From Candidatus Levyibacteriota bacterium (lineage in GTDB: Bacteria > Patescibacteriota > Microgenomatia > Levybacterales > UBA12049): a stretch of 64,000 nt of DNA. The stretch lies in assembly GCA_016214555.1 (NCBI GenBank), contig JACROF010000003.1, positions 930 to 64,929 of the forward strand, in the 5' to 3' direction. How positions within the stretch are numbered: the stretch's first letter is position 1; every line of letters starts with the position of its first letter. Positions 1-64,000 of this stretch are shown one piece after another. The position numbers were made by a program, and so were the translations under genes. The notes below the pieces were generated by a model. The model ran no database searches and was not told where the DNA came from. It saw nothing but the letters and a program-made list of their open reading frames with translations.

Positions 1-38
1 CCAGCATTCATCCTGAACCAGGATCAAATTCTCAAAAA
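1..38 (-). rRNA. rrs: 16S rRNA gene, extreme 5' end only; the gene runs off the window start
   Basis: The reverse complement of 1..33 is GAGAATTTGATCCTGGTTCAGGATGAATGCTGG. This matches the universal 16S 5' end (AGAGTTTGATCMTGGCTCAG-GATGAACGCTGG) with a few substitutions. Confidence 0.7.
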
Positions 39-222
39 AATACTTCGACTTTCGCCAAAGTACTCTGACGGTAATCGGATAAAAAAATCTGGTGTGTGCA
101 CCAGAAGGGGAAATCCAATTCCTAATTATTCCCTACCACTTTCCAGATGTCAAAGTACGAATTACGTCTTGTTAGTCCCGAAGGGACAAGTTAAGAGGTA
201 AATGAGGTAGTAGAGCTAGAGA

Positions 223-246
223 CAAAAAAAACTCGCCGAGGCGAGT
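223..246 (-). terminator. Rho-independent terminator downstream of udg
   Basis: Hairpin CTCGCC-GA-GGCGAG (232..245), preceded on the + strand by an A-run (T-run on the - strand). Confidence 0.55.
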
Positions 247-315
247 CCAATGAGATTGCTCAATTGTCTTCTCTCTACATACGTATTAGCTATTATAGCT
301 AGAATCCCACGATTG

Positions 316-900
316 TCAAGCTCCCAGAAGAGTTTTAACTCTCAGAAAATCTTCTTTAAGAAATGGCTTGAATTTATTGGGAAAACGAAGTGCTGCTGCG
401 GGGTGGTAGGTCAAGAAATATTTAATACCAGCTTGTCCTGAGCTTGCCGAAGGATCTTTTTCTTCAATGATATGACCCCTATCTTTGGTAACAAAAACTT
501 TTCTCTGCAAAACTCCTTCGGCTGCAACCCGACCAAGTAATACGACAAATTTTGGCTGAATAATCTCAAATTGCTTCATCAAATGCTCCCTGCCATGCGC
601 TATGTCATCACTTGTTGGTGTACCGCGATCTGGAAGGTATTTTACAGGGCTTGTGATGTAGACATCTTCTTGATCATCAAAACCAATTTCACGAATGAGA
701 CTTCGAAGCAGCTGTCCTGAACGGCCAATAAACGGACGTCCAGTTGCTGCTTCAGTCTTTCCAGGCGCCTCACCAATAAAAACAATATCTGCATCTGGAT
801 TCCCCTCACCTGGCACAGCCATACCACTTTTATTTTCTTTACAAACTTTACAACTCTCAATCTCTTTTGCAATTTCATCCATTGCCCTTTGTTTATTCAT
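316..900 (-). CDS. udg: Uracil-DNA glycosylase, family 4-like
   Basis: Carries GEGNPDADIVFIGEAPG and a C-terminal YHPAAAL motif, both typical of family-4 UDG. Confidence 0.8.
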   Translation of the reverse strand: MNKQRAMDEIAKEIESCKVCKENKSGMAVPGEGNPDADIVFIGEAPGKTEAATGRPFIGRSGQLLRSLIREIGFDDQEDVYITSPVKYLPDRGTPTSDDIAHGREHLMKQFEIIQPKFVVLLGRVAAEGVLQRKVFVTKDRGHIIEEKDPSASSGQAGIKYFLTYHPAAALRFPNKFKPFLKEDFLRVKTLLGA

Positions 901-996
901 TACTTTATTTTACATAATTGAGATCTTTTGGTATAGATTATTCTATTGACTCAATATATTTTGAAACGTACAATAAGATTGAAGTGCACAATGTAA

Positions 997-2079
997 ATGC
1001 CTATTTCTCCTGATATCCAAAGACCAGCACAAAGCCCTGAAGAACTTCGCGCAAAATTTGAACCAGAGGTCATCCTACGTACAGATAAAATAGAGATCAT
1101 TGCAGGAAAAGGAAATCCTAAATTAGCACAAAAAATTGCCTGGTTAGTCGGAAAAGATCTCAATGAACCAGTTACTATATTTGCAGATGGTGAAAAAAGA
1201 CTCAAAACTACTCAGGCAAACCTTAGGAAAAAAGGGGTTTTTATTATTCAGTCAATGCAGCCATCACCTGATGAACGCTTGATGGAGATGTATATCATGA
1301 TTGATGCGGTGCGTCGAGCATCAGCTGATGATATAGCAGGAGTTATTACCTACCCTGCATATATGCGTCAGGATCAAAAAGACCTCTCAAGGGTCCCTAT
1401 TAGTGCTACTGTCCCACCAAGAATTCTGCAGATGCTTGGTCTAAATAGAATGCTAAGCATGGAGCTTCATACTGGTGCACAGCAGGGTTTTTTTGATGGA
1501 CCCCATGACATTGTCGACTCGAGTTTTGTAACTGTGCCTGAAATATCATCGAGGCATCTTGCAAATCCGATAGTCGCTGCTGCAGATGTTGGCGGAACAA
1601 AACGTGCGAGGAATTTTTCTCGTCTGATGGGACTTGGGGATCGAGTGATACAAGGCGACAAGGAACGAGATACGGGAATAGAAAATGAGTCAAAGTCTCA
1701 TGGAGTTGAAGGTAATGTTAGAGGAAAAGACGTCATAATTGTTGAGGACATGATCGATACAGCAGGTACCCTTGTGGATGTGGCAAAAGCACTTAAGCAA
1801 CAAGGTGCCGAAAGTATTCGTGCTGTTGCGCCTTATGGAATTTTTTCAACCAAAATTGATCCAGAAACCTATCAACCTATTTCTGCAATTCAAAGAATTA
1901 TTGATTCAGATATTGATGAAATTATCACGACAAATGCGATACCTGCTCAACCAGGAGTTGTTGAAAGCGGAAAAGTGACATATGTAGATATTGCCCCCAT
2001 GCTTGCTGAGGCAATTCTTTGTATTCATACTGGAGAATCGATAAGCGAACGGTTGATTCTTCCAAAACCCCAGCATTAA
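997..2079 (+). CDS. prs: Ribose-phosphate pyrophosphokinase (PRPP synthetase)
   Basis: Prs-like motifs GNPKLAQKIA near the N-terminus and DMIDTAGTL (PRPP-binding). The exact start is uncertain. Confidence 0.8.
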   Translation: MPISPDIQRPAQSPEELRAKFEPEVILRTDKIEIIAGKGNPKLAQKIAWLVGKDLNEPVTIFADGEKRLKTTQANLRKKGVFIIQSMQPSPDERLMEMYIMIDAVRRASADDIAGVITYPAYMRQDQKDLSRVPISATVPPRILQMLGLNRMLSMELHTGAQQGFFDGPHDIVDSSFVTVPEISSRHLANPIVAAADVGGTKRARNFSRLMGLGDRVIQGDKERDTGIENESKSHGVEGNVRGKDVIIVEDMIDTAGTLVDVAKALKQQGAESIRAVAPYGIFSTKIDPETYQPISAIQRIIDSDIDEIITTNAIPAQPGVVESGKVTYVDIAPMLAEAILCIHTGESISERLILPKPQH

Positions 2080-2089
2080 GCACTATATA

Positions 2090-2623
2090 TTACTGGGATT
2101 TTTTCATTGCCTCAAATAAAACAATTGCCAGGCTGACCATCACATTCATAGACTTATTAACTCCCCACATAGGAATTTCTGCAATCTCATCACATGCCGC
2201 AAGTGTTTCTTGAGAAATCCCATGAGATTCATGACCTACAACCAATGCAAGAGGCAATGAATAATCAATCTGATCATATGGCCTACTTTTTTTGTCTAAT
2301 TCAACCGCCACTACTTGCAAGTCTTTAATCTCAAATCGCAAATCTTTAATCGCCTCAACTGCAGTCTCTGCGTACTCCCACTGGACCCATTCAGTAGTAT
2401 TAATTGAGGCTTTTTTGATCCTAGTATCAGGTGGAGTCTCTGTCCTACCACAAAGAATAACTTTCTTTGCAGCAACTGCATCAGCGAGTCGAAAAATCGC
2501 TCCCGTATTATACGTATCCAAAACATTATCTACTATAATATAGACTGGATTTTTCTTAATTTTTGAAACTTCTTTTGGATCAGCAATCGTAGTACGAAGC
2601 TCTGCAGCACCTAATTTAATCAT
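2090..2623 (-). CDS. SpoU/TrmH-family RNA 2'-O-methyltransferase
   Basis: YNTGAIFRLADAVAA and a C-terminal SpoU-type knot region (EIPMWGVNKSMNV). Confidence 0.65.
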   Translation of the reverse strand: MIKLGAAELRTTIADPKEVSKIKKNPVYIIVDNVLDTYNTGAIFRLADAVAAKKVILCGRTETPPDTRIKKASINTTEWVQWEYAETAVEAIKDLRFEIKDLQVVAVELDKKSRPYDQIDYSLPLALVVGHESHGISQETLAACDEIAEIPMWGVNKSMNVMVSLAIVLFEAMKKSQ

Positions 2624-2646
2624 AACATGAATTATACACTATCGGC

Positions 2647-3525
2647 CTATTGTGTGGAAGTAGAAGACTCTTTTAGCTGTTTGAGTTGTTCTTGGAGACT
2701 TTTAATCGTAACTTTTAGCTGCGCTAGCTCCTGTTCACGTTGTTTTCGAAGTTGCTCAACCTTGACAAGGTAGTCTTGTATTGCTTTTTGTCTTTGAGCA
2801 ATAAGTGCTTTTCTTTGCTGCTGCTGGGCAGAACGGGATGCTTCTTGTTGCTCTTTTTTCAACTTTACTTCTGCAGCTCGACTTGCGAGCTTTTGATAGG
2901 CTGCAAATCTCTTGTCAAGCTTTTCATTTGAACTAGTTACTCCCATCACTGCTTCGTCAAGTTCCTGATCCAAATTTGCAGCAAGCTCATGCTCTCGATC
3001 TCCCATTGGTAGTGCTTCCTCTGTAGCTAATTTTGCATCCCACAACACATCTGCTGCTGCAGTAAGTTTTTGCTCAAATACGGTATCTGGCATCTGAGAC
3101 CTAACCTGTAAAAGAATACTTCGATAATCAGCCAATCCTTGATGAATTGTCCTCGCAAGTTGTGTGACGTCTTTCCCTTGAGCAAAAGCGTCTTTCACTT
3201 CTTTTGCAGCTGCCATTGTCTCAATTTGCAATTCTGAAAGTGCTTGATCAATACCTGCTTGATTGTTACGAGAAGTTTCAACGCGAAGCTCTGCCAAACG
3301 TTCATAAGCAATCTGCATATGAAGTTTTGCTTTGTTTTCGGGAGTAAAAACAAATGATAACCTAGTTTTTTGATAAAGCTTATCAAGAAAATACAATGGG
3401 CTATCAGGAAGAATATAGCCTGGACCTGCTGTTACATCAGGAAAAGAAATTTTTTGTCCATCATCAGCAACTGCTACTGGAACAAAAAAAAGAAGAAGAG
3501 CAAAAAAGGGCAATATTCGCCTCAT
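2647..3525 (-). CDS. Secreted coiled-coil protein of unknown function
   Basis: N-terminal signal peptide (MRRILPFFALLLFFVPVAVA) and a long Q/E/K-rich coiled-coil C-terminus. Confidence 0.4.
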   Translation of the reverse strand: MRRILPFFALLLFFVPVAVADDGQKISFPDVTAGPGYILPDSPLYFLDKLYQKTRLSFVFTPENKAKLHMQIAYERLAELRVETSRNNQAGIDQALSELQIETMAAAKEVKDAFAQGKDVTQLARTIHQGLADYRSILLQVRSQMPDTVFEQKLTAAADVLWDAKLATEEALPMGDREHELAANLDQELDEAVMGVTSSNEKLDKRFAAYQKLASRAAEVKLKKEQQEASRSAQQQQRKALIAQRQKAIQDYLVKVEQLRKQREQELAQLKVTIKSLQEQLKQLKESSTSTQ

Positions 3526-3599
3526 ATGAACATATTGTGTACACCTTTGCAGTAATTTGTCAAGAACATGTATTATTTTGTTATACTATCTAGTACTTT

Positions 3600-4067
3600 A
3601 TGACAGCAACTGGCCATGCACTTTTAGGCGTCGCACTCGCAGCGGCTATCCCAAACCCTCTCATAGGAATACCTACAGCCATTATTTCACATGTTGCAGC
3701 TGATGCTTTTCCGCACTGGGATACTGGGACAAATCTTAAAAGAAATAATCCAAAATCCAAAAAAACAAAACTGCAATTTGTCATCCAATCATACATCGAT
3801 CTAGGAGTAAGTTTTGTTCTTCCCTATACTGTGATGCAGATTTTCTTCCCACACCTCAATATTTTGTATGGATATTCCATGATAATAGCAGCACAACTTT
3901 TTGATTGGCTTGCAGCACCTTATATTTTCCTTGATTGGAAATTTCCTCCATTTTCCTGGGTTTCTTCACTTCAGAAAATGTTTGATCACAGACTTGATAA
4001 ACCTTGGGGAATTATTGGACAAGTGGCTATTATTGCCTTCTTTCTCTATGTAGCAATACTTGTTTAA
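3600..4067 (+). CDS. Small integral membrane protein, unknown function
   Basis: Four hydrophobic segments; no recognisable motif. Confidence 0.35.
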   Translation: MTATGHALLGVALAAAIPNPLIGIPTAIISHVAADAFPHWDTGTNLKRNNPKSKKTKLQFVIQSYIDLGVSFVLPYTVMQIFFPHLNILYGYSMIIAAQLFDWLAAPYIFLDWKFPPFSWVSSLQKMFDHRLDKPWGIIGQVAIIAFFLYVAILV

Positions 4068-4072
4068 AACAA

Positions 4073-6142
4073 TTATTCTTCCTTTTTAATATCCTCTAAC
4101 TTCCAGCTAGCAAAAGTGCAGTTGGGATAGTTACTGCAGCCATAAAATTTTCTTCCTTTTCGAGTTTTCTTGATAATAATTTTTCCTGGATTTGATGGAA
4201 GATTGCCATCTTTTGGACAGGATAGCTTAGTTTCTTCAATAAGAGGTTTTGTAAATTTACACGTAGGAAAAGTACTGCATGACACAAATTTTCCAAATTT
4301 CCCTGTTCTGATTACAAGATCTGAACCACAATCAGGGCACTTCTCTCCTGTCTTTTCTGTCTCAATTTTTATCCGGTCAGCATCTTTTACATCAAGTAAT
4401 TTTTGAGAAAAAGGTTTATAGAATTCTTTCATCATATCTATCCATCTGGTATCTCCGCTCGCAATGCCATCCAACTTATCCTCCATTTGGGCTGTAAAAG
4501 GAATATCGTCAATTGATGAAAAATTTGTTACCAAAAAATCATTTACCGCAGCTCCAACAGGCGTTGCTTCAAATCTTTTCTCAACCCTTTCAACATATGA
4601 CCGATCGACAAGTGTTGAGATGATTGAAGCATAGGTCGATGGTCTCCCAATCCCTTTCTCCTCAAGAGTCGCGATAATTGAAGCGTCATTATACCGTGGA
4701 GGTGGAGGCGTCTCATGATGCTCTCCATAAACAGACTTAGCTACCAAGACTTCATTAACTTGAAACTTTGGTAGCTTATTATCCTGAAGTGCTTGAGGAT
4801 TAATTTTTAAAAATCCGTCAAAAATTAGCACAGAACCACTTGCTTTGAATGTATAGCTGTGTTTTTTACCTTTCGAATTTACGAAAACAGTCGTTGACTC
4901 AATAAGCGCATCGCTCATCTGAGAAGCCACTGCCCTTTTCCAAATTAATTCATAGAGTCTTGCGCAGTCTTTACCAAGAGATGACTCAATCGATGCAACA
5001 TATGAGCTTGTGAGTTCTTCAAACTTTGTGGGTCTTATTGCTTCATGAGCTTCCTGGGCTGATTTTTGCTTGGCAGTATAGACACGTGATTGAGGTGGAA
5101 TATACTTATCCCCATAAGCTTTTTTGACATAAGCTCTCATTTGATTGACAGCAACAGGTGAGAGTGTTGTCGAGTCTGTCCTGTGATAAGAGATAAATCC
5201 TTCCTCATACAACTTCTGCGCAAGACTCATGGTTCTTTTTCCTGAATAGCCATATCGTCGTGATGCGTCTTGCTGAAGCGTTGAGGTAGTAAAAGGCGCA
5301 TAAGGACTCCTCTTTGCCTGCTTTTGAGAAATATCTAACACAACGTAATTGCTGTTTTTTAAATCAGTGATGATATCCTCTGATTTTTCCTCCGTATCTA
5401 TTATTGTTTTGGAAGTTTTGTATGTTCCATCATAGAGCTCAAATGATTTTGACTGCTCAATTTTTTTCTCATCGATTTCAACTAGATCAAAAACTACTTC
5501 ACTCCCTTTTATCTTGTCTTTGGACAACTCTGCATGGATAGACCAATAACTCTCTTTGGAAAATTTTTCAATTTCCCGCTCTCGCTCAACAATCAGACGA
5601 AGCGCGACACTCTGAACTCTACCTGCCGATAATCCTCTTCGCACTTTTTGCCAGAGAAGTGGCGACAACTTATAACCAACAAGTCTATCCAAAACCCGTC
5701 TTGCAATTTGTGCATCTACCAAATGAGTATCAACATTTCTGGGGTGCTTAACTGCTTCTTTAATAGCGTCTTGTGTAATTTCATGAAAGACTATCCTTTG
5801 AAATTTTAAATTTTTAATTTTTAATTTTAAATTTGAGCTGAGAACATCTTTGATGTTTGAAGCTATTGCTTCTCCCTCACGATCAGGATCTGTTGCTAAA
5901 ATAATACTGTCTGCATTTTTTGCTGCTGATTTTAATTCGCTAATAAGTTTTTTCTTATCTGCAATTACTATCAAATCTGGCTTAAAGTCATGTTCGACAT
6001 CAACACCAAGTGTGCTCTTCGGAAGATCCATAATATGACCCATTGAATATTTGATCACGTAATCATCTCCCAAATATTTTGAGATAGTTCTTGCCTTGGT
6101 GGGTGATTCAACTATTACTAAATTTTTCATATAAAAAAGCAA
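4073..6142 (-). CDS. topA: DNA topoisomerase I
   Basis: N-terminal TOPRIM (VIVESPTKARTISKYLG), an active-site region, and C-terminal C4 zinc ribbons (CPDCGS, CSTFPTC, CSNYPNC). Confidence 0.9.
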   Translation of the reverse strand: MLFYMKNLVIVESPTKARTISKYLGDDYVIKYSMGHIMDLPKSTLGVDVEHDFKPDLIVIADKKKLISELKSAAKNADSIILATDPDREGEAIASNIKDVLSSNLKLKIKNLKFQRIVFHEITQDAIKEAVKHPRNVDTHLVDAQIARRVLDRLVGYKLSPLLWQKVRRGLSAGRVQSVALRLIVEREREIEKFSKESYWSIHAELSKDKIKGSEVVFDLVEIDEKKIEQSKSFELYDGTYKTSKTIIDTEEKSEDIITDLKNSNYVVLDISQKQAKRSPYAPFTTSTLQQDASRRYGYSGKRTMSLAQKLYEEGFISYHRTDSTTLSPVAVNQMRAYVKKAYGDKYIPPQSRVYTAKQKSAQEAHEAIRPTKFEELTSSYVASIESSLGKDCARLYELIWKRAVASQMSDALIESTTVFVNSKGKKHSYTFKASGSVLIFDGFLKINPQALQDNKLPKFQVNEVLVAKSVYGEHHETPPPPRYNDASIIATLEEKGIGRPSTYASIISTLVDRSYVERVEKRFEATPVGAAVNDFLVTNFSSIDDIPFTAQMEDKLDGIASGDTRWIDMMKEFYKPFSQKLLDVKDADRIKIETEKTGEKCPDCGSDLVIRTGKFGKFVSCSTFPTCKFTKPLIEETKLSCPKDGNLPSNPGKIIIKKTRKGRKFYGCSNYPNCTFASWKLEDIKKEE

Positions 6143-6241
6143 TAAGATTAATCAAAAAGATTTAGGCAGCAATACAATTTGGTTTGACTTATTGCTTGAA
6201 TATTGTAGTCACCATTATACAAGCACTGTCAAGTAGAGGTA

Positions 6242-7324
6242 TCAATAACCTAACAAATGGTACTTCCCTTGGTCCGATTTACGAAGAATTTTTTTGATCT
6301 CCATAACAGACAAAATGATATTCAACCTTGAAGGATCAAAAGAAATTCTTTTTACAAGCTCATCAAACGTTAACTCTTCATGAGCTAATAAAGTAATAAT
6401 AGTTTGCTCGTCCGGTACATCGCTTTTGAATAATGTATGTTTTATCATTGGTGATGCTTCACCTAAAGAACTCAAGATATCATCACCTGATGTGACAAGT
6501 ACAGCTCCCTTTTTAAGAAGCTTATTGGGTCCCTTTGAAAGACTGGATGTGATAGGACCAGGTATTGCAAAAACAGACCTTTTGTTAACAAAACAGTCCT
6601 CAGCAGTAATCAAAGCACCACTATCCTCTGCCCCTTCAGTGACAACTATTGCCTTTGATAGTCCAGCGATAATACGATTTCTTGATGGAAAAGAACCTTT
6701 AGTAGGCTGAGATCCCGGTGGGTATTCTGAAACAATCAAGCTGCCCTCTGACAAGATCCTTTCATAAATTTTTTCATTTTCTTTCGGAAAACAAAGATCT
6801 ACCCCGCATCCCAAAACAGCGATAGTTTTCCCTTTGTTCTCAAGCGCTGTCTGGTGAGCAATAGCGTCAACTCCCATCGCAAGACCAGAAATAATGCAAA
6901 AATTTGCCTCAACGAGCTCACGAGTCACCATTTCAGTCACCTGTCGACCATATGTCGTTATTTTTCTAGTTCCAACAACACCAAGAGTATTTTGTAACAA
7001 AAACAAATCAGGATTCCCTTTCCCAAAAAGCACAAAAGGTGGATTTGCACTCTGCCTTAGCAACTCAGGATAATCATTATCTGCTAATGTGACAAACCAT
7101 ATATTTTTTGCCTCAAGATTTTTAACGTAAGAATCAAGGGAGAAATTCTTTTTGAAAACAAAAAACTTTTGAGCTAGGGCAGGTTTTGCTATCGCTTCAA
7201 AACTACTCTCTGATGCATTCCAAGCATTTTCTGCTGAACCAAAAGCTTCCAGAAGCTGGCGAAATTTTTTAGGTCCAATTCCTGGAAAAAGTGAAAATCC
7301 TAACCAATATAATTTTTCTTGCAT
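6242..7324 (-). CDS. dprA: DNA processing protein DprA/Smf
   Basis: Rossmann-like DprA core (GLAMGVDAIAHQTAL, SEYPPGSQP) and a C-terminal winged helix. Confidence 0.8.
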   Translation of the reverse strand: MQEKLYWLGFSLFPGIGPKKFRQLLEAFGSAENAWNASESSFEAIAKPALAQKFFVFKKNFSLDSYVKNLEAKNIWFVTLADNDYPELLRQSANPPFVLFGKGNPDLFLLQNTLGVVGTRKITTYGRQVTEMVTRELVEANFCIISGLAMGVDAIAHQTALENKGKTIAVLGCGVDLCFPKENEKIYERILSEGSLIVSEYPPGSQPTKGSFPSRNRIIAGLSKAIVVTEGAEDSGALITAEDCFVNKRSVFAIPGPITSSLSKGPNKLLKKGAVLVTSGDDILSSLGEASPMIKHTLFKSDVPDEQTIITLLAHEELTFDELVKRISFDPSRLNIILSVMEIKKILRKSDQGKYHLLGY

Positions 7325-7371
7325 GAGAGAATAAATTCAGTATAGCAAGGACTAGAAGATAACAAAAAAAA

Positions 7372-9150
7372 TCAATGGAGATTGCCAAAATACGACTCGA
7401 GAATTTTCTTAGCAATTGGTCCTGCTTCACTTGAGCCCTCACCTGATGATTCGTTGAGAACAGTAATAATAATTTGTGGGTCATAGGCAGGAGCATACAG
7501 CGTGATCCACGCATGAGGAAGTGTCTCCTCGGTACCATGCTGAGCTGTTCCCGTTTTGCATGCTATCGATATATGACGATAATCACTCAATGCGGCAGAA
7601 TTACTTGCTTGAGGATCTGGTAATATATTTTTCCCATCGATTCTTAATTCTGAATTCTTAATTCTGAATTGGAACAATGGCCATGCTGTTCCTCCTGTGT
7701 CGCATGCCCCAATCATGCCAGAACGAATAAGAGAAATATCCTCTTTTGATAAAGGCACTTTAGCAATAACTTCTTCGCGAGCGTTCTTCAAAAGATGAGG
7801 CTTATACAATTTTCCTCCATTGGCAATAGCTTGAGTCCATGCGTTAACCTGGAGAGGAGATGTTAATAAATACCCTTGCCCAATACCATAGATATAGGTG
7901 TCCCCTAAATACCACTCCTCACCTACATTTTTTTGCTTCCATTTTTCATCAGGCAAAACACCCGATGCCTCACCGGGAAGGTCTATACCAAGCTTTTTCC
8001 CAACCCCCATATTTTTGGAAGTTTCTACAATAGTTGACAAGCCAATTTTTGCTGCTAATTCATAGAAAAAAATATCATTGGACCTGGCAAGCGCTTTCAC
8101 TACATCTACCTCACCTTCTGTTCTACCATATTGGCTAAAATACCAATTTGAGTAGGAATATGGTCCAATAGTAATTTTTCCTTTATCAGTAACCTTATAA
8201 GACCCATCAATTTTTTTACTTTCCAGCGCTCCTGCTGCCATCACAATTTTAAATGTAGAACCCGGTGGATAGGTTCCTGAAATTGCACGGTCTAAGAGTG
8301 GCTGATTTTCTCCTGTAAGTATTGCTGACACTGTTGGATATGCCGTATTAGTAGCTTTATATGACTGAGTCAGTGTGAAAAGATTTGGATCAAATGATGG
8401 CTTGGACATCAGTGCTAATACCTCACCATTTGGAGTCGTCACAACAACCGCCCCTTTATGAACATCTTTCATCGCATCGTAAGCTGATTGCTGTAATCTT
8501 GCATCAAGAGTAAGCAGGAGGTCGTGACCTGGAGTTGGATCTGTCTGACCAAGTATCCTTACTTCCTTTCCTGATGCGTCCACTTCAACAAGTCGCTTCC
8601 CATTTATTCCCTTAAGAAATGGTTCATACTGATACTCAATTCCTGTCTTACCTATAAAATCAGTAATATCATAATCTTGATAAAGCGGAGAGTTCAATTG
8701 CTCTTTATCTACCTGCCCAACATATCCTAAAACATGTGCCATTGCATCTTTAAAAGGATACTGCCTCAAAGAATCAACAAACAATGACTTATCGCCTTTT
8801 GCTATTTTTTCAAGCGCATCTTCTTGCGTTAAAAGTTTTGTTTTCTCTCCGATCGTCTGACGAAATCCTGGAATATTATAGATAAGCGGAATCCCGTTTC
8901 TGTCAAAAATAACGCCTCTTGGGGCATAAATTATTGATGTCCTAATACGATTTGAGTCAGAGAGACCTCGATAAAAATCACCTCTTATAATCTGCAAAAA
9001 AACAATTCTAAAAAAAAGAATACCGCCAAAAAGAGCAACAAAAAGAATAAGAATTTGCGATCTCATACCACGAGAAATATTTTCAGAAAAGGTATGACGT
9101 TTGATTTTTTCTGTCCTGATTGCGTCTGGAAATGCTATACCATGCTTCAT
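7372..9150 (-). CDS. mrdA: Penicillin-binding protein 2 (peptidoglycan transpeptidase)
   Basis: N-terminal TM segment and an STFK active-site motif. Sits immediately downstream of mreBCD. Confidence 0.8.
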   Translation of the reverse strand: MKHGIAFPDAIRTEKIKRHTFSENISRGMRSQILILFVALFGGILFFRIVFLQIIRGDFYRGLSDSNRIRTSIIYAPRGVIFDRNGIPLIYNIPGFRQTIGEKTKLLTQEDALEKIAKGDKSLFVDSLRQYPFKDAMAHVLGYVGQVDKEQLNSPLYQDYDITDFIGKTGIEYQYEPFLKGINGKRLVEVDASGKEVRILGQTDPTPGHDLLLTLDARLQQSAYDAMKDVHKGAVVVTTPNGEVLALMSKPSFDPNLFTLTQSYKATNTAYPTVSAILTGENQPLLDRAISGTYPPGSTFKIVMAAGALESKKIDGSYKVTDKGKITIGPYSYSNWYFSQYGRTEGEVDVVKALARSNDIFFYELAAKIGLSTIVETSKNMGVGKKLGIDLPGEASGVLPDEKWKQKNVGEEWYLGDTYIYGIGQGYLLTSPLQVNAWTQAIANGGKLYKPHLLKNAREEVIAKVPLSKEDISLIRSGMIGACDTGGTAWPLFQFRIKNSELRIDGKNILPDPQASNSAALSDYRHISIACKTGTAQHGTEETLPHAWITLYAPAYDPQIIITVLNESSGEGSSEAGPIAKKILESYFGNLH

Positions 9151-9569
9151 ATCAAATGTTTTGCTGTCTTTTGTCCCAAAATAACAGAAAAAAGAAGAAA
9201 GTTAGCTGATGCAACAATACTACTTATGATAATTTGCAAAAAAGGGTGAGGTGATGGATACACAAAAAAATATGCTGAAGAAAGAACCACTGATGCTCCC
9301 ACTATAAAAGGAAGAGATTTTGTTTCAAATTTTCTCTCATAAAGAAAAACAAGTAGTACACTGCAAATAAAAAAAAGGCTACTTTGCCCGATATGTCTCA
9401 CAAGAAATATATCGATAAGTAATCCAAATATAAATGACAAACCAAAAACAAAAGTGTCTTTGGTAAAAACAGTTACTAATAATAGGGCCATTAAAACAAT
9501 TGGCAGAGAAGTAAAAACAGCTTCAATATACAAAGCTATAATAAGCAAAAAAACAAGTGCTATTTTCAT
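9147..9569 (-). CDS. mreD: Probable rod shape-determining protein MreD
   Basis: Small polytopic membrane protein between mreC and mrdA, with a 4-nt overlap to mrdA. The call rests on position. Confidence 0.45.
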   Translation of the reverse strand: MKIALVFLLIIALYIEAVFTSLPIVLMALLLVTVFTKDTFVFGLSFIFGLLIDIFLVRHIGQSSLFFICSVLLVFLYERKFETKSLPFIVGASVVLSSAYFFVYPSPHPFLQIIISSIVASANFLLFSVILGQKTAKHLI

Positions 9570-9575
9570 AAATAA

Positions 9576-10361
9576 TTATCGATGGACAAATACAGTAGTG
9601 AGTCTTGGGATATCCACCAATCGAGAGAGTTTTGCTGTTTGGAAAAGTGAACTTGGTTTTTTTTCAATGGATATAATCTTTCCTATTTGTAAATCAGAAA
9701 TAACACCAACACCATCGATATCAACACTTCCTTTAGTCAATACAATATCGTTTTTCTTTAACTCATCTGAAAGAACCACGTTGTCAAGTAAAAATTCTCC
9801 ATTCCCTTGTCCTTTCACAACACCAAGCGCCTGAGTTTCAGACGTAATAGCTGTTACTGAAAATCTCTTATGAAAACTCAAGTCAACAAGTGATACATGT
9901 TCACGAACCTCACTGATCTGCCCGATGAGAACATTTTCATACACAACTGTCATTCCCTTTGCCAAACCATCGCTTGCTCCTTTATCAATAACAAATTGCT
10001 CTGGGAGTGAGTAGCCTGGAAGAAATGATTTCATCCCAACAACCTTTGCAGGAAGAAGCTTAGAGAATTCTAATTTCTCTGTAGCAAATTGGTCTCGAAG
10101 AGCGTTGATTTCTTTTTGCTGCTGTTTGCTTGCTATAAGCTGTGACTGAAGCGAGGCAATCTGCTGACGGAGCCTATCGATCTCTGAGCTTCCAGTTGTT
10201 ACTGCGTATGCAGTAAATGACACGCTCCTCACTATATTACTTGGACCCTCTAAAAAACCACTCACCATCCTACCCATTGCGGATCGAAAGAAAAGAAAAC
10301 TAAGTATTGAAAGAAAAAAGAAGAAAAGAAAACTGAGAAAAAAATTCCCGCGTCGTGGCAT
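9576..10361 (-). CDS. mreC: Rod shape-determining protein MreC
   Basis: N-terminal TM, a coiled coil, and a C-terminal beta-rich MreC domain. Lies downstream of mreB. Confidence 0.7.
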   Translation of the reverse strand: MPRRGNFFLSFLFFFFLSILSFLFFRSAMGRMVSGFLEGPSNIVRSVSFTAYAVTTGSSEIDRLRQQIASLQSQLIASKQQQKEINALRDQFATEKLEFSKLLPAKVVGMKSFLPGYSLPEQFVIDKGASDGLAKGMTVVYENVLIGQISEVREHVSLVDLSFHKRFSVTAITSETQALGVVKGQGNGEFLLDNVVLSDELKKNDIVLTKGSVDIDGVGVISDLQIGKIISIEKKPSSLFQTAKLSRLVDIPRLTTVFVHR

Positions 10362-10403
10362 GGGAACTATTGTAGCACGATAGAAGTCGAGGTCAAGTTT
10401 GGT

Positions 10404-11516
10404 CTACTTCAAACCTCCAATAATCTTAACTTTATGGAGTAGTGACTCATCCTCAAGCACTTTTCCCGTTCCTCTTGCAACACTTGTTAAAGGATCATCT
10501 GAAAGAATAACGGGCATTTTTGTCCTCTCAACAATTAGCTGATCTATTCCAAGCAAATTTGACCCGCCTCCTGTAACCAAAATTCCTCTCTCCAATATAT
10601 CGCCCAAAAGCTCAGGTGGTGTCTCTTCAATTGCATCTGCTATTCCTTCGACAATCCTTGAAAGTACTGGAGAAAGCGCTTCTCGGATTTCTGAAGCAGT
10701 TACCTTGATACTTCGAGGAAGACCTGTCTCTATATCTCTCCCTCTGACGATCGCAAGTTTTTCTCCTCTTTCTTCAGTAACCTCATCATCCTCTTCTTTG
10801 ATAATTTTCGATGCATTTTTTTTCTTTGAACCTTTTTGATAAGCACTCCCAATTTTTATCTTCACATCCTCTGCTGTCTTTTCACCAAGGAGTAACCCAT
10901 GCCTAAGCCTAACATAATGCAAAATTGCCAAATCCATATCATCACCAGCAAGCTTAAGAGATCTGCTTACTACAATTCCCCCAAGCGAAATGACAGCAAT
11001 CTCAGTTGTACCCCCGCCAATATCGACAACCATAATGCCGGTTGGTGAAGAAATAGAGATATTTTCACCGATAACTGCTGCCATTGGCTCTTCGATAAGA
11101 AATGCTTCTCGTGCGCCAGCGCTTAATGCTGCCTCCCAGACAGCACGTCTTTGCACTTCAGTAACTGATGACGGAATCCCAATGACCACTCGAGGCCTTG
11201 CTAAAAAAGTCTGAATCGGTCCTCCCATCTGATGAACCTGCTTAATATAGTGCTCAATCATTGCCTCAGTTGCATCAAAATCAGCAATGATTCCACCCTT
11301 CAAAGGTCTTACAGTAACGATAGTCTTAGGTGTTTTTCCAACCATTCTTTTTGCTTCACTTCCTATAGCAATCAATTGCTTTGATTTTTTATGAATAGCA
11401 ACCACTGAAGGCTCACGAATAACAATTCCCTTTCCTTTTACAAAAATGAGGGTATTAGCGGTACCAAGATCAATCCCAATATCATGGCTAAAATATGAAA
11501 AAAGTCTCCCAAGCAT
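10404..11516 (-). CDS. mreB: Rod shape-determining protein MreB (actin-like ATPase)
   Basis: IGIDLGTANTLIF, VVDIGGGTTEIAV and LVTGGGSNL. Also carries a roughly 20-aa K/E-rich insertion relative to canonical MreB. Confidence 0.9.
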   Translation of the reverse strand: MLGRLFSYFSHDIGIDLGTANTLIFVKGKGIVIREPSVVAIHKKSKQLIAIGSEAKRMVGKTPKTIVTVRPLKGGIIADFDATEAMIEHYIKQVHQMGGPIQTFLARPRVVIGIPSSVTEVQRRAVWEAALSAGAREAFLIEEPMAAVIGENISISSPTGIMVVDIGGGTTEIAVISLGGIVVSRSLKLAGDDMDLAILHYVRLRHGLLLGEKTAEDVKIKIGSAYQKGSKKKNASKIIKEEDDEVTEERGEKLAIVRGRDIETGLPRSIKVTASEIREALSPVLSRIVEGIADAIEETPPELLGDILERGILVTGGGSNLLGIDQLIVERTKMPVILSDDPLTSVARGTGKVLEDESLLHKVKIIGGLK

Positions 11517-11595
11517 TGCCTCTATTCTAGCAGGATCAAAAATCCTTTTCTATGGATCAAAAAACGATAATAACCCTTGAGGCATTTTTTTTTGT

Positions 11596-13845
11596 TTGTT
11601 ACAATCATCAGATATGAACGGTATGGTTGCCTTTTGTGATAGAGTTATTAGATATTCTTTTTACAGCCTCTTCTTCTTTGTCCCACTCTTTTTCACCAGT
11701 AATACCTCAGAGCTTTTTGAACTTAATAAAATGTGGCTTACTTGGGGACTCACTACCATTATAGCTGCATCATGGATAATCAAAATGATTGTTCAAAGAA
11801 AAATTTCCATCCAGAGAACTCCCCTCGACATCCCAATTCTTCTTTTCTTACTCTCACAAGCTATCTCAACTATTATCTCGCTTGATTCTCGCGTCTCATT
11901 TTGGGGATACTACTCAAGATTTAATGGCGGCCTCTTGTCTTTTATCAGCTATACCATTCTTTACTACGCTTTCGTCTCAAATGATATGGAAAAACATCTC
12001 AAAAAAGTCTTTTATGCAACACTCTCATCGCTACTTATTGTTGCATTATGGGGTCTTCCTTCACATTTTGGGTATGATCCGACGTGTCTTATATTTAGAG
12101 GGACTCTTGATACCTCATGTTGGACCGAGGGATTCAAGCCTACTGTTCGCATTTTCTCATCACTTGGACAGCCAGCTTGGATGACTGCATATCTTGCAGC
12201 ATTATTGCCAATAGTTGTTGGCATATGGGTTGGTATCTGTGAAAAAATAAACGGTCCTTTCTCTATCCAAAAACTTAAGAACTGGAAAGTACTATCTCTT
12301 CTTGTCTTCATCATTGTTTTGTATTTTGATCTTCTTTTTGCTAATACAAGAGGAGGTTTTCTTGCATTCTGGGCTGCAAATGGTATTTTTTGGTTAAGTC
12401 TTTTCTTCCTTAAAGTCTTTCCAGTCAAAAAACTTGTTACGTATCTTGTTGTTGTTAACTTTTTCTTTTTCTTTGCAAATTTTCTTATCGGAACCCCTGT
12501 TGGTCAACTCAACAAACTTACTATGAGAAGCTTTCAGTCTCCATCCAAACCAGCGACAACGCAATCACCCTCTACTCCCACACCAACACCAGTTGCACAA
12601 CCAGAAACGCCAATCCAAACAGGCATTACTGATTCTGCTGATATTCGTGTACTAGTCTGGAAAGGGGCTGTTGATATTTGGAAAAGCCAACCTCTTTTTG
12701 GCTCAGGAGCAGAAACATTTGCGTATGCATACTATCAACATCGTCCTGCTACACATAACATGACGTCAGAGTGGGACTATTTATACAACAAAGCCCACAA
12801 TGAATACCTCAACTACCTAGCAACAACAGGAGCTGTTGGGCTCTTGACTCACCTCTCAATACTTGGAGTATTTATCTATCTATGGATAAGATATCTCCTA
12901 AGCATGAGAGGCATTAAAGAAAAACACAACAATCTTTCAGACCTTCTTCTCGCATGTGCGCTACCTGCTGGATTTGTAAGTATTATTATCTCTAATTTCT
13001 TTGGATTTTCTGTTGTTATCATGAATATTTTTCTTTACTTTTTTCCACTATGGTTTTTTATGCTCACAAACAAAATCCGCTACGACAAAACTCTCTCCCT
13101 ATCATTTCAAGCTGTTGGAAAATATGTTTCGATAAATCCCTATCAGTGGACAGGAATTATAGGAATTTTCTTTATTGCAATCTGTCTTTTGTACCAACTT
13201 GTTATGTTTTGGCAGGCAGATGTAGCCTATGCACTAGGATACAATTATGACCGAGCACAAAGCTATCAAAATGCTTACACATATCTTGCTAAGGCAGTTC
13301 AGATGAGATCTGCAGAGCCAGTTTTTAAAGACGAATTTGCTCTTAATTTAGCAACGCTCGCAACAGCTTTTGTGCAAAACAATGATGCATCAACAGGTGC
13401 TCAGCTAGCTGAACAAGCAATAACACTCACCAAAGATGTAACTGAAAAACATCCTAATAACGTGGTTTTCTGGAAAACTAGAGTTCGGGTTTATTACCTT
13501 CTTGCTCAAGTTGATAACAAATACTATCAGGATGCTCTCAACTCAATACTTAGTGCTCAAAAATTAGCCCCAACAGATGCAAAAATCTCCTACAATGTTG
13601 GAGTTTTGTATGGCCAAAATGGCATATTTGACAAAGGCATTACAGAATTGACCCATACCATAACGCTTAAGCCAAATTATCGTGATGCGTATTTCGCAAG
13701 AGCTCTTTTTTATAAAGAACTAGCAGCAAGATCTGGAGGCGTTGACAAAACAAATTTTGAACAAAAAGCAAAAGACGATCTCAACTATATTATAAAAAAT
13801 ATTAACCCCAATGACGCTGATACGCTAAAGGCTTTATCAGGTTGA
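11596..13845 (+). CDS. O-antigen ligase (Wzy_C)-like polytopic membrane protein with C-terminal TPR repeats
   Basis: At least ten TM segments, a P/T-rich linker, and C-terminal TPR-like repeats (AYALGYNY, AYFARALFY). The start is uncertain. Confidence 0.55.
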   Translation: MLQSSDMNGMVAFCDRVIRYSFYSLFFFVPLFFTSNTSELFELNKMWLTWGLTTIIAASWIIKMIVQRKISIQRTPLDIPILLFLLSQAISTIISLDSRVSFWGYYSRFNGGLLSFISYTILYYAFVSNDMEKHLKKVFYATLSSLLIVALWGLPSHFGYDPTCLIFRGTLDTSCWTEGFKPTVRIFSSLGQPAWMTAYLAALLPIVVGIWVGICEKINGPFSIQKLKNWKVLSLLVFIIVLYFDLLFANTRGGFLAFWAANGIFWLSLFFLKVFPVKKLVTYLVVVNFFFFFANFLIGTPVGQLNKLTMRSFQSPSKPATTQSPSTPTPTPVAQPETPIQTGITDSADIRVLVWKGAVDIWKSQPLFGSGAETFAYAYYQHRPATHNMTSEWDYLYNKAHNEYLNYLATTGAVGLLTHLSILGVFIYLWIRYLLSMRGIKEKHNNLSDLLLACALPAGFVSIIISNFFGFSVVIMNIFLYFFPLWFFMLTNKIRYDKTLSLSFQAVGKYVSINPYQWTGIIGIFFIAICLLYQLVMFWQADVAYALGYNYDRAQSYQNAYTYLAKAVQMRSAEPVFKDEFALNLATLATAFVQNNDASTGAQLAEQAITLTKDVTEKHPNNVVFWKTRVRVYYLLAQVDNKYYQDALNSILSAQKLAPTDAKISYNVGVLYGQNGIFDKGITELTHTITLKPNYRDAYFARALFYKELAARSGGVDKTNFEQKAKDDLNYIIKNINPNDADTLKALSG

Positions 13846-13900
13846 ATCATAAGAGATTGTCAGTTTCACTTTTTTTCAGTATAATGCCAAACTTAATACT

Positions 13901-14476
13901 ATGTTGACAATCGTCCAAGCACCAAATCCTGTTCTTTCTTCCATTGCAAAAAAGGTTACAAGAGTAGATAAAAATATCTCCTCTTTGATAATTGAGATGG
14001 AAAAAGCACTCAGCAGCGCCAAAGATCCTGAAGGTGTTGGACTCGCTGCTCCTCAAATTGGAAAGTCTCTTCAAATCTTTATTATCAAAGAGTCAAAAAA
14101 TGATCCTCTTCTCACATGTATTAATCCCGTTCTCAGCATCCCCAAAGAACAGAAATTAAGTGATGATGTTGAGAAAAAAGTAAAAACAAAAAAAACTAAA
14201 GAAAACAAAGAAGTAAAATTGGAAGGCTGTCTCTCTCTTCAAGATGTATGGGGAATTGTTAAAAGATATCCTGAAGTTGATCTAACCTACATGGATGAAA
14301 ATGGAGTTGAACAAACCAAACATTTTGATGGATTTTTAGCTACAATTATTCAACACGAATATGACCATCTCCAGGGAATTCTTTTCCCAAGACGCGTTCT
14401 TGAGCAAAAAGGACAATTATATAAATCAGTGAAGAATAAAAAGGGAGAGACGGAATTTGAAGAATTAGTCGTCTAG
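13901..14476 (+). CDS. def: Peptide deformylase
   Basis: All three peptide deformylase motifs are present: GVGLAAPQIG, EGCLS and HEYDHLQG. Confidence 0.85.
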   Translation: MLTIVQAPNPVLSSIAKKVTRVDKNISSLIIEMEKALSSAKDPEGVGLAAPQIGKSLQIFIIKESKNDPLLTCINPVLSIPKEQKLSDDVEKKVKTKKTKENKEVKLEGCLSLQDVWGIVKRYPEVDLTYMDENGVEQTKHFDGFLATIIQHEYDHLQGILFPRRVLEQKGQLYKSVKNKKGETEFEELVV

Positions 14477-14642
14477 AGGATTTACCTGTGGCTCATTCTG
14501 TCCACTCTGAAATTCACCCATGGGAATAGCATCAATCTCTCTACGCGCACGCTCAATCATCTCATGTAATATTACATTCTGATCCGATGTAGATGGTTTT
14601 TCTTCAATTGGTTGTCCTGGTACTGATCTTCTTTGTTCCATA

Positions 14643-15671
14643 TTAGAAAGCTTGTAAACGAATGATACCCTGAAGTAAGGTATTTGGCAAGCTTTTATCA
14701 GTAAAAGTAGCAAATCGTTGAAGCTCAGCTTTTGGTGACGTTCCTTCTGGTGGTTCTCTAAAAGCACGAAGATAGCCAGGGGCAGTAGGAATCATTACCA
14801 ATCCCCTCCTCCAATCTCTTTCAGGGGAACAATAATCTATTACACCCCTCAGGCTATTAGGCAAGTTGCCCCACTGAACTTGTTTAGGTCTTCTGTCACG
14901 ATTAGCATGGACTGAAACATGCCTTCTGAGTTCTTTTCTATCATCGTCCTCAAATCCACCTTCATCTGCAAGTCTGCCTTTAACATCAAGGAGATACACT
15001 TGACCGTGCTTTGCTGCAACAAGATCCACACCCGATCGTACATCCCAATCAAGAACTTCCTGGGTCATACCAAAATCATTTGGCTCTTCGGCATAGTTAG
15101 GCAAAATAACGGTATAGCCATTCTCAGTTAATACTTTAGCAACTGCTAACTCACTTTTCACTCCTGACCAAAAATTATGAAGACTCGATGAATATGCAAC
15201 CTGACTTCTCTCAAATAAATCATGATGCATTTTTAATATTTTATACATATTGTCAGAAAATGCAGGATCTGCACCCTCAGTTGCTCCATAAAAAAGATTG
15301 TGTGCTAAATTGTGCTGAATTCTAGCACTTGCCTCTTTTCCTAACTCGCCAGGCTTTACTCGATCAGAAAAAGTATCGAAATCAAGTCGAAATGGCCCAC
15401 CTAATAAATCTCCGTATCGATCACATACATGCTCCGGAACTTTTCCTACTAGCAATCTTTTCATGTCCGAAACGAGACCATCATATACAGCATTAACTTT
15501 TCCCCAATAAAAATCAGGCTTTCTATACTCCATATCAATCATCTCTCGAACTGAAGGATCTGGGGAAGGAAGTGTACGAACAGGAATTCTTGATACAAGT
15601 TTATTTCCCGGAGGGGATCTGTGAATATGTGCATCAACTGGGATAAGATCTGACATATATCTACTATACAT
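14643..15671 (-). CDS. Mrr-like (PD-(D/E)xK) restriction endonuclease-domain protein
   Basis: The central region SELAVAKVLTENGYTVILP...SGVDLVAAKHGQVYLLDVKGR resembles the Mrr catalytic core (G-Y-V...DGGIDI-A-K...VQCK). GC is elevated (about 50%) and the gene lies antisense between def and fmt. Confidence 0.4.
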   Translation of the reverse strand: MYSRYMSDLIPVDAHIHRSPPGNKLVSRIPVRTLPSPDPSVREMIDMEYRKPDFYWGKVNAVYDGLVSDMKRLLVGKVPEHVCDRYGDLLGGPFRLDFDTFSDRVKPGELGKEASARIQHNLAHNLFYGATEGADPAFSDNMYKILKMHHDLFERSQVAYSSSLHNFWSGVKSELAVAKVLTENGYTVILPNYAEEPNDFGMTQEVLDWDVRSGVDLVAAKHGQVYLLDVKGRLADEGGFEDDDRKELRRHVSVHANRDRRPKQVQWGNLPNSLRGVIDYCSPERDWRRGLVMIPTAPGYLRAFREPPEGTSPKAELQRFATFTDKSLPNTLLQGIIRLQAF

Positions 15672-15692
15672 AAATGCCTACTGTGATACAAT

Positions 15693-16586
15693 TTGTCCAT
15701 AATGAACCTAAAAATTGTCTTTTTTGGTACTCCTACTTTTGTTATTCCTATTTTGGAAAACCTCAGCAAACATGTTGAAATCGTAGGAGTTATCACAACC
15801 CCTGATTCACCACAAGGAAGACATCACGTCCTCACGCCAACGCCTGTTAAACAATTTGCCACTACAACCTTTCCCCCTATTCCAATCCTTACTCCGGAAA
15901 AACTTGATAACGAAACAAAACAGATCCTTGAAGATATCAAACCCGATATCTTTGTGGTTGCAGCATACGGAAAAATTATCCCTCAAAGTATTCTTGATAT
16001 TCCAAAATATGGAAGTATCAATATCCATCCATCGCTCCTCCCAAAATATCGAGGCAGCTCACCTATTCAGACAATGTTACTTCATGGAGACAAAGAAAGT
16101 GGCGTCACCATCATGCTTATGGATGAAAAAATGGATCACGGCCCAATACTTAAGCAATGGACAGTGCCAGTTTCAAACGATCAGACATTTGAAAGTCTTC
16201 ACCAGAGTATGTTTAAGGATGCTGCTGACCAACTTCCTCAAGTCATACATGATTTTGTAGAAAAAAAACTTACTCCTATTCCTCAAAACGATAACGATGC
16301 AACTTACTGTGAGAAAACGACGAAAGAAAGTGGATATTTTGATAGTGCCAATCCTCCAATGCCGGATGTCTTAGATCGCATGATCAGAGCATTTTACCCT
16401 TGGCCCAGCGTATGGACGAGACTCACAATGCCAAACGGAAGTAAGCAAATTATTAAATTTTATCCTGAAAAACGAATACAAGTTGAGGGGAAAAAGATAG
16501 TGACAATCGAGGAATTTCTTAACGGATACCCAAAGCTTAGGCAGCAACTGGAGCAACTTCTCCCTGAGGGTCTACTTTCTCATTAG
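15693..16586 (+). CDS. fmt: Methionyl-tRNA formyltransferase
   Basis: IVFFGTP, VVAAYGKIIP and NIHPSLLPKYRG. Confidence 0.85.
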   Translation: MSIMNLKIVFFGTPTFVIPILENLSKHVEIVGVITTPDSPQGRHHVLTPTPVKQFATTTFPPIPILTPEKLDNETKQILEDIKPDIFVVAAYGKIIPQSILDIPKYGSINIHPSLLPKYRGSSPIQTMLLHGDKESGVTIMLMDEKMDHGPILKQWTVPVSNDQTFESLHQSMFKDAADQLPQVIHDFVEKKLTPIPQNDNDATYCEKTTKESGYFDSANPPMPDVLDRMIRAFYPWPSVWTRLTMPNGSKQIIKFYPEKRIQVEGKKIVTIEEFLNGYPKLRQQLEQLLPEGLLSH

Positions 16587-16794
16587 CTGCGGCCACAACT
16601 TTTTTGTACATACGAAGACACTTTGTGCAAAGTTTTACTCTTTGAGTAGCTCCATCAACTACAATTTTTGCACTATGAAGATTTGGCCTGAAAACACGAG
16701 GTGTTCGACGCTTTGAATGAGAAACATTGTGTCCATACTGGACTCCCTTGTGACAAATTGTACACTGCATTGCCATATTTATCTCCATGACCAT
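16537..16794 (-). CDS. rpmB: Ribosomal protein L28
   Basis: CTICHKGVQYGHNVSHSKRRTPRVFRPNLH matches the L28 core. The likely start is the internal Met (MQC), and the C-terminal extension overlaps the fmt 3' end. Confidence 0.65.
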   Translation of the reverse strand: MVMEINMAMQCTICHKGVQYGHNVSHSKRRTPRVFRPNLHSAKIVVDGATQRVKLCTKCLRMYKKVVAAANEKVDPQGEVAPVAA

Positions 16795-16955
16795 AAAACT
16801 TCTGGTCTTGAATTGCTAGTATACTAAAAATCAGCTACAATTACAATAACAATATCTAAAATCTGAGAACTCAAATCACAAATCTAAAACAAAAAATCCT
16901 AAAGTCAAACTCGGTGGTTTTGAGATTTCCCATTTAAGATGTAACATTTTTTATT

Positions 16956-17603
16956 ATGGATTCACTTTTTTCTCCCATTGGCATAGCTACTATTGGCATA
17001 CTTGTTTATTCAGCAATTCTTCATGAAATTGCTCACGGGTATGTAGCGGGTAAATTAGGTGACCCCACAGCAAGACTACTTGGGAGGCTGACTCTTGATC
17101 CACGTCCCCATATAGACCCTTTTTTAAGTCTTATTCTTCCCCTTTTGCTTTTTCTCTCAAATACTGGAATAATTTTTGGAGGAGCAAAGCCAGTCCCTGT
17201 TGATTCATTTAATCTCAAAGATGGGAGAAAAGATATCGCTCTCGTATCTCTGGCTGGCCCTGCAACCAATATTGCTCTCGTCATTGTTGCAACAATACTT
17301 TTTAAACTTCTTAATGGAAATTATCAAGGAAACCTAGGAATCCTTGTCATTTTCCTGGGTCTTATTATTAAAGTCAATCTTTCACTCGCCATTTTTAACC
17401 TCCTGCCAATTCCTCCTCTTGATGGATCAAAAATTTTTGCACTTATCCTTCCTGAAAAAATAGCTGATTCTTACCTATCACTTAGCTCAATTGGAACGTT
17501 GCTTCTTCTTGTCTTCCTCATGTTCCCAATTGGTGGATTTTCTCTTATGTCACTAGTGAGCGTTGTCTATACTTTTTGCCTTCATATGCTCGGCCTTGTA
17601 TAA
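16956..17603 (+). CDS. Site-2 protease (peptidase M50)-family membrane metalloprotease
   Basis: HEIAHG (HExxH) in the first TM segment; polytopic membrane protein. Confidence 0.6.
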   Translation: MDSLFSPIGIATIGILVYSAILHEIAHGYVAGKLGDPTARLLGRLTLDPRPHIDPFLSLILPLLLFLSNTGIIFGGAKPVPVDSFNLKDGRKDIALVSLAGPATNIALVIVATILFKLLNGNYQGNLGILVIFLGLIIKVNLSLAIFNLLPIPPLDGSKIFALILPEKIADSYLSLSSIGTLLLLVFLMFPIGGFSLMSLVSVVYTFCLHMLGLV

Positions 17604-18041
17604 AGTTTTACTCTAGATAAAAACAATCAAAAATACTTTAGACAGAGCTTGGACTGATCTAGTAATAAATACCGCGATTTTCACGAGTAACGACTATACA
17701 CCTTGACACCACTATGGGAGAAACCTATACTGATCCAGCTCTTTGATACTTGAGTTGGTTGCATTTAATTTTTTCTACAAACCATTTAATTGAGGTAGTC
17801 CGATGGACATCGGACAACAAGGCGGTTTTCTTTATTCTCAAAAGATAAAGATAGCCTCCCTAATTTACACTTCGAGAAAAATGAGCAACCGTTAGCTCGG
17901 TATTCAAGGAGCAGAATTTATCTCCCATATTTTACAAACATACCTTCATTGATCTTATAGGTTGCTTTTGTTATACTCTTCTTCGATTGACCCAAAGTCA
18001 GTCGTGTACCTTAACGTTTCATCGCTCGGGAGGAGAATATC

Positions 18042-18473
18042 ATGAAAGCAGCACTTGAAAAGTTTCAGAAGAACGGATCGAGTCTTCTTTTTGTAGAATT
18101 GCTCTATATCTTTGATTTCTTTCCCTTCGATCCCGAGAGACCATACAGGGCGATTTTTTATGATCAAAGCAGCAACAGTCTTGAGCGAATCACTGGAATT
18201 TCCCGTGAAGAACTTTCAGAGATCATCGTCAACGATGGCTTTTATGAATCACCCAATTCCCATTCACCCAATTTATGGATCAATCTCCGCGCTCCATTTA
18301 TCGTAGGAAGCGAGATGCGTGATCCCATAACTGAGAAGGTAGTAATCTCTTTCTTTCAGGGATTTGGCCACCGAAATGGACTTGTAATTGAACCAAGCGG
18401 CATCCCTGATCCACGTGAGTTTCACGCAAAAATTAGTCAGGCCAGGGATAAGTGGCAAGGAATTATTACGTGA
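18042..18473 (+). CDS. Hypothetical protein
   Basis: ORF with a GGAGAA RBS-like element upstream, followed by a terminator at 18493..18522. Confidence 0.4.
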   Translation: MKAALEKFQKNGSSLLFVELLYIFDFFPFDPERPYRAIFYDQSSNSLERITGISREELSEIIVNDGFYESPNSHSPNLWINLRAPFIVGSEMRDPITEKVVISFFQGFGHRNGLVIEPSGIPDPREFHAKISQARDKWQGIIT

Positions 18474-18492
18474 GTGATATGAACATTTTTTC

Positions 18493-18522
18493 GGGGGAGA
18501 AATCATTCTCCCCCATTTTTTT
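18493..18522 (+). terminator. Rho-independent terminator
   Basis: Stem GGGGGAGAA/TTCTCCCCC with an ATCA loop, followed by T7. Confidence 0.7.
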
Positions 18523-18534
18523 ACTCGTTAGCCC

Positions 18535-18564
18535 TTGCTCGTAGGATCGCTTCTCTGCTAAAAT
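18535..18564 (+). promoter_or_regulatory. Candidate sigma70 promoter for the tRNA cluster
   Basis: TTGCTC - 18 nt - TAAAAT, about 17 nt upstream of the first tRNA. Confidence 0.4.
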
Positions 18565-18614
18565 GAAGCTCTAAACTTTAGCCGACTTAGCTCAGTGGTA
18601 GAGCAGTTGTTTTG

Positions 18615-18718
18615 CCTGCCCGCCAGATGCCGAGATAGCTCAGTGGTAGAGCAGTTGTTTTGTAAACATCAGGTCCGGGGTTCAAATCCCCGTCTCGGCT
18701 CCAGACATGGCAGGCGGG
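18615..18718 (+). other. Intervening element inside tRNA-Thr: 14-nt and 15-nt GC-rich complementary arms flanking a complete tRNA
   Basis: CCTGCCCGCCAGAT and GACATGGCAGGCGGG form a roughly 11-bp helix with one mismatch, abutting anticodon-loop positions 35 and 36. Confidence 0.55.
18629..18703 (+). tRNA. tRNA-Thr(UGU), complete copy nested inside the split tRNA-Thr
   Basis: Acceptor GCCGAGA/TCTCGGC, D arm identical to the outer gene, anticodon loop UUUGUAA, T arm CGGGG/CCCCG, CCA encoded. Confidence 0.75.
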
Positions 18719-18760
18719 TAAACATCAGGTCGTCGGTTCAAATCCGACAGTCGGCTCCAG

Positions 18761-18847
18761 GCTGGGGTGGCAGAGTAGCAATTGCACGTGGCTGTAGACC
18801 ACGCGGTCGAAAGGCCTCCGGGGGTGCAAGTCCCTCCTCCAGCACCA
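18761..18847 (+). tRNA. tRNA-Tyr(GUA), type II with a long variable arm
   Basis: Acceptor GCTGGGG/CTCCAGC, anticodon stem CGTGG/CCACG with loop CUGUAGA, variable-arm stem GGTC/GGCC, CCA encoded. The T loop is the non-canonical TGCAAGT. Confidence 0.7.
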
Positions 18848-19035
18848 CGTCAGATTTTTGATATCTGCTTTCGTTCCGATTTAGTCGGGACTTCAGCTTT
18901 CTATCAAATCTTCCTTGTCAAATTTCAAACAAATTTGATGTGCTCAAAATCCAAAGGATTTTGAAGAGGAGAAACCGACGATAGGTTGAAATCCGAAAAA
19001 AGTTCGGATGAAAACAAGAAGTCGAGCTTCGACGA

Positions 19036-19107
19036 GCCCAAATGGCTCAGTGGTAGAGCGAGTTCTTGGTAAGAACTAGGTCGCGGGTCCGATTCCCGCT
19101 TTGGGCT
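19036..19107 (+). tRNA. tRNA-Thr(GGU)
   Basis: Acceptor GCCCAAA/TTTGGGC, anticodon stem AGTTC/GAACT with loop UUGGUAA, T arm GCGGG-TCCGATT-CCCGC. Confidence 0.8.
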
Positions 19108-19115
19108 CAGAGATC

Positions 19116-19144
19116 TTTTATTTCTGCTTCAAATCGTGTATACT
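19116..19144 (+). promoter_or_regulatory. Candidate extended -10 promoter for rpmG
   Basis: TGTATACT (TGnTATAcT) at 19137..19144, with an AGGAG RBS at 19152..19156. Confidence 0.35.
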
Positions 19145-19163
19145 ATCGCTCTAGGAGTTTTTT

Positions 19164-19340
19164 ATGCCAAAAAAAGGAGAACATCGCATCATTATTGGAC
19201 TCGTTTGTTCGGTTTGCAAAAACCGCAATTACGTCTCGCAAAAAAACAAGCTTGAGACTCCAGACAAGCTAAAACTTAACAAATTCTGCAAACACTGTCA
19301 AAAGGTAACAGAGCACAAAGAAAACGAGAAACTCAAATAA
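19164..19340 (+). CDS. rpmG: Ribosomal protein L33 (58 aa; below the ORF-track length cutoff)
   Basis: The translation [58 protein letters not shown] has the L33 zinc-ribbon pattern. Confidence 0.85.
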
Positions 19341-19457
19341 GTATTTAGTATCTTGTATAAAGAATCAAGCATACTATACTCTTATATTTCCACCTCAAAT
19401 CTCATCATTCATTCCTTTATACTTAATACTAAATACTGTATACTTTATACCTGAATT

Positions 19458-19529
19458 AGGGGTGTAGTGAAATGGCTATCACAGCAGTCTCCAAAACTGC
19501 TTTTCACAGTTCGAATCTGTGCGCCCCTG
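19458..19529 (+). tRNA. tRNA-Trp(CCA)
   Basis: Acceptor AGGGGTG/CGCCCCT, anticodon stem GCAGT/ACTGC with loop CUCCAAA, T arm CACAG-TTCGAAT-CTGTG. Sits in the conserved rpmG-trnW-secE position. Confidence 0.8.
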
Positions 19530-19580
19530 CTACATTCAGTTCACTTCTCCACAATTATATAAACAAATTGTGGTTCGTTC

Positions 19581-19904
19581 ATGAACGTGGCTAGCCACGT
19601 GAATAGAAGTAGAAGATGGATGTGGCCTGCCATCATGTTTTACTTCTACATCCTCAGAAGTTTAAAAAATCAAAAACTTTATCTTGGCTATTCCTCTGAC
19701 TTAAAAGAAAGAATAAAATCTCACAATAATGGCAAAAATAATGCCACTAAACCAAATATTCCCTATGAATTAATTTACTATTCTGCATTTAAAAGTGAAA
19801 AAGACGCTATTAATTGTGAGCAATATTTCAAAACCACTGCTGGGTGGAAACGAATTCATAAAATGCTTGAAAACACATTAAAAGATACTCAGTCTCTGAT
19901 ATAA
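19581..19904 (+). CDS. GIY-YIG nuclease-domain protein
   Basis: FYFYILRS...KLYLGYSSDLKERIKSHN matches the GIY-YIG core. The start is probably an internal Met. Confidence 0.65.
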   Translation: MNVASHVNRSRRWMWPAIMFYFYILRSLKNQKLYLGYSSDLKERIKSHNNGKNNATKPNIPYELIYYSAFKSEKDAINCEQYFKTTAGWKRIHKMLENTLKDTQSLI

Positions 19905-19911
19905 TTTCCTC

Positions 19912-20346
19912 ATGATTAAAATACCATATTACGAGACTTCTTATTTCTCCTTCTCCAACTTCTCATCCCACTCTATAAAAATAGATGGAGTTTTATATCC
20001 TACCGTTGAACATGCTTTTCATGCTGCGAAATTCGATAATGAAAAAATAAAGGAAGAAATCAAAAGCGCGGGCAGTCCGCTGAAGGCATTTGAGATTGGT
20101 AAGAAGTATAAACCACAAAGGAGAAGCAACTGGGATGAGACAAAAGTGTCTGTACTTCAAAAAATCATTGCTGAAAAAGTGAAACAACACGACGAAGTCA
20201 GAAAAGCATTACTCGCAACTGGTAATGAGGAGATCATAGAAGATAACCCACTTGATGATTTCTGGGGAAATGGTAAAGACGGAAACGGACAAAATCATAT
20301 GGGTAAAATCTTAATGAGGATCAGAAATGAACTACAATTTCAGTAA
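19912..20346 (+). CDS. NADAR (YbiA/DUF1768)-family protein
   Basis: FSNFS...YPTVEHAFHAAKF...EDNPLDDFWGNGKDGNGQNHMGKILMRIR matches the NADAR signature. Confidence 0.7.
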   Translation: MIKIPYYETSYFSFSNFSSHSIKIDGVLYPTVEHAFHAAKFDNEKIKEEIKSAGSPLKAFEIGKKYKPQRRSNWDETKVSVLQKIIAEKVKQHDEVRKALLATGNEEIIEDNPLDDFWGNGKDGNGQNHMGKILMRIRNELQFQ

Positions 20347-20429
20347 TTTTTGTAAATAATACGTTCCAACATATCCACATAGACCTATCTTCTTGTTGCA
20401 TATAAAAATATAAAATCTACAATATCACC

Positions 20430-20957
20430 ATGGTTATTTCTCCATATCAACAAACACTTACCCATAGCTGCTTGGCAGCTTGTTTTTTGATGCTTCAAGA
20501 AAAACAGTTTACAAAGTTTGATGAACAGGAACTGGCTCTTAAAGGGTCAAGCAGAAAATATCCTTTCTATGTTGTGGGTATTCCTGAAGAGTTTGTCAAA
20601 AAGTATGATGGCAACATTAAAATTTATGCAGATAATAATTTTTTTGCTACAACACTTCAAAAAGCATTTATAGGCAATAAAAAAATACATGTTACTCACA
20701 AAAAGATAGATATGGCTTTTATCACTGAATTACTTAATGAAAAACCACTTATTTGTCATATTGATAACCATGCATTAGGTGATTATTCTCATGTATCACA
20801 TTTCATAATTCTAGAGAAAGCAACAAAAGAATTTGTAACTATCATTGACCCCTGGAGTGGAAAGAAAAAGAAAATTAGCAAATCTACACTGACTGAGGCA
20901 ATATCTGATTTAAAAAATCATGTAAAAATGTGTCCCCTTCTATTCTCAGTTGAATAA
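20430..20957 (+). CDS. Peptidase C39-like cysteine protease domain protein (standalone)
   Basis: A Gln/Cys motif (QQTLTHSCLAACFLML), a His motif (SHFIIL) and an Asp motif (IIDPW), in C39 order. Confidence 0.65.
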   Translation: MVISPYQQTLTHSCLAACFLMLQEKQFTKFDEQELALKGSSRKYPFYVVGIPEEFVKKYDGNIKIYADNNFFATTLQKAFIGNKKIHVTHKKIDMAFITELLNEKPLICHIDNHALGDYSHVSHFIILEKATKEFVTIIDPWSGKKKKISKSTLTEAISDLKNHVKMCPLLFSVE

Positions 20958-21049
20958 TACACCCAACATAGTTGCTTAGCACGTAAAACAAAATTAAAAA
21001 GCGGACATTATTATTCCAACCATAACCACCCCAATGGTGCAAGAAAAAA

Positions 21050-21634
21050 TTAAAGCAGATTGCTATTTTTGAGCATGCGCTGCTGGATATCAATCCTATT
21101 AATCTCACGAGTAACAAAATTTTGACCCTGTGGTGAACCTTGACGAATCTGATCGATAACCCCTTCACTTGGCACAACTTTTCCCTCTATGTCGACATAC
21201 TCAGGATTCTGGCCAATACGTCGTATTGCCACCTCTCTTGCATGCTCTGGGTCATCTGTATAAAAACCCCATGCATTCGTTTTCAAGGTTCCTTTAAATT
21301 CCCTTGCGACTCTGTCTTTAAAAGATGTAGCCTCACCTACGTATCCTTCTCGTACTCTCATTATCTCACCCATGGTATAAAAATAATCCAGATCAGGATA
21401 ATACCCTACAACCTGATTTTGAAATGCTTCAGACTGGGGATCTATTCCATCCATCTGAATTCTTGCTGCTTCAAGTGCTAAATTAAGCGATTCCATATCC
21501 CATCCCTTTCCTGGCCCATGAATCGAGCTGTCTCTATAGCGAATAGGTGGTGGATTCTCGGGTGCAGGAGAATTGTAGTAGTTTATAACAAAAGCGCCAC
21601 TTTTTTTAAAAATAACCATAATCCAACCAAACAT
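21050..21634 (-). CDS. Hypothetical protein
   Basis: ORF only; no recognisable motif. Confidence 0.4.
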   Translation of the reverse strand: MFGWIMVIFKKSGAFVINYYNSPAPENPPPIRYRDSSIHGPGKGWDMESLNLALEAARIQMDGIDPQSEAFQNQVVGYYPDLDYFYTMGEIMRVREGYVGEATSFKDRVAREFKGTLKTNAWGFYTDDPEHAREVAIRRIGQNPEYVDIEGKVVPSEGVIDQIRQGSPQGQNFVTREINRIDIQQRMLKNSNLL

Positions 21635-21681
21635 TTGCGAAAATCTTACATTACTTATAGTTTTTCCTTTATAATAGTTTT

Positions 21682-22305
21682 ATGAGGAAATTGATCGGGG
21701 TTATTATTGTTACCTCTTTTGTTATTGGAGGAGCATTTCTTCTGATACAAAATAATACGACTCGCCAGCTTCCCAAATCTCTCTCTGAGTCAAACCAAGT
21801 CGCACCTTCCTCGTCTAGCTCAGAAATAATTGATAAACTCAAGGCTGGAGGAAGTAGTCTTTCAGATCCAAAAGGCGTTTTTAGCATTCTCTACCCAAAT
21901 GATTACAAAACAGATACCCAAAATAACGGACAATATATTCGTATTTACAAAACTGGTTCAACACAACGAGGACAAACCGAAATGTATGATGGAGTCATTA
22001 TTACCTTTGAAAGTATCACTCTTAACAGTCAGAAGCTGGAATCCTTTGTAGATGAACATATTAAAAGTAGTACAGTCGATGGCACCACCACGGTGAGCCA
22101 ACCAAAAAGAGCTACTGTGGTCAATGGTTATCCTGGCTTTAGCTATACTCTTCACGGACTTGGTGAATCCACATATATAGTCCTTCAGAAAGATACCCAA
22201 TCAGACTATGCAGTAAGCATATCCTATGCTGTGATGGACCCAGAAAAAGTTGGCTATCAACAAGAAGTCGATGCCACCTTCTCCACTATCCAGCTTCTCA
22301 AATAA
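21682..22305 (+). CDS. Hypothetical exported or membrane-anchored protein
   Basis: N-terminal TM or signal anchor followed by an S/T-rich linker. Confidence 0.4.
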   Translation: MRKLIGVIIVTSFVIGGAFLLIQNNTTRQLPKSLSESNQVAPSSSSSEIIDKLKAGGSSLSDPKGVFSILYPNDYKTDTQNNGQYIRIYKTGSTQRGQTEMYDGVIITFESITLNSQKLESFVDEHIKSSTVDGTTTVSQPKRATVVNGYPGFSYTLHGLGESTYIVLQKDTQSDYAVSISYAVMDPEKVGYQQEVDATFSTIQLLK

Positions 22306-22421
22306 ATACTATAGGTTGACTTCTGATTTCATTTATGGTAAAGTTCACCTAAGTCAATGGCCACACAAGGCTATTAGAACATTCACAGCTTAGTCGTTTT
22401 AAAAGTGAAAGGATACCGCAG

Positions 22422-22781
22422 ATGGGTCGTTATCTTGCTCTTTTGCCATTCGATTTCGATTGGGTGAAAACTGATTTTTCTCACTCGATATTAGAGTGCA
22501 CCCAGCGATCGGAGCTTTTCGAAGAGCTTGAAAAACTTCCGAGCATGCCTGTTCCAGAGCAATTTCATACCTATCTTGGCTACGATCCTGAGACTGAGAG
22601 GACTTGCTACGGCAACACCCAGACCACAAATGATGGCGAGCAGCTCATGTATGTTTTGGTCGAACAGCTCCTTCCATTTTCCACTCACGAGCTCGTGAGG
22701 GACAATTTTCTCAATAGGGCTGTTTGGGCGTATCTGAAAGAGCTTCCAAGGAAAACAAAAATAGCTCTTTACTTTCACTGA
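22422..22781 (+). CDS. Hypothetical protein
   Basis: ORF followed 20 nt later by a strong terminator. Confidence 0.4.
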   Translation: MGRYLALLPFDFDWVKTDFSHSILECTQRSELFEELEKLPSMPVPEQFHTYLGYDPETERTCYGNTQTTNDGEQLMYVLVEQLLPFSTHELVRDNFLNRAVWAYLKELPRKTKIALYFH

Positions 22782-22800
22782 TCCAACTTTACCACCCACA

Positions 22801-22824
22801 CCCCGGCCATTGGCCGGGGTTTTT
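22801..22824 (+). terminator. Rho-independent terminator
   Basis: CCCCGGCC-ATT-GGCCGGGG followed by T5. A near-identical 31-nt copy lies at 26105..26128. Confidence 0.75.
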
Positions 22825-22930
22825 CTTTGGGAAAAAACTCCAAATCTATCTCTATAGGACGTTTTTATGCTATACTTCCCCAACTGCAAACCGCAGGCAC
22901 ATTAACCTTGATAAAAAGAAAGGCACGGAT

Positions 22931-23743
22931 TTGGTCATACCAACAAATATCCCTATACCGACCCTCACGAAAAATGAGGTAGCAATACTATCTCATATAG
23001 TCACTACTCAAAGTCCATGCTATATAGGCAATATCTCAAAAGAGCTTGGCCTTGCTGAGTCAACGGTACGCTCCTCTCTTAGATCGCTCTGCACCAAAAA
23101 TTTGATCGTTCGCGACAAAATTGAAAAGACAAATGTCGGAGCGGCAAGACAGCTTTATATCCTTCGTGACCTTCAATTTGCTCGGCAAGTTCTAGGAGCA
23201 CGAGGAGGAGTACCTCAACCTACGCCGGTAGCACAAATTGAGAAAAAAGGACTACGAGTTATCTACGCTCGGGAAGATTTTGATCCGTCAACAATTGGAA
23301 GATCAATCTTTCTTGCCGGACCAACACCTCGCTCAAAGCGCGTACCATCCTGGAGAAAGAAAGCCCTCAACTTCCTCTCCCAGATGGTTGCAACGCCTTT
23401 GACAGTATTTGTTCCGGAAGATCATGATGGCACCTTCCACAAAGCGTTCTTCGATGATCAGGTCGAGTGGGAAGAGAAAGCTCTTACAGCAGCAACTGTC
23501 ATCGCATTCTGGATCCCACGAGATCTCAGAACTCTTCCTGGTTTTACCACCAACGATGAGTTTGGAGCATGGAAGAGGTCAGGGAAAGTAGTCCTTGGTG
23601 TACCACCTGAGACTCCAAAGACTCGCTACCAACTGTATTACGCCAGAAAACTTGGTATTCCTACAGCCAAGTCGCTTGAGAAAACACTGGCACTTGCGTG
23701 CATCAAGGTAAAAGAAATTAATTGCGACACCCCGGCTTCATAG
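22931..23743 (+). CDS. Winged-helix DNA-binding domain fused to a nucleoside 2-deoxyribosyltransferase (NDT/DNPH1)-like domain
   Basis: The ORF-track start (22724) lies upstream of the terminator at 22801, so the real start must be downstream; an in-frame TTG at 22931 is proposed. The wHTH is EVAILSHIVTT...ISKELGLAESTVRSSLRSL. The C-terminal part reads IFLAGP ... PGFTTNDEFGAW, which aligns with the NDT pattern I-Y-x-A-G-P/W...G-[ST]-x-x-E-x-G-[YA]. Confidence 0.45.
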   Translation: MVIPTNIPIPTLTKNEVAILSHIVTTQSPCYIGNISKELGLAESTVRSSLRSLCTKNLIVRDKIEKTNVGAARQLYILRDLQFARQVLGARGGVPQPTPVAQIEKKGLRVIYAREDFDPSTIGRSIFLAGPTPRSKRVPSWRKKALNFLSQMVATPLTVFVPEDHDGTFHKAFFDDQVEWEEKALTAATVIAFWIPRDLRTLPGFTTNDEFGAWKRSGKVVLGVPPETPKTRYQLYYARKLGIPTAKSLEKTLALACIKVKEINCDTPAS

Positions 23744-23754
23744 CCGGGGTTTTT
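23730..23754 (+). terminator. Rho-independent terminator
   Basis: CCCCGGC-TTCATA-GCCGGGG followed by T5. The stop codon sits in the loop. Confidence 0.7.
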
Positions 23755-23861
23755 CTTATAAGCGCACTATGGGATTGTTCTATCACAATCATTTCGCTAT
23801 AATACATACTGTTCTCAGGCAAATCACCTTGAGCTCATTTAGCACATTTAAAGGAGGAGAT

Positions 23862-24275
23862 ATGTATCTTAAAATAAAAGCGCTCATGTACGTTGTTGGG
23901 TATCCTTTGTTCTATCTGCTCACAAGAGGTCTTTTGCACATCAACAAGATTGAGACAGACCTACCTCACGACAGTATTGAGGTTGCTCTGAAAACATTTG
24001 TTTATTGGTCTATTCTCTTCGCGGTGATACCAGTTAGTTTCATGTTATTTCTTGGACTAATGGAAGCGCCTCCACCAATAGCTGTCATAGCTTTTATACC
24101 AGGCTTGATGCTGATTGGCCTTACCTATGCAGCAATGCCTACAACCGTTGGCATTGGTGGCCTAAGCTTTGCTTGTTTGTTGAGCCTCATTCTTGTGGTC
24201 ATAACACACCCATTCGAGCGATGCATGGTTGAAATCGAGTTCCCTAGCTCAGAAAGGTCTTTACACGAAAGATAA
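23862..24275 (+). CDS. Small polytopic membrane protein
   Basis: An AAAGGAGGAG RBS precedes the ATG at 23862 (the ORF track starts at 23769). Four hydrophobic helices. Confidence 0.45.
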   Translation: MYLKIKALMYVVGYPLFYLLTRGLLHINKIETDLPHDSIEVALKTFVYWSILFAVIPVSFMLFLGLMEAPPPIAVIAFIPGLMLIGLTYAAMPTTVGIGGLSFACLLSLILVVITHPFERCMVEIEFPSSERSLHER

Positions 24276-24290
24276 CTATATCCACTCATG

Positions 24291-24318
24291 CGGTGGCCAT
24301 CAGGCCACCGCTTTTTTT
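24291..24318 (+). terminator. Rho-independent terminator
   Basis: CGGTGGCC-ATCA-GGCCACCG followed by T7. Confidence 0.75.
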
Positions 24319-24750
24319 GTTGTGATCACATTAATACTCTCTTAACATGCTCGTCTCTACCTACAATGATAAATATTCCCTATTATCACTATAGGTTTAC
24401 TTTTTAAGACTTCTAGTGTATAATCCATACGCTTTACAGGTTAGTACAGAACAATTGCGTTTTGCTACTTTCTAACGTAAATAGTTCTTTAACAACTTGA
24501 GATTCAAATTTTAAGAATTTATCTTTATTTCTATCGATATGAAGCTAATTTCGGGTCGATGGCGCTTTGCTCATGGTATCGTGCGTAAAGTGCCGTCGAT
24601 CAGGAAGAATCAGCGCGATTCAATCCTGCATTGTAATGGCTTTGTTTGAAATGGAGAAAGGCCTGTAGACATATGCAAGGAGGTGCACAACCCTAACAAA
24701 CAGGTAAATTCTTTCGTCGCCAAACTTTACCCAAAAAAGGAGAAGAATCG

Positions 24751-26076
24751 ATGTCAGATCAGACAGGAGCCCTTCAGATTCCCGTTGTCGGAACCGGCAC
24801 TCTAGCAGTTCCACCGCAACCACAGGGATCAGCCAGCTCCGCCCTCATGCAGACGGGAAATACAGCAACAGAGCGAAAGCAGCTCATCTGCAAGGACATC
24901 CTCAGGGCATTAAGCCCCGAAAGATTCCAACAAGCCACGGTCGTTGCCCAAGCCGACTACCCCAATATGCTGGTAAACAGCCAGATCGGTATGGTATACG
25001 GCTCTGAAGCGATCGCCGCCATGAACGCACTCGTCAGTTCGATGCGCACCAGAGTCACTCCGGTAGAAATACCGCAGCTTGACAAGATGATGGCTGCGAT
25101 CAACGATGAGATGCGCAGCTTCCGCGGCCACTACGACACCAGCAAGGACCCCGAACTTCGCGAGAAATACGAAAAAGCGATGGGCGGGATCAAGAAGCTA
25201 TTCAACCGAGGCAAGACCTACATGGAAATGCTCCATGAAGATATGCAATCCTCGGTCGAAAGGCTCGATGGCATCAAGGCAGAGCTACTTGCTAAGCAAG
25301 CTCAGCTCATACGAAATGTCGGCCTCTACGACGAGCTGTATCTGGCAAACGAACAGGAAATCGTCAACGTCATCGAAGCCATCGCACGGATGGAGATGAT
25401 TTGCGATTTGGCAGCTGCAGAAGCAGCTGCAATCGTTGGCGACCCCAACGATCCCGTCAATCACGCCAAGTTCGAGCGGAAACGTTTCATTGCAATATTT
25501 GCCAACAACCTGACGCTCAGGCTCACCGAATTCAAAAACCGCCTATTCGCCGGCTATGCGATGTCACCACAGATCACTCAGTCTCGAGACATCGATACTG
25601 CGATGGCGATGAAACTTTATTCTGTCTGCGATACCACCATCCCTCTCATCGAGTCAACCATGCTTCGATGGCAGATGATGGTCCAGGCAGAACTCGCAGC
25701 CGAAGCCGCAAACGCAGTCGCAAGACTCACCAACGAGGTACTCGTCGCGAATTTCGAAGCCGGAGCGGATATCCTGCCTCGAGTCGCCCAGGCGATTCAA
25801 ACGCCGACGATAACCCCCGAGACCATTTTGGCACTCGGTACAAGTATCGAGAAGCAGACTCAAGGCATCATCGATGCCTACGCTGCCGGACGTGAGCGAC
25901 GCGCAGCAGTCGATGATGCGATCGTAACTACGTACCGTGTCATCCAAAATGCTACGGCCAAGGTGAGCGACGAAGTCGTTGATCAACTGCTTGCGCAAGC
26001 CAACGCACCGCTCCCAGCTGTCATCACTGCGAAGCTTCCCGAGCTTCCAGCAGGTATTGAATCTCAAGCTTCCTAG
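24751..26076 (+). CDS. TelA-like (toxic anion resistance / KlaB family) protein
   Basis: GC is about 55%, well above the window average. An N-terminal Q-x-G...LSS element and a central GLYDELYLANEQEI region resemble B. subtilis TelA (compare DMLDEMYEKNKDYY). Long helical architecture and a strong AAGGAG RBS. Confidence 0.45.
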   Translation: MSDQTGALQIPVVGTGTLAVPPQPQGSASSALMQTGNTATERKQLICKDILRALSPERFQQATVVAQADYPNMLVNSQIGMVYGSEAIAAMNALVSSMRTRVTPVEIPQLDKMMAAINDEMRSFRGHYDTSKDPELREKYEKAMGGIKKLFNRGKTYMEMLHEDMQSSVERLDGIKAELLAKQAQLIRNVGLYDELYLANEQEIVNVIEAIARMEMICDLAAAEAAAIVGDPNDPVNHAKFERKRFIAIFANNLTLRLTEFKNRLFAGYAMSPQITQSRDIDTAMAMKLYSVCDTTIPLIESTMLRWQMMVQAELAAEAANAVARLTNEVLVANFEAGADILPRVAQAIQTPTITPETILALGTSIEKQTQGIIDAYAAGRERRAAVDDAIVTTYRVIQNATAKVSDEVVDQLLAQANAPLPAVITAKLPELPAGIESQAS

Positions 26077-26104
26077 TTCCTAGCAGCGCCTAGGAGATTT
26101 CTAA

Positions 26105-26128
26105 CCCCGGCCAATGGCCGGGGTTTTT
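26105..26128 (+). terminator. Rho-independent terminator (duplicate of the one at 22801)
   Basis: CCCCGGCC-AAT-GGCCGGGG followed by T5. Confidence 0.75.
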
Positions 26129-26154
26129 CTTTGGAAAAACGTTATACTAGATAT

Positions 26155-26286
26155 ATGGGAAACAAGAAAAAAATTATCCCTTTTTTTGAAAAAAATGAAT
26201 TACGAATTATTGCAATAAGTCTGAGTATTTTATCTTTTGGTCTTGCCATCGCATGGATTGGATTCGCGCTCTTTTCCGCAAAATAA
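26155..26286 (+). CDS. Candidate 43-aa single-TM small protein
   Basis: Translates to MGNKKKIIPFFEKNELRIIAISLSILSFGLAIAWIGFALFSAK. Below the ORF-track cutoff and has a weak RBS. Confidence 0.25.
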   Translation: MGNKKKIIPFFEKNELRIIAISLSILSFGLAIAWIGFALFSAK

Positions 26287-26344
26287 TTTTTTAAATTTCT
26301 CTCTTGTTTTTTTGTAAAAAATTATTGATACTTATATCTATTCA

Positions 26345-27763
26345 ATGAAGTATATAGTTATTACTTTTTCCGGTCTTGGTCTCCCCATCGCCTACAAACT
26401 ACATCAGCAAGGATACGAAGTGCATGTTGGTATGGTCCAAAACATCAAGGATTATGTTTTGGAAGAAGAAATATCACGAGCAAAAGAAGGTGAAGAAGAC
26501 AGAAATAAAAGAATGCAACTTTTCCAAGGCATGCTTCCCATTGAGCCTGCAGATAAAGTTATTGAACGGATGAGATCAATCCCCAACCCTCAGGACTACT
26601 TTGTCTTTTTTGATGAAAACTGTCTTTATAGGTGGGTAGATAAAATTCGCGATCTTAACTTTCATGGTAATTTCCCAACAAAAGCAGATTTTTTATTTGA
26701 AGTTGATCGCAAAAGAGCCAAGCAATTTGTTCAGGAACACTACCCCAAACTTAACACCCCTGAGGTACACGAATTCACCAAAATCAAAGATGGTATAAAA
26801 TTTCTCAAAGAAAGCAAAGAACTTTGGGTACTCAAAGGACAAATTGATACCGCTCGAACTTTTGTCCCTGCAGTTGAAGACCCAGGACTTGCCAATACCC
26901 AACTTGCTGAAGTTTTGGCTAATTTTCCTTACAAATATGAGAGGCTGGGATTTATTCTTGAGAGATTTATTCCCGATATCATCGAGCTGACGCCTGAAAA
27001 ATTTTATTACGACGGTGAACCCATTGCTACATCTCTTCTCTTTGAAAACAAACCATTTGGCAGTGGCAATATCTCAGTCCAGACGGGTTGCGCTGAAGAC
27101 CTCTGCTTCCCAACTGATATGAATGACCGCATCAATAAGATTGCTTTCCCACCTATCATTGATGAAATGGCTAAAGAGCATAAAGGGTGGTTTATCTGGG
27201 ATGCCTCAATTCTCATTGGAAAAAGAGATGGAAAAATGTATTTTGGTGAGTTTTGCTCAAATCGGCCAGGTTATAGCAGTTTTTTCAATGAACTCGCACA
27301 ATGCAATAGCGTCAATGGATTTTTTGAAAGCCTTGTCAAAAAGAAAAATCCTTATACACTAGGGACCGTTGGCTGCTCCGTATCAATTTTTAATATGAAC
27401 CGAGATGAAGACACCGATGCAATCTCTTCAAATATTCTTATTAACTACAAGCCTGAAATCGAAAAAGATGTCTGGTTGTGGGACGTAAGACGAAACGAAC
27501 GAAATAATATCGTCACCATAGGTACAGATTGGAATTTAGCCGTCATTACTGGAGCAGGGAAATCAATTCCTCAGGCTGTTAACAGACTCTATAGAAATGT
27601 TGAGAATTTTGCTATTGTTGGATCATACCATCGACCAAAAGACGATTATTTGTCCATGGATTATCAATCATCAATTATCAATAGGATTAACTATGGCCTC
27701 GAGCGAGGCTTGTTTCACATACCATTTGATGTTAAAATCGGCGATATCGACGCAACGGTATGA
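26345..27763 (+). CDS. ATP-grasp superfamily ligase, PurD (glycinamide ribonucleotide synthetase)-like
   Basis: N-terminal pre-ATP-grasp region (MKYIVITFSGLGLPIAYKL), a central region LWVLKGQ...ERFIPDIIELTPE, and a C-terminal YFGEFCSNRPGYSS that aligns with PurD EFNxRFGDPE. Confidence 0.5.
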   Translation: MKYIVITFSGLGLPIAYKLHQQGYEVHVGMVQNIKDYVLEEEISRAKEGEEDRNKRMQLFQGMLPIEPADKVIERMRSIPNPQDYFVFFDENCLYRWVDKIRDLNFHGNFPTKADFLFEVDRKRAKQFVQEHYPKLNTPEVHEFTKIKDGIKFLKESKELWVLKGQIDTARTFVPAVEDPGLANTQLAEVLANFPYKYERLGFILERFIPDIIELTPEKFYYDGEPIATSLLFENKPFGSGNISVQTGCAEDLCFPTDMNDRINKIAFPPIIDEMAKEHKGWFIWDASILIGKRDGKMYFGEFCSNRPGYSSFFNELAQCNSVNGFFESLVKKKNPYTLGTVGCSVSIFNMNRDEDTDAISSNILINYKPEIEKDVWLWDVRRNERNNIVTIGTDWNLAVITGAGKSIPQAVNRLYRNVENFAIVGSYHRPKDDYLSMDYQSSIINRINYGLERGLFHIPFDVKIGDIDATV

Positions 27764-28236
27764 CAAAAAATCGACTTTTGGATTTAAAAAAACTCAAATT
27801 TGAGGTTCGTGACGTCATGCGATATGACGATGCAGGGGATTATTTTGCCAACACGATTGTAGCCTACGACTTCAAAGACGACGTGATCACCAACGCTATT
27901 TTTCTCCACGAATTTATTGAGTATATGCTCATCAAGTCATCGGGTATTGAGCCTGAGCTGATTGACAAACTCGACACTGTTCCCAATGCTGAAAAAGATT
28001 ATCCAAGAGAGTGGAAGCTCTATGAAAAATATCACGATATGGCAAATAGTGTAGAGAGACAATTTATCGAAAATCTTGGCCTCAACTGGGAAGAATATGA
28101 CAAAACAGTCAACACCGCTAAAATCAAAACCGCAGTTCGTCACCTCTCAGATGAGATGCATAAAAAACAAATGGATAAAAAAGATATTACCAAAGCAAAA
28201 AGAATTGTCCGCGCAATCTTTAGAAAAAGAAAATAA
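27760..28236 (+). CDS. Hypothetical protein, translationally coupled to the ATP-grasp gene
   Basis: ATGA start/stop overlap with the upstream gene. Confidence 0.45.
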   Translation: MTKNRLLDLKKLKFEVRDVMRYDDAGDYFANTIVAYDFKDDVITNAIFLHEFIEYMLIKSSGIEPELIDKLDTVPNAEKDYPREWKLYEKYHDMANSVERQFIENLGLNWEEYDKTVNTAKIKTAVRHLSDEMHKKQMDKKDITKAKRIVRAIFRKRK

Positions 28237-28345
28237 TATTCCCTTTCTATCTTATAGTTTTTGAGTTTCTCCTCGCCATTTGCTATAATCCACCTAACGT
28301 GAAAAGGCATGGCACGAGCCATATACCAACCTTTTCATTTGCACC

Positions 28346-28756
28346 TTGAAAGGGAAAGAAATGACTGAGACAGCAAAACGCGGTGACTACGAAGTTGTCG
28401 CCTGTGTTGGCCTTGAGGAAATTGATGATCTCCCCTTCCGGGAGGCTCATCTTATCTGCTTGATTGGCATGTGTAATGGAAGCTGGAATATTACCTATGC
28501 CCGGGATGGCTCATGCTGTATGCGCATAGCTGTCACGAACGATCCTGAACTTTTTACGTATAGCCTCATCAAGAGCGCTGCATTCCTTGCTCAACTTCGC
28601 ATCCACAGTGCGAAATACACAACAGGTGAAAATATCGAACAATCGATCATATCTAGACTCAAGGGGCTTAAAGCTCCTCCGATAGTCTTTGCCAGATATC
28701 TCTGGCAATCAACGACCATGATCATTCGCGGCGTTCGAAACCAAAAGAAAGGTTAG
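28346..28756 (+). CDS. Hypothetical Cys-rich protein
   Basis: ORF with elevated GC; Cys cluster CLIGMCNGSW...GSCCM. Confidence 0.35.
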   Translation: MKGKEMTETAKRGDYEVVACVGLEEIDDLPFREAHLICLIGMCNGSWNITYARDGSCCMRIAVTNDPELFTYSLIKSAAFLAQLRIHSAKYTTGENIEQSIISRLKGLKAPPIVFARYLWQSTTMIIRGVRNQKKG

Positions 28757-28760
28757 ACAA

Positions 28761-29321
28761 ATGGACATTGTAGACATGCTAAAGCACAGTGTGACCATGG
28801 CGTACTTCTCAGAAGTCGCTCCTTGGTTTGCGGCAATTGAAGTTGTCGCACTCGGATTTTTCATTACGATGGCGATCCGCTACAGCATTGAGCCTGAACA
28901 CAAGCTATATTTCCTACCCTACTCAACGTTTTGGGCAGGTATGACGCTTGGATTTGGACTTATTGCGTACTTTGTCTCAAGAGGAACGCAGGACTATCAT
29001 CCAACGCATCACTGGTATGACCAATTCTGGTTCATGCTACTCATCGGTGCCATAGGGATGTTTATTGCCTTGCAAAATTCCTACAACACACAAAGAAACA
29101 CTGGTCGGGATATCTGGACACATAGTGAGTGGTGGTTGTGGCTTGTTGTCGCACCCATACTCACGCCTGTCTTGGTCCGAGGAATTATCGTCCTAGCAAA
29201 GACTGATGGAGCTGCCTCCACTAACTTTGCAGGAGTCATAATCGGCCTGTCTATCTATGTACTGACTCTATCTGTTGATGCTTTGAGATCACCCTCTAAA
29301 GCTTCAACAAAAAAAGAGTAA
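28761..29321 (+). CDS. Polytopic membrane protein, unknown function
   Basis: Five hydrophobic helices; lies 5 nt downstream of the previous ORF. Confidence 0.4.
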   Translation: MDIVDMLKHSVTMAYFSEVAPWFAAIEVVALGFFITMAIRYSIEPEHKLYFLPYSTFWAGMTLGFGLIAYFVSRGTQDYHPTHHWYDQFWFMLLIGAIGMFIALQNSYNTQRNTGRDIWTHSEWWLWLVVAPILTPVLVRGIIVLAKTDGAASTNFAGVIIGLSIYVLTLSVDALRSPSKASTKKE

Positions 29322-29340
29322 CTTTCCTTTTCTCCAATTT

Positions 29341-29376
29341 GGCATTCCGGGCTCGTCTCGGAATGCCATTTTTTTT
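29341..29376 (+). terminator. Rho-independent terminator
   Basis: GGCATTCCG-(9 nt)-CGGAATGCC followed by T8. Confidence 0.7.
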
Positions 29377-30034
29377 ATCTCTTCAAAATTTTTTTAAATC
29401 CCTTGAAGTAATAAAAAACCAATCCCATACACCCTAAAGCAAATCCTAAAAGACCTCCTCCTATAACATCAGAAAACCAATGCTCGCCTAAATAGATTCT
29501 GGACACAAGCATAATAACAACAAATACACCAACCAAAATTGATAAAAATATTTTTGTATGTTTTGACCATCCACTATGCCAGATAATAAAAAGGAGAACT
29601 GTTGCTAAAAAAACGGCTCTCCCACTATGGCCTGATGGATAGGAGAACTCTGTCCTTACGTGAAATTGATCAAACTGCACAATTTTATGTGTTCGAAGCA
29701 TAAATTCAGGAGGTGGCGGATGATCAACAAAAAATTTTCCAAAAAGTTCAATTACATGAAATCCCACAAAACCACCAAAAAGCATAATCCCAGAAATAAT
29801 TTTTCGCCAATAAATGAGGGTGAAAATTACTATAACAAGCATCGGCTCAAAGCTCCCTATGTCACTAAAAAATGAGAAAACATCATCAACATTACGAGTG
29901 ATGTTATTTTGAAGCCTCACGGTCGTATCAAAATCAATTCGAGTCAAAAAATCTTTGTGGACTAGATAAGAAAAAAGGATAAAAAGAAGAAAAAAACCGA
30001 TACCAACAAGAAAAAATTTCAGTTCTTTTCGCAT
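29375..30034 (-). CDS. PAP2-family phosphatase (undecaprenyl-diphosphatase-like)
   Basis: PSGHS and SRIYLGEHWFSDV motifs in a membrane protein. Confidence 0.7.
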   Translation of the reverse strand: MRKELKFFLVGIGFFLLFILFSYLVHKDFLTRIDFDTTVRLQNNITRNVDDVFSFFSDIGSFEPMLVIVIFTLIYWRKIISGIMLFGGFVGFHVIELFGKFFVDHPPPPEFMLRTHKIVQFDQFHVRTEFSYPSGHSGRAVFLATVLLFIIWHSGWSKHTKIFLSILVGVFVVIMLVSRIYLGEHWFSDVIGGGLLGFALGCMGLVFYYFKGFKKILKR

Positions 30035-30056
30035 CTATCTATCATAGCAAAAAGAC

Positions 30057-30317
30057 TCAGGGCTGTCTGGATCTGATGTATCTATGCAAAACCTTTGCAC
30101 CACCAGCACCTACGACTGCTGCAGATGCACCAATAGCAATTGATTTCCTATTTCTTGAAACAAAATTTACTACTTCGACAGCATTGCCTCCGACTGCTGT
30201 GATTGATGGATGAGGATCTCCGCGGGGAATGATAATATCATAGGGACTATCAACGATTTGGGCATATTCATTCATTTTGCCGACCTCATACGGATCGCGA
30301 CTCTCTCGCCCTCTCAT
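30057..30317 (-). CDS. Small Gly/Ala-rich hypothetical protein
   Basis: ORF only; lies 4 nt downstream of galU. Confidence 0.3.
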   Translation of the reverse strand: MRGRESRDPYEVGKMNEYAQIVDSPYDIIIPRGDPHPSITAVGGNAVEVVNFVSRNRKSIAIGASAAVVGAGGAKVLHRYIRSRQP

Positions 30318-30320
30318 ATC

Positions 30321-31205
30321 CTAATCAAGATTAAGTGTTTTTAGAAATGCCTTAAAATCTCCATTAATATCCGGATGCTCAAGCGCTAATTCTACAGCTG
30401 TCTTCATATACTCAAGCTTATTTCCTGTGTCATAATACTTACCATTCTCAATCTCAACAGCATAGACAGGAACCCCTGAGTCTTGCAGCTTGTTAATAGC
30501 ATCAACAAGCCAAATTTCTCCACCTTTCCCAGGCTCAAGTGACCTGAGCGCTCCAAAAAGTTCAGGAGGGACGATGTATGCTCCATGAGTTGCGATATTA
30601 GAAGGCGCCTCATCAGGCTCTGGTTTCTCAACAATACTTTTAATTTTATAAACATTTCCCTCGACAGGATCCAAATCAGCGATCCCATATCTCTTAAGAT
30701 CTTCTTTTTTATCAATTCTGACTCCCGATATAACAATTCCCCCGTATTTTTCATAGACATCAATCATCTGGGAAAGCCTGGGAGGGTTTGCGTAAATAAA
30801 TTCATCTCCCCATAAGACAGCAAAAGCTTCATTTTCAATAATTGGCTCTGCAGCAAGAACAGGAGTACCATTACCATAAGGCCCCTTCTGCCGTACATAA
30901 ATAAAATTAGCAAGATCTGCTATTTTTTTTGTCTCTTCAAGAAGCTTTTGCTTATTTCCCTGCTCTAAATTCTTGATAAGGTCCTGATTTGGTACATCAA
31001 AATGATCCTCAATTGCTCTTTTGAGAGCCCCTGTAACAATTACGATATCCTCAATACCGGAAGCTACAGCTTCCTCTACAACATATTGAATAACAGGCTT
31101 ATCTACAATAGGAAGCATTTCCTTAGGAAGAGCTTTTGTCTGAGGAAGAAATCTGGTCCCAAAACCAGCTGCGGGGATAACGGCTTTTCGTATCCTTTTT
31201 GCCAT
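30321..31205 (-). CDS. galU: UTP-glucose-1-phosphate uridylyltransferase
   Basis: KAVIPAAGFGTRFLP...LPKEMLPIVDKPVIQY. Confidence 0.85.
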   Translation of the reverse strand: MAKRIRKAVIPAAGFGTRFLPQTKALPKEMLPIVDKPVIQYVVEEAVASGIEDIVIVTGALKRAIEDHFDVPNQDLIKNLEQGNKQKLLEETKKIADLANFIYVRQKGPYGNGTPVLAAEPIIENEAFAVLWGDEFIYANPPRLSQMIDVYEKYGGIVISGVRIDKKEDLKRYGIADLDPVEGNVYKIKSIVEKPEPDEAPSNIATHGAYIVPPELFGALRSLEPGKGGEIWLVDAINKLQDSGVPVYAVEIENGKYYDTGNKLEYMKTAVELALEHPDINGDFKAFLKTLNLD

Positions 31206-31368
31206 ATTCTATTTTGTCACAAAAGATAAAATTTTACCTGCCATGACAAAGTAAAATTAATTGTACGCGAGCTCTCTTTACATGTCAATGAGGATTTGGT
31301 ACAATTACTTGATCTCAAATCATATATCTCAAAGCTCGTCTTGACATTTGAGTTTTACGGTTTGAGTT

Positions 31369-31557
31369 TTGTTTATGACATCGCCAGTTTCTTTTCTTAC
31401 CCAAACATATGATGAGTTAAAAAAAGTCGTCTGGCCAACACGTCAGCAACTTATGAAATTAATGCTGATAGTTATGTTTGCAAGTCTTGTTGTAGGACTC
31501 TACATCGGTGGCATAGACTTTGTTCTTACTAAACTAACAGAATCGTTATTAAAATAA
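31369..31557 (+). CDS. secE: Preprotein translocase subunit SecE
   Basis: EL+KVVWPTRQ followed by a single TM segment. Confidence 0.8.
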   Translation: MFMTSPVSFLTQTYDELKKVVWPTRQQLMKLMLIVMFASLVVGLYIGGIDFVLTKLTESLLK

Positions 31558-31569
31558 CAATAGTAACTT

Positions 31570-32160
31570 ATGACACAAGCAACCGATTTACCAAACGGAC
31601 CATCTGAAGAAGAAATTAAAAAAGCATCATTATCTGAGGCTGCTAAATGGTACATTGTTCATACCTATGCTGGTCATGAAAATAAAGTAGCTCGCAATCT
31701 CAAACAACGTGTTGAGACGATGGGTTTTGAGACCCGCATCTTTGACATCATCGTTCCTACTCGCCAAACCATTAAAGTGCAAGGTGGAAAAAAAGAAGAA
31801 GTCAGTGAAAAAATCTTTCCAGGATATGTTCTTGTCAAAATGATTCTCGATGATGAATCATGGCTTCTTGTTAGAACAACGCAAGGAGTTACAGCATTTA
31901 TTGGTGCTGGCAATAAACCAACGCCAATTTCAGAGAAAGAAGTTGAGGCTATTCAACAGTTCATGACACAAGAAGAACCTCTGTACAAAACTTCATTCTC
32001 TCTTGGTGAAGCGGTCAAAATCGTTGATGGACCTTTCGCAGATTTTCTGGGTACTATTGACAGCATAGATGAGACTCGTGGTAAACTACGCGTCTTGGTA
32101 AGTATCTTCGGACGAGAAACGCCCGTTGAGCTTGATTTCCTGCAAGTACAAAAAATATAA
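31570..32160 (+). CDS. nusG: Transcription termination/antitermination factor NusG
   Basis: KWYIVHTYAGHENKV (NGN domain) and a C-terminal KOW domain (GEAVKIVDGPFADFLGTI). Confidence 0.85.
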   Translation: MTQATDLPNGPSEEEIKKASLSEAAKWYIVHTYAGHENKVARNLKQRVETMGFETRIFDIIVPTRQTIKVQGGKKEEVSEKIFPGYVLVKMILDDESWLLVRTTQGVTAFIGAGNKPTPISEKEVEAIQQFMTQEEPLYKTSFSLGEAVKIVDGPFADFLGTIDSIDETRGKLRVLVSIFGRETPVELDFLQVQKI

Positions 32161-32243
32161 GAAGGATGTAGAAGATAGTAAGTAGCTTTTAGTTACGTTT
32201 TAACTACACGCTATTGCCTACTTTACTACCTACTAAACAAAAT

Positions 32244-32666
32244 ATGGCTAAAAAAATTAAAACATTAATAAAGCTTAATATCCAAGCAGGTGCAGCGACT
32301 CCTGCACCACCTGTTGGACCAGCTCTTGGTCAACACGGACTTCCTATCATGGAATTTGTAAAGGCCTTCAATGACAAAACAGCAGATCAGAAAGGCAATC
32401 TTCTTCCTGTTGTTATTACTGTTTTTGAAGACCGAACCTTTACTTTTATTACCAAAAAGCCTCCTATGGCTGAAATGATCAAAAAGGCACTTGGACGAGG
32501 CGGGTCACAAAAGCCTGGAAAAGAAAAAGCAGGTTCTATCACCAAATCCCAAGCTGAGCAAATTGCTAAAGACAAAATGGAAGATCTTAATACCGATGAT
32601 CTTGACATGGCAACACGAATCGTCGCGGGTACAGCACGAAGTATGGGAGTGGAGGTTTCAAGCTAA
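32244..32666 (+). CDS. rplK: Ribosomal protein L11
   Basis: [38 protein letters not shown]. The start is trimmed to the canonical Met. Confidence 0.9.
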
Positions 32667-32718
32667 TTCAAAATTTAGAATTCTGAATTCTAGATTGTGA
32701 ATTATGAATTAATAACAT

Positions 32719-33543
32719 ATGGGAAAAATTAGAGTAAAAGCATTAGGAGACGAAGAGTTAGAGCTCAAACAGGCTGAGGAAGCTAAAGTTCGTAAGGAAG
32801 CTAAAAAGGCTGAAAAACAAACTGAAATTTCTACTGATCAAGTTATTGAAAAAGTTGAAGCAGCTTCAGTTGAAGAAACAAAACTTCAGAAAAAACAGAA
32901 AAAAGAAAAATTTGTTAAGACAAATAAAAAAATCCGTTCAAAAAGTTATATGACAAAAGTAGATCTCGTTGATAAAAATAAAAATTATTCTCTTTCAGAG
33001 GCTATTACTCTCTTGCCTCAGTTAAAAAGGGCGAAATTTGATGAGACAGTCGAGCTTCATATTACGACAGTTGAAACAGGCGTCTCAGGCAGCGTTAGCC
33101 TTCCCCATGGAACTGGAAAACAAATGAGAATTGCTATCGCAAATGGTGCTGATCAAAAAACTCTTGATGAACTTCTTGCAAAAATTGAGGCAGGAAATAT
33201 CGATTTTGATATCCTTATTGCTACCCCTGACAGTATGCCAAAATTGGCAAAAGCAGCACGAGTTCTTGGACCTCGAGGACTTATGCCAAATCCAAAAAAT
33301 GGCACTGTTACTCCAAAACCTGAAGAAGTTGCTAAAAAGTATGAAGGTGGACAAATTAATTTCAAAACAGAGTCTAAATTCCCTCTTCTTCACATCTCTG
33401 TGGGAAAAGTCTCTTTTGGTGAAGATAAAATTCGCGAGAATGTTAAAACAGTTCTTAATGCAATTGATAGTAAAAAAATTAGAAGCATCACTCTCAAATC
33501 AACCATGTCCCCAGCAATTCGTTTAGATATTGCCTCCTTATAA
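32719..33543 (+). CDS. rplA: Ribosomal protein L1 with a roughly 70-aa K/E-rich N-terminal extension
   Basis: The canonical L1 core begins near residue 78 (KVD...YSLSEAITLL...KFDETVEL). The upstream in-frame K/E-rich stretch has no stop codon. Confidence 0.8.
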   Translation: MGKIRVKALGDEELELKQAEEAKVRKEAKKAEKQTEISTDQVIEKVEAASVEETKLQKKQKKEKFVKTNKKIRSKSYMTKVDLVDKNKNYSLSEAITLLPQLKRAKFDETVELHITTVETGVSGSVSLPHGTGKQMRIAIANGADQKTLDELLAKIEAGNIDFDILIATPDSMPKLAKAARVLGPRGLMPNPKNGTVTPKPEEVAKKYEGGQINFKTESKFPLLHISVGKVSFGEDKIRENVKTVLNAIDSKKIRSITLKSTMSPAIRLDIASL

Positions 33544-33651
33544 GTCCTGTTTACCCCGCGAAGCTTTAGCGAAGTAGGGCAATTCACCTCGACCTCGCCT
33601 CACTCTAACGCTTAAATTGACGACGGAGTAAACCTACCCTAGAATAAAGTT

Positions 33652-35076
33652 ATGCCTGAAAATGCTGAAGTAAATCCCGTTGTTGAACCAAAAGCTGAAT
33701 TTGACGTAGGCTTCTTTACCATAAATTTTCTCTCTACAGACCCTCATGGCTTTGAGGTTCAGACAAGACACAGCCTTCCCCGCCGTGACAGAGATCCTGT
33801 GACAGGATTGCCTGCCACTCCTCTTGCACTCAACCAAGAACAAAGAGGAGACCTCCGACGAGGCATGGGAACAGAGGCATTCTTTGCTCTTCCTGGAGAT
33901 TTCCCTCATGAAAAAAGGCCAGATGTTAGAAGACTTTTTAGCCTTATAGATCAAACAGCAACGCTTAAGGAGCAAGCTGGAACAACTGAACAACTGCAAG
34001 AAAAATTAATGGAGATGAGAATGCTTCGTAAAGAACTAAGGCCGTTATTTAAAGAATATAATCTTCGAGATAGATTAGGTCTTAAAGTTGGGACTCGAAA
34101 TGTGCAGAAAGTTGGAATACGTAAAATTGAACGGGCTGGAAATAAGCTTCTTATTGATACAAGACCTATTAGTTATCCTGTCTATGCCGTGGCAAGTAGC
34201 CCCGACGACACTGAAGAATCTCTGGATTTAGGCGCTGTTACAGGCACAGCAGGTGTTCTTATTACAGCAGATAACAAAATGATTCTTCAATACAGAAGCA
34301 AAAAAAATAGTCCTTATGGTGATATGCCAGGGGCGAGTTTTGCTGGCATGCTTGATGCTCGTTTCAAAAGAATAAAACTAGAAAATGGCAAAGAACTCAA
34401 AACAGGTGTTCTTCAAGATGTAGATGATACATATATCAAAGAAAGTTCAGCTGAGGAACGATTTCAGGAAATTGCTATCGTTGGTGAAGACGTAACAGAT
34501 TTTAGGATTATCGGCGAAGCTCGTGATCATGTCCGTGAACATGACGAATTTCTTTTGTTGGCAAAAACATCTCTTACAGCGCGTGAGGTGGCAAAAAGAA
34601 CTGAAAACGCTCCCCGAAGTAGCAATGCACGGAAATTAAATGGCCAGGGAGACTTTCATTTTGAAGAAAATTTTCTTGTGATAGATGCCACACCTGAGGC
34701 TATTGAGACCCTTGTAACGCAAGTCAAATGTCCTCGCCCACCTACCCATGATGCAGCTTTTATAGCTGCAGGCTATAACATGATGCTTGAAAGAACACAG
34801 GAAGAAGGCGGTGGGCTGAAAGCAGCTAATGAGTGGCTTGAAAGGATGCAAGAGGCAACTCGTCAAAACTACGAGGATATGAATAAAATAGTCAAGGAGT
34901 TCTATGAACAACATCCTGAAAAGCTTGAAGATAATAAGCCTGGCAAACCCAAACGAAATCCTAATGCATATGAACCCTACTACTTTCCAACCGAACAAGG
35001 GCTACCAGATCTCATGAATGAACTTTATAGAACTGGACTTATGACCAGACCCGAGACAGATTCCTCCCCAAGCTAG
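33652..35076 (+). CDS. Hypothetical protein (474 aa) inserted between rplA and rplJ
   Basis: Long ORF at about 47% GC with no recognisable motif. Confidence 0.5.
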   Translation: MPENAEVNPVVEPKAEFDVGFFTINFLSTDPHGFEVQTRHSLPRRDRDPVTGLPATPLALNQEQRGDLRRGMGTEAFFALPGDFPHEKRPDVRRLFSLIDQTATLKEQAGTTEQLQEKLMEMRMLRKELRPLFKEYNLRDRLGLKVGTRNVQKVGIRKIERAGNKLLIDTRPISYPVYAVASSPDDTEESLDLGAVTGTAGVLITADNKMILQYRSKKNSPYGDMPGASFAGMLDARFKRIKLENGKELKTGVLQDVDDTYIKESSAEERFQEIAIVGEDVTDFRIIGEARDHVREHDEFLLLAKTSLTAREVAKRTENAPRSSNARKLNGQGDFHFEENFLVIDATPEAIETLVTQVKCPRPPTHDAAFIAAGYNMMLERTQEEGGGLKAANEWLERMQEATRQNYEDMNKIVKEFYEQHPEKLEDNKPGKPKRNPNAYEPYYFPTEQGLPDLMNELYRTGLMTRPETDSSPS

Positions 35077-35142
35077 CCTTGACTCTCACGAGTAATCGTA
35101 CTATACTCACCCACAAGAATAAGCTGCCGAACTGGCAGCTTT

Positions 35143-36684
35143 TTGCATATTATGTCATCAAAAATAGAACTCGCCTCGTCTCCTCACCTTCCGCCTGAGA
35201 TGCAATCAGGGCAAAGTTATGACGGAAATATTATTCCTCGTAGATTTTTACCGCTTGATCCCAATGGTATGACTGGTCGAGATTTACAAATATATGCACA
35301 AGGATTCAAGGCTGGAGATGGTCAAAGACCCTCACCTACTCTTGGAGAGAACGACATACCACTCTCCACACACACAAGGCGTCAATTTGGATATGAAGCA
35401 GCGCTTGGACTGACATTACTTGCTGGAGCTGGAGGTTTATTAGCAAGATCGCTCTATGATACTCTCACAAATGTCAGCGCTCCTGATTTTGCTCAAAAAC
35501 TATTGGATAAAAAAGCTGACACAACTGCCCTAAATGGTGAGACAGTCTATCATGATATCCTTCCGGGAATGGTTGGGACTCACGGCTTCTCAGTACTATT
35601 TAATCCTCTTGAGCTTTCCGCATTCTCAGACAGAGCAGGAAAAAATTATAACTGCGTTATCTCGACAACAACCCTTGGTGAGGATGGTAGGGAAAAAGTT
35701 GAACCCTGCATCGTCTACAACAACGGAAATTCTCTTAAAATCCCTTACAGTTTTCAGATCTCTCTTGAGGGACAACAACGCGCATCATACATACCAATCG
35801 ACTGGTATCCAATCGACGAGACATCTTCAACTGTTGTCACTTTTCATACCGCACAAGCTGGTCAACAGCCTGATGAGGAACACGCAAGAAGATACACTTT
35901 TATGCCAGACGACTACACAAAAATCGAATGGCCCACATCAAATACAGTTGTCTCAATCATAAAAGAAAACCATGCCAGAATGCCGCAGGAATTAGAAAGT
36001 TCACTGCAAAATTTTTTCTCAAGAGTTGGAGCAGACTACACCCCACAAATATATCTACGCGGTAATGAATGGTCAAAAAATGGAAAACTCTATACACTAA
36101 CTGATAATAGTTCACGCCTTGTGCTTGGAGAATCATTGGGATACCTAGATGAAAAAGAGAGATACTATCATCTCAATGCAGCATGGGGAGAAGTTATCTT
36201 TGACAAAATGCTTGCATCATTCCCCAACACTTCCACCAGTGTTATTATAAGCACTTTTATAAAAACACACCGCGACGTATTAAGAATGAAAGATGAATAT
36301 GAGACTAATGAAATAGGAAGTCACGGAGCAGCAACGTATACTGAAGCACAGAATCCATATTTTAAGCTTTTTTTAGATCTTGATAAAATATTTAAACCTC
36401 AACGAAATAAAAATGGTGATCGCTACTATTTTACTGATCCAAGAGAAGAGTTTGGGAGAATACTTGCCATAATGATGAATAATCCAAGCGAACTTATTTT
36501 TCTTAAAGATCAATCTTCTCGTGAGCCTGCAGAATGCATAAAAAAACTCTGTGGGGCAATAAGGGCTGCTATTAACGAAGAACTGGTCGCTAACAAAGAA
36601 GACTCACTTGAGATTCTTAACAATCTGTTTCCTGATGCAAGCTCATCTTCAACATTTCTCCAATGGTTTTTCCAAACACAATAA
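35143..36684 (+). CDS. Hypothetical protein (513 aa) inserted between rplA and rplJ
   Basis: Long ORF with no recognisable motif. Confidence 0.5.
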   Translation: MHIMSSKIELASSPHLPPEMQSGQSYDGNIIPRRFLPLDPNGMTGRDLQIYAQGFKAGDGQRPSPTLGENDIPLSTHTRRQFGYEAALGLTLLAGAGGLLARSLYDTLTNVSAPDFAQKLLDKKADTTALNGETVYHDILPGMVGTHGFSVLFNPLELSAFSDRAGKNYNCVISTTTLGEDGREKVEPCIVYNNGNSLKIPYSFQISLEGQQRASYIPIDWYPIDETSSTVVTFHTAQAGQQPDEEHARRYTFMPDDYTKIEWPTSNTVVSIIKENHARMPQELESSLQNFFSRVGADYTPQIYLRGNEWSKNGKLYTLTDNSSRLVLGESLGYLDEKERYYHLNAAWGEVIFDKMLASFPNTSTSVIISTFIKTHRDVLRMKDEYETNEIGSHGAATYTEAQNPYFKLFLDLDKIFKPQRNKNGDRYYFTDPREEFGRILAIMMNNPSELIFLKDQSSREPAECIKKLCGAIRAAINEELVANKEDSLEILNNLFPDASSSSTFLQWFFQTQ

Positions 36685-36880
36685 TCATTCATGAGTTGAT
36701 CTTTTCTATCTATTCTGCTATGATACATAAGTCCAAAGACAGCAGGCCCAAAAGCATATAGCCTATGGCTAATAGCAAATGGTTAAACATTCCTGCCGAG
36801 GGCTTCACTAGGATTTAGTAATTAGGTAATAGCGCTTAGTTCAAAAACTACTCCCTACACACTACTACCTACATCCTTTA

Positions 36881-36902
36881 AAAGCACCTCGAGTGCTTTT
36901 TT
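36881..36902 (+). terminator. Hairpin plus T-run 12 nt upstream of rplJ; terminator for the inserted ORFs and/or an rplJL leader attenuator
   Basis: Stem AAAGCAC/GTGCTTT with a CTCGA loop, followed by T6. Confidence 0.5.
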
Positions 36903-36914
36903 ATTAGGAAATAT

Positions 36915-37478
36915 ATGGCTAACAAAACAGCATCAATGAAATACCAGCCAAAGCCTCACCAAGGCAAGGCTCGAAAAGAACAGCTTGTAGCAGAACTTTC
37001 AGAAAAGGTTCAAAAATCACAGGCTTTTGTTTTCGTAAATTACCAAGGCCTTACTCATCTTCAATTAGAGGCTATCAAAAAGACATCAAAAAAATTAGAT
37101 GCAGATTTTGTTGCTGTCAAAAATACCCTTATGCTTCGAGCTCTCTCTGAATACAACCTTTCAGATGAAGACAAGAAAAATTTTGAACAACCAACAGCTA
37201 CTCTTTTTATCTATGGAGATATCGTTGAGCCACTCAAAAACCTCGCAAAAACTGCAAAAGAACTTGATTTGCCAAAAATTAAATTTGGCATTATTGAAAA
37301 AAATCCTATTACAGCAGAGCAGGTTCTCAAATTGGCAACGCTTCCACCACTTCCTCAACTTCGAGCACAACTTTTGGGCATGATGATGTCTCCTATTCAA
37401 GGTCTACATCGTGCACTTTCATGGAATATGCAAACACTTGTTATGACACTTAATGCAATCGCTCAAAAAAAAGCTTAA
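36915..37478 (+). CDS. rplJ: Ribosomal protein L10
   Basis: Typical L10 sequence and its position upstream of rplL. Confidence 0.85.
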   Translation: MANKTASMKYQPKPHQGKARKEQLVAELSEKVQKSQAFVFVNYQGLTHLQLEAIKKTSKKLDADFVAVKNTLMLRALSEYNLSDEDKKNFEQPTATLFIYGDIVEPLKNLAKTAKELDLPKIKFGIIEKNPITAEQVLKLATLPPLPQLRAQLLGMMMSPIQGLHRALSWNMQTLVMTLNAIAQKKA

Positions 37479-37496
37479 AGGGGGTGAACAGATTTT

Positions 37497-37892
37497 ATGG
37501 CAAAACTAACAAATGATGAATTAATGAAAGCAATTGAAGAGATGTCTGTTCTCGAACTTTCTGAGCTTGTTAAAGCTCTTGAAGAAAAATTCGGAGTTTC
37601 TGCAGCAGCTATGGCTGTAGCAGCAGCTCCAGCATCAGGCGCAGCAGCAAGTGCTGATGCAGCCCCAGCTGAAGAACAAACAGTCTTCAATGTTATTTTG
37701 GCTAGCGCTGGCGCTAACAAGATCGCTGTTATTAAGGCTATTCGAGAACTCGTTCCAACACTTGGTCTTAAGGAAGCAAAAGATCTTGCTGACACAGCAC
37801 CAAAAGAAGTTATGACACAAGTCAACAAAAAAACTGCTGATGAGGCAAAAGAAAAACTCACCGCAGCAGGAGCAACTGTTGAATTGAAGTAA
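37497..37892 (+). CDS. rplL: Ribosomal protein L7/L12
   Basis: N-terminal dimerisation helix, an Ala-rich hinge, and a C-terminal domain ending [17 protein letters not shown]. Confidence 0.9.
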
Positions 37893-37894
37893 CA

Positions 37895-37946
37895 AAAAAC
37901 CTCGTCCTCTCTAAAAATAATTTATTTTGCGGCCGAGGTTTTTTTG
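37895..37946 (+). terminator. Terminator-like hairpin after rplL
   Basis: AAAAACCTCG ... CGAGGTTTTTTT enclosing a long loop. Confidence 0.45.
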
Positions 37947-38769
37947 TGGTCATAACGTATACCTTAGGCTGATTTAATAATCTAATCATTTATCCAATAT
38001 TTCTTATTTTAATAAAAAAGATGATCATAAGATTTTAGGCAAGCTCAAAAGACTTGTAAAGAATTGATACTCTAAAAAGACATAAAACTCTCCCAAAAAG
38101 GAAAATACTACACCAATAAGAGGCCACATTGCATAAGAGTCGCTTCGAAAACGCGAAATATAGCCCAATTCCCTCTTTTGAAACAGTGTTTTGACAATTA
38201 TTTTGATTCTGATGTCATATGATGTAGTCATTTTTCGACTTTTTGAACGATTCAAAACATATATACAATTTTTTCACGTCGGATAATATTCTTGTAAGAA
38301 TAAGACCGCGACTTGATCGAACAATTCCCGAATGAGTATAAATATTGTTCTATAGAATAGAACTCATGAAAATTCCAAAAATCCAAAAAAATGATTTTTG
38401 TACCAGCTGCCAAAAAATCCCAATACTTTCATAAAGTTTTGGAAAATTAAGACAAAAATTTCAAAAAAAGAAAAGTTTTCCTGTGGATATCCCCAAATAA
38501 CTCTCTTACTCCAAGCTCCTCCCCTATAGCCTTATAATGGGAGACTATAGGTAAAACAAGAGTTAATAAAATGGCTATAGTAAATTACTGTAGGACTATT
38601 GTCCAATTTCTCCCTTCCAATATAGGATAAGACCCTTTAGATACCTTCTAGGTCATCCTACGCCCTTAAAATATTATTTTGAGGCTAAGAGCTTTTAGTA
38701 TTAATGTTTCTAAAGATATCTTGACCAATAAAAAATTGTGATATATACTACATGTAATACGCGCAATTT

Positions 38770-38796
38770 AGCAGCTCCAAAGAGCTGCTTTTTTTG
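38770..38796 (+). terminator. Orphan rho-independent terminator
   Basis: AGCAGCTC-CAAA-GAGCTGCT followed by T7. A TTGACC-17-TATACT promoter lies at 38720..38748. Confidence 0.55.
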
Positions 38797-39016
38797 TATG
38801 AAAAGCCTTAACTACTCTGATAAAACACATAAAATAAAAATATGAAGATACAAAACGTAACATCCATAAGAAGTGTCAGGTATTTTCGATATAAAGATGT
38901 ACCAAAACTTTTTCTTATTAACCTTTGTGAAAGACCAATAGCAACTCTAAATCTAATAATTTTTCTCATTTGGGTACTTTTGTCAATTATAACCAGCTAA
39001 ACCACCAAACTCCCCC

Positions 39017-39077
39017 TTGACACTAATGTTCTAGTTTGTTACTTTAGTGATAGGTAATTATTACAATGATTACCTAT
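39017..39077 (+). promoter_or_regulatory. Promoter (TTGACA-17-TACTTT) plus a 9-bp-arm inverted repeat operator upstream of the excisionase-type HTH gene
   Basis: ATAGGTAAT-N10-ATTACCTAT at 39050..39077, 18 nt before the ATG. Confidence 0.45.
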
Positions 39078-39094
39078 GAGTTACTCTCCAGGCT

Positions 39095-39310
39095 ATGGCT
39101 GATCAAAAGATATCAATCAACGACCTACCAGATCTACTTACTGTACGAGAAGTTGCAGAAGTTTTACGCGTCTCTCCTCTTACCATCAAACGCTGGGGGA
39201 AAAGGGGTAAATTACCAGCAATTCGTATCAACAGCAGGGGGGACAGGCGCTACAAAAAAGAAGCAGTTTTTTACCTCCTAGGTATTCAGGAAAAAAGTGG
39301 GACTATCTAA
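39095..39310 (+). CDS. Excisionase/MerR-superfamily helix-turn-helix DNA-binding protein
   Basis: LLTVREVAEVLRVSPLTIKRWGKRGKLPAIRI matches the excisionase-family HTH pattern. Confidence 0.6.
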   Translation: MADQKISINDLPDLLTVREVAEVLRVSPLTIKRWGKRGKLPAIRINSRGDRRYKKEAVFYLLGIQEKSGTI

Positions 39311-39385
39311 ATAGATAGAAAGCTAAACCTCATTATTCCTCCATTTTTACTATATCAGACATATTACTAAGATGATCACTTTGCC

Positions 39386-39413
39386 ATAAAAAAAGCCCCG
39401 GCAAAGCCGGGGC
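39386..39413 (-). terminator. Rho-independent terminator for paralog 1
   Basis: GCCCCGGC-AAA-GCCGGGGC with a T-run on the minus strand. Confidence 0.7.
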
Positions 39414-39417
39414 AAAA

Positions 39418-40086
39418 TTACCACATAGAGAAAACCCAACAACCAGGACCAGAAAGCCCTTGTATGTCTTTCACAGACAAAAAGTAGGCAGAGACTGCCT
39501 CTTCTATCCTGCGATAACCCTGCACCTCCTCGATGGTAACATCCTCAGGAGCGCAATAGGTGATGTCAATTGAGTGAACATTGCCATCCTGAAACTCCAG
39601 AGAGCTTCTCAGATCAGTAATAATTTCCTCAGTGAGAGCTGAGGCCCTTTCTTCTGGAAAATAGACCTCAAAGAGCGACTCTGCAAAGACCCTAAAATCC
39701 TCCTCAAGCTGCTCAAGACCGCAGTCGAGAAGACCCACTGCCGGTGCAAAGCACAGCTCCAAATACCCTTCAGAGTTACCCTGCAACATTTCATTGGTGA
39801 TCACGATCAAGTCGCCTGGAAAGACGAGCTGACCATATTGACCGTTGCCAAAACTCAGTGGCTCTTTACCATCAAGCTTTGCCCAAGCAAGGCAGGCAAC
39901 AGACATAGGATTTTCAACAAGAAATTCAAGGGAATTCCCTACATAAAGATCGTGTCCATCGCAAAACGGACAAGACAAAGCCTGGATCTCTTTTCCGCTC
40001 TTTTCAAAACAAAAGACAGAACGACGATCAGCGCTAAGCATCTCAGGTCCTTTTCTACTAAACCAATGCGGGCAATGCTGCCGCAT
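39418..40086 (-). CDS. Paralog 1 of a four-gene family of unknown function, with an N-terminal Cys pair region
   Basis: Shares PGDLIVIT, ITY and a C-terminal GPGCWVFSMW with paralogs 3 and 4. TAGGAGT RBS. Confidence 0.55.
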   Translation of the reverse strand: MRQHCPHWFSRKGPEMLSADRRSVFCFEKSGKEIQALSCPFCDGHDLYVGNSLEFLVENPMSVACLAWAKLDGKEPLSFGNGQYGQLVFPGDLIVITNEMLQGNSEGYLELCFAPAVGLLDCGLEQLEEDFRVFAESLFEVYFPEERASALTEEIITDLRSSLEFQDGNVHSIDITYCAPEDVTIEEVQGYRRIEEAVSAYFLSVKDIQGLSGPGCWVFSMW

Positions 40087-40169
40087 ACTCCTATCAATGC
40101 TAGTTGACAGAGAGCTTTCTAGGCATAAGATTGCCTACAAAGCCCGCTACCATATGTAGCTATAGAAAT

Positions 40170-40197
40170 AGAGCCTAAAGATCACTCTTTAGGCTCT
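40170..40197 (-). terminator. Terminator for paralog 2 (perfect 11-bp stem)
   Basis: AGAGCCTAAAG-atcact-CTTTAGGCTCT. Confidence 0.6.
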
Positions 40198-40208
40198 AAA
40201 GAGAAATA

Positions 40209-40922
40209 CTAACAAACTAATTGAGTCGAATAGAACATCTTGATGATCATATCCTCATCATTGGTAGTCGAGACAAAGCCAGGAATGTTCCTGATGGCAG
40301 AATGCCCACCTGGCCCAACTAAATAGGCAATACCAATGACAACGTCAAACAACCTCTCCTCTTCAGGTTGTTTTTCTAACAAATCAATCATGGTTTTAGG
40401 ATGCATGTAAAAAATACTATATTGAACTTCCTCACCATCATGCAGTCGACATGCATCCTCAATAAGCTGAGGATTCATGTCGCCCAAAAGCGAAAGGCCA
40501 ATTTCATCCTGATTGTCAGCATGACTAAAGAAAAAAGTGAGAGTTCCTGAAAGACCTTCAGAAAATGAAAGGGAGGTAGCTTTGAGCAGCTCAGGATCAA
40601 ATCCTATTACCTCGCCTACTGACAGAATCACCTCAAGATTATCATTAATCAACACCGGACTCTCATCGTGCTCCACTCTCAACGTAACTGGGAAATTGAA
40701 AGGATTCTCAAATATAAATAGTGGAATATCATGCACGACAAAAAAAGGAGCACTTACCAAAGGTGACTTGAATATCTGGTATTCGCTTCCATCATTATCA
40801 TATGACCTCACTGTATAGAGATCCTCACTCGATGGGCTTGTTCCAAGGTGTGGGCTGCTATGAACTAAAATACGTGGAACAGCAAGGAGCGGAGATACTT
40901 GAGATGGAATCCAGTTAAACAT
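40209..40922 (-). CDS. Paralog 2 (divergent) of the same family
   Basis: Shares TFFF and YSIFY...LL blocks with the others. Has its own TTGAGG-18-TATAAT promoter and a GGAGG RBS. Confidence 0.5.
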   Translation of the reverse strand: MFNWIPSQVSPLLAVPRILVHSSPHLGTSPSSEDLYTVRSYDNDGSEYQIFKSPLVSAPFFVVHDIPLFIFENPFNFPVTLRVEHDESPVLINDNLEVILSVGEVIGFDPELLKATSLSFSEGLSGTLTFFFSHADNQDEIGLSLLGDMNPQLIEDACRLHDGEEVQYSIFYMHPKTMIDLLEKQPEEERLFDVVIGIAYLVGPGGHSAIRNIPGFVSTTNDEDMIIKMFYSTQLVC

Positions 40923-41030
40923 AACATCGGCCTCCTTCTTGGTAGACTCTATGCCTCAACTCTTGTTAATGTGCCAAACTGGTTTTTATTATAACAAAAA
41001 GCTGTTTGACACCTCAACTATAGGATCGGT

Positions 41031-41060
41031 AAAAGAAAACCCGACCCTAAAAGGGCCGGG
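41031..41060 (-). terminator. Terminator for paralog 3
   Basis: CCCGACCC-TAAAA-GGGCCGGG hairpin with a T-run on the minus strand. Confidence 0.6.
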
Positions 41061-41066
41061 TAGTAA

Positions 41067-41651
41067 TTACAGCTCATGAAGTTCTGAAATGAGCGGGGCG
41101 ATTGCAGCTGCAAAATCATTGCGAAGCTTGGCTAGATACAACTCGTTAAGATATGTAATCGTCACATCAACTGAGTCGTATATCCCTTCGTGGAAATGAG
41201 CTGCAATGAACACTTTCGCACCCGCAGCCGGATCATCAACTGTGCCTGTCAGAGCAAAACACTGCTCGATATGCCTCTCTGCCACCTCAAGGGCACTTTC
41301 GAAATCTTCCCTGTTGATCCGAGGTCGGAATGAAAAAGTCACATCCCCGTGGTAGTATCCTCGTTGACCAGACTCTGGAACAAGCTGCTCGCTTAGCACT
41401 CCTACAATCGCATGTGGAGCGATATCTTCATATTTTTCAACTTCGGTTCCATTATGAAGAACCACTACATCTGTTTGATGCTTCTTGATAGGATTTGGCA
41501 ATGCAAGAGTAGGCGTCTGGCCAGGTGGTACAATGACAACTAGTCTCGAACCGACTTCTACGTCTGGAATAACGAGAACATCCCTACTCTCCCCATCCAC
41601 TTCAGCAATAATGCCTAACGTATCAAAAACATCTCCATCGACACTGATCAT
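41067..41651 (-). CDS. Paralog 3
   Basis: Aligns with paralog 4 across its length (VDGESRDVLVIPD, LHNG, VTFSFRPRINREDFESALEVA, VDVTITYL). AGGAG RBS. Confidence 0.6.
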   Translation of the reverse strand: MISVDGDVFDTLGIIAEVDGESRDVLVIPDVEVGSRLVVIVPPGQTPTLALPNPIKKHQTDVVVLHNGTEVEKYEDIAPHAIVGVLSEQLVPESGQRGYYHGDVTFSFRPRINREDFESALEVAERHIEQCFALTGTVDDPAAGAKVFIAAHFHEGIYDSVDVTITYLNELYLAKLRNDFAAAIAPLISELHEL

Positions 41652-41675
41652 GAACTTCTCCTCTTTTGATCTTTA

Positions 41676-41696
41676 TCAGATCGGACATCGATCTGA
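41676..41696 (-). promoter_or_regulatory. Palindromic operator-like element in the paralog-3 5' region
   Basis: TCAGATCG-GACAT-CGATCTGA, between a TTTATAAG (-10-like) element and the RBS. Confidence 0.45.
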
Positions 41697-41740
41697 CACC
41701 TTCTTATAAATGAGCCTGATGATGATAGCATATTTTTAAC

Positions 41741-41781
41741 AAAAAACCAAAAAAAATCCCGACCCCATGGTGGGATCGGGA
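41741..41781 (-). terminator. Terminator for paralog 4
   Basis: TCCCGACCCCA-TGG-TGGGATCGGGA with a T-run on the minus strand. Shares a 25-nt block with 42546..42570. Confidence 0.65.
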
Positions 41782-41788
41782 CGCAAAA

Positions 41789-42439
41789 TTACCAAACAAA
41801 CATGGAAGCGGGACCAGTAAAGCTAAAAGGCGGATCGCCTGGTAGCTTGAGTTTTTCTTTGAGAAGCTTTACATACTCTTCGTATGTGAGATATGTTACC
41901 TCGATGCTTATGCCATAGACCTCAACTTCACAAATACGCTTGATTTCCTGTTTTAGATCTATGAGGTGTAAGACACCAAGGGTCTCGTAATATGACTCAA
42001 GAGCAGCCTCAAGAATCGTATGCTGACGAGAAAGTGCTGCTTCGTTGACATGAGGCTTAAACGTGAAAAGAATCTTCCCTGAGTAGGGATTTTTACTCTC
42101 GCCACTTGATCGCTTGTCTTTCATAAGCATCCCAGGAGTAATCACAACTATATCTCCCGGGGTGACACTCTCTCTCTCAAAAATCACAATGCCATTATGT
42201 CTTACCTCAACACTACAAGTCTTGAGCGTTGGATTGAAAAGCTCAATTTCTGGAACCTCTTGATCTCCTACAATAATTGCAGGCATCTGACTCGGAGGCT
42301 TGTCTGGATCAAGACAAAGAATTGCTACTTCCTCACCCCCAACCGTCGCACCTATGGTGATGAGCCGCTGACAGAGAGCCAGAAATGGCAATCCATTTGC
42401 CTTAAGATATTCACCCTGTTCATAAGGAGACATCAACAT
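41789..42439 (-). CDS. Paralog 4
   Basis: The start is trimmed to the ATG at 42437..42439, which has a GGAGG RBS; the ORF-track start (42451) is a TTG. Carries the family motifs PGDIVVITPGML and a C-terminal GPASMFVW. Confidence 0.6.
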   Translation of the reverse strand: MLMSPYEQGEYLKANGLPFLALCQRLITIGATVGGEEVAILCLDPDKPPSQMPAIIVGDQEVPEIELFNPTLKTCSVEVRHNGIVIFERESVTPGDIVVITPGMLMKDKRSSGESKNPYSGKILFTFKPHVNEAALSRQHTILEAALESYYETLGVLHLIDLKQEIKRICEVEVYGISIEVTYLTYEEYVKLLKEKLKLPGDPPFSFTGPASMFVW

Positions 42440-42463
42440 GATTTCCTCCAATACGCTGCTATA

Positions 42464-42484
42464 TCAGATCGACAATCGACCTGA
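42464..42484 (-). promoter_or_regulatory. Second copy of the palindromic operator-like element
   Basis: TCAGATCGA-CAA-TCGACCTGA, preceded (minus-strand sense) by GCTCATTTACAATG (-10-like). Confidence 0.45.
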
Positions 42485-42550
42485 ATCATTGTAAATGAGC
42501 TTGGAAAGTATAACATAATATTACTATAAGTTAAAGTTTAGATAAAAAAC

Positions 42551-42605
42551 CAAAAAAAATCCCGACCCCCTTTCGAGGGCCGGGTGCGTCCCGATATATC
42601 GGGAC
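42551..42605 (-). terminator. Tandem hairpin terminator
   Basis: A 10-bp stem with a GAAA tetraloop (CCCGGCCCTC-GAAA-GGGGGTCGGG on the minus strand) followed by T8, plus the perfect palindrome GTCCCGATA|TATCGGGAC. Confidence 0.7.
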
Positions 42606-42616
42606 AGAAATGCAAG

Positions 42617-42838
42617 TTAGTCGTCGTCGCCGAAATCATCGCCATCATGGCGATCCGGCTGCCAAGCCCCAGAGCGCGGCTTGTTGCGATACAACCAAGC
42701 GTTTCTGCAGACTTCAAGCTGAAGAGAGTCACCGCGTTGACGAAGCTGCCTGAGGGCATCTTCGTGCGCGCTCCTTGACATCCGAATGTAATCATCCTCT
42801 GTGAGAGAATGACCACTGTTGAACGAATGCAAGTCCAT
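42617..42838 (-). CDS. Small protein with an acidic C-terminal tail; GC-rich (about 60%)
   Basis: ATG with an AAGGGGGAAG RBS and a strong terminator. No recognisable family. Confidence 0.4.
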   Translation of the reverse strand: MDLHSFNSGHSLTEDDYIRMSRSAHEDALRQLRQRGDSLQLEVCRNAWLYRNKPRSGAWQPDRHDGDDFGDDD

Positions 42839-42872
42839 ACTTCCCCCTTTTTGGGCTAGATCGACACGGAGA

Positions 42873-43070
42873 CTACGGCTTCATCGCCGCCTCAGCGGCA
42901 CGCTGGTAGTTTGGAAACCAGATCGTACCGGCGTAGCTTTCCAAAGCCGTTTTGATCAGGCTCGGATTGCTCCGGAAAGTCTCAACAAGAGAGGCGAATG
43001 CCTCGCTTGGTTTCATTCGCCTGGTCCTTCTTCCAGACGTGCGACATGAAAAACCTTTATCGATCCTCAT
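42873..43070 (-). CDS. Possible small ORF in the GC-rich segment
   Basis: ORF only. Overlapping ORFs on both strands make the coding assignment here unreliable. Confidence 0.2.
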   Translation of the reverse strand: MRIDKGFSCRTSGRRTRRMKPSEAFASLVETFRSNPSLIKTALESYAGTIWFPNYQRAAEAAMKP

Positions 43071-43118
43071 ATCCCCTCCTGCTTTTTACTTGCACCGTTG
43101 CAAGCCTGCAAAAAGAAG

Positions 43119-43148
43119 AGCCAGGGAGCGCAGAAGCGCTCCCTGGCT
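43119..43148 (-). terminator. Perfect 13-bp hairpin
   Basis: AGCCAGGGAGCGC-AGAA-GCGCTCCCTGGCT with a T-rich tract on the minus strand. Confidence 0.4.
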
Positions 43149-43863
43149 GTAACCGCTACTTGCGGCCGGAAGACTGCGACGTCTGAGACTGCGGCGAACT
43201 ACCGCTCGCTGCCGCATTTGCTGCGGCAAGCATTCGCCCTTCGGCGATTCGATCGAGCCTGATCTGTCCGCGTCCGATTGGACGCAGGCCAAACGGCGAC
43301 TGATCCCGAACGGAATGATAGCTCTGTCCAGACATATGTCCTCCTCGTCACGCTGCAGTGGACTCCCAGTGGAGACCACGCCCTCAAGACTACTGTGCTA
43401 GCCACGAAGTTTGTTGCTCCGTGAGCCTACCCAAAATAGCCTCATTACTCCCTGAAAAGAATATGTCTGCGTTTGGGTCATTAAAAACCCAGTCGCGAAA
43501 TGAATCGCGCATCACAGACTCCGCCTCATCCGGCGGTGGCAATCCTCTTATCGTGACAATATTGTCTAAAAAAAGAATGTTTTGCCCTCCTTTCTGGACA
43601 AAGAGAAAGCGTTGGTGTCGTTGGTCAGCAGGTGAACAATAGACCTTTCGGACTTATTGATGCAAAAAATTATGCTGAGCTGACCAACGACCACAAAACC
43701 TGAACCATCAGGACTTATGGTCGCTGATCAGACAAACCAACAGACGACTAATTTGTAAAAGAACTCTTATGAATTCCTTATTTCATAACTCTCTAAAGAG
43801 AGCTTTGAAATAAGGGCGGTCCGACGAATCGGACACGCCCAAGAATAGAGCTGAAGCCTTGTA

Positions 43864-44358
43864 TCAGCAATGAATCACAACGACACTCTCAGTGGTGAGT
43901 AGCCTGATAGGCTCCCGAAGCTGATGAGCTGCCGTGGTAACGATGAACGTCACCTGACGAACATGCTTTGTTACCCGAATCTCAGGCAAAACACGCTCGT
44001 TTTCCAAAAGCAAGACGTCTTCAGTGACCGTCACGGTGAACACCGCGACCTCATGGTTGCTCTCGACTCGAATCGGAATTCCGTTGAACACCCTGGGTTC
44101 TCGCGGTCGAGCATAGCCCGTATCAGGAATGATACCAGAGCCGTGCTTGTCAATTACGACGAAGACCGATTGGTCTCGAACATTCCAAACGCCAATCGCG
44201 TGCAGCTGATCCCTAGGGACCGTGACTAGATAGATTTCCTCGTTAGCATTGTTTGGATCATCGATGGGAATCATCGCTCTCGGCGATCCTTCGCCTTGAG
44301 CAAAAAAGATTCCAATCGAGACTCCGTTATCAGAACGATTACTAAACCCGGAGGACAT
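43864..44358 (-). CDS. Hypothetical protein in the GC-rich segment
   Basis: ORF followed on the minus strand by a roughly 10-bp hairpin at about 43811..43838. Confidence 0.35.
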   Translation of the reverse strand: MSSGFSNRSDNGVSIGIFFAQGEGSPRAMIPIDDPNNANEEIYLVTVPRDQLHAIGVWNVRDQSVFVVIDKHGSGIIPDTGYARPREPRVFNGIPIRVESNHEVAVFTVTVTEDVLLLENERVLPEIRVTKHVRQVTFIVTTAAHQLREPIRLLTTESVVVIHC

Positions 44359-44604
44359 ACCAGTGCTCCCTTCGTTGCTACAAACAAGGTGGCTAACGCC
44401 CTTTTGGACAGATCAAAAGGCCATTAGCCATATATTCAGAACTATTAATGTGCAATTACAGCACAAGCTGTAAATAGGTCGTAAGTATAGCATATTTTAT
44501 ATCTAAAATCAACTATAGGATGTTTGCCGAGAGGCATTTGAGCTCACTTCCAAAGGGAAATGAAGTCCAAATGACCTCCCGGCTTGCCTCATTTGAGGCT
44601 GCTA

Positions 44605-45459
44605 CTAAAAGGTAGCATGAGAAAAAAATGCGCCATCAGCGCCATCAAGATTGTTGTGAGCGTGAGTTCGTCGCAACTTTAACACTTTGCCTACATAGGC
44701 GATTTGTTGCCGCACGAGCAAAAAGGTATGTAGGTCCTTACAAGAACTCAGACCTTTCTGTGCAGCCGCACTGAAGACCCTAAGATCTGCGGTGGTGCGA
44801 CCTCTCAAGCAAAGCTTTTCCTGATCGCTCAGCTCAGGAAGACGCCCTCCCTTCAGGTGGTAAAGGAAAGCCTGTGCTCCAAGACTTGAGGCATACACGA
44901 TCGTATTCGATCGTTGAGGCTGATCCACCACACCATCAGCAATCAACTCGCCAATGAGGTCGTTGGTTGTGAGGCCAAGGTACGAACGCGCATTGGCCTC
45001 AGAGCCCAAGATAGCACAAAGTCGGGAATTCCGACCTTCAATACCTTCCAGGCTCTCGCTCTGGAGAAGACGAACTATCTCCCCCGGATACGAAATGAGG
45101 TTGCAAAAACCAAGACTATAGCTACCAAGGTCTCCAAGGGAGACCTGAGAGCATCGATCCGGGCTGCAAAGAGCAAAACGATGTGTTCCCTTTTGAGGAA
45201 CGTATGTCGGCGAACATGGTGCACTTGCCGACGATTGCTTCCCCAACGCTGCGCTATTTTGGAAGCACAAAGCTGCGCCCCCAGATTTTTTCACGTCAAC
45301 TATGACAACCGGACTTCGACGAGGATTTGACACCTCCCATACCGAAAGCCCGTTGAGTGTTTCATGGTGTTTTGCCTCCCCTGATGCGAACCGAATGTCT
45401 ACTCCGGGTACCAAACAGTTCATTTTTCCACCTTTCAGGACGGATAAGCCTCCCGTCAA
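44605..45459 (-). CDS. Hypothetical protein in the GC-rich segment
   Basis: 284-aa ORF at about 55% GC with no recognisable motif. Confidence 0.35.
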   Translation of the reverse strand: MTGGLSVLKGGKMNCLVPGVDIRFASGEAKHHETLNGLSVWEVSNPRRSPVVIVDVKKSGGAALCFQNSAALGKQSSASAPCSPTYVPQKGTHRFALCSPDRCSQVSLGDLGSYSLGFCNLISYPGEIVRLLQSESLEGIEGRNSRLCAILGSEANARSYLGLTTNDLIGELIADGVVDQPQRSNTIVYASSLGAQAFLYHLKGGRLPELSDQEKLCLRGRTTADLRVFSAAAQKGLSSCKDLHTFLLVRQQIAYVGKVLKLRRTHAHNNLDGADGAFFSHATF

Positions 45460-45671
45460 ACAGTCTAGCTCAGAAATTTCTTTTTCTGAAAACTCCTTTC
45501 TCTATAAAAGTGAGCTGACTGTCGACTCGCTCTCTACAAAATAAAGAGGGAGCCAACAACCAGATACACAAAACTGTTCTCAAGGCATTCTTTTTGTATT
45601 AATGTGCTAAAGGATAGTGATTGTAAAACAAAAATCAAGCCTACGTCAACAGATGCCTTGTGTGAGACACA

Positions 45672-46553
45672 CTAAACAGTCCTGTGATATTCGGCTTGAT
45701 GATCTTTAATAATGCTATCAACATCGGGATTGTTCATATGAGTTTTGATAAATGCCAATGTCTCTTTCGGATTTTGAGTGTTCACAAAAACATTAGTTCC
45801 TACTTCAAATCCACCTAACGTCTTTTGACGAGGAATGATCCTTAGATACCAATCTCCTCCCGGATAAATATAAAAATTATAAGGAAAATCGCTATTGTAA
45901 CGAAGGTTAAAAATAGTAATAAGTGATGAGAGGACACCTGCAGCATCTGAAAGCTCGTCATCCGTGACCTCTCCAAATAATCTACCCGACTTTTTAGGAG
46001 CGATCCACACTTCATCTGGCCATACCGAATCAGATGGACAAAAAACGCTAAAATGCTGTGACTGATAACCGGTCGGCATATCATGTACCACTGTTTGAAG
46101 TCGAGGAATATCTAAATAAACCTTTTCAGGAATCACTGCAATTTGCGTATGAGAATGAGGAATACTCTCTCCTGCTTTTTCTCCGTGATTGTGAAAAATA
46201 TATACCTGACCTGCGTGACTATGCTCATTATAGCGATGGCGATATGTCTGGAGTATTCGCTGTGTATGCTCAACGGGAAAAGCGTCAAAGGACACATGGT
46301 GATCTGGAGTATCAATCACTAATTCATGAATTGGCGCAAAAGGAAATTTATTGGGAACAACGCGTACTTCCCATGCATCATCTCCAGTCTTCCCTCCAAT
46401 CCGATAGAGTTCTGTTTCATTACTTTCCCTACCAGGACAAAAAGGACACGCAGGCTCAGTTCCGTTGGCGACATCGGGTCTTTTTGCTCTTCTAGGGGCT
46501 GAGATCACCCATTTTTTAGATTGCTGATTTTTTAGAAATTGAAACTCGTCCAT
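45672..46553 (-). CDS. galT: Galactose-1-phosphate uridylyltransferase (HIT superfamily)
   Basis: CPFCPG zinc motif and the HxH active site IPHSHTQI. Confidence 0.75.
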   Translation of the reverse strand: MDEFQFLKNQQSKKWVISAPRRAKRPDVANGTEPACPFCPGRESNETELYRIGGKTGDDAWEVRVVPNKFPFAPIHELVIDTPDHHVSFDAFPVEHTQRILQTYRHRYNEHSHAGQVYIFHNHGEKAGESIPHSHTQIAVIPEKVYLDIPRLQTVVHDMPTGYQSQHFSVFCPSDSVWPDEVWIAPKKSGRLFGEVTDDELSDAAGVLSSLITIFNLRYNSDFPYNFYIYPGGDWYLRIIPRQKTLGGFEVGTNVFVNTQNPKETLAFIKTHMNNPDVDSIIKDHQAEYHRTV

Positions 46554-46637
46554 ATTCTTAGTATCAGATAAATTTATGTAAAGTGCAATAAAAAAGACTA
46601 GTAAAAGCTAGTCTTTTTTTAGCCTTAATTATGAAGT

Positions 46638-46937
46638 TTATTTTTTCTTATAAAGTCTATCCAGTCTTAAAAGACGAACTCCAAAATAAACAACCAAAGC
46701 AATAACAAGAAAATCAATCGTGGTGCTAATAAAACTCCCCCACATAATTTTTGATGAGCCAAGCTTGATATATGCATCGTCAAGATTTCCTGCAAAACCC
46801 AAAACAACGCCCAAAAGAGGATTAATAATATCAGTAACTAATGATGCTACTACCTTTGAAACTGCACCTCCTAAGATAAATCCAACCGCCAAGCCAATAA
46901 CGCCTTGTTCGCGTATAAATTCAATAAATCCTTTCAT
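46638..46937 (-). CDS. mscL: Large-conductance mechanosensitive channel
   Basis: MKGFIEFIREQGVIGLAVGFILGGA is the MscL N-terminal signature. Confidence 0.8.
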   Translation of the reverse strand: MKGFIEFIREQGVIGLAVGFILGGAVSKVVASLVTDIINPLLGVVLGFAGNLDDAYIKLGSSKIMWGSFISTTIDFLVIALVVYFGVRLLRLDRLYKKK

Positions 46938-46966
46938 ATGACACCTCCTTCCTATTACAGTATATC

Positions 46967-47953
46967 TTAATTCCGTTTTTGAAGCTCAAGGTGAACAGTA
47001 GACGAAATATCTCTAATAACACTAGATAATTCTGTAAAATCTTTCCCTCGCGTCATGATACAAAGAAGATACGGATTATTTGGTATATAAACGATACCAC
47101 AGTCATGAAGCTGCTTGATTGATGCTGAGATTTCGCGTTCTCCCATCTTATGGGCAACAACAACATCTTTCCCAACCCCTGCAACAATACCACTTTTAAA
47201 ATCCGAGTTGCTTAATAACTTCAAAGCCTTTTCGGAATACTCCTGATTAAGATAGGATGCATTAAAAAGCACCCTAAAAAGACCCGAATAATCCTTAACT
47301 GTCATAAAATCCACGAGAGCGCTATTCTCCGTTGGCGTTACTATACCAAGATCAATGGTGACCTTGTTTATTAATTCTTCTGAGATATTTTCTGACAACA
47401 ACACCAAGGCTTGATTGTCTGAATATACGATCATTCGCTCAAGAAGCTCCTCAACGGTATAGCTTTTCCCCTCTTCAAGAGCCATTTTGGGGACAATATC
47501 CTGAGGAATAACATACTTCTTACCTGAAATTGTTATTTTTTGTTTTAAAATTTCTGGCGTTATTTCAGCTTGCTTGTAATATGCCATAAGAACAGGAAGC
47601 TTCAGAAGACTAGCTGGAGAAAAATCCATTTTTTCATTGATACCAAACCACGGTCCATTATTTAAATCTCTATAGTAGATAGCTACATCAACGACTTTCC
47701 CTTGATTTTTTAGTTTTGCAATCAAATTTTGTAATTTATCATCAAGAATATTCAAGCCCCTACCCGTAAATTGCGCAATATTACACTCAAGAAGCGGATT
47801 GATGAACGAAAAACCTTTTCCAAGTCTTGATTCATAAGTAACGCTATGATCAATTGTCTCTTTTATGTCCTGCAAAAAGAGATACTTTCCACAAAATACA
47901 CCTCCCGCAAATAAAAGAACTCCCAAAAGGACTGATAGCAAAATCTTTCTCAT
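46967..47953 (-). CDS. Class A beta-lactamase-like / PBP-type serine hydrolase
   Basis: Signal or TM anchor, then an SxxK motif (SPASLLK), an SDN motif (YSDN) and a K[MT]G-like HKMGE. Confidence 0.5.
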   Translation of the reverse strand: MRKILLSVLLGVLLFAGGVFCGKYLFLQDIKETIDHSVTYESRLGKGFSFINPLLECNIAQFTGRGLNILDDKLQNLIAKLKNQGKVVDVAIYYRDLNNGPWFGINEKMDFSPASLLKLPVLMAYYKQAEITPEILKQKITISGKKYVIPQDIVPKMALEEGKSYTVEELLERMIVYSDNQALVLLSENISEELINKVTIDLGIVTPTENSALVDFMTVKDYSGLFRVLFNASYLNQEYSEKALKLLSNSDFKSGIVAGVGKDVVVAHKMGEREISASIKQLHDCGIVYIPNNPYLLCIMTRGKDFTELSSVIRDISSTVHLELQKRN

Positions 47954-47962
47954 AAAATCATT

Positions 47963-48604
47963 TTACTTTGGATGAGAGCTGTCGTATTCTGTTCCAAGAA
48001 TAATAAGTATTTTTGCCTCAGATGGCGCAGTTTCTTCCTTTGGAAGACTTACTACTTTCCCTCCAACAAAAGTAGCTATCTTTTCTGCAATCGCCTTCTG
48101 CTTGCTATCAATCACAATGACAACCGATGCTTCATAATCGCCCTCGGCATTATCTTTTTGCACGACACTCACTTGATCAAATTTCTTCTCAATGTCAGTC
48201 TCGCCTCGTGCTGCAAGACCCTTTATCTTTGTACCATTGTAGATTGCTAAAGAAACCTTTTCTGCAGTAGTTGGAGTTGTCTCTTGAGGCGTTGGGGACG
48301 ATGATCGTGAAGATGATTTTGAAGCAGCGATTTCAGGACTCTTTGGAGCTTTGATAACCGCACTGTCTGACTTTTTAACGGCGGCCTCAGGTTTGGCTAA
48401 CAACATTTGAGCATGTTTGTATTGTTGAAAAAAGAAAATTGTAGCCAGTAATACTACTGTAACAAAAAGAAAACTACCAACGAGTATGATTGGCCTTGAT
48501 AGCACCGCTTGACCTGTCTGAAGATATTTTTTTGCACTCTCACTTCCGATCCGATTGTTACCCATGTGTCCGCATATCATACGAAAGGTCATGATGAGTG
48601 TCAA
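47963..48604 (-). CDS. LytR_C (LytR/CpsA/Psr C-terminal) domain membrane protein
   Basis: TM anchor, S/T/P linker, and a C-terminal LAIYNGTKIKGLAARG...VIVI segment. Confidence 0.45.
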   Translation of the reverse strand: MTLIMTFRMICGHMGNNRIGSESAKKYLQTGQAVLSRPIILVGSFLFVTVVLLATIFFFQQYKHAQMLLAKPEAAVKKSDSAVIKAPKSPEIAASKSSSRSSSPTPQETTPTTAEKVSLAIYNGTKIKGLAARGETDIEKKFDQVSVVQKDNAEGDYEASVVIVIDSKQKAIAEKIATFVGGKVVSLPKEETAPSEAKILIILGTEYDSSHPK

Positions 48605-48680
48605 GATAATGGCGATTGAGACCTAAGAAACATTTTGACAAGACATAAAAAACACTCTACCATAATTTGAGAGGATCACT

Positions 48681-49481
48681 ATGCGAAAATATGATGCGTT
48701 CTTTTTTTATTATACCCTTCTCCTTGTCCTAATGCTTTTTGCTGAAGCATTTTTGACGTCGCTTTCTCCCCACTTTGTACTATTACCCTTTGTTCTTCTT
48801 CCTCTTCTCATTTTCTTATGGCTCAACTTAAAAAGGGCTTATGTCAAACAAGAGGTAATAAAGCATGAAAAAATAGATCAAACTGAACCTCTTCCAACAG
48901 ACCGCCCTCATCTCTCAACAAAAACAAAAAGAGGAAGTAAAAATACCATTCTTATTACAACCTCAGCACTAGGCATGCTTACTATCTATGCTGCTCTTGC
49001 ATATCGAGCATTCACACAACCTAGCCTTTCACAACTTCTTGATGAGCAAATTGCAATAACCAAAGAGATTACAGCTGTTAAGGACGAGGTGTCATCGCTT
49101 TATGACATACAAAAAACAAATTCTCTATCAAATGACAATCTCGAACAACTAAAAGAAGAAATAGCAAAATATCAAAAATCAAAACTTTCAGATAAAGAAA
49201 TTTTGTCTATCTTAGGAGCGACAACACAATCAATTTCTTCAAATAGTGCAAATGAAAATACATTATCAAAACAGTCTAAACAGACTTATGTGATGATAAA
49301 AAGTAATCAAGGATCAACGCTTGATGTATATGCTGAGAAGTACTCATCCTCCAAAGTCGTTGGACAAATGAAACAAGGCATTACTTACTCAAGTCCCAAC
49401 CAAGACGGGAACTACTACATGATTGAACTATCTGCCGATGTAAAAGGCTGGGTAAACAGTCAATACCTTAAGGAACTTTAA
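48681..49481 (+). CDS. Membrane protein with a C-terminal SH3b-like domain
   Basis: Two TM segments, a coiled coil, and a C-terminal YSSPNQDGNYYMIELSADVKGWVNSQY. Confidence 0.35.
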   Translation: MRKYDAFFFYYTLLLVLMLFAEAFLTSLSPHFVLLPFVLLPLLIFLWLNLKRAYVKQEVIKHEKIDQTEPLPTDRPHLSTKTKRGSKNTILITTSALGMLTIYAALAYRAFTQPSLSQLLDEQIAITKEITAVKDEVSSLYDIQKTNSLSNDNLEQLKEEIAKYQKSKLSDKEILSILGATTQSISSNSANENTLSKQSKQTYVMIKSNQGSTLDVYAEKYSSSKVVGQMKQGITYSSPNQDGNYYMIELSADVKGWVNSQYLKEL

Positions 49482-49484
49482 TCT

Positions 49485-49844
49485 ATGAAAATACTTAACA
49501 AACTTCTTTTTGGGTACTGTTTTATCTTTGCTCTTTTTCTTTTCCTCAGCGGACTCCTTTCTAGCAAAAGTCCTCCACAGCTTTTGATGCAAGCAATTAC
49601 CCTTCCTCTTGTTGGCTATTTTGTTGTGGAACTAATCTCAGCAATAACCCACAGAGGCACAAAAAAAGACCACGACACTCACTCACGCAAAGCAAGAATA
49701 ATCTCATTTGTGATCATTTGTATTATCCTTGGCACGCTTGCAACGTACAGTATCCTTCGTATCATTTCACAGCCACAAAAACAACCTATGATAGATAAAA
49801 ATGCCAATAAAATTATCCTAGAAAAATCAATAGAAAAAAAATAA
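49485..49844 (+). CDS. Small membrane protein
   Basis: Three hydrophobic segments. Confidence 0.3.
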   Translation: MKILNKLLFGYCFIFALFLFLSGLLSSKSPPQLLMQAITLPLVGYFVVELISAITHRGTKKDHDTHSRKARIISFVIICIILGTLATYSILRIISQPQKQPMIDKNANKIILEKSIEKK

Positions 49845-49849
49845 CTTGC

Positions 49850-50563
49850 ATGAAAAAATTGTTCATTTACTATAATTTCATCCTCGTCAGTATCATTACG
49901 ATCCTTGGGTTTCTCCAGGCGCAATCATCTGCTGAGATAATTAGCGCAATTCTATTCTTTCCGTTCTTCATTTATTTCTTTCGTCTTGTTCTCCCCCAAC
50001 AAAGAAAAGCAGTACCCCTTGTTACTCATACGAAAATTGATGCTATACCGCTTCATATCGAAATCAAAAAAATATTTGATGAGACTGAAGAAACGATATC
50101 AGTTGACATAGAACCAATTGGTGAGGGAGATGAAAATACTGAGGCTGAAGCAGATTCAGAGACAGATAACATCCTCAATAGGCTTGATATCGACAGAAGA
50201 ATGTTTCTCAAGCTTATCGGCTCTGCAGGTATTACTGTCTTTCTTTTCTCCCTCTTTACAAAAAGAGCTCAGGGAGCGTTCTTTGGAAGCGTACCTGGAC
50301 CAGGAACAGTTGCTATCAAAGACACCACGGGTGCAAAAATTGATCCCGCAATTAAGCAACCAACAGATGGCTATACCCTAGCCCAGCTTGATGATTCAAG
50401 CTCAACAGCGTACTATGGCTACCTCAACAAAGATAGCGCATGGTATATCCTCAAGGAGGATAGTAGTGGAAATTACCGTTATGTCAAAGGCTCAAGTAGT
50501 TTTTCAACTAACTGGACAAATAGAGCATCGCTTACTTACGATTATTTTGACGCCGTATTCTAA
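49850..50563 (+). CDS. Membrane-anchored hypothetical protein
   Basis: Two TM segments and an acidic linker. Confidence 0.3.
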   Translation: MKKLFIYYNFILVSIITILGFLQAQSSAEIISAILFFPFFIYFFRLVLPQQRKAVPLVTHTKIDAIPLHIEIKKIFDETEETISVDIEPIGEGDENTEAEADSETDNILNRLDIDRRMFLKLIGSAGITVFLFSLFTKRAQGAFFGSVPGPGTVAIKDTTGAKIDPAIKQPTDGYTLAQLDDSSSTAYYGYLNKDSAWYILKEDSSGNYRYVKGSSSFSTNWTNRASLTYDYFDAVF

Positions 50564-50605
50564 ACTGATTGAAAAATCACCACAGATGGTATTATAATAC
50601 GGATT

Positions 50606-51079
50606 ATGAAGAAAGAATATTTTCTTGTACTTGCTATCGGGCTCTTCATCCTTTCATATGTTCTTGATGCGCTCGTCAATCCCCTCTCATTTAACCTTCC
50701 AACACCCTATCATTATTTTGCACAGGATATTCTGACTACCTATGCATTCACAACAACAACCATCCTCATGAGGACAATAGGCGTAGTCATCTGTGTCTTG
50801 CTTGTCTTCTCATCAATTGGCATTCACCCCTTTGCCAAAAGTGGATCACTCTTTATCATTTCAGGACTTGTTCAGCTCTATGCCCTCCAAGACGTTGTAA
50901 CAGGCAGCAACACTATTCCAGTTGAGTGGTCGGTATCCCTGACTCTTTCTGGGATGATTTTACTTCTACCAACAATTTTTTACGTCATAAAAGGGATTAC
51001 TTATGGACCACCCGAGGAGTCATATATCGTACGTGAGGAAGATCAAAAAAGATATATAGATGATCTAAAGAAAAGTTGA
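50606..51079 (+). CDS. Polytopic membrane protein
   Basis: Four TM segments. Confidence 0.3.
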   Translation: MKKEYFLVLAIGLFILSYVLDALVNPLSFNLPTPYHYFAQDILTTYAFTTTTILMRTIGVVICVLLVFSSIGIHPFAKSGSLFIISGLVQLYALQDVVTGSNTIPVEWSVSLTLSGMILLLPTIFYVIKGITYGPPEESYIVREEDQKRYIDDLKKS

Positions 51080-51454
51080 GGATTTACCAACAATTACTCT
51101 CCATACTACCCTCTGACAAAGCGTCATAATGGCACCAACTACAAAGATCCAAAATGATAGATCAATCGTAAATCCTGTCATAAATGAAAATCGTGATACT
51201 GCTAGTAACCCAAAGCAATTAATGATAAAAAACGCCAGCAATGAAGCAGCTTTACCAAAGCGTATTTTTCTTGCAATCGTAAAATCCCACCATACCCATA
51301 CACAAAAAGTCAACCAAAATCCTGCATAGATTGCAGACTCTATAAGCCTGAGCCTGTCATTTCCAAGATTGATATCAGGAAGAAAAAAACTTAGAAGATA
51401 CAGGAGAAGCGAATTAACGATCCAATATCCGAGGTACAAAAGATGATTATACAT
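51065..51454 (-). CDS. Polytopic membrane protein
   Basis: Four TM segments. Confidence 0.3.
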   Translation of the reverse strand: MYNHLLYLGYWIVNSLLLYLLSFFLPDINLGNDRLRLIESAIYAGFWLTFCVWVWWDFTIARKIRFGKAASLLAFFIINCFGLLAVSRFSFMTGFTIDLSFWIFVVGAIMTLCQRVVWRVIVGKSSTFL

Positions 51455-51505
51455 GGTAATTTTTTATAACACAGCGACAAATGACTAGTCAATCTCAACG
51501 ATGAT

Positions 51506-51958
51506 CTAAAACGCAGCTTTTATTTTCATCAATAATTGTTCAAGGGAAAGCTTGCTATTAACACCTGTGACAGGATTTGCAGAAAGAAATCCTGAAAAAA
51601 AGTTCAGCTGAGCCTCATGATAGACGGTAAGCCTACATTGATCCCCCATCTCCTCTATACGAAAGCCAAAAATTGATACAAAAGACTTTGTCTTGTCCTG
51701 GAGGGCAAAATGATTTGGCGCTATCTTCTGGACTACTTCAAGAAGAGCTTCTTCTTTTCCTAGAAATGTTTTTTTTATTATTTTATAGATTGTACCTACC
51801 TCGCCTGTTCCTGATACTTTTTCAATATGTGATACATCACTCCAGTATGGATAATAATCCATGTCAGTTATAAATCCATATGCTTGAAGTGCTGATTTAT
51901 TCAAAACCATGCTTGCTGAAACAATCTTTTTGGACATATATTCAGTATAGAAAGCCAC
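51506..51958 (-). CDS. SRPBCC (polyketide cyclase/START-like) fold protein
   Basis: 150 aa with a pattern consistent with a beta-grip/helix fold. Weak call. Confidence 0.3.
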   Translation of the reverse strand: MAFYTEYMSKKIVSASMVLNKSALQAYGFITDMDYYPYWSDVSHIEKVSGTGEVGTIYKIIKKTFLGKEEALLEVVQKIAPNHFALQDKTKSFVSIFGFRIEEMGDQCRLTVYHEAQLNFFSGFLSANPVTGVNSKLSLEQLLMKIKAAF

Positions 51959-52021
51959 CTTTTATTCTGCAAGTGTCATTTCTAAATTGACACCTTCCAC
52001 ATCTTGTGCTAACTTCTAATA

Positions 52022-52642
52022 ATGGATGACGATGGTAAACTTCCAAAAAACACCTACCTCCATGTCATGAACTTAGGAATAGAAAAAAGACTAGTGTTCA
52101 TGGACAAAAAAGACCTTGACCGTTTTATTGATCTTCTTAACTACTACCAATTTGAAAATCCTCCAGCTCGGTTTTCTTTTCGAAAACGACCCGGATATGA
52201 AAGAGATATAAACACTGTACCTCTAGTAAAAATACTTTCTTTTCTCATGATGCCTGACCACTTTCACCTCATCCTTGAACAAGGAAAGCCAGAGGGTGTA
52301 AGTCGATTCATGGCGCTAGTTACAAATAGTTATACGAAATATTTTAATAGCAGACATAAACGATCAGGACCTCTTTTCAAAGGTATTTTTAAAAGAGCAG
52401 AAATCCAAACTCTCCCTGAACTTTTGGATGTAGCGTCCTTTATCCACCTAGAACCTCTTAAAAAAGGCCTTGTAGATGATCTCAAACGCTTTCCATTTTC
52501 TTCATTTCATGAATATGCAGAGATACACCAAGGGTTTTGCGCAAAGGATGCCATTATGAAAAATTTTGCCGACCCCAATGCATATCAAAACTATCTTCTT
52601 CAAGAACACAACCTCGTAAATAAAAATCTTTTTCTTGAATAA
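52022..52642 (+). CDS. IS200/IS605-type Y1 (HUH) transposase-like protein (REP-associated tyrosine transposase-like)
   Basis: HUH motif MPDHFHLIL. The expected catalytic Tyr region reads FKGIF rather than containing Y. Confidence 0.5.
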   Translation: MDDDGKLPKNTYLHVMNLGIEKRLVFMDKKDLDRFIDLLNYYQFENPPARFSFRKRPGYERDINTVPLVKILSFLMMPDHFHLILEQGKPEGVSRFMALVTNSYTKYFNSRHKRSGPLFKGIFKRAEIQTLPELLDVASFIHLEPLKKGLVDDLKRFPFSSFHEYAEIHQGFCAKDAIMKNFADPNAYQNYLLQEHNLVNKNLFLE

Positions 52643-52645
52643 TGT

Positions 52646-53440
52646 ATGACAGATAATAACTACCAAAAAGCAGCTAAGTTGATCGATCTTGCAAATCAAC
52701 AAAACACAAGCGGACACTTAGCGAAAGCTCTTGCAAATTATCTAAAAGCTGCTCATTTTACTCCAAAAAATCCTAAAATTTATAGTTCAGTTGCAGTAGT
52801 ATTAACAAAACTTGAGAAATGGGATGAAGCTATTTTGGCTTATAAAAAGGCGCTCAAAATTGATCCTACATACTCTGACGCAGCATACGATCTGGCACTT
52901 TTGTTTCAGAGCTTGGATAGACTTGAGGAGTCAGCCATCTATTTTAGTAAAGTCACAAGGCTCTATCCCTCACATACTGATGCATATATAGGCCTTGCAC
53001 AGACATCATCGTCTATGGGAAAAATTGATAAAGCCATTAGGGCATATGAAAAAGTCCTCCTTCTTCACCCAACAAATAGCGAAATTAGACAAGAAGTTGC
53101 TTCACTTTGCGCAAGAAATGGTGACTTTAAAAAAGCAGGAATATTTTATCAATCAGCTCTAATTCTTACCCCTAAAGATCCTCATATCCTTGGGAATTTA
53201 GCTCTTGTCTATAAAAAAAGCGGTAGTCTCACGCTAGCAGAAAAAACTCTGAAAAAAGCTATTAAGTCAAATCCAACTCTGCCCCATCTTTACTATGCTT
53301 TAGCAGTCGTTTATCGTGAGCAAGGAAAATTTGAAAAAGCCGTTGTTGCATTAAAAAAGGCATACAAACTTGATCCTGACCTAAAGAATGATTATGAACA
53401 ACTACTTAGACCTCCTCAAAATAAAACTCTAAAAAATTAA
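52646..53440 (+). CDS. TPR-repeat protein
   Basis: Seven to eight tandem 34-aa repeats with the A-x-x-x-Y/A-L-G pattern. Confidence 0.65.
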   Translation: MTDNNYQKAAKLIDLANQQNTSGHLAKALANYLKAAHFTPKNPKIYSSVAVVLTKLEKWDEAILAYKKALKIDPTYSDAAYDLALLFQSLDRLEESAIYFSKVTRLYPSHTDAYIGLAQTSSSMGKIDKAIRAYEKVLLLHPTNSEIRQEVASLCARNGDFKKAGIFYQSALILTPKDPHILGNLALVYKKSGSLTLAEKTLKKAIKSNPTLPHLYYALAVVYREQGKFEKAVVALKKAYKLDPDLKNDYEQLLRPPQNKTLKN

Positions 53441-53462
53441 CCAGTTAAGGCTGCAGAGGAAA

Positions 53463-54467
53463 CTACTCTTGTGAGCCGATGATGATTCTAGCTGATGCGG
53501 AGCCATCAACTAAATCCCCAGACTTCGTTGGTTTGTTAACAACATCTTTAATGTCTTCCAGCACTAGCTCTGTCTCCTCATTTGTCTTGCTATCGATGAT
53601 TAAAATTTCTGTCTCCTCATAATCTTTAGTGTCAGCATTACCAGTCTTTATAACGCTATACCCTTTTTTAGTAAGCTCCTGAGCCAAGTTTGCTGCTTTA
53701 CCTGGAGTTGATGTACCATTAAGCACTTCAAATGTCCAGTCATCCCTATCCAGCGTCAAATCAACTTTAGGAGTAGGTGTCGCCTCCACAACAACTTTCT
53801 TTTCTTTCGATTTGTCTTGTGATGCTTGTTGCAAAAGATAAATACCAAAAGCCATAGTGATGATCACAACCACAAGGCTAATAATAGCTCCAAGGATAAA
53901 AAGTTTTTTATTTGACTTTTCAAGAGGCGGCTCTTCCTCCACTTCTTCCTGCGACTGCTCTTCAACTTTTAAAGGAGCATCGGGAGCAACAGTTGGTACA
54001 GTTGGTGAAACAGTTGCATCGCTACTCTCAGCTGCTTTGATTGCTGGCGTCTCAGGACTAATAACTGTAGATGTTGCAGCTGGTTCTTCAGCGCTTGCTT
54101 CACCACTTGTCTCAGTACCCGCTGACGCAGATGGCTCTACAGGGCTAGGAGGTACTTGATTTACTATATCTGTAGCTGGCTTGAGTAACCCTAAGTTATC
54201 AGCTAGCACCTCAACCTTGACCTCCTTCGGTTCATTTGCAATCGCAGTAGGCGCAGGGGCACCTTGAGCCGCCTGCGAGACACCCTGAGGGTCTTTAGTC
54301 AAGACTTCTTGTGTGTTTTCCTGAGCTTGCTCAACAACAGGAGACGGGATATTTTCTGAAGACACTAAAGCTTTCGCTACTTTCTTAACTACTTTTTTCT
54401 GCGGCTTTTTTTCTTGAGAAACCTTCTTTGGTGTTTTGGTATTTTTTTTGGAGGCAGGCTTTTTCAT
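53463..54467 (-). CDS. Lys-rich membrane protein with a C-terminal LytR_C-like domain
   Basis: K-rich N-terminus, one TM segment, and a C-terminal FEVLNGTSTPGKAANLAQELTKKGYSV...ILIID. Confidence 0.4.
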   Translation of the reverse strand: MKKPASKKNTKTPKKVSQEKKPQKKVVKKVAKALVSSENIPSPVVEQAQENTQEVLTKDPQGVSQAAQGAPAPTAIANEPKEVKVEVLADNLGLLKPATDIVNQVPPSPVEPSASAGTETSGEASAEEPAATSTVISPETPAIKAAESSDATVSPTVPTVAPDAPLKVEEQSQEEVEEEPPLEKSNKKLFILGAIISLVVVIITMAFGIYLLQQASQDKSKEKKVVVEATPTPKVDLTLDRDDWTFEVLNGTSTPGKAANLAQELTKKGYSVIKTGNADTKDYEETEILIIDSKTNEETELVLEDIKDVVNKPTKSGDLVDGSASARIIIGSQE

Positions 54468-54478
54468 GTGAAGACAGC

Positions 54479-54874
54479 CTAAGCTGTAGGAACTTCGTTG
54501 CGAGTATATCCTGCTAAAATTTCCTTTACCATATTTGCGACTTCTTTGGGCTCGTGTTCGCTTTTGATGATATATTTAACCGCCCCTTTAGCCATCGCTG
54601 CTTCAGCGTCCTGTTGACCTGCCAGGTTGGTAAGCATAATAACAGGGATTGTTTTGGTTTCTGGATCTAATTTGAGCTTTTCAAGAACTTGAAGCCCATT
54701 CATTTTGGGCATCATGATATCAAGGAGCATGATGGTTGGCTTGGTACTTTTAGCCTTCTCAAATCCCTCAACACCATCTGAGGCCATCTCCACTTCATAT
54801 TTTTCAAATGTGAAGATTTTGTGATACATCCGAGACATGAGCGGATCATCCTCAACTATGAGTATCTTTGCCAT
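54479..54874 (-). CDS. Single-domain response regulator (CheY-like receiver)
   Basis: ILIVEDD...LLDIMMPKMNGL...IMLT contains the receiver Asp and Lys residues. Confidence 0.85.
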   Translation of the reverse strand: MAKILIVEDDPLMSRMYHKIFTFEKYEVEMASDGVEGFEKAKSTKPTIMLLDIMMPKMNGLQVLEKLKLDPETKTIPVIMLTNLAGQQDAEAAMAKGAVKYIIKSEHEPKEVANMVKEILAGYTRNEVPTA

Positions 54875-54936
54875 AAATTCAGTATATTCCTATTTAAACA
54901 CTTGTCAAGCAGATCCAAAAATGCTTGATATTGTAC

Positions 54937-57675
54937 TTATTTTGCCTTCCTCAAGCCTGTTGCAATATCAATTTTGGAGGAAGCCTGATCAGGGGTTGAG
55001 ATAGTTTGCTGCTCCTTTGTCGCAATCGGTAAAGTAAAACTGAATGTGGTTCCCTTACCTTCAACTGAGTCCTCAATCTTTATTTCCCCCCCCATACCTT
55101 CAACTATCAGCTTGGAGATATACAACCCAAGACCTGTTCCTTTGGTCGTATCACGCGTCAAAATGCTCGTGTTTGCCTGCTGGAATTTGTGGAATAGGAG
55201 AGCTTGATTTGCCTTTGAAATTCCCCGTCCAGTATCTGAAACAAAAACTTTGACGAAATCCCCAATTATTTGGGTAGTAATAGTGATTCCTCCTTTTTCA
55301 GTAAATTTTAACCCATTGCCGATAAGGTTGATTAAGACTTGCTTTGTTTTACCAATATCAGCAAAAACCTGCGGAAGTGTGATTTTAGTATCGGGATGAT
55401 ACTCAATCGAAAGCATCTTACGAGAACCTGTGACCTGGTATTCTTTGATAACATCCTGGATAAGCTGAGGTATCGCTATCGGCACTTTTTTAAACTCCAT
55501 CCTGCCTTGTTCTAGCCGTGAAGTATCCAAAAAATCATTGACAATTTGGATAAGTCTCTCGCTTGATTCATGAATATCTCCAATCATATCTTTTAACTCG
55601 GGATCCTTAATCCTATCGCCATAAAACTGCTCAATCATCGAACTATTGCCTTTTATAGCAGTAAGAGGCGTTCGAAGCTCGTGTGATGCAATAGAGAAAA
55701 ATTCATCTCTAGATCTCTCGGTGATTTTTGCCTCAGTAATATCCTCAACGAGAACAACACAACCAATTGCTTGATTATCTTCAATAATAGGAGTCAAAAT
55801 AATCTTTAAAAAACGGTTCTGAAATGGCAATTCTCTCACCAGCAAAATTTGCCCTTTTGTGACTGAACGAGCGATAAGACCCCTGAGATCAATTGCTCCT
55901 TTTAACTCATCCTCAATATGGGTAAGAGTACAATTTTTAACAGTAGCAAGTGGCGAGGTATTTGAATTACAAAAAATATTTCTTGCTGCTTGATTGATAA
56001 CCAAAATATTGTTGAGCTTGTCAGTCATGATAAATCCAACAGTAAGTGAAGATATAGAAGCAGAAAGCTTTATCTTCTCTTCGTTTAGCTCTGCAGTTCG
56101 CTGGATAACTTTTTTCTCAACACTCTCTTTTTCGAGCTTTAACTGCTCCTCAAGTTCTCTTGCATCCTCTAGGACATTGGCAAGAGCTTTTTTTGAATCT
56201 TCCAAATCCTTTGTTTTAGCCTTAAGATCTTTAAATGAAGATTCCACCAATTTTTCAGCATCAATATTTCGTTCGTTTCCGACAAAAAATAATATATCCC
56301 CGTTATCATCAAGAATAGGATTTATCCCAAGCTCTACACTGTATTCATTTCCATCCTTTCTTTTATTGACGAGCTTTCCTTTAAATGGTTGCTTCTTATC
56401 CTTAATTGTTTCCCACATAGTCGCATAAAATTCTTTTGGCATAGTCCCTCCCCAAAGCCGTGGCGTGTTACCAATCATTTCTTCCTTGGCGTATCCGGTC
56501 ATTTGTTCAGCTCCTTTATTTGCAAAGAGTATCCTGCCTTCTTTATCGGTAATAACAATATGGTCTGAAGAATTTTCGATGGCTAATTTAAATTTAACTA
56601 AATCACCTTCGGCCTTAACTTTCTCATCAAGCATTTGGTTTATGCTCAGGGACAAATTGGTAAACTCATCATTTCCTTCCACTTTTAATCGTTGAGTCTG
56701 ATTATTAGAACTAATAATCTTATCTAGCCCATCACTAAGAATAGTAATTTTTGAAAGTACATACTTATTGATGAGAAAAAGAACAAAAATAATACTGACA
56801 ATAAATACAGCGACAATAATAAATACATAGTTAACTATCGCGGTAAAACCTCGATTATATATTTCCCTTTGACCAATATTTTCAAGGAGGTATATTGGTT
56901 TGTTATTAACATCATAAATAAGGGTGTAGCCAGCAATTTTGTCCTCAGATAAAGTTGAAGCATAATATTTGTCACCACCATTCAAATTCTTTTTTGCTAT
57001 TGTTAAATCAGAAGATAATTTCTTTGAATCATAATCAATGATCTCAACAAGATTATTGCTATTCACTCTCCTAAGATACTCACTAATCTGCTTGTCATAA
57101 AATCTAATAAAAACAAGCGTACCTGCAATTGGTCCTTTGCCGTCACTTTGTAAAATAGGACGAGAAGCATAAAAAACGAGCTTTGATCCGTCTTTAATAA
57201 CCCCTGAATTTTTTCCACTCAATCCCGAATGGGTTGTAATCGGTTTTGTCTGCAAGATAATCCTTCGAAGAGTATCTGATGTTTTCTGACTCTCAAGTGT
57301 ACTAAAGTCTATCTGCTTCTCATACAAAAGAGCTCCTTTTGAGTCTATAAAAAACATAGCGTTCACTCCTAAATTATGGAGTGACTCATTTTTAAGATTA
57401 CTATCGATATAGTCTTTATTTTTATCCTGGACAAATTGGTACGTGTCATCCCAAATAGCCCAATCAGCTAATTTAGTATCTAAATTAAATAATTGCTGAT
57501 CAAAGACAACCTTGGTCCGCTCAACACTTTTTACCGCTTCTTTATTTTCTAACTCAAGAAAACTTGCCAAAATAACCTGTCGAGAAAAAAAAGCGATAAC
57601 CAATAATAGCCCAATGGAAAATACAACTAGTGCTATAAGCACTTTCATCCTAAGAGTACTGCGAAGTTTTTTCAT
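54937..57675 (-). CDS. Sensor histidine kinase (extracytoplasmic sensor, HAMP-like linker, PAS, HisKA, HATPase_c)
   Basis: H-box SIASHELRTPLTAI, N-box NLIGNGLKFT, and G-boxes DTGRGI and GTGLGLYISK. Confidence 0.85.
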   Translation of the reverse strand: MKKLRSTLRMKVLIALVVFSIGLLLVIAFFSRQVILASFLELENKEAVKSVERTKVVFDQQLFNLDTKLADWAIWDDTYQFVQDKNKDYIDSNLKNESLHNLGVNAMFFIDSKGALLYEKQIDFSTLESQKTSDTLRRIILQTKPITTHSGLSGKNSGVIKDGSKLVFYASRPILQSDGKGPIAGTLVFIRFYDKQISEYLRRVNSNNLVEIIDYDSKKLSSDLTIAKKNLNGGDKYYASTLSEDKIAGYTLIYDVNNKPIYLLENIGQREIYNRGFTAIVNYVFIIVAVFIVSIIFVLFLINKYVLSKITILSDGLDKIISSNNQTQRLKVEGNDEFTNLSLSINQMLDEKVKAEGDLVKFKLAIENSSDHIVITDKEGRILFANKGAEQMTGYAKEEMIGNTPRLWGGTMPKEFYATMWETIKDKKQPFKGKLVNKRKDGNEYSVELGINPILDDNGDILFFVGNERNIDAEKLVESSFKDLKAKTKDLEDSKKALANVLEDARELEEQLKLEKESVEKKVIQRTAELNEEKIKLSASISSLTVGFIMTDKLNNILVINQAARNIFCNSNTSPLATVKNCTLTHIEDELKGAIDLRGLIARSVTKGQILLVRELPFQNRFLKIILTPIIEDNQAIGCVVLVEDITEAKITERSRDEFFSIASHELRTPLTAIKGNSSMIEQFYGDRIKDPELKDMIGDIHESSERLIQIVNDFLDTSRLEQGRMEFKKVPIAIPQLIQDVIKEYQVTGSRKMLSIEYHPDTKITLPQVFADIGKTKQVLINLIGNGLKFTEKGGITITTQIIGDFVKVFVSDTGRGISKANQALLFHKFQQANTSILTRDTTKGTGLGLYISKLIVEGMGGEIKIEDSVEGKGTTFSFTLPIATKEQQTISTPDQASSKIDIATGLRKAK

Positions 57676-58961
57676 GATTTTTTCTTTAGGGTTGCTATCT
57701 GTTTTTTTAGCTCTACCATTTTAAGCTCCCTCCCAACGAGTAATTTATTGATCCTCTCAGTCTCCTCAAGCTGTTTTACCTGAAGTACCTGCGCATCCTC
57801 AAGCTGTTTTGTTCTCTCGGTCACTTTCTGCTCCAAGCTCTCTTGATAGTCCTTCAATTTTGTCATCATTTCATTAAATGACGTACCAAGCATCCCTATT
57901 TCATCACGTGATGTCACATCAATTCTCTTGCTAAAGTCTCCTTTTGATAGAGCTTGCGCACTATTTGTTAAATTTATAACAGGTTTTATAAATACTTTCT
58001 GAAGCACAAACAAAACAGCAATTGCAGCCATAAAAACAACAGGAATAACTATCAGCACCATGTTCAAAGCATTCTGTGTAGCATCAGCAAAAGCTATCGC
58101 AACCGGAGTCTCTATGATAAGACCCCACCCATTTCCTTTATTGATCAAAAAACCTTTTTGAGGAACAAATGATATAAGCTGATCTTTATCTTTGTTCTTA
58201 TCAATACCTTTTCGTACTTCCGAACCACTTACTCCTGAAAGCGCTTTTTTAACTGAGGGATGAGAAATAAAACTATTACTCAATATCTCACTGGCGTTTT
58301 CTGATTCATTGTCTCCAATCTCTTGACCATTTTTATTAAATAATTCGACCGTATTGTCATGGGTACTCTGAAGAATTTCAAGAATAACCGGCCACGAAAG
58401 ATAACCAATTGCCATGCCAATAACGGGTTGTTTGACGTCTTCTTCATTCCTGATGGGGGAAGCAAAAATCATAGTAGGTTTCTTCGTTCTACTATCTATC
58501 AAAACATCAGAGTACCGAACCTCTCCATTGAATACATCATCAAAATTAATGTGCTTTATCAATTCTTCTTTGATATTTTGTCCTATAAAACGTCCCGATG
58601 CTGATAGCACAATCTCACCTTCTTTATTAACTAAATTAAGAGCATCCCAGGGACCAGTAACTGATGAGAGTTCACGAAGTTTGGTCGTGCTTTCTGCTTT
58701 TTCACTCAGTATTGTCAGATCTTTTCCTGCTAAAAAACCTTCAAATTCTTCATCTTCAGAAATAGCGATAATATTATTCATTCGCTCATACAATAGACGA
58801 TCAATTTTGTCCATTGTCTGCCTAGCAACCTCAACCTGCTCTGTTGAAATCGCTTCTTTAAGAGATGAGAGCGTCAACATATAAATAATTGAGGCAAAAA
58901 TGACAGCGACAATTATTGCCAGGGAGAAAATAATAACAGCAACTTTATGCAGGAGCTTCAT
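57672..58961 (-). CDS. Membrane sensor protein with HAMP domain and no kinase output
   Basis: TM, periplasmic domain, TM, HAMP (LSKGDFSKRIDVTSRDEIGMLGTSFNEMM) and a coiled coil. Shares a 4-nt overlap with the kinase gene. Confidence 0.55.
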   Translation of the reverse strand: MKLLHKVAVIIFSLAIIVAVIFASIIYMLTLSSLKEAISTEQVEVARQTMDKIDRLLYERMNNIIAISEDEEFEGFLAGKDLTILSEKAESTTKLRELSSVTGPWDALNLVNKEGEIVLSASGRFIGQNIKEELIKHINFDDVFNGEVRYSDVLIDSRTKKPTMIFASPIRNEEDVKQPVIGMAIGYLSWPVILEILQSTHDNTVELFNKNGQEIGDNESENASEILSNSFISHPSVKKALSGVSGSEVRKGIDKNKDKDQLISFVPQKGFLINKGNGWGLIIETPVAIAFADATQNALNMVLIVIPVVFMAAIAVLFVLQKVFIKPVINLTNSAQALSKGDFSKRIDVTSRDEIGMLGTSFNEMMTKLKDYQESLEQKVTERTKQLEDAQVLQVKQLEETERINKLLVGRELKMVELKKQIATLKKKS

Positions 58962-58969
58962 ACTGGTGA

Positions 58970-59983
58970 CTACTTAATAAATTGGCTTGTGTATGCTTTA
59001 ACAACATCAAATTCATCGCTAACTAATTTTGAGCTTTTAGCAAGATCAGCAATCTGACTCCAAATAATAAAGCTCATATCGCCAATTGCCTGCCCACCAG
59101 ACGGCCTAATAAGAGGTGCGCTTTGTTCAAGGATATGCTTTTGTCTATCGGGATCAGCGTAGTCAGAATTTTGATACTTTTCAACAATGCGTAGAGCCTC
59201 TTCAGGGTCATCAAGCGCCTGCTCCCAACCAGAAATCGTCGCCTGGACAAAAGCTTTAACCATCTCAGGATTTTTACTTATCAGACTATCTGTTGTGACA
59301 ATGGTATCTCCATATCCAGAGATACCAAAACGCTCAGGCAGAAGGAGATTAATATCTACTCCCTTCTCTTTCATTATGTATGGCTGATCGGTTCGATACA
59401 GATCAATAAGATCAACGCGCTTCTTAAGCAGATCATCGGCTTCATCCATCTGGTAATCAACATCCTTAATTCTGACATCTGAGCTTGTTAATTTGTAGCT
59501 TTGCATCAACGACCTGTATTTGACTTTTGCCTCTTGATTTCCCCCTTTTGCTCCTATTGTCTTTCCTTTAAAATCAGCTGGTGATGTAATATGGGATGAC
59601 TTTAGGCTAGCAAAGGCCAATGGGGATGTTTGATAAATAGCAGCGATTGCTTTGATTTGATCTCCCTGATCAACGGCTGTGATAACCTCCAGTGGCGTAA
59701 CTAACGTAAAATCTGACTGACCTTCCTTTAGCTCCTCAAGACTTTTTAAATTTTCCTCATACTCCTTTAGCTCAACATCAAGCCCAGCTTTTTCATAAAG
59801 CCCTTTCTCCTTTGCCACATAAAATCCTGCAAATTGAGCCTGATGCAACCAGGCCAGTCTAACAGTAACTTTCTGAAGCGGCTTACGATTGAGTGAAAAA
59901 TTAAAGCTGTTCGTCTGATAGATCAGAAACCCCAACCCTAACAGGAGTAAAAATGAACAAATAATAACTGCGTATTTAAGCAT
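58970..59983 (-). CDS. NMT1/THI5 (SsuA/TauA)-like periplasmic substrate-binding protein
   Basis: Signal anchor and LAWLHQAQFAGFYVAKEKGLYEKAGLDVEL. Confidence 0.55.
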   Translation of the reverse strand: MLKYAVIICSFLLLLGLGFLIYQTNSFNFSLNRKPLQKVTVRLAWLHQAQFAGFYVAKEKGLYEKAGLDVELKEYEENLKSLEELKEGQSDFTLVTPLEVITAVDQGDQIKAIAAIYQTSPLAFASLKSSHITSPADFKGKTIGAKGGNQEAKVKYRSLMQSYKLTSSDVRIKDVDYQMDEADDLLKKRVDLIDLYRTDQPYIMKEKGVDINLLLPERFGISGYGDTIVTTDSLISKNPEMVKAFVQATISGWEQALDDPEEALRIVEKYQNSDYADPDRQKHILEQSAPLIRPSGGQAIGDMSFIIWSQIADLAKSSKLVSDEFDVVKAYTSQFIK

Positions 59984-60054
59984 CGTATATCCATGATCAC
60001 ACTAATTTATATAAAAGTAAAGCGGCTCACTTGGGGAGATATGAAGCTAGTTTC

Positions 60055-60882
60055 CTACTTCTTGCTTTTCGATTCGACTGCAAGCTTGCCAGCTATAGCG
60101 TGCTGGGCATCCTTAACGATAAGTCCAAAGGAAAGAAGGCCATAAGCAAAAAATAAATAAGCTGTAATCCACAAAATATCTATTCCTTCATAATATGGCC
60201 ACAACTGTTCTCCATACTGCACATAAAAAAATGTAAAGAAAATATCAGCGACAAGCTGTACAATCATGCCTATAAAAATGGCAAGCCAAGGCAAGAACAT
60301 CTTTCCCCCCCTATACTCAACTGCCATCATTAAAACCACAATAAGTGTCATTAACAATATAAGATCCCAAACTCCGTATGCAACCGAAACAAAATTAACA
60401 AACCAGGAAGCCGTTGGGTCAATAGCAAGATAAAATCCAAAGTAAAAAATTACTACCCCTATAACAAATCCAATAGCTAAAAGTGCCAATTTATAAGGAG
60501 TTCTAAATGAAACCTTTCTTTGGACAATTTCATGAAGCAGACCAGCTAAAATGAAAAAGTAACCCGTAAGAATAAACAGATCTGCTAAAGAAGGGTACTC
60601 ATCAATGCCTAATACAAATGTATTTATGCTATATGTTGTAGAGCCAATCATCCATAGAAAAAATCCTATTATTAAAATTAAGACTGTTTTTCCTGTTATA
60701 TTACCCAGGCCATATTTGATCACCGTAAAAATTCCGCTTACGATTATCGTAATTTCACCAAGAATAAACAATGCGCTTCGCAACAAATCGTGAGACTGCC
60801 AACCATTTTGGAATGAATAAATATAGACACTTATCACCCACATGCATATAAGTCCAACAATAAATAGTGTTCTGTTTTTCAT
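60055..60882 (-). CDS. Eight-TM membrane protein, unknown function
   Basis: Hydrophobicity pattern only. No EAA motif, so not an obvious ABC permease. Confidence 0.35.
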   Translation of the reverse strand: MKNRTLFIVGLICMWVISVYIYSFQNGWQSHDLLRSALFILGEITIIVSGIFTVIKYGLGNITGKTVLILIIGFFLWMIGSTTYSINTFVLGIDEYPSLADLFILTGYFFILAGLLHEIVQRKVSFRTPYKLALLAIGFVIGVVIFYFGFYLAIDPTASWFVNFVSVAYGVWDLILLMTLIVVLMMAVEYRGGKMFLPWLAIFIGMIVQLVADIFFTFFYVQYGEQLWPYYEGIDILWITAYLFFAYGLLSFGLIVKDAQHAIAGKLAVESKSKK

Positions 60883-60885
60883 ATG

Positions 60886-61101
60886 CTAGTTTTTAACTCC
60901 CTCTATTTTTTCAGTGAGTTTTGTCATGCGTTTTCTTGCCTGCTGTTTTCCAACGACTTCTGTGAGGAGTTCTTCAAGTGATACCTTAATTACCTCAGAT
61001 GGTTTGTCTTTATAAAATTCGCTGTACATTGTAGCGGTTTTTTTTCCAAGAGTATCAGCGATTTCCTCCACTGCTAGCTGCCGAAAGTGTGCTATATCCA
61101 T
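60886..61101 (-). CDS. Small hypothetical protein
   Basis: ORF coupled 3 nt upstream of the membrane protein. Confidence 0.3.
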   Translation of the reverse strand: MDIAHFRQLAVEEIADTLGKKTATMYSEFYKDKPSEVIKVSLEELLTEVVGKQQARKRMTKLTEKIEGVKN

Positions 61102-61287
61102 ACTTTAATTAAGTAAAATTAATTCTTAAATGTCAACAGAGAATGAATAGTTTAATAAATTGACCTAATTAACCTAATTCCTAATTTACCTAATCAAATC
61201 TCAATCAACCAAAATCTAAATTGTTAACGATTTATTGCTTGGTCATTTTTTAGGTTAATTAGAATAATTAGAAATTAGAAATTTCAA

Positions 61288-62883
61288 TTACTCCAGCTGT
61301 CTTGCAATATATTTTGAGACCAGGAGGGCTGGAACTATTGAGAAGACGAGAAGAAATGCAGCGATAATAAAAGTAAGCTCAATTGATTTTGCTGCAGCCG
61401 CAAGTACGCCAACCTGCCTGCTTCCTACAAAAAGCATACCAACGGGGTTATCATCGATATCTTTAAGAGGAAAATAAGAGGCAAAGTATGAAACATTGGC
61501 AAAAGAGACACCCGTACTTAACGCCTCACCTTTGTCCAAGACGGTAGCTTTCACCGATTTATTTTCCTCAGCAATACCCGTTAGCCTCGTCTTTCCATCA
61601 GCCGCAAGGAGTGTAGTTGCAGAAATATGATTACCTCCATACATCGATGCTTCAAGTCCTGTTGTCTTTTTCATATTGTCTACAAATGCATCATCCACAC
61701 TGACACCTGTCATCACAGCACCAATTACCCCACCATCACTTTTAATAGGCGCTGCGCCCCTGATACTGATCTGAGGAGAAATTACTCCATCTTTTGAGAT
61801 AATTGAAGCAGCCAATTCTCCAAGTAACGCTTTTTTAATCAACGAGTCATCTGACAATGAGTCTTTGCTATGCTCTTTATCCTCTCCTCGAACCAATACT
61901 TGCCCGTTGGCATCAGTTATGACCAAAAAACTTTCTTTTTTTGCCAACAAATAGCTCTCACTTATCTCAAAAAGCTGACTGAGAGAACGATCATTTACTA
62001 GTTGAATAACCTGCTCATTTTGGGCAAATGCCTGGGCGTCAGAGGTAACTTCTCCTTTTTTACTCTCGACTACCAACCCCAAAACTTTAACGTCTGAGGT
62101 GAGATGAGAAAGAGTATCATTTTCAAGTTGCTTAACCAGAAGCGCTGTAAAAGAAACAGTCGTGAGTAAAAATATAACTAGAATACAGGATGAAAAAAGA
62201 ATAAAAAGCTGAGATTGAAAACGTTTTAAGAGATATCCAAATGCCCATTTTCCAAGAACAATTGTTACTGCTAAAAGGACAAGATGCTGGACTACCCACA
62301 CAATACCAAAAGGAGCAACGAGATTAAAAAGCGCTGCGTTACTGGTATTTTGAAAAAGAGTCGTTGCTGAGAGCAACTCAGAAATAGATAATATAAAAAA
62401 AGAAAGGGAAACTGGCTTAATGTGATCCTCAAGACCAACTGTCGAACGCCTAAGATACAAAAATCCTGTCACCACAGCCAAAATGGGGAAAAAAAGCTGA
62501 ACAGAAAATACGCCTGAAAAAAGCGTTAATGGCAACACAACCGAATCTGTTTTTTTAGTTCTCGTGTGTGGCTTTGGCAACAACGGCTCGATAACAAGAC
62601 TAATAATTAAGAAAAAATAGCCTAGAATTCTCACAAAGCCTAAAAGAGTTAGGCTCAATTTTTCACTCAAAATAGGTGAGGTTAAAATCGTGGACTCAAT
62701 ATGAATTGCTGAAATAACAAAAGAGATAGCCAAAAATAAAAATCCTAGCCATCTGGCGACTTCTTTTAGCCTCCTTCTCTCTGACCAGGCGTCAAAATAG
62801 AGCCAAAAAACAGCAAAAAATATCAAAGCTGCTGCTAGGTTGATAGCAAAATGAAAATTTTCTAAAAAAAATTGTAACCACAT
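61288..62883 (-). CDS. Polytopic membrane protein with a C-terminal extracytoplasmic Cache-like sensor domain
   Basis: About eight N-terminal TM segments, a roughly 250-aa soluble region, and a C-terminal TM segment. Confidence 0.4.
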   Translation of the reverse strand: MWLQFFLENFHFAINLAAALIFFAVFWLYFDAWSERRRLKEVARWLGFLFLAISFVISAIHIESTILTSPILSEKLSLTLLGFVRILGYFFLIISLVIEPLLPKPHTRTKKTDSVVLPLTLFSGVFSVQLFFPILAVVTGFLYLRRSTVGLEDHIKPVSLSFFILSISELLSATTLFQNTSNAALFNLVAPFGIVWVVQHLVLLAVTIVLGKWAFGYLLKRFQSQLFILFSSCILVIFLLTTVSFTALLVKQLENDTLSHLTSDVKVLGLVVESKKGEVTSDAQAFAQNEQVIQLVNDRSLSQLFEISESYLLAKKESFLVITDANGQVLVRGEDKEHSKDSLSDDSLIKKALLGELAASIISKDGVISPQISIRGAAPIKSDGGVIGAVMTGVSVDDAFVDNMKKTTGLEASMYGGNHISATTLLAADGKTRLTGIAEENKSVKATVLDKGEALSTGVSFANVSYFASYFPLKDIDDNPVGMLFVGSRQVGVLAAAAKSIELTFIIAAFLLVFSIVPALLVSKYIARQLE

Positions 62884-63087
62884 AAAATTAACTCAAAATT
62901 AAAAAGTCAAATGTCAAAAGTTAAAGTAAAAAGTCAAAAGCTCTTTGCCTTCAGCTTTATAACCCCAGCTCCTAACATTTTACTTATCTGCACTACCTCA
63001 TCTAATAAAAAATTTATCTTATCAGCGAATTTTGAATTTTGAATTGTAATTTTGCATTTTGATTTTTGCCTTTTGACTTTTAAGCGC

Positions 63088-63984
63088 TCAGAAATTACTT
63101 GTAATTTCCTGTGCGCTAAGTATTCCCTTCTTAATTCCAGTAATTATCCCCTTTCTATCTAAGAATACATGTGTCGGTAGCGATTGTAAATTGAGTGGTG
63201 TGACGAGTGTCCCGTCAGGATCTGCATACATGGGGAGGCTATATCCTCCACGTTTTTTGTAAAGTGCTATCTTTGAAGCGCTTTCTTGGGGAAAAATCGT
63301 AACGACTTTCAGTCCTGAATCCGAGAGCTTTTCCAGTATTTTTATTTGTTCAGATGAAGCCGGATGCCATGTATTGATAAACGCTACAAGATATGGTTTG
63401 CCACGAAAATCTAAAGTTTTGACCACTTTTGTCCCCTCAAATAGGTCTGCCTCAGGGATTTCTTTCCCCAAAAGGCTTTTCTGATTCTCTGATAAAGATC
63501 CATTCACACCTAATGCTGTTTTGATTTCTCCTGTTGTAATCTCAAAATCGGGTATCGGAAGACTGATGCCAAAAAAAGTAAATGTTCTTGCTTTTTCAAG
63601 CACAATATCACCATTTATTGGAGAACTTTTATTTAGCTTAAAAATATCGCTTCGAAATGTCCTAAATCCTCCCTTACGGACTTCCAGATAATAAGACCCA
63701 GATGGCAAAAATAGCATATAATCCCCATCAGCAGTCGTTTTTTGAGGATTGGATTGACTGTACGCTTTGCCATCCCACAACACAAATTGCTTACCAACAG
63801 GATCATAATAAAAGACAGAAACCTCTGCATCTTTGATCAGTTGTGAACCAAACTTGACTCGCCCAGTGTCAAGAACAGTTACCTCTCCTATGACTCTTTT
63901 GGTCGTATTTGAAGCTCCGTCTAGTGAGTTGGCAGTAAGCGAATAATTCCCAGCCTCCTCAAAAGACAAAACCCCACTCCACAA
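63088..63984 (-). CDS. TlpA/redoxin-like protein lacking the CxxC motif, with an N-terminal Ig-like (CarboxypepD_reg-like) domain; truncated at the window end
   Basis: YLVAFINTWHPAS sits where TlpA carries WCxPC. The ORF runs into the window edge. Confidence 0.4.
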   Translation of the reverse strand: MWSGVLSFEEAGNYSLTANSLDGASNTTKRVIGEVTVLDTGRVKFGSQLIKDAEVSVFYYDPVGKQFVLWDGKAYSQSNPQKTTADGDYMLFLPSGSYYLEVRKGGFRTFRSDIFKLNKSSPINGDIVLEKARTFTFFGISLPIPDFEITTGEIKTALGVNGSLSENQKSLLGKEIPEADLFEGTKVVKTLDFRGKPYLVAFINTWHPASSEQIKILEKLSDSGLKVVTIFPQESASKIALYKKRGGYSLPMYADPDGTLVTPLNLQSLPTHVFLDRKGIITGIKKGILSAQEITSNF

Positions 63985-64000
63985 ACCACTATCCGCATTT

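Follow-up and report, generated by a model that had tools for sequence, protein, structure and literature searches.

The bulge-helix-bulge motif of archaea and eukaryotes consists of two 3-nt bulges placed on opposite strands, 4 bp apart, and the splice sites lie in the bulges. In split tRNAs of the Nanoarchaeum type, each half has a locus and a promoter to itself, and the two are joined in trans. To our knowledge, no splicing endonuclease has been described in bacteria. tRNA genes are also occupied by integrase islands and prophages. These elements span kilobases, encode an integrase, have direct repeats on both sides and displace no more than a 3′ fragment of the gene; anticodon-loop and T-loop sublocations of integrase-borne islands within tRNA genes have reportedly been distinguished by K. 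Williams. Nakagawa et al. (2026; PMC13011429) described group I introns that occupy position 35/36 in tRNA genes of Patescibacteria. They are self-splicing, are roughly 200 nt or more in length and were detected with covariance models, and their splicing was shown (PMC13011429). The full-text literature searched contained these group I introns in Patescibacteria, but no tRNA nested in a tRNA.

The locus analyzed here, located in a 64-kb stretch of DNA (the window) from a metagenome-assembled Candidatus Levybacteria (CPR/Patescibacteria) genome, is a tRNA-Thr(UGU) gene whose anticodon loop holds a second, complete tRNA-Thr(UGU) gene between two complementary arms (Table 1). This anatomy had been described correctly in the original prediction, as determined by reading the sequence and by ARAGORN. 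The pieces are a 34-nt 5′ half, a 14-nt arm, the inner tRNA with its CCA, a 15-nt arm and a 41-nt 3′ half, and the insert (18615-18718) comprises 104 nt, 75 nt of which are tRNA and just 29 nt are not. The two outer halves join into a perfect tRNA-Thr(UGU), as had been anticipated: after deletion of the insert, ARAGORN called the remaining 75-nt sequence tRNA-Thr(tgt), in which pairing is complete in the acceptor stem (7/7) and in the T stem (5/5). The uninterrupted tRNA of one relative (L125), which is one compensated pair away from the joined outer sequence, obtained 70.2 bits with the Rfam model. Compensatory differences between the outer and inner genes are indeed confined to the acceptor and T stems, and the U.U at 28-42 is present in both. 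On the GACT-type body, the outer joined junction would read ...GUUGUUUUG followed directly by UAAACAUC... The insertion point is at anticodon-loop positions 35/36, where it had been placed, or at 34/35 given an ambiguity of one G.

Table 1. Features of the nested tRNA-Thr(UGU) locus, in positions of the window.
Feature	Coordinates	Strand	Sequence	Details and basis
Promoter of the whole nested unit	18535..18564	+		-35-like TTGCTC (18535-18540), 18-nt spacer, extended -10 TGCTAAAAT (18556-18564)
Outer (resident) GACT-type tRNA-Thr(UGU), 5′ half: positions 1-35	18581..18614	+	GCCGACTTAGCTCAGTGGTAGAGCAGTTGTTTTG	ARAGORN on the joined sequence
Left arm	18615..18628	+	CCTGCCCGCCAGAT	Inverted repeat CCTGCCCGCC (18615-18624) and 4-nt spacer AGAT; pairs with 18709-18718
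Inner GAGA-type tRNA-Thr(UGU) with encoded CCA, presumed working gene	18629..18703	+		ARAGORN; Rfam tRNA, 71.6 bits
Right arm	18704..18718	+	GACATGGCAGGCGGG	5-nt spacer GACAT and inverted repeat GGCAGGCGGG (18709-18718); pairs with the left arm, including one G.U and one C.A
Outer (resident) tRNA-Thr(UGU), 3′ half: positions 36-76, CCA included	18719..18759	+	TAAACATC...AGTCGGCTCCA	ARAGORN on the joined sequence; alignment of relatives
tRNA-Tyr	18761-18847			ARAGORN; starts one base past the outer CCA

The helix between the arms had been expected to extend over about 11 bp. Their complementarity was found, but it covers 10 positions, 8 of them Watson-Crick, with the two terminal bases of the insert paired to each other. 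Composition-preserving shuffles gave such pairing by chance in 1.8% of the trials if any register was allowed, and in 0.4% if both junctions served as anchors. The computed fold of the whole 179 nt is a nested double cloverleaf (-72.9 kcal/mol, z = -5.5). The left-arm 10-mer is present in a single copy in the window. The terminator of the upstream ORF occupies 18493-18514, and the ORF directly upstream is identical to NCBI protein HZC02_01510. The promoter block aligns with the promoter ahead of the uninterrupted tRNA-Thr of a close relative (L002), and a consensus scanner listed no promoter-like site within 18581-18759. In its intron mode, ARAGORN miscalled the locus as tRNA-Val; when this mode was used as a screen, its calls were mostly spurious.

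The group I introns of Patescibacteria resemble this insert in phylum, in the kind of host gene, in the point of the anticodon loop that is occupied and in being missed by standard tRNA finders. Unlike them, the nested insert lacks a ribozyme signal and carries a complete tRNA. The archaeal systems (bulge-helix-bulge introns, split tRNAs and the 'transposed' introns of Thermoproteales) share with it a GC-rich helix that unites the halves and the presence of related short hairpins in different tRNA genes and loops. The original prediction had drawn the analogy with helix-flanked introns and split tRNAs, which does not hold: a bulge-helix-bulge is absent, one promoter precedes both halves, which are contiguous, the outer halves of the class decay, and the insert seems to supply a replacement instead of being removed. 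The two junctions lie opposite one another, at the bottom of a single helix. The 3-4-3 geometry was absent in forced alternative registers of the window and of another nested locus (L024), where pairing was assessed by inspection, and inspection of Val loci with insertions at 37/38 likewise revealed no bulge-helix-bulge. A split tRNA of the Nanoarchaeum type was rejected as well; only 104 nt separate the halves, which share a strand and a promoter.

Comparison with mobile DNA yielded further likenesses. Integrase islands also target anticodon and T loops, repair the damage with the sequence they carry and leave tRNA fragments after serial events, but this insert is about 100 nt in length, has no enzyme gene, is bounded by inverted repeats, and contains a whole tRNA nested between 5′ and 3′ relics. 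An integrase island was discarded as a candidate, as there is no room for an ORF and the junctions (TTTTG/CCTG and CGGG/TAAA) have no common direct repeat. MITEs, REP/BIME and Correia-type elements are similarly small, have terminal inverted repeats, occur in both orientations, form shared families and include hairpin-only copies. The insert has an imperfect 10-bp inverted repeat at its exact ends; unlike MITE-type elements, it shows no target-site duplication when the window is compared to relatives with an empty site (L130, L125), structures serve as targets, namely the apical loops of tRNA hairpins, a functional tRNA that matches the disrupted one is carried as cargo, and no partner transposase was identified. 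Twintrons have the same recursive Russian-doll layout, which arises when sites of one kind are invaded again and again; they leave by sequential splicing, while there is no sign of removal at the RNA level here.

The neighborhood of the locus (def-fmt-rpmB-M50 ... thr-tyr-thr-rpmG-trp) was collected from relatives. In every relative collected, the place of the outer gene is taken by one uninterrupted tRNA-Thr(UGU), of which two alleles occur. The GACT allele, with acceptor stem GCCGACT/AGTCGGC, is carried by L125-127, L130 and L132, and the GAGA allele, with acceptor stem GCCGAGA/TCTCGGC and a different T stem, by L001-003 and L131. In L130, whose M50 protease is 78% identical to that of the window, the tRNA equals the joined outer gene at 74/75 positions, and its 5′ part differs from the outer 5′ half by one base in the D-loop. 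The M50 proteases of further carriers are 76% (L132), about 64% (L125-127) and 78% (L131) identical to that of the window. The L001-003 lineage, with 90% identity in the same protein, has the inner type: the complete tRNA-Thr(UGU) of L002, the sole one at the locus there, is identical to the inner tRNA at 75/75 positions, and the partial copies of L001 and L003 match it as far as their contigs extend. L129 (M50 protease 89% identical) has a GACT-type 5′ end, and its contig stops after 31 nt. L129 and L003 share an unusual 46-nt leader in front of different alleles, so the alleles swap among near relatives. Judging from these sequences, both tRNA alleles are genuine, and GACT and GAGA replace each other among close relatives. 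The comparison of the filled site (window) with the empty one (L130, L125), which reads ...GTTGTTTTGTAAACATC... on the GACT body, showed a clean 104-nt insert between G35 and U36, with no base duplicated or lost. The compensatory differences between the outer and inner genes had been taken as proof that the outer gene is maintained. Since both alleles exist uninterrupted in relatives, these differences are older than the nested arrangement, and therefore they cannot show that the outer copy is maintained at present.

Nested tRNA genes are not restricted to the window. One genome per species (185,579 genomes) was scanned for two D-arms GCTCAGTGGTAGAGC only 20-50 nt apart, a spacing that is impossible for ordinary tandem tRNAs, and 67 loci were identified. 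According to the record titles, 42 belong to CPR, ten to uncultured Gammaproteobacteria and six to Ignavibacteriota/Bacteroidota; the CPR lineages named are Saccharibacteria, the Levy-, Curtiss-, Roizman-, Woese- and Parcubacteria groups, Kazan and WWE3. One nested locus lies on a closed chromosome (CP066689.1). The same design recurs in at least 42 loci: between the 5′ and 3′ halves lie two complementary arms and, enclosed by them, a complete tRNA for the same amino acid. An arm helix adjoins the inner tRNA, usually 0-6 nt away, in 42 of the 62 loci that were parsed. Complementary flanks were present at 61/172 tRNAs in the fetched loci, compared to 1.2% of shuffled controls. Insertion was exact to the nucleotide in about a dozen other loci (e.g., L024, L037, L053, L056, L067, L071). 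Nests are two to four levels deep in L029, L052, L066, L071 and L125, and in nested Arg, Leu, Gly and Trp genes the inserts occupy the T-loop or D-loop rather than the anticodon loop. The Levybacteria L125-127 have a nested neighboring tRNA-Trp, whose arms measure 17 bp and whose outer 3′ half is visibly damaged. A nested Thr(CGU) locus is common, with the same arms, to several Ignavibacteriota/Bacteroidota species. With other arm families, many outer junctions cannot regain a 7-nt anticodon loop, and hairpin-only inserts accumulate in relic halves.

A few arm families recur across classes and tRNA identities. Nested Thr and Val genes of L011, L053 and L024 lie between arms of the same family as those of the window (CCTGCCCGCC...GGCAGGCGGG); the left-arm 10-mer is the same in L011 and L053 and has one substitution in L024, and the right-arm core GCAGGCGGG is common to all four. 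The exact reverse complement of these arms, CCCGCCTGCC...GGCGGGCAGG, is present in L056, in L067 and at the tRNA-Gly of L030, and the same reverse-complement family, with degenerate right arms, was found in L006 and L064. Occurrence in both orientations would be natural for an element of double-stranded DNA and awkward for an RNA motif. Other recurring families are CCCCGTTAGA/TCTAACGGGG and CCCCGCACC/GGTGCGGGG, and in L042, L052 and L069 the same families are present at several tRNAs of a single locus.

The base pairs of inner stems, outer halves and arms were compared. In the inner stems (acceptor, anticodon and T), the G.U:A.C ratio was 35:1 and 1.3% of the positions were unpaired, so that the inner tRNAs look selected for RNA pairing. 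In the outer halves, whose search favored well-paired candidates, the ratio was 39:16 and 8.7% were unpaired; the differences from the inner stems were significant for non-pairs (Fisher p = 8e-13) and for G.U:A.C (p = 0.002). Outer halves also have truncations and extra hairpins in the D, anticodon and T loops. These sequence comparisons show decay of the outer halves as a class. Arm mismatches comprised 14 G.U and 13 A.C (p = 2e-5 against the inner stems), as expected of a DNA inverted repeat that was perfect at first and then decayed neutrally, and not of an RNA helix under selection. In some arms, paired changes keep the complementarity (L044, GCCCG/CGGGC; L052, TTAAA/TTTAA), and these could reflect some selection on pairing.

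The sequences show how the locus is laid out, where exactly its junctions fall, that both alleles exist intact, that the design recurs and that outer halves decay as a class. From these findings we infer that the locus probably originated by a recent and precise insertion, at the DNA level, of a palindrome-bounded cassette with a GAGA-type tRNA-Thr(UGU) into the resident GACT gene, leaving the inner copy as the working gene and the outer halves as a relic. The cassette would consist of the complete tRNA within its imperfect 10-bp inverted repeat and would have entered the anticodon loop at 35/36. The nested unit would be transcribed from the resident gene's own promoter; the arms would pair with each other, as would the outer halves, and the inner sequence would remain free to fold. 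RNase P and the 3′-end machinery would then release the inner tRNA, which would now do the decoding. Release of the inner tRNA by ordinary 5′ and 3′ processing, as originally proposed, is reasonable. The outer copy of the window shows no decay at all; it would be a very young, still perfect and non-functional GACT relic. Its perfection is expected if the insertion is recent, and its relic status is suggested by the pattern of the class together with its redundancy with the inner copy. With respect to the direction of events, it counts against this reading that the closest sampled relatives, L001-003, natively carry the inner-type allele.

The locus is probably one instance of a recurrent process. 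Palindrome-bounded inserts would land in apical loops (D, anticodon, T) of tRNA genes, recurrently in CPR/Patescibacteria and in a few cases in Ignavibacteriota/Bacteroidota. An essential single-copy tRNA gene that is hit would survive only if the insert brings a replacement of the same identity, and repeated hits would produce Russian-doll nests. The match between inner and outer identities would thus follow from the survival of only same-identity inserts in single-copy CPR tRNA sets, with no need for homology targeting. A later deletion of the relic, possibly through slippage between the GCCGA... and ...CGGCTCCA repeats, would complete a seamless allele replacement; such deletion is consistent with the alternation of GACT and GAGA sequences among close relatives with the same flanks. 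As a tentative generalization, which we hold with considerably less confidence than the reading of this locus, CPR and a few other lineages may harbor an undescribed class of tiny, non-autonomous, palindrome-bounded cassettes that insert without target duplication into tRNA apical loops and whose same-identity tRNA cargo replaces essential single-copy genes. If this is correct, tRNA alleles would turn over rapidly and leave Russian-doll relics behind.

Several consequences follow. tRNA finders report only the inner gene, and relic halves and nested layers in CPR genomes go unseen or could pass for introns or split genes. The locus also offers a concrete, testable route by which an essential single-copy tRNA gene could be swapped for a foreign allele without a lethal intermediate, a route that fits the alternating alleles of close Levybacteria. 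It points to an insertion process that targets tRNA-gene hairpin loops among the bacteria with the fewest known genes, and is relevant to long-standing debates on the attraction of mobile DNA to tRNA genes and on the origin of interrupted or split ones.

Among the alternatives, the most probable is that the outer halves and arms are kept for a role at the RNA level, not as a tRNA but as structured leader and trailer of the inner tRNA, in the form of a processing stem, an insulator that keeps the near-identical outer sequences apart from the inner tRNA, or a maturation guide. In favor of such a role are the proximity of the arm helix to the inner tRNA (0-6 nt in most loci), the clean nested cloverleaf with its z of -5.5, the arm variants that change on both sides together, and the nested Thr(CGU) with the same arms in several Ignavibacteriota/Bacteroidota species. 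However, the arm mismatches lack the wobble bias of real stems (14 G.U and 13 A.C, versus 35 and 1), the outer halves gather A.C and other mismatches, truncations and extra hairpins, and close relatives do without arms and outer halves at the same locus. We consider this role unlikely.

A functional outer tRNA is less likely still. In this alternative, the halves would be held by the GC helix, trimmed and ligated, by an RtcB-type activity, into a second tRNA-Thr(UGU). In its favor, the outer halves join without flaw, the uninterrupted relative one compensated pair off reaches 70.2 bits in Rfam, insertion is nucleotide-exact here as in about a dozen loci, and in the fold the arms bring both junctions together. 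This perfection is, however, explained by recency and by the intact copies of both alleles in relatives. The original prediction held that the outer tRNA would need an end-joining step, which finds no support: the cuts by RNase P and RNase Z would leave 14 and 15 extra nt, so ligation alone could not rebuild the anticodon loop and a further precise endonuclease would be required, in a precursor devoid of a bulge-helix-bulge. Neither RtcB nor EndA was found among the 20 ORFs of the 64-kb window scanned against Pfam, a stretch that says little about the rest of the genome. The product would duplicate an anticodon already supplied by the inner copy, the outer halves decay as a class, and many junctions are not restorable. 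The bolder and equally improbable extension, that nested precursors in general are resolved at the RNA level and their outer tRNAs rebuilt, would constitute the first protein-dependent tRNA splicing in bacteria; the evidence argues against it.

That the insert is the remnant of a group I intron, which lost its ribozyme core and gained a tRNA, is scarcely credible. The 35/36 site is the one reported for Patescibacteria group I introns (PMC13011429), and a one-base shift (U34/G...G/G35) gives a 5′ exon ending in U and an insert ending in G. Nonetheless, Intron_gpI had no match at E ≤ 1 in 18000-20000 of the window and none at the gathering score in 18 related loci; the Rfam families found in these searches were only tRNAs and one 16S rRNA. 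In addition, the non-tRNA part of the insert is only 29 nt, the 5′ exon ends in A, G or C in other loci, and the arms occur in both orientations.

It is just as implausible that assembly or binning merged two strain alleles: the source is a metagenome-assembled genome and both alleles circulate among relatives, but an independent k=31 assembly is identical at all four junctions, the arms come from neither allele, the breakpoints are not in shared repeats, and the same architecture is present in about 40 MAGs made with different assemblers and on the closed chromosome CP066689.1. The independent assembly is a Logan contig of run SRR12113407 (L004), likely the MAG's own sample, and the stretches common to both tRNA copies, 27 and 13 nt, are shorter than its k. 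These results confirmed that the nested arrangement is real and not an assembler artefact. When further strains of the species were sought by exact-protein look-up, no sample other than this one came up.

An agent or donor for the insertion of tRNA cassettes was sought in the fetched loci and in viral and plasmid collections. All-against-all clustering of 867 ORFs from 68 loci revealed only housekeeping families and no linked recombinase, and no recombinase family was enriched near the 67 loci. The fetched loci contained no circle junction in which the second arm precedes the first (GGCAGGCGGG then CCTGCCCGCC type) and no antisense inner tRNA; stand-alone 'empty' type A hairpins were present in only a few instances. 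In IMG/VR, the nested D-arm pattern had one match, without arms, type B arms had 0 matches, and the 52 matches of type A arms were all due to chance: they lay in contigs of 65% GC and enclosed no tRNA. No record of annotated phages and plasmids covered more than 45% of the 179 nt. As a separate idea, the arms might derive from an intrinsic terminator split at its apex, with arm2 and arm1 as its two sides. No intact donor hairpin of this kind was found; a pattern of A-run, GC-stem and T-run fits many type B and C arms, and does not fit those of the window.

The operon that carries the window's nested tRNA-Thr(UGU) also contains a nested tRNA-Trp in three Levybacteria relatives (L125, L126 and L127; see the table). 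The arms of this second nest are 17 bp long (GAACTTATAGCACATGC), its insert includes an additional long hairpin in the left portion, and the 3' half of the outer copy has decayed. In L125 the nest has two levels, which are identical to each other. In the window, by contrast, tRNA-Trp has no insert, and its acceptor is that of the outer copy found in these relatives.

The leader between the promoter and tRNA-Thr was compared in three further relatives. It measures 12 nt in L002 and 46 nt in L003, although the neighbor protein encoded by the two contigs is identical, and the 46-nt version contains a small hairpin. In L129 the long leader is combined with the other tRNA-Thr allele than that of L003. 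The few bases on either side of tRNA-Thr are an exchange hot spot. Immediately upstream of its intact tRNA-Thr(GGU), L126 has a 5' relic of the same tRNA with a GC hairpin inside the D-loop.

Among the Ignavibacteriota/Bacteroidota loci L008, L013, L034, L045, L065 and L058, several species have in common a nested tRNA-Thr(CGU) bounded by the same pair of arms (TCCCGATAATTTC...). Because positions 27-35 are missing from the outer copy, that copy cannot be rebuilt. In L058 a GAAA loop caps the same arm hairpin, which contains no tRNA. Apparently stand-alone hairpins of the window insert's arm family, with no tRNA between the arms, were found at L053 (CCCGCCTGC...GCGGGCAGG) and L060 (CCTGTCCGCC...GCAGGCGGG). 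At four tRNA-Phe loci (L020, L022, L025 and L030) the outer gene shows an isolated CTGAAAA anticodon loop with an insert on each side; the inner tRNA lies in one of these inserts, whereas the second consists of a cargo-free hairpin of the same arm family.

When long introns were allowed, ARAGORN called window 18581-18759 a tRNA-Val(gac) interrupted by an intron of 90 nt. The call was rejected as a long-intron miscall, one that could misdirect automated annotation.

Directly after the tRNA cluster, the genes for a GIY-YIG nuclease domain protein, a NADAR-domain protein and a C39-like peptidase constitute a small accessory island; the site after tRNA-Trp in relatives L130-132 is occupied by different genes. 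The window also encodes DprA, which loads single-strand DNA during natural transformation; the protein bears on how foreign tRNA alleles might come in, but is common in bacteria. The G+C content is 0.46-0.49 in window 24000-26000 and 42000-46000 versus about 0.38 in the rest of the window, and these two blocks, the first of which includes a TelA-family ORF, may be acquired segments.

Locations of features in the window and in related or nested-tRNA loci
Feature	Location	Strand	Remark
Nested tRNA-Trp	L125 4960-5300; L126 1140-1350; L127 1300-1540		Levybacteria relatives, same operon
Promoter-to-tRNA-Thr leader	L002 4040-4070; L003 1700-1760; L129 5130-5210		
tRNA-Thr(GGU) 5' relic	L126 ~690-745		
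Stand-alone hairpins	L053 ~976-1020; L060 ~454-510		
tRNA-Trp	window 19458-19530		Uninterrupted
107-aa stand-alone GIY-YIG nuclease domain protein, NADAR-domain protein, C39-like peptidase ORF	window 19581-20957		Directly 3' of tRNA-Trp
DprA (DNA-processing protein A)	window 6242-7324	-	
TelA-family ORF	window 24751-26076		Within first high-G+C block

Follow-up and report, generated by a model that had tools for sequence, protein, structure and literature searches.

An old tRNA-Trp/secE break in a Levybacteria genome, probably combining a conserved, envelope-type backbone with replaced genes

The window analyzed here is a 64,000-nt stretch of a metagenome-assembled Candidatus Levybacteria genome; all genomes compared with it are metagenome assemblies as well. 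On the left, rpmG for ribosomal protein L33 (19164..19340, plus strand; TIGR01023, 59.7 bits, above cut-off), which shows 91-95% identity to its counterparts in the close relatives L087, L088, L090 and L094, is followed by tRNA-Trp (CCA) (19458..19530, plus strand; ARAGORN and Rfam RF00005, 59.9 bits). On the right, secE (31369..31557, plus strand; PF00584, 64 bits) leads into nusG (31570-32160), rplK (32214-32666) and rplA. The canonical adjacency of tRNA-Trp and secE is interrupted here by about 12 kb, as the original prediction had it; its coordinates and gene order also hold, but its 15 ORFs become 16 credible genes and a further, doubtful ORF of 55 aa. Most of its domain guesses stand, with reservations for the peptidase, deoxyribosyltransferase and ligase calls that are given below.

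The first gene after the tRNA, g01 (19581..19904, plus strand), opens a strain-specific segment and encodes a small GIY-YIG protein of 107 aa, as predicted (PF01541, 55 bits, above Pfam's own cut-off), with a weak resemblance to intron endonucleases and a native-like GC3 of 0.32. Eight nucleotides later starts g02 (19912..20346, plus strand), a stand-alone NADAR/YbiA-like domain of 144 aa, a call that is likewise borne out (PF08719, 119 bits, and TIGR02464, 122 bits, both above cut-off; phrog_1017, E 1e-35). Like the DarT1-NADAR and YarT-YbiA toxin-antitoxin pairs, this tight two-gene unit has a small "naked" NADAR/YbiA-type domain in second place; its first gene, however, encodes the 107-aa GIY-YIG protein and not an ADP-ribosyltransferase, none of which adjoins g02. 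Most bacterial NADARs are stand-alone, without a known partner (PMC11125620). The product of g03 (20430..20957, plus strand; 175 aa) is a probable papain-like or C39-like cysteine peptidase: inspection of the sequence finds an N-terminal Q..C motif with His and Asp residues further downstream, and the C39-like call itself is borderline, as both Pfam scores lie just below their cut-offs (PF03412, 21.8 bits against 22; PF11814, 22.8 bits against 25).

Among the hypothetical proteins, g04 (21050..21634, 194 aa) belongs on the minus strand, where the frame fits by codon-position GC (GC1 0.54, GC3 0.32), whereas the overlapping plus-strand ORF does not. The plus-strand genes g06 (21682..22305, 207 aa, from ORF and translation, with an N-terminal hydrophobic segment) and g07 (22422..22781, 119 aa; GC3 0.48, z = 3.1) follow, the latter ending at a terminator (22800-22835). 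The predicted fusion of a winged helix with a nucleoside 2-deoxyribosyltransferase-like domain in g08 is upheld by Nuc_deoxyri_tr2 (PF15891, 58 bits, above cut-off) and weak winged-helix HTH matches, the family being PF15891 and not PF05014. Its 339-aa ORF reads through the terminator at 22800; judging from the sequence, the true start is probably the TTG at 22931, giving a product of about 270 aa (22931..23743, plus strand). Its own terminator (23729-23750) overlaps its stop, and searches of metagenome contigs turned up no close relative. A membrane protein of 168 aa, g09 (23769..24275, plus strand), ends at the terminator 24290-24311; family searches gave no match for g04, g06 or g09.

The TelA call holds for g10 (24751..26076, plus strand), a divergent stand-alone TelA-like protein of 441 aa (PF05816, 61 bits, above cut-off; phrog_5890, E 5e-11) with its own terminator at 26103-26125. 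Its composition is clearly foreign, with a GC of 54% and a GC3 of 0.61 (z = 5.5) against a background of 0.32 ± 0.05, and the shift is restricted to the ORF. Among 5.8 billion proteins its sole match is g10 itself; the nearest annotated TelA proteins are only about 25% identical, the level also found with TelA of Streptococcus phages, and about 80 aa are added at the N terminus of g10. The presence of a TelA-family protein is a likeness to the Ter/TelA stress-response systems, and stand-alone TelA genes such as this one are known in phages and Firmicutes; the stretch differs from those systems in having no other Ter component. The 50-55% GC that had been claimed for several genes is found in the TelA-like gene alone, not at 28346-28756 (46.5%), and g01-g03 have native GC3.

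Five GC-rich hairpin terminators were found, at 22800, 23729, 24290, 26103 and 29340. Two of them are near-identical, as had been noticed (22800-22835 and 26104-26139, 94% over 36 nt). It is not the case, however, that every plus-strand unit ends in a terminator of one design: the stem CCCCGGC..GCCGGGG occurs in only three, with a fourth copy outside the region at 39396, and none was detected for the first units, g01-g06.

Downstream of g10 lies a backbone gene, g11 (26345..27763, plus strand), for a PurD-fold ATP-grasp ligase (472 aa) of an uncharacterized family, with no Pfam match and no PDB match in sequence. GAR synthetases are the first matches of its AlphaFold model (pLDDT 77; Foldseek E 4e-18, TM 0.54-0.64, 16% identity) and account for 13 of the 16 best PDB structural matches, taking every one of the first 13 places; the L-amino-acid ligase 3vot also ranks among the top matches. 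Because the structure matches without a sequence match, not even to Pfam GARS_N/A/C, "PurD-like" is valid for g11 at the fold level only. The two share the overall three-domain fold, but unlike PurD, g11 lies outside a purine pathway context and has a dedicated 158-aa partner, and its distant relatives are found beside mur genes, in a phage, or interrupted by inteins. An E-x-x-x-N-R motif (E302, N306, R307) and the invariant K164 and D286 appear, on inspection, to be placed where ATP-grasp enzymes bind Mg-ATP. The start of the partner gene, g12 (27760..28236, plus strand), overlaps the g11 stop in ATGA, and its invariant residues are H50, E51, E54, H92, E99 and H134. Both are uncharacterized, highly conserved families without a Pfam model: g11 has 456 homologues, of which the best 120 are all at least 63% identical, no Pfam domain was found among them, and the family comprises 332 clusters in a representative library.

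Next come g13 (28346..28756, plus strand), a strain-specific hypothetical protein of 136 aa with 6 Cys, without a family match and absent from the relatives' loci, and g14 (28761..29321, plus strand), a membrane protein of 186 aa with a weak DUF3180 match and a terminator at 29340-29368. Their GC3 (0.47 and 0.48) is close to that of g07, and g14 is 26-30% identical to the gene after g11 in L088 and L090. The last three genes are on the minus strand, and the PAP2 and galU calls among them proved right (both Pfam scores above cut-off). The PAP2 lipid phosphatase g15 (29375..30034; PF01569, 61 bits), a backbone gene with weak similarity to undecaprenyl-diphosphatases, has counterparts of 44-82% identity at the corresponding position in L001-L005, L083, L086, L088, L090, L094 and L095. 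A small ORF of 86 aa, g16 (30057..30317), occupies a variable slot between PAP2 and galU; it has a weak match in L001 only, and the slot holds a 117-aa ORF, a 212-aa ORF, gmk or a 309-aa ORF in relatives. The backbone gene g17 (30321..31205), divergent from secE, encodes a galU-type UTP-glucose-1-phosphate uridylyltransferase (PF00483, NTP_transferase, 98 bits; TIGR01099, 309 bits, just below the cut-off of 327). A minus-strand galU adjoins secE in 20 of 85 related loci. Its alleles in close relatives form two widely separated classes (about 52% versus about 80-96% identity); thus, even anchor genes may have been exchanged.

The distance from tRNA-Trp to secE is 43-187 nt in nine Chloroflexota loci and 0.9-13.8 kb in 14 other loci with both genes, all labeled Patescibacteria or mislabeled relatives; L094 (12.1 kb) and L088 (13.8 kb) compare with 11.8 kb here. 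Homologues of g11 (63-78% identical) are placed between tRNA-Trp/rpmG and PAP2-galU-secE in L083, L086/87, L088, L090, L094 and L095. Seven related Levybacteria contigs (NusG identity 79-94%) have g11 at the locus, some with the 158-aa partner, and all seven also have PAP2 and galU upstream of secE. The partner follows g11 at the locus in L094 and L095 and away from it in L089 and L096. In L002-L005 (NusG 77-83% identical) g11 is missing from the locus; therefore, not every member of the clade has the backbone. For g01-g10 and g13, tblastn gave no match in any relative's locus. Only 19531-26344, from GIY-YIG through TelA-like, and 28346-29321 are without a counterpart at this position, with the exception in the latter of the weak match to g14 in two relatives; in L083, L086/87, L088, L090 and L094 these intervals contain PolA, peptidase S8 or Acyl_transf_3, and a GAF histidine kinase. 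The left-hand content is genome-specific, as had been supposed, whereas ATP-grasp, PAP2 and galU are shared at position.

We propose that the stretch is probably an old, vertically inherited tRNA-Trp/secE break with a conserved, probably cell-envelope backbone and replaced genes, and not one inserted island. The break is common to Levybacteria, with a looser form in other Microgenomates, and about 6.8 kb of strain-specific genes, some foreign, have been swapped in. The backbone anchors are g11 with g12, the small membrane protein, PAP2 and galU, which keep their order and orientation upstream of secE-nusG-rplK-rplA, and the intervals between them turn over through replacement. The interval that holds PolA plus a peptidase or acyltransferase in five relatives has ten other genes here (19581-26076), and the one with a GAF histidine kinase in the same five has g13 and g14. 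The replaced genes would have come in several separate events, each as its own transcription unit with its own terminator (none detected for g01-g06), with GC3 values that are native in some (0.23-0.35), intermediate in others (about 0.48) and clearly foreign in the TelA-like gene (0.61). The left-hand genes would be independent accessory functions, namely a NADAR glycohydrolase, a small GIY-YIG nuclease, a cysteine peptidase, a wHTH-NDT-like protein and a stand-alone TelA-like envelope-stress protein.

From its context, the backbone would provide UDP-glucose supply, lipid-phosphate recycling and an ATP-dependent carboxylate-amine ligase, that is, envelope chemistry. In L092, two tandem g11 paralogues, an ATP-grasp_3 protein and a PLP decarboxylase adjoin a murA/Mur-ligase/glmU/glmS cluster; a transpeptidase gene, mraW and mraZ lie a few kilobases further along. 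The g11 neighbors are YkuD and peptidase S8 in L083 and Acyl_transf_3 in L088 and L090, and in L093 an M42/M20 peptidase gene overlaps and follows the g11 homologue. These genomic neighborhoods point to cell-envelope chemistry rather than nucleotide-centered conflict. In Aquicella the neighbor is a PNP_UDP_1 nucleoside phosphorylase, with which a nucleoside-related role would fit instead. The cell-wall ATP-grasp ligases (Ddl, D-aspartate ligase, L-amino-acid ligases) belong to the same fold class, and the likeness of g11 to them consists in this fold and in the L092 context, not in sequence-level membership of those families. Going by context and fold only, the most likely reaction of g11 joins an amino acid or amine to a small metabolite or an envelope precursor, the likeliest role for g12 being that of a metal-binding accessory or reversing enzyme.

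A decayed prophage, or a phage-derived accessory gene cluster that has lost its phage backbone, is a possible though improbable origin of the left 6.8 kb. The phrog matches of NADAR and TelA, TelA homologues in Streptococcus phages and satellites, the weak likeness of the GIY-YIG protein to intron endonucleases, and a distant g11 relative on a 36-kb phage contig would fit such an origin; however, structural, replication, integrase and lysis genes are absent, attL/attR sites were not found, phage collections have no close match to g11, and the GC3 of g01-g03 is native.

Slightly less probable is the original proposal itself, one 12-kb accessory island of the biological-conflict or defense type integrated beside tRNA-Trp. 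Its nucleotide-acting, nuclease and peptidase domains (GIY-YIG, NADAR, NDT-like, C39-like) are present, GC is heterogeneous, and NADAR weakly matches anti-phage models (PDC-M42C, 38 bits; DS32_2, 76 bits, cut-off 240). The stretch resembles tRNA-linked genomic islands and integrative elements in its strain-specific genes immediately after a tRNA gene, its mixed composition and at least one foreign-looking gene. It differs from these in that no credible ORF between tRNA-Trp and secE has an integrase domain by Pfam, no direct repeat of at least 10 nt of the tRNA-Trp 3' region occurs within the stretch and no copy of the tRNA 3' end elsewhere in the window, about 40% of it is syntenic backbone in relatives, and the gap is lineage-wide and old; Rfam models matched tRNAs only, and nothing in the stretch points to an integrative element. 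Nor does PADLOC support a defense role: among the 15 proteins scanned from the stretch it reports no system, only the PDC-M42C match and generic HTH matches. The units are terminated separately and differ in composition, and the right-hand 5 kb is syntenic in the seven Levybacteria contigs, an observation that the original prediction had itself named as speaking against a single island; for the 12 kb as a whole, the proposal is already refuted to a large extent.

Chimeric joins in the metagenome-assembled contig, bringing in the high-GC TelA block and perhaps a nested tRNA too, are very unlikely: GC rises abruptly from about 30% to 55% and falls again, 36-nt near-identical repeats stand at 22800 and 26104 and the TelA protein is seen on one contig only, but the edges of the shift are exactly the ORF boundaries, no repeat marks the left edge, AT-rich intergenic DNA of native-like type flanks the block, and the terminator is of the same family as one 13 kb off, at 39396. 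The least probable suggestion, that TelA-like and ATP-grasp proteins form a reduced Ter-type stress system making a nucleoside-like metabolite, draws on their adjacency here and on Ter-system descriptions that include both TelA and ATP-grasp amidoligases (PMC7824862, citing Anantharaman et al. 2012), and is already contradicted by their lack of co-occurrence (TelA in 0 of 10 other g11 contexts examined), no TerB, TerC, TerD, vWA, PRTase or HAD domain being present in the stretch and the two genes being separated by a terminator, an AT-rich spacer of about 270 nt and a sharp GC3 contrast (0.61 versus 0.36).

As a separate observation on tRNA genes, a complete tRNA-Thr gene is nested within the anticodon loop of another tRNA-Thr gene.

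The anchors on both sides of the region are those described in the original prediction. On the left, tRNA-Thr, tRNA-Tyr, tRNA-Thr and rpmG (19164-19340) precede tRNA-Trp (19458-19530); on the right, secE (31369-31557) is followed by nusG, rplK and rplA. Between them lie 16 credible genes and one doubtful 55-aa ORF, rather than the 15 ORFs first counted, and most of the content assigned to them holds. The GIY-YIG, NADAR, TelA, PAP2 and galU-type nucleotidyltransferase calls are backed by Pfam and NCBIfam, which also recognize the winged-helix and Nuc_deoxyri_tr2 domains of the wHTH/NDT-like fusion (g08). The long ORF of this fusion extends across the terminator that closes the gene before it, and g08 probably starts at the TTG at 22931. 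The C39-like peptidase (g03) scores just under the Pfam gathering thresholds (PF03412, 21.8 bits vs 22; PF11814, 22.8 bits vs 25), and candidate Cys, His and Asp residues are present in its sequence by inspection. One of the three genes listed as hypotheticals (21050-21634) is on the minus strand, as judged from codon-position GC. Pfam relaxed to an E-value of 5 gave no usable match for g04, g06, g07, g09, g13 or g16, and Rfam reported four tRNAs and nothing else in the entire window.

The nature of the region becomes clear from its relatives, for which 80 loci were taken by NusG similarity and another 16 by homology to g11 or g12, the ATP-grasp gene and its partner. The canonical arrangement, with tRNA-Trp and secE 43-187 nt apart, is seen in 9 Chloroflexota loci; in the 14 other loci having both genes the distance is 0.9-13.8 kb (12.1 kb in L094, close to that of the window), and all 14 are labelled Patescibacteria or are mislabelled relatives. 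A minus-strand galU is immediately upstream of secE in 20/85 loci, with PAP2 beyond it in the Levybacteria loci. In the closest relatives with enough sequence (L083, L086/87, L088, L090 and L094, with NusG 90-94% identical, and L095, 79%), the order is rpmG, tRNA-Trp, a variable interval, g11 (with g12 in some), a second variable interval, PAP2 on the minus strand, a variable gene, galU on the minus strand, secE, nusG, rplK and rplA. The gap retained in these relatives is 9-14 kb and contains g11, PAP2 and galU, and in some of them g12 too. Because the gene order is the same, the right-hand 5 kb of the region (26345-31205) is mostly inherited backbone. The whole region had been proposed to be one inserted island, a reading that was to fall if related genomes carried the same genes in place; this is what the right-hand 5 kb shows. 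The same comparison marks other genes as specific to this genome: g01-g10 (19581-26076) and g13 (28346-28756) have no tblastn match at any relative's locus. A weak match (26-30%) links g14 (28761-29321), a membrane protein gene, to the gene after g11 in L088 and L090.

Other genes occupy these intervals in the relatives. In L083, L086/87, L088, L090 and L094, the first interval has a minus-strand DNA polymerase A, a peptidase S8 or Acyl_transf_3 gene and others, and the second has a GAF histidine kinase; L095 has two short ORFs in the first and one 216-aa gene in the second. The content of the PAP2-galU slot, and of the galU-secE slot in some genomes, also varies between genomes. The picture is one of fixed anchors with replaceable intervals. 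About 6.8 kb, and roughly another 1 kb, have been replaced in this strain within an old conserved gap, and at least one horizontal acquisition in the replaced part is clear. The plasticity is of an ordinary kind, and its location is what is unusual. The original observation largely stands, with small errors, and its reading as a single accessory or defence island is not supported. An odd 12 kb beside a tRNA in a ribosomal-protein cluster mimics an insert, and the relatives reveal an old, lineage-wide gap whose backbone is stable and of which only sub-blocks turn over. For 'island' scans of candidate-phyla-radiation genomes, the null model should be lineage-matched synteny, not the arrangement of other bacteria. 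A search of one literature collection on tRNA-Trp/secE/nusG/rplK found no report.

The window belongs to a metagenome-assembled Candidatus Levybacteria genome (Patescibacteria, Microgenomates), and an NCBI protein entry of Levybacteria is identical to g11. The nearest NusG sequences of the window all come from Levybacteria or other Patescibacteria genomes, part of them wrongly labelled. 'Uncultured Gammaproteobacteria' or 'Pseudomonadales' stands in the record titles of many genomes, L001 and L005-L007 among them, that are clearly Patescibacteria by NusG identity and synteny; thus, the taxon labels of the collection are unreliable for judging horizontal transfer. The galU beside secE is 73-96% identical to that of the window in L001-L004, L083 and L095, 57% in L005 and about 52% in L086, L088, L090 and L094, though NusG of the last four is 90-93% identical. 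Two galU allele classes despite such close NusG sequences suggest that the anchor galU may itself have been swapped for a xenologue.

One alternative is an integrative element at tRNA-Trp. Integrative tRNA islands have an integrase at one end and a distal repeat of the tRNA 3' end, neither of which was found here. Pfam detects no integrase or recombinase domain in the credible ORFs of 19531-31368. Even with 3 mismatches allowed, the last 21 nt of tRNA-Trp occur only once in the window, and a k-mer search found no exact repeat of at least 10 nt between 19490-19560 and 19561-31400; neither search thus gave the direct repeat that would mark an integrative element on the secE-proximal side. Moreover, such islands are missing as a whole block from relatives with an intact junction, whereas the relatives here keep the gap.

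A defence or conflict island is another candidate, and NADAR (g02) bears on it. The protein scores 119 bits with PF08719 and 122 bits with TIGR02464, above the cut-off for YbiA-type N-glycosidases, and is far under the cut-off of the anti-phage NADAR model. Most bacterial NADARs stand alone, and those serving as antitoxins adjoin an ADP-ribosyltransferase (PMC11125620). In DarT-NADAR and ART-YbiA pairs the NADAR has such a partner, whereas the neighbours here are the GIY-YIG and C39-like proteins, with no ART domain by Pfam. PADLOC-DB 2.0, searched with 15 proteins of the region, returned only NADAR to PDC-M42C (38 bits) and weak generic HTH matches; with no significant system match among them, the defence reading is not borne out.

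The TelA-like gene (g10) could point to a Ter-type system. Its domain is secure (PF05816, 60.6 bits vs a cut-off of 30), and the protein shares about 25% identity with the TelA proteins of Streptococcus phages and satellites. However, unlike in Ter systems, Pfam finds no TerB, TerC, TerD, vWA, PRTase or HAD in the region; TelA is separately terminated and compositionally distinct, and the gene occurs in 0/10 other g11 contexts. A Ter-type system is not supported. Against a background GC3 of 0.32 ± 0.05, taken from 33 long ORFs of the window, g10 stands at 0.61 (z = 5.5), and this shift is limited to the ORF, with AT-rich intergenic stretches on both sides. GC3 is about 0.48 (z about 3) for g07, g13 and g14, and native-like for g01-g06, g11, PAP2 and galU. 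The GC of 50-55% originally given for 28346-28756 measures 46.5%. A search of 5.8 billion proteins with g10 returned only the query itself, and scans of metagenome contigs found no close relatives of the TelA-like protein or the wHTH-NDT fusion.

GC-rich hairpins with T-tails close five plus-strand units. Those at 22800-22835 and 26104-26139 share 94% identity along 36 nt, in agreement with the near-identity first noticed; the stem CCCCGGC..GCCGGGG is common to only three of the five, these two among them, so that 'one design' overstates their likeness. A fourth copy of this stem, at 39396-39412, is beyond the studied region, which indicates that the design is used genome-wide, and the shared stem seems to be the habitual terminator form of this genome and not the mark of a mobile element. 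An integron-like cassette array, considered for the hairpin after each ORF, is dismissed since the stems are short, at 9 bp, and carry T-tails, as in ordinary intrinsic terminators, no integron integrase is present and the fourth copy is outside the region.

The most useful lead is the uncharacterized g11-g12 pair. The sequence of g11 (26345..27763, plus strand; 472 aa) matches nothing in Pfam (E up to 5), NCBIfam, PHROG or the PDB by sequence or profile. Its AlphaFold model, built on 23 homologues (pLDDT 77), was compared with the PDB by Foldseek: ranks 1-13, 15 and 16 are GAR synthetases (E from 4e-18 to 2e-13, TM about 0.55-0.64, about 16% identity), rank 14 is an L-amino-acid ligase, and biotin carboxylases and PylC are lower. 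The label 'PurD-like' is thus right for the fold; with no match to GARS models or solved PurD chains, the sequence gives no grounds for placing g11 in the PurD family. No pur genes are near g11 in the window or in 8/10 other loci, and L093 has purC and purE 4-7 kb off. ATP-grasp enzymes bind Mg-ATP through a Lys of the central domain and Asp/Glu and an E-x-N motif of the C-domain. K164, D286, E302, N306 and R307 are invariant across the 23 g11 homologues and are candidate Mg-ATP residues.

A large protein database holds 456 g11 homologues; the best 120 of the 456 are full-length and 63-78% identical, and none of these 120 has a Pfam domain. One homologue, in the cultured gammaproteobacterium Aquicella lusitana, is 66% identical, about as similar as that of the more distant Levybacteria locus L095 (63%), which points to horizontal transfer. 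An exhaustive HMMER search over 1.84 billion cluster representatives yielded no more than 332 clusters; this is a small family that stays separate from canonical PurD. Distant members are 30-46% identical. In L092, two tandem g11 paralogues (51% and 46% identical), accompanied by an ATP-grasp_3 protein and a PLP decarboxylase, are transcribed divergently from a murA/Mur-ligase/glmU/glmS cluster, and a transpeptidase gene, mraW and mraZ follow at a distance of a few kb. The g11 relative of L093 overlaps an M42/M20 peptidase gene, and that of L091 is on a phage contig of 36 kb that also encodes tail, glucosaminidase, HNH and GroEL/ES proteins. Phage collections gave no g11, either in viral contigs, queried with one protein and with an alignment of the family, or in GenBank phages by tblastn, and the fold has only generic ATP-grasp similarity in BFVD viral structures. 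LAGLIDADG-type inteins are present inside the invariant GEF|CSNR motif of four distant g11 relatives (P0267, P0285, P0303 and P0304); inteins typically insert at active sites.

The start of g12 (27760..28236, plus strand) overlaps the stop of g11 (ATGA). Its 93 homologues are 49-84% identical, none with a Pfam domain, and g12 adjoins g11 in 5/5 contexts seen. From gene context, we infer that g11 may be a carboxylate-amine ligase whose substrate is an envelope precursor or a small metabolite, and g12 a metal-dependent accessory or reversing enzyme. The neighbour of the Aquicella g11 is a PNP_UDP_1 phosphorylase, which leaves room for a nucleoside-related role. We tentatively propose, as a possibility that we consider rather doubtful, that g11-g12 is a new two-component ATP-grasp system, in which a PurD-fold ligase and a 158-aa protein of unrecognized fold with an invariant H-E-x-x-E...H...E...H motif would join an amino acid or amine to an envelope precursor of Levybacteria; it would have reached Legionellales-like bacteria, Aquicella among them, by horizontal transfer, and some members of its wider family are phage-borne or invaded by inteins. 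Both genes belong to conserved, unannotated families and form part of the syntenic core of one Levybacteria clade; through the wider family they are connected with cell-wall gene clusters, phages and inteins. They may offer a tractable route into the envelope biochemistry of organisms that cannot yet be grown alone.

Differences in gene order from relatives are also seen on both sides of the region. Downstream, two large ORFs (474 and 513 aa) without family matches at 33652-36684, between rplA and a probable rplJ (36915-37478, assigned from tblastx similarity to relatives only), split the rplKAJL cluster; in L088, and likewise in L090, rplJ is about 200 nt past rplA. The 474-aa protein has a partial homologue in L083. 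Upstream, the tRNA-Thr/Tyr/Thr-rpmG-tRNA-Trp block (18581-19530) is inverted in L087 (1872-2538) relative to the window, L002, L094 and L095, and rpmG and tRNA-Thr(UGU) are also on the opposite strand in L090 (about 1466-1962). Given these inversions, recombination in this clade appears to have a breakpoint at the tRNA cluster. Within the cluster, the anticodon loop of one tRNA-Thr(UGU) contains a second, complete tRNA-Thr(UGU) (18629-18703), the whole spanning 18581-18762. The outer halves (18581-18614 and 18718-18759) join into a valid tRNA-Thr, 97-100% identical to the uninterrupted gene of L086, L087 and L090, and the inner copy resembles the L094 allele. This nested arrangement may have been left by recombination or be an intron-like insert, or it may have been created in assembly. 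The 14-nt linkers flanking the inner gene pair together, and folding of the whole stretch places one cloverleaf inside another (-72.9 kcal/mol, z = -4.3).

Follow-up and report, generated by a model that had tools for sequence, protein, structure and literature searches.

The fusion gene, its start codon and its surroundings

The window (the whole stretch of DNA that was analysed, 64,000 nucleotides) carries at positions 22931..23743 a single 270-codon open reading frame with a TTG start and a TAG stop, encoding a protein in which a winged helix-turn-helix (wHTH) domain is joined to a PF15891 domain. This coding sequence was supported by the reading frame, by domain matches and by an independent gene call; it and all features of the gene given below lie on the plus strand. 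The open reading frame as listed mechanically extends from 22724 to 23743, with TTG 22931 in frame. The upstream gene (22422-22781) ends in an intrinsic terminator at 22800..22820 (9-bp stem with eight GC pairs, then a T-run), and a start codon for the fusion gene can lie no further 5' than this hairpin. Between the hairpin and the wHTH domain TTG 22931 is the sole ATG, GTG or TTG, and a Shine-Dalgarno-like GAAAGG (22918..22923) is located 7 nt 5' of it. The neighbouring gene at 22422 has a similar signal, GAAAGGA, 8 nt ahead of its ATG.

A contig from the Logan assembly of run SRR12113407 contained the gene at 100% identity and with an identical domain junction. As that assembly is independent, the fusion is not an assembly artefact of the window. 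The gene caller applied to the Logan assembly chose the same TTG and returned the same 270-aa product (P0125). An initial reading made from the sequence without database searches (the sequence-only reading) had proposed TTG 22931, and the absence of any other canonical start after the terminator, the ribosome-binding signal and the Logan call all agreed with it. A frameshift, which that reading had entertained as an explanation of the missing ATG, is not needed to account for it.

The NCBI annotation covers 160 aa only (MBI5044588.1), with the start placed at an ATC codon (23261..23263, Ile111) that has AAAGGA 9 nt upstream. Initiation there would drop L-R-V of the conserved first beta-strand (residues 108-112) and keep Y-A. 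ATC is an exceptionally rare initiator. No ATG, GTG or TTG able to start a protein consisting of the nucleoside deoxyribosyltransferase (NDT)-like domain alone was found, and the position of Met1 in the homologues is occupied here by Leu108 (CTA). A search of 22931-23250 for an internal promoter was negative. Synthesis of a single 270-aa polypeptide from TTG 22931 was taken as the best reading, and it corrects the public annotation, in which the protein was shortened.

A candidate extended -10 element, TGcTATACT, was read from the sequence at 22868..22876; it was not called by a consensus promoter scan because it lacks a -35 hexamer. A TGCTATACT-type box, as at this candidate, also occurs 5' of other genes of the window, for example that at 6242-7324. 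No operator-like palindrome or repeat was detected in the upstream 110 nt, and within 22780-22960 the terminator was the only inverted or direct repeat. The region 5' of the gene also showed neither a riboswitch nor a leader structure (fold z-score -1.3). Downstream, an intrinsic terminator at 23729..23750 holds the TAG stop codon inside its loop, and the gene is monocistronic. The terminator at 22800..22820 is part of a 36-nt repeat that is 94% identical to 26104-26139. The repeated terminators were considered as marks of a mobile cassette and this was rejected; the hairpin recurs behind four separate genes and more plausibly represents a type of terminator that they have in common.

The fusion gene lies between tRNA-Trp and nusG in a variable block of some 12 kb whose GC content is heterogeneous, and which also holds a NADAR gene (19912-20346; PADLOC PDC-M42C, 3.8e-10) and a TelA-like gene. 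The NADAR gene is 2.6 kb from the fusion gene, with four genes on both strands in between. Screening of the window with Rfam returned four tRNAs only, and no reverse transcriptase domain was found in the neighbouring open reading frames from 18.0 to 28.2 kb. The window contains no NAD-salvage gene, so no target regulon is visible in it. The neighbours of 119, 137, 472 and 158 aa had no Pfam, NCBIfam, PHROG, PADLOC or PDB annotation, and an ATP-grasp-like reading of the 472-aa protein was not supported by these comparisons.

The two domains and the linker

Residues 12-91 (22964..23203) form a wHTH domain of the ArsR/Lrs14/TrmB type, identified by profile and structure matches. The NCBIfam profiles Lrs14 (1.2e-8) and Sta1 (4.7e-8) and the Pfam profile TrmB (7e-4) were matched, together with further wHTH families, and the domain matched PDB 2D1H at 1.4e-3. 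The model built from its own alignment (A4) had the topology helix-helix-helix-wing-helix at moderate confidence (pLDDT 73). It was aligned to SmtB, CzrA, AbfR2 and MarR-type structures at E values near 1e-4 with a probability of 1.0, the fits to SmtB, CzrA and AbfR2 having an rmsd of 2.2-2.8 Å over 79 columns. The domain thus has the recognition helix and beta-hairpin wing of the fold; the probable recognition helix is H3 (residues 43-55) and the wing comprises residues 59-78. The MarR-like assignment of the sequence-only reading was correct as to a wHTH domain and approximate as to type, the best matches being of the ArsR/Lrs14/TrmB type. The frame encoding this region is intact over 107 codons (44% GC) and, given the significant profile matches and the canonical predicted fold, the domain is not decayed.

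Relatives of the wHTH domain were few. An exhaustive phmmer search of 1.8 billion representatives recovered two, with values near 4e-4, and a profile search recovered four; none was obtained by a word-index search or in two metagenome scans. The relatives are small regulators that stand alone, and where they have a C-terminal helix the fusion protein has the linker and the enzyme. The N-terminal tail ahead of the domain is of the same length as in the stand-alone relatives P0121 and P0122. The wHTH of P0122 is followed downstream by a truncated gene, and P0122 and P0002 both originate from JGI sample 3300071358. In a viral scan the domain gave only HTH-level matches, to replication-initiator-like phage proteins encoded beside DnaB; a second match at those loci, to the enzyme domain, falls inside DnaB and was rejected.

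The two domains are separated by a glycine- and proline-rich linker (residues 92-107, 23204..23251), which was predicted to be disordered (pLDDT <50 in both models) and has no counterpart in the homologue alignments. A combined alignment (A3) prepared for the full-length model was dropped after wHTH proteins were misaligned onto the enzyme domain.

The enzyme domain (residues 108-265, 23252..23725) was assigned to the NDT-like DrHyd superfamily using Pfam, alignment, AlphaFold and Foldseek. It matched PF15891 (Nuc_deoxyri_tr2) over residues 124-226, scoring 58.8 bits where the gathering cut-off is 30 (E 7.5e-16), and the match spanned profile positions 2-103 of 105. The AlphaFold pLDDT was >90 for residues 110-265. 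The best Foldseek match in the PDB was 4MCJ (E 1e-8, TM (target) 0.79, rmsd 3.2 Å, 154 columns), a "putative nucleoside deoxyribosyltransferase" (BDI_0649) of Parabacteroides distasonis, and the profile matched the 4mcj sequence at 1.7e-8. From its score, its invariant motifs and the 4MCJ fold the domain is a bona fide member of the family. The two-domain architecture and the NDT-like C-terminal fold anticipated by the sequence-only reading were therefore both recovered, the former in the PF15891 and Lrs14 matches and the latter as a member of the DrHyd superfamily. Its narrower placement with NDT and DNPH1 held for the superfamily and failed for the family: the domain belongs to PF15891, no match to PF05014 (canonical NDT/DNPH1) was obtained even at E<=10, and DNPH1 and Leishmania NDT were weak fold matches only (E 0.08-0.12, TM about 0.46). 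NDT, DNPH1 and Rcl (PF05014) share with the enzyme domain a Rossmann-like fold of the TIR/DrHyd/SLOG type, whereas the signature motif is FLAGPTPR in the fusion protein and YFCGSIRGG in DNPH1.

Motifs IFLAGP (residues 126-131) and PGFTTNDEFGAW (203-214), which had been picked out at the outset, are present and fall within the most conserved columns of the family; FLAGPTPR, QxEWE and TTNxExG are all kept. The segment at 23309..23332 consists of invariant or nearly invariant columns aligning with IFLAGT of 4MCJ, and it is a probable nucleotide or phosphate contact. In the signature TTNDEFG (residues 206-212, 23546..23566) Glu210 is the candidate catalytic nucleophile; T207, N208, E210 and G212 were invariant in 60 sequences, and the residue of 4MCJ aligned to E210 is likewise a Glu. 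This conserved Glu, which comes after strand 4, aligned with the nucleophile of DNPH1 only in a non-significant hhalign comparison of alignment A1 with human DNPH1, for which the DNPH1 sequence was checked against the PDB (E210 onto E104, the sole alignment returned; probability 0.16, E 0.38).

All 19 family-invariant residues (L128, G130, P131, R134, W141, R142, P162, Q177, W180, E181, F193, W194, R197, T207, N208, E210, G212, G223 and P225) are kept. At columns conserved to at least 80% there were four deviations in 51, one of them the lost Met; other members had a median of 2 (range 0-10). With the invariant columns kept and the deviations within the family range, the enzyme domain is not decayed; it is complete and, judging from these residues, probably catalytically competent.

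Homologues, genomic context and likely substrate

Searches with the enzyme domain found 638 proteins and 576 genomic and 216 viral matches, distributed among Actinobacteria, Myxococcota, CPR bacteria and jumbo phages, and the identity of the domain to its relatives was 45-59%. All of the homologues begin at the position of Leu108. They are either stand-alone proteins (about 155 aa) or, in the majority, have NUDIX at the C-terminus (about 385 aa). An N-terminal metallophosphoesterase appears to be present on two viral members, assigned by Pfam at one locus (L158) and by sequence reading only at the other (L151). None of the approximately 1,400 homologues examined had a wHTH domain, and the fusion protein is the only family member among these with one at its N-terminus. 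Apparent wHTH extensions of two tblastn matches (L016 and L077) were spurious, the upstream genes encoding a helicase with an HTH tail and PncB, both distinct from the PF15891 gene. Reading frames 5' of FLAGP in 29 loci proved to be artefacts of GC-rich sequence that is non-coding, save for the two viral metallophosphoesterase fusions. The wHTH-PF15891 pairing is real and is a singleton seen in one population; the finding concerns one gene of one uncultured Levybacteria (CPR) population.

No literature on PF15891, Nuc_deoxyri_tr2 or 4MCJ was found, and to our knowledge no member of the family has been characterised biochemically. In 13 of 80 genomic loci, mostly from CPR bacteria, the PF15891 gene, with or without NUDIX, is located among NAD genes on the same strand, the neighbours being NrtR, PncA, PncB, NadD, NadE and ADP-ribosylglycohydrolase genes; at one of them (L002) NrtR is immediately 5' of the PF15891 gene. 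Both fusion partners of PF15891 in the family, NUDIX and metallophosphoesterase, are phosphoester hydrolases. Phage G gp334 (AEO93593.1) matched the enzyme domain by tblastn with 46% identity over 95% of the domain (E 9e-33). Iyer et al. 2022 (PMC9503650) place this protein in the DrHyd superfamily and predict it to be an ADP-ribosyl cyclase, and the specific relation of the enzyme domain to the exemplar of that predicted clade holds at this identity. The NAD-salvage operons, the NUDIX fusions and the phage G prediction together suggest that an NAD+/ADP-ribose-type substrate is more likely than deoxynucleosides or bases in DNA.

Proposed function and alternatives

The wHTH-PF15891 protein may be a self-contained one-component enzyme-regulator responding to a nucleotide or to NAD, a reading that is preferred to the others below but is put forward tentatively and falls somewhat short of being probable. 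It would most likely have originated when the gene of a small, independent wHTH regulator was joined in frame to an independent PF15891 gene, an event that would have cost the regulator its C-terminal coiled-coil and the enzyme its ATG. For the resulting protein we infer DNA binding, dimerisation, a ligand, catalysis and a regulatory output. The wHTH domain would be tethered by the flexible 16-residue linker to the PF15891 domain, which would supply dimerisation, bind a phosphorylated nucleotide and probably cleave its N-glycosidic bond. The context of the family points to an NAD+-derived ligand, for example NAD+, NMN or ADP-ribose, and its occupancy would change the seating of the two wHTH domains on an operator. 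As a "Rosetta stone" the fusion suggests that PF15891 binds a small nucleotide worth sensing and, taken with the NrtR, PncA, PncB, NadD and NadE context, it narrows the ligand candidates to NAD-derived molecules. Several observations count against a regulator. A domain that serves purely as a sensor has usually lost its catalytic residues, and those of the fusion protein are intact; neither an operator nor a riboswitch was found upstream, nor an NAD-salvage gene in the 64-kb window; the fusion is a singleton in one population; and the wHTH model reached a pLDDT of 73.

The intact catalytic motifs would also be expected of a stand-alone, nucleic-acid-guided NAD+-consuming effector (a toxin or defence protein). 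In such a protein the wHTH domain would sense DNA or dock on it, and NAD(P)+ hydrolysis or ADP-ribose transfer would be the task of the PF15891 domain, in the manner of type II retron effectors but with no retron. According to Mestre et al. 2020 (PMC7736814), the effectors of type II retrons unite an NDT-like domain with a DNA-binding winged helix and have a distant relationship to pfam 15891, and the Retron-Eco1 N-glycosidase hydrolyses NAD(P)+ (PMC12673091). The monocistronic gene with its own terminator, its location in the variable block with NADAR and TelA-like genes, and a viral locus (L157) with NADAR immediately 5' of the PF15891 gene are in keeping with such a role. This explanation was nevertheless judged unlikely. 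The same two domain types are present in one protein in Retron-Eco1 (Ec86) and Retron-Sen2, but there the NDT domain is N-terminal and the winged helix C-terminal, the reverse of the order found here. The effectors gave no sequence or PADLOC-model match to the fusion protein, and no retron structure was among the best 50 Foldseek matches in the PDB. The enzyme domain matched no retron-effector or other defence model of PADLOC, the matches being confined to the wHTH domain (Csa3/CasR/CARF, about 4e-4). No reverse transcriptase, msr/msd RNA or msDNA partner lies nearby and no adjacent antitoxin is visible, the NADAR gene being 2.6 kb away, and family relatives are located in housekeeping NAD-salvage operons rather than in defence islands. 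The more specific proposal, that the protein is a retron-independent counterpart of the type II effectors in which engagement of DNA by the wHTH domain switches on a PF15891 N-glycosidase that cleaves NAD+ or transfers ADP-ribose, was rated lower still. If true, it would provide the first functional handle on PF15891, and with it on the PF15891-NUDIX proteins that are encoded in CPR NAD operons and by jumbo phages.

It is likewise improbable, and rated below an effector in general, that the fusion has no functional meaning, either because the NDT-like domain alone is made from ATC 23261 and the wHTH sequence is a decaying remnant, or because the fusion arose lately in a single population as an accident that is neutral or deleterious. 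The 160-aa product at NCBI, the AAAGGA ahead of the ATC, the singleton status among all protein, genomic and viral matches and the near absence of wHTH relatives could be read in this way. Against NDT-only synthesis stand the rarity of ATC as an initiator, the loss of most of the conserved first strand, the intact 107-codon wHTH frame with its profile matches and canonical predicted fold, the lack of an internal promoter in 22931-23250, and the presence of a Shine-Dalgarno signal and a TTG that are spaced from the wHTH domain as expected. Very improbable is a DNA-directed N-glycosidase, in which the wHTH domain would bring the enzyme to DNA and bases on deoxyribose would be removed or exchanged. 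The sequence-only reading had put forward an enzyme acting on DNA as one of its two possible functions, next to a nucleoside-sensing regulator. The joining of a DNA-binding domain to an N-glycosidase-type fold, and a distant fold relationship to DNPH1 and NDT, whose substrates are deoxynucleotides and deoxynucleosides, would favour it. However, no NDT or DrHyd member named in the literature covered acts on bases within duplex DNA, the NUDIX and metallophosphoesterase partners and the operon context indicate small soluble nucleotides, and the wHTH domain is of the transcription-factor type.

The one-component enzyme-regulator has parallels in known systems. NadR (HTH, NMNAT and RNK), BirA and PurR of B. 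subtilis are enzyme-derived one-component regulators. These and NrtR (Nudix and wHTH) follow the same logic of an HTH or wHTH domain fused to a nucleotide-binding enzyme fold, the sensor fold being DrHyd/NDT-like in the fusion protein as against Nudix, NMNAT or PRT in the others. One-component regulators combining an enzyme-derived nucleotide sensor with an HTH are common (PMC9503650), and the general idea of such a fusion is well precedented. The fusion protein is not itself an NrtR, as neither a Nudix-like sensor nor the NrtR winged helix (PF21906) was matched in it. In CPR genomes NrtR genes adjoin PF15891-NUDIX genes, and both NrtR domains are matched there.

The fusion gene and its start codon

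The mechanical open reading frame of the fusion gene runs from 22724 to 23743 on the forward strand, the first 69 codons lying over the 3' end of the gene before it (22422-22781) and over the intrinsic terminator of that gene (22800-22820). Between this terminator and the first domain, TTG 22931 is the only in-frame ATG, GTG or TTG; it gives a product of 270 aa and is preceded at 7 nt by GAAAGG; a similar box, GAAAGGA, stands 8 nt ahead of the ATG of the adjacent gene (22422). At 22868-22876 the sequence TGcTATACT, read by eye and absent from the consensus-scan list, is a plausible extended -10 element. The gene's own terminator is located at 23729-23750, with the TAG stop codon inside the loop.

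The best database match (P0001) was NCBI MBI5044588.1 from a Candidatus Levybacteria MAG, a 160-aa protein that begins 'MYAREDF' and is annotated from ATC 23261. A second protein of the same 90% cluster (P0125) is a gene call on a Logan contig of 42 kb (run SRR12113407), assembled separately from the window; it comprises 270 aa and is identical to the TTG 22931 model. The TTG start proposed in the sequence-only reading was thus upheld, as the sole canonical start between the terminator and the first domain and by the identical call. The Logan contig differs from the window by a 229-bp indel at 21622 and SNPs at 26153 and 30560, and is 100% identical over the fusion gene, including the junction. 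Because a separate, slightly divergent assembly carries the identical gene and junction, an assembly chimera is unlikely. Across an alignment of 60 sequences, all homologues begin with M-x-[IV]-[IVH]-[YWF]-A exactly at L108-R-V-I-Y-A of the fusion protein, where the L108 codon is CTA; the segment forms the first beta-strand of the modelled fold (residues 108-112). A true in-frame fusion is the parsimonious reading, and neither a frameshift nor a sequencing error is required to account for the missing ATG. The fusion is reproducible in two assemblies, which represent a single population.

The winged-helix and enzyme domains

Residues 12-82 match Lrs14 (1.2e-8) and Sta1 (4.7e-8) in NCBIfam. Several Pfam winged helix-turn-helix (wHTH) families match the N-terminal half (TrmB at 7e-4, MarR at only 0.03-0.04), as does PDB 2D1H (1.4e-3). 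The model built from a five-sequence alignment is arranged helix-helix-helix-wing-helix (mean pLDDT 73) and superposes on SmtB, CzrA, AbfR2 and MarR-type regulators (E ~1e-4, probability 1.0, 2.2-2.8 Å). The linker that follows (residues 92-107) is rich in Gly and Pro and predicted to be disordered. The wHTH part has hardly any relatives: a word-index search returned none, phmmer run exhaustively over 1.8 billion representatives gave two matches (~4e-4), and a profile search four proteins in total. These are stand-alone proteins of 109-193 aa in which the wHTH is followed by a C-terminal helical tail, replaced in the fusion protein by the linker and enzyme domain. The only one with a readable locus (P0124) lies in mobile-element-like surroundings (DUF3631, PIN, excisionase-type HTH). 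Three viral contigs (L170, L171, L173) encode phage proteins of ~240-290 aa whose HTH segment 'G(I/L)SESTVRS..K.LC' resembles that of the wHTH ('GLAESTVRSSLRSLC'); in L170, the one contig read for this, the gene lies 1.5 kb upstream of a DnaB helicase gene. The resemblance agrees with a weak PHROG match to replication-initiation proteins.

Residues 124-226 match PF15891 ('Nuc_deoxyri_tr2'; E 7.5e-16; 58.8 bits, cut-off 30; Pfam). The AlphaFold2 model from 59 homologues has pLDDT >90 over residues 110-265. Among PDB structures, the closest to this model is 4MCJ, a 'putative nucleoside deoxyribosyltransferase' from structural genomics (E 1e-8, TM 0.79), followed by 7M5H and TIR domains and then, weakly, by DNPH1 (E 0.08) and Leishmania NDT (E 0.12). 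With the PF15891 family profile, 4mcj was the sole match among PDB sequences (E 1.7e-8). The earlier assignment of an NDT/DNPH1-like domain holds with respect to PF15891, but not for PF05014, to which Pfam did not assign the protein. The proposed alignment with NDT and DNPH1 motifs is plausible but tentative. The invariant Glu210, located in TTNDEFG, is aligned with a Glu of 4MCJ; in the sole hhalign alignment with human DNPH1 (sequence checked against PDB), which is not significant (E 0.38), it falls on the nucleophile E104, and QVEWE on QDLEW. The fusion protein retains all 19 invariant columns and is off consensus at 4 of the 51 columns conserved at >=80%, one of the four being the lost Met; other members deviate at a median of 2 of those columns (range 0-10). 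Since the invariant columns are kept and the deviations are within the family range, there is no sign of decay to a non-catalytic sensor. Database matches (Pfam, NCBIfam) and models support both halves, so that the two-domain description was correct.

Family context and likely substrate

The relatives listed (120 of 638 proteins) cover ~50-60% of the query, in its C-terminal part only, and among the matches listed are either stand-alone (~155 aa) or PF15891-NUDIX fusions (~385 aa). No wHTH fusion was found in the best 80 of 576 confirmed genomic relatives or the best 80 of 216 viral relatives; two apparent N-terminal extensions proved to be separate upstream genes. Inspection of 157 loci for an open frame upstream of the FLAGP motif turned up only GC-rich artefacts and two apparent viral metallophosphoesterase-PF15891 fusions. 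In one viral locus (L158) the Metallophos_2-PF15891 fusion was confirmed by Pfam; in another (L151) the upstream frame resembles a metallophosphoesterase by eye, Pfam giving PF15891 only.

Neighbour genes were clustered over 80 genomic PF15891 loci. The PF15891(-NUDIX) gene lies on the same strand among NAD-salvage genes in 13 of them, comprising 10 of ~22 CPR loci and three gammaproteobacterial MAGs, one of which (L041) is counted on its radical-SAM neighbour alone. Pfam-confirmed neighbours were NAPRTase, NadD-like cytidylyltransferase, NAD synthase, isochorismatase (PncA-like), ADP-ribosylglycohydrolase and NrtR, as in L002:4086-9720 (NrtR, PF15891-NUDIX, NadE, PncB) and L077:139-8255 (NadE, NrtR, radical-SAM, PncA, PncB, PF15891-NUDIX, one ORF at 6410-7621, NadD). 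The viral loci have NrtR-like genes in seven cases, ARH-like genes in three and NADAR directly upstream in one (L157). Bacillus phage G gp334 (AEO93593.1; L168 244460-245650), 46% identical and likewise NUDIX-fused, was named by Iyer et al. 2022 as a DrHyd-superfamily member and predicted ADP-ribosyl cyclase (PMC9503650). Domains fused to PF15891 across the family are NUDIX and a metallophosphoesterase. Taken together, the salvage loci, the phage G prediction and these partners suggest that the substrate is phosphorylated and NAD-derived rather than a free deoxynucleoside. The CPR and gammaproteobacterial clusters suggest an unrecognised NAD/ADP-ribose recycling step under NrtR control. No NAD-salvage genes were found inside the window, and literature searches for the PF15891 family and 4MCJ returned nothing.

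PF15891 occurs frequently on very large viral contigs, many of the 216 viral matches being on contigs of 100-600 kb, and gp334 sits between DnaE-like polymerase genes. P0002, the nearest homologue of the enzyme domain (59% identity), and the wHTH relative P0122 come from the same metagenome (JGI sample 3300071358); 101 nt downstream of P0122 is a gene of at least 113 aa, truncated where the contig stops, and the pair could represent an unfused arrangement.

Proposed function and genomic setting

The fusion protein is tentatively read as an enzyme-regulator. This reading is favoured because wHTH domains of the ArsR/Lrs14/TrmB type are overwhelmingly transcription factors, because the classical one-component design has the wHTH at the N-terminus, with a ligand-binding or oligomerisation domain behind it, and because enzyme-derived sensors are well known (NrtR, NadR, BirA, PurR). 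Nudix-HTH and WYL-HTH regulators occur in ADP-ribose systems (PMC9503650). The PF15891 domain would take over from the ancestral dimerisation tail, bind and probably turn over an NAD-related nucleotide, and thereby gate DNA binding by the wHTH. The weaknesses of the model are that no operator-like repeat was found upstream of the fusion gene, that no regulon is visible in the window and that the gene is a singleton. As a one-component fusion of a wHTH with a PF15891 enzyme, the protein would be a new combination of known kinds.

The main rival is an effector akin to those of type II retrons, which combine an NDT-like domain with a winged helix, are reported to be distantly related to pfam 15891 (PMC7736814) and offer a conceptual precedent; the Eco1 enzyme hydrolyses NAD(P)+ (PMC12673091). 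In keeping with this rival, the gene lies in a variable, GC-heterogeneous block of ~12 kb (19458-31570, tRNA-Trp to nusG) with TelA-like and NADAR genes, the latter (19912-20346; Pfam 3.5e-34) 2.6 kb upstream and matching PADLOC candidate defence model PDC-M42C (3.8e-10). The domain order is, however, opposite to that of the retron effectors, no RT was found among the ORFs from 18.0 to 28.2 kb and no retron ncRNA in the window, and the enzyme domain matches no PADLOC defence model. Translation of the enzyme alone, as in the NCBI model, is less likely: no canonical start codon in the frame could give such a protein, the nearest candidates being TTG 23102, which lies where the recognition helix is encoded, and three rare codons (ATT 23237, ATC 23261 and ATT 23294), and no promoter-like site was found within the wHTH coding part. 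Also less likely is a DNA-glycosidase role, the DNA-acting option of the sequence-only reading, set beside the NAD-related family context. That reading's observation was confirmed and its interpretation supported only in part. The fusion is valuable chiefly for what it hints about the role of the widespread, uncharacterised PF15891 family; it also corrects a truncated public annotation (MBI5044588.1).

secE-nusG usually follows tRNA-Trp directly. The intervening block looks like a variable island: it holds GIY-YIG, C39-like, PAP2 and NTP-transferase genes and several ORFans besides those named, with gene GC from 31% to 54%; a search for att-like repeats of the tRNA end was negative. A common terminator hairpin, CCCCGGC...GCCGGGG followed by TTTTTCTT, lies 3' of four different genes (22800-22835, 23729-23757, 26104-26139 and 39396-39412). 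The hairpin copies at 22800 and 26104 share 94% identity across 36 nt and flank a 3.3-kb segment of higher GC, which carries a membrane-protein gene and the TelA-like gene besides the fusion gene. The 229 extra bases of the Logan contig (L169:2146-2374) extend the minus-strand gene at 21050-21634 from 194 to 263 aa, and the shorter form in the window could reflect either a deletion variant or a collapsed assembly. Many genes in the window appear leaderless, lacking a Shine-Dalgarno sequence and having a TAnnnT -10-like box just ~6-12 nt from the ATG (for example upstream of 3600, 13901, 19912, 21682 and, on the minus strand, 6242, 9576 and 10404), whereas clear Shine-Dalgarno boxes precede the higher-GC genes at 22422, 23862, 24751, 40209, 41067 and 43864. 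The pattern suggests that one genome has two modes of expression, or genes of two origins.
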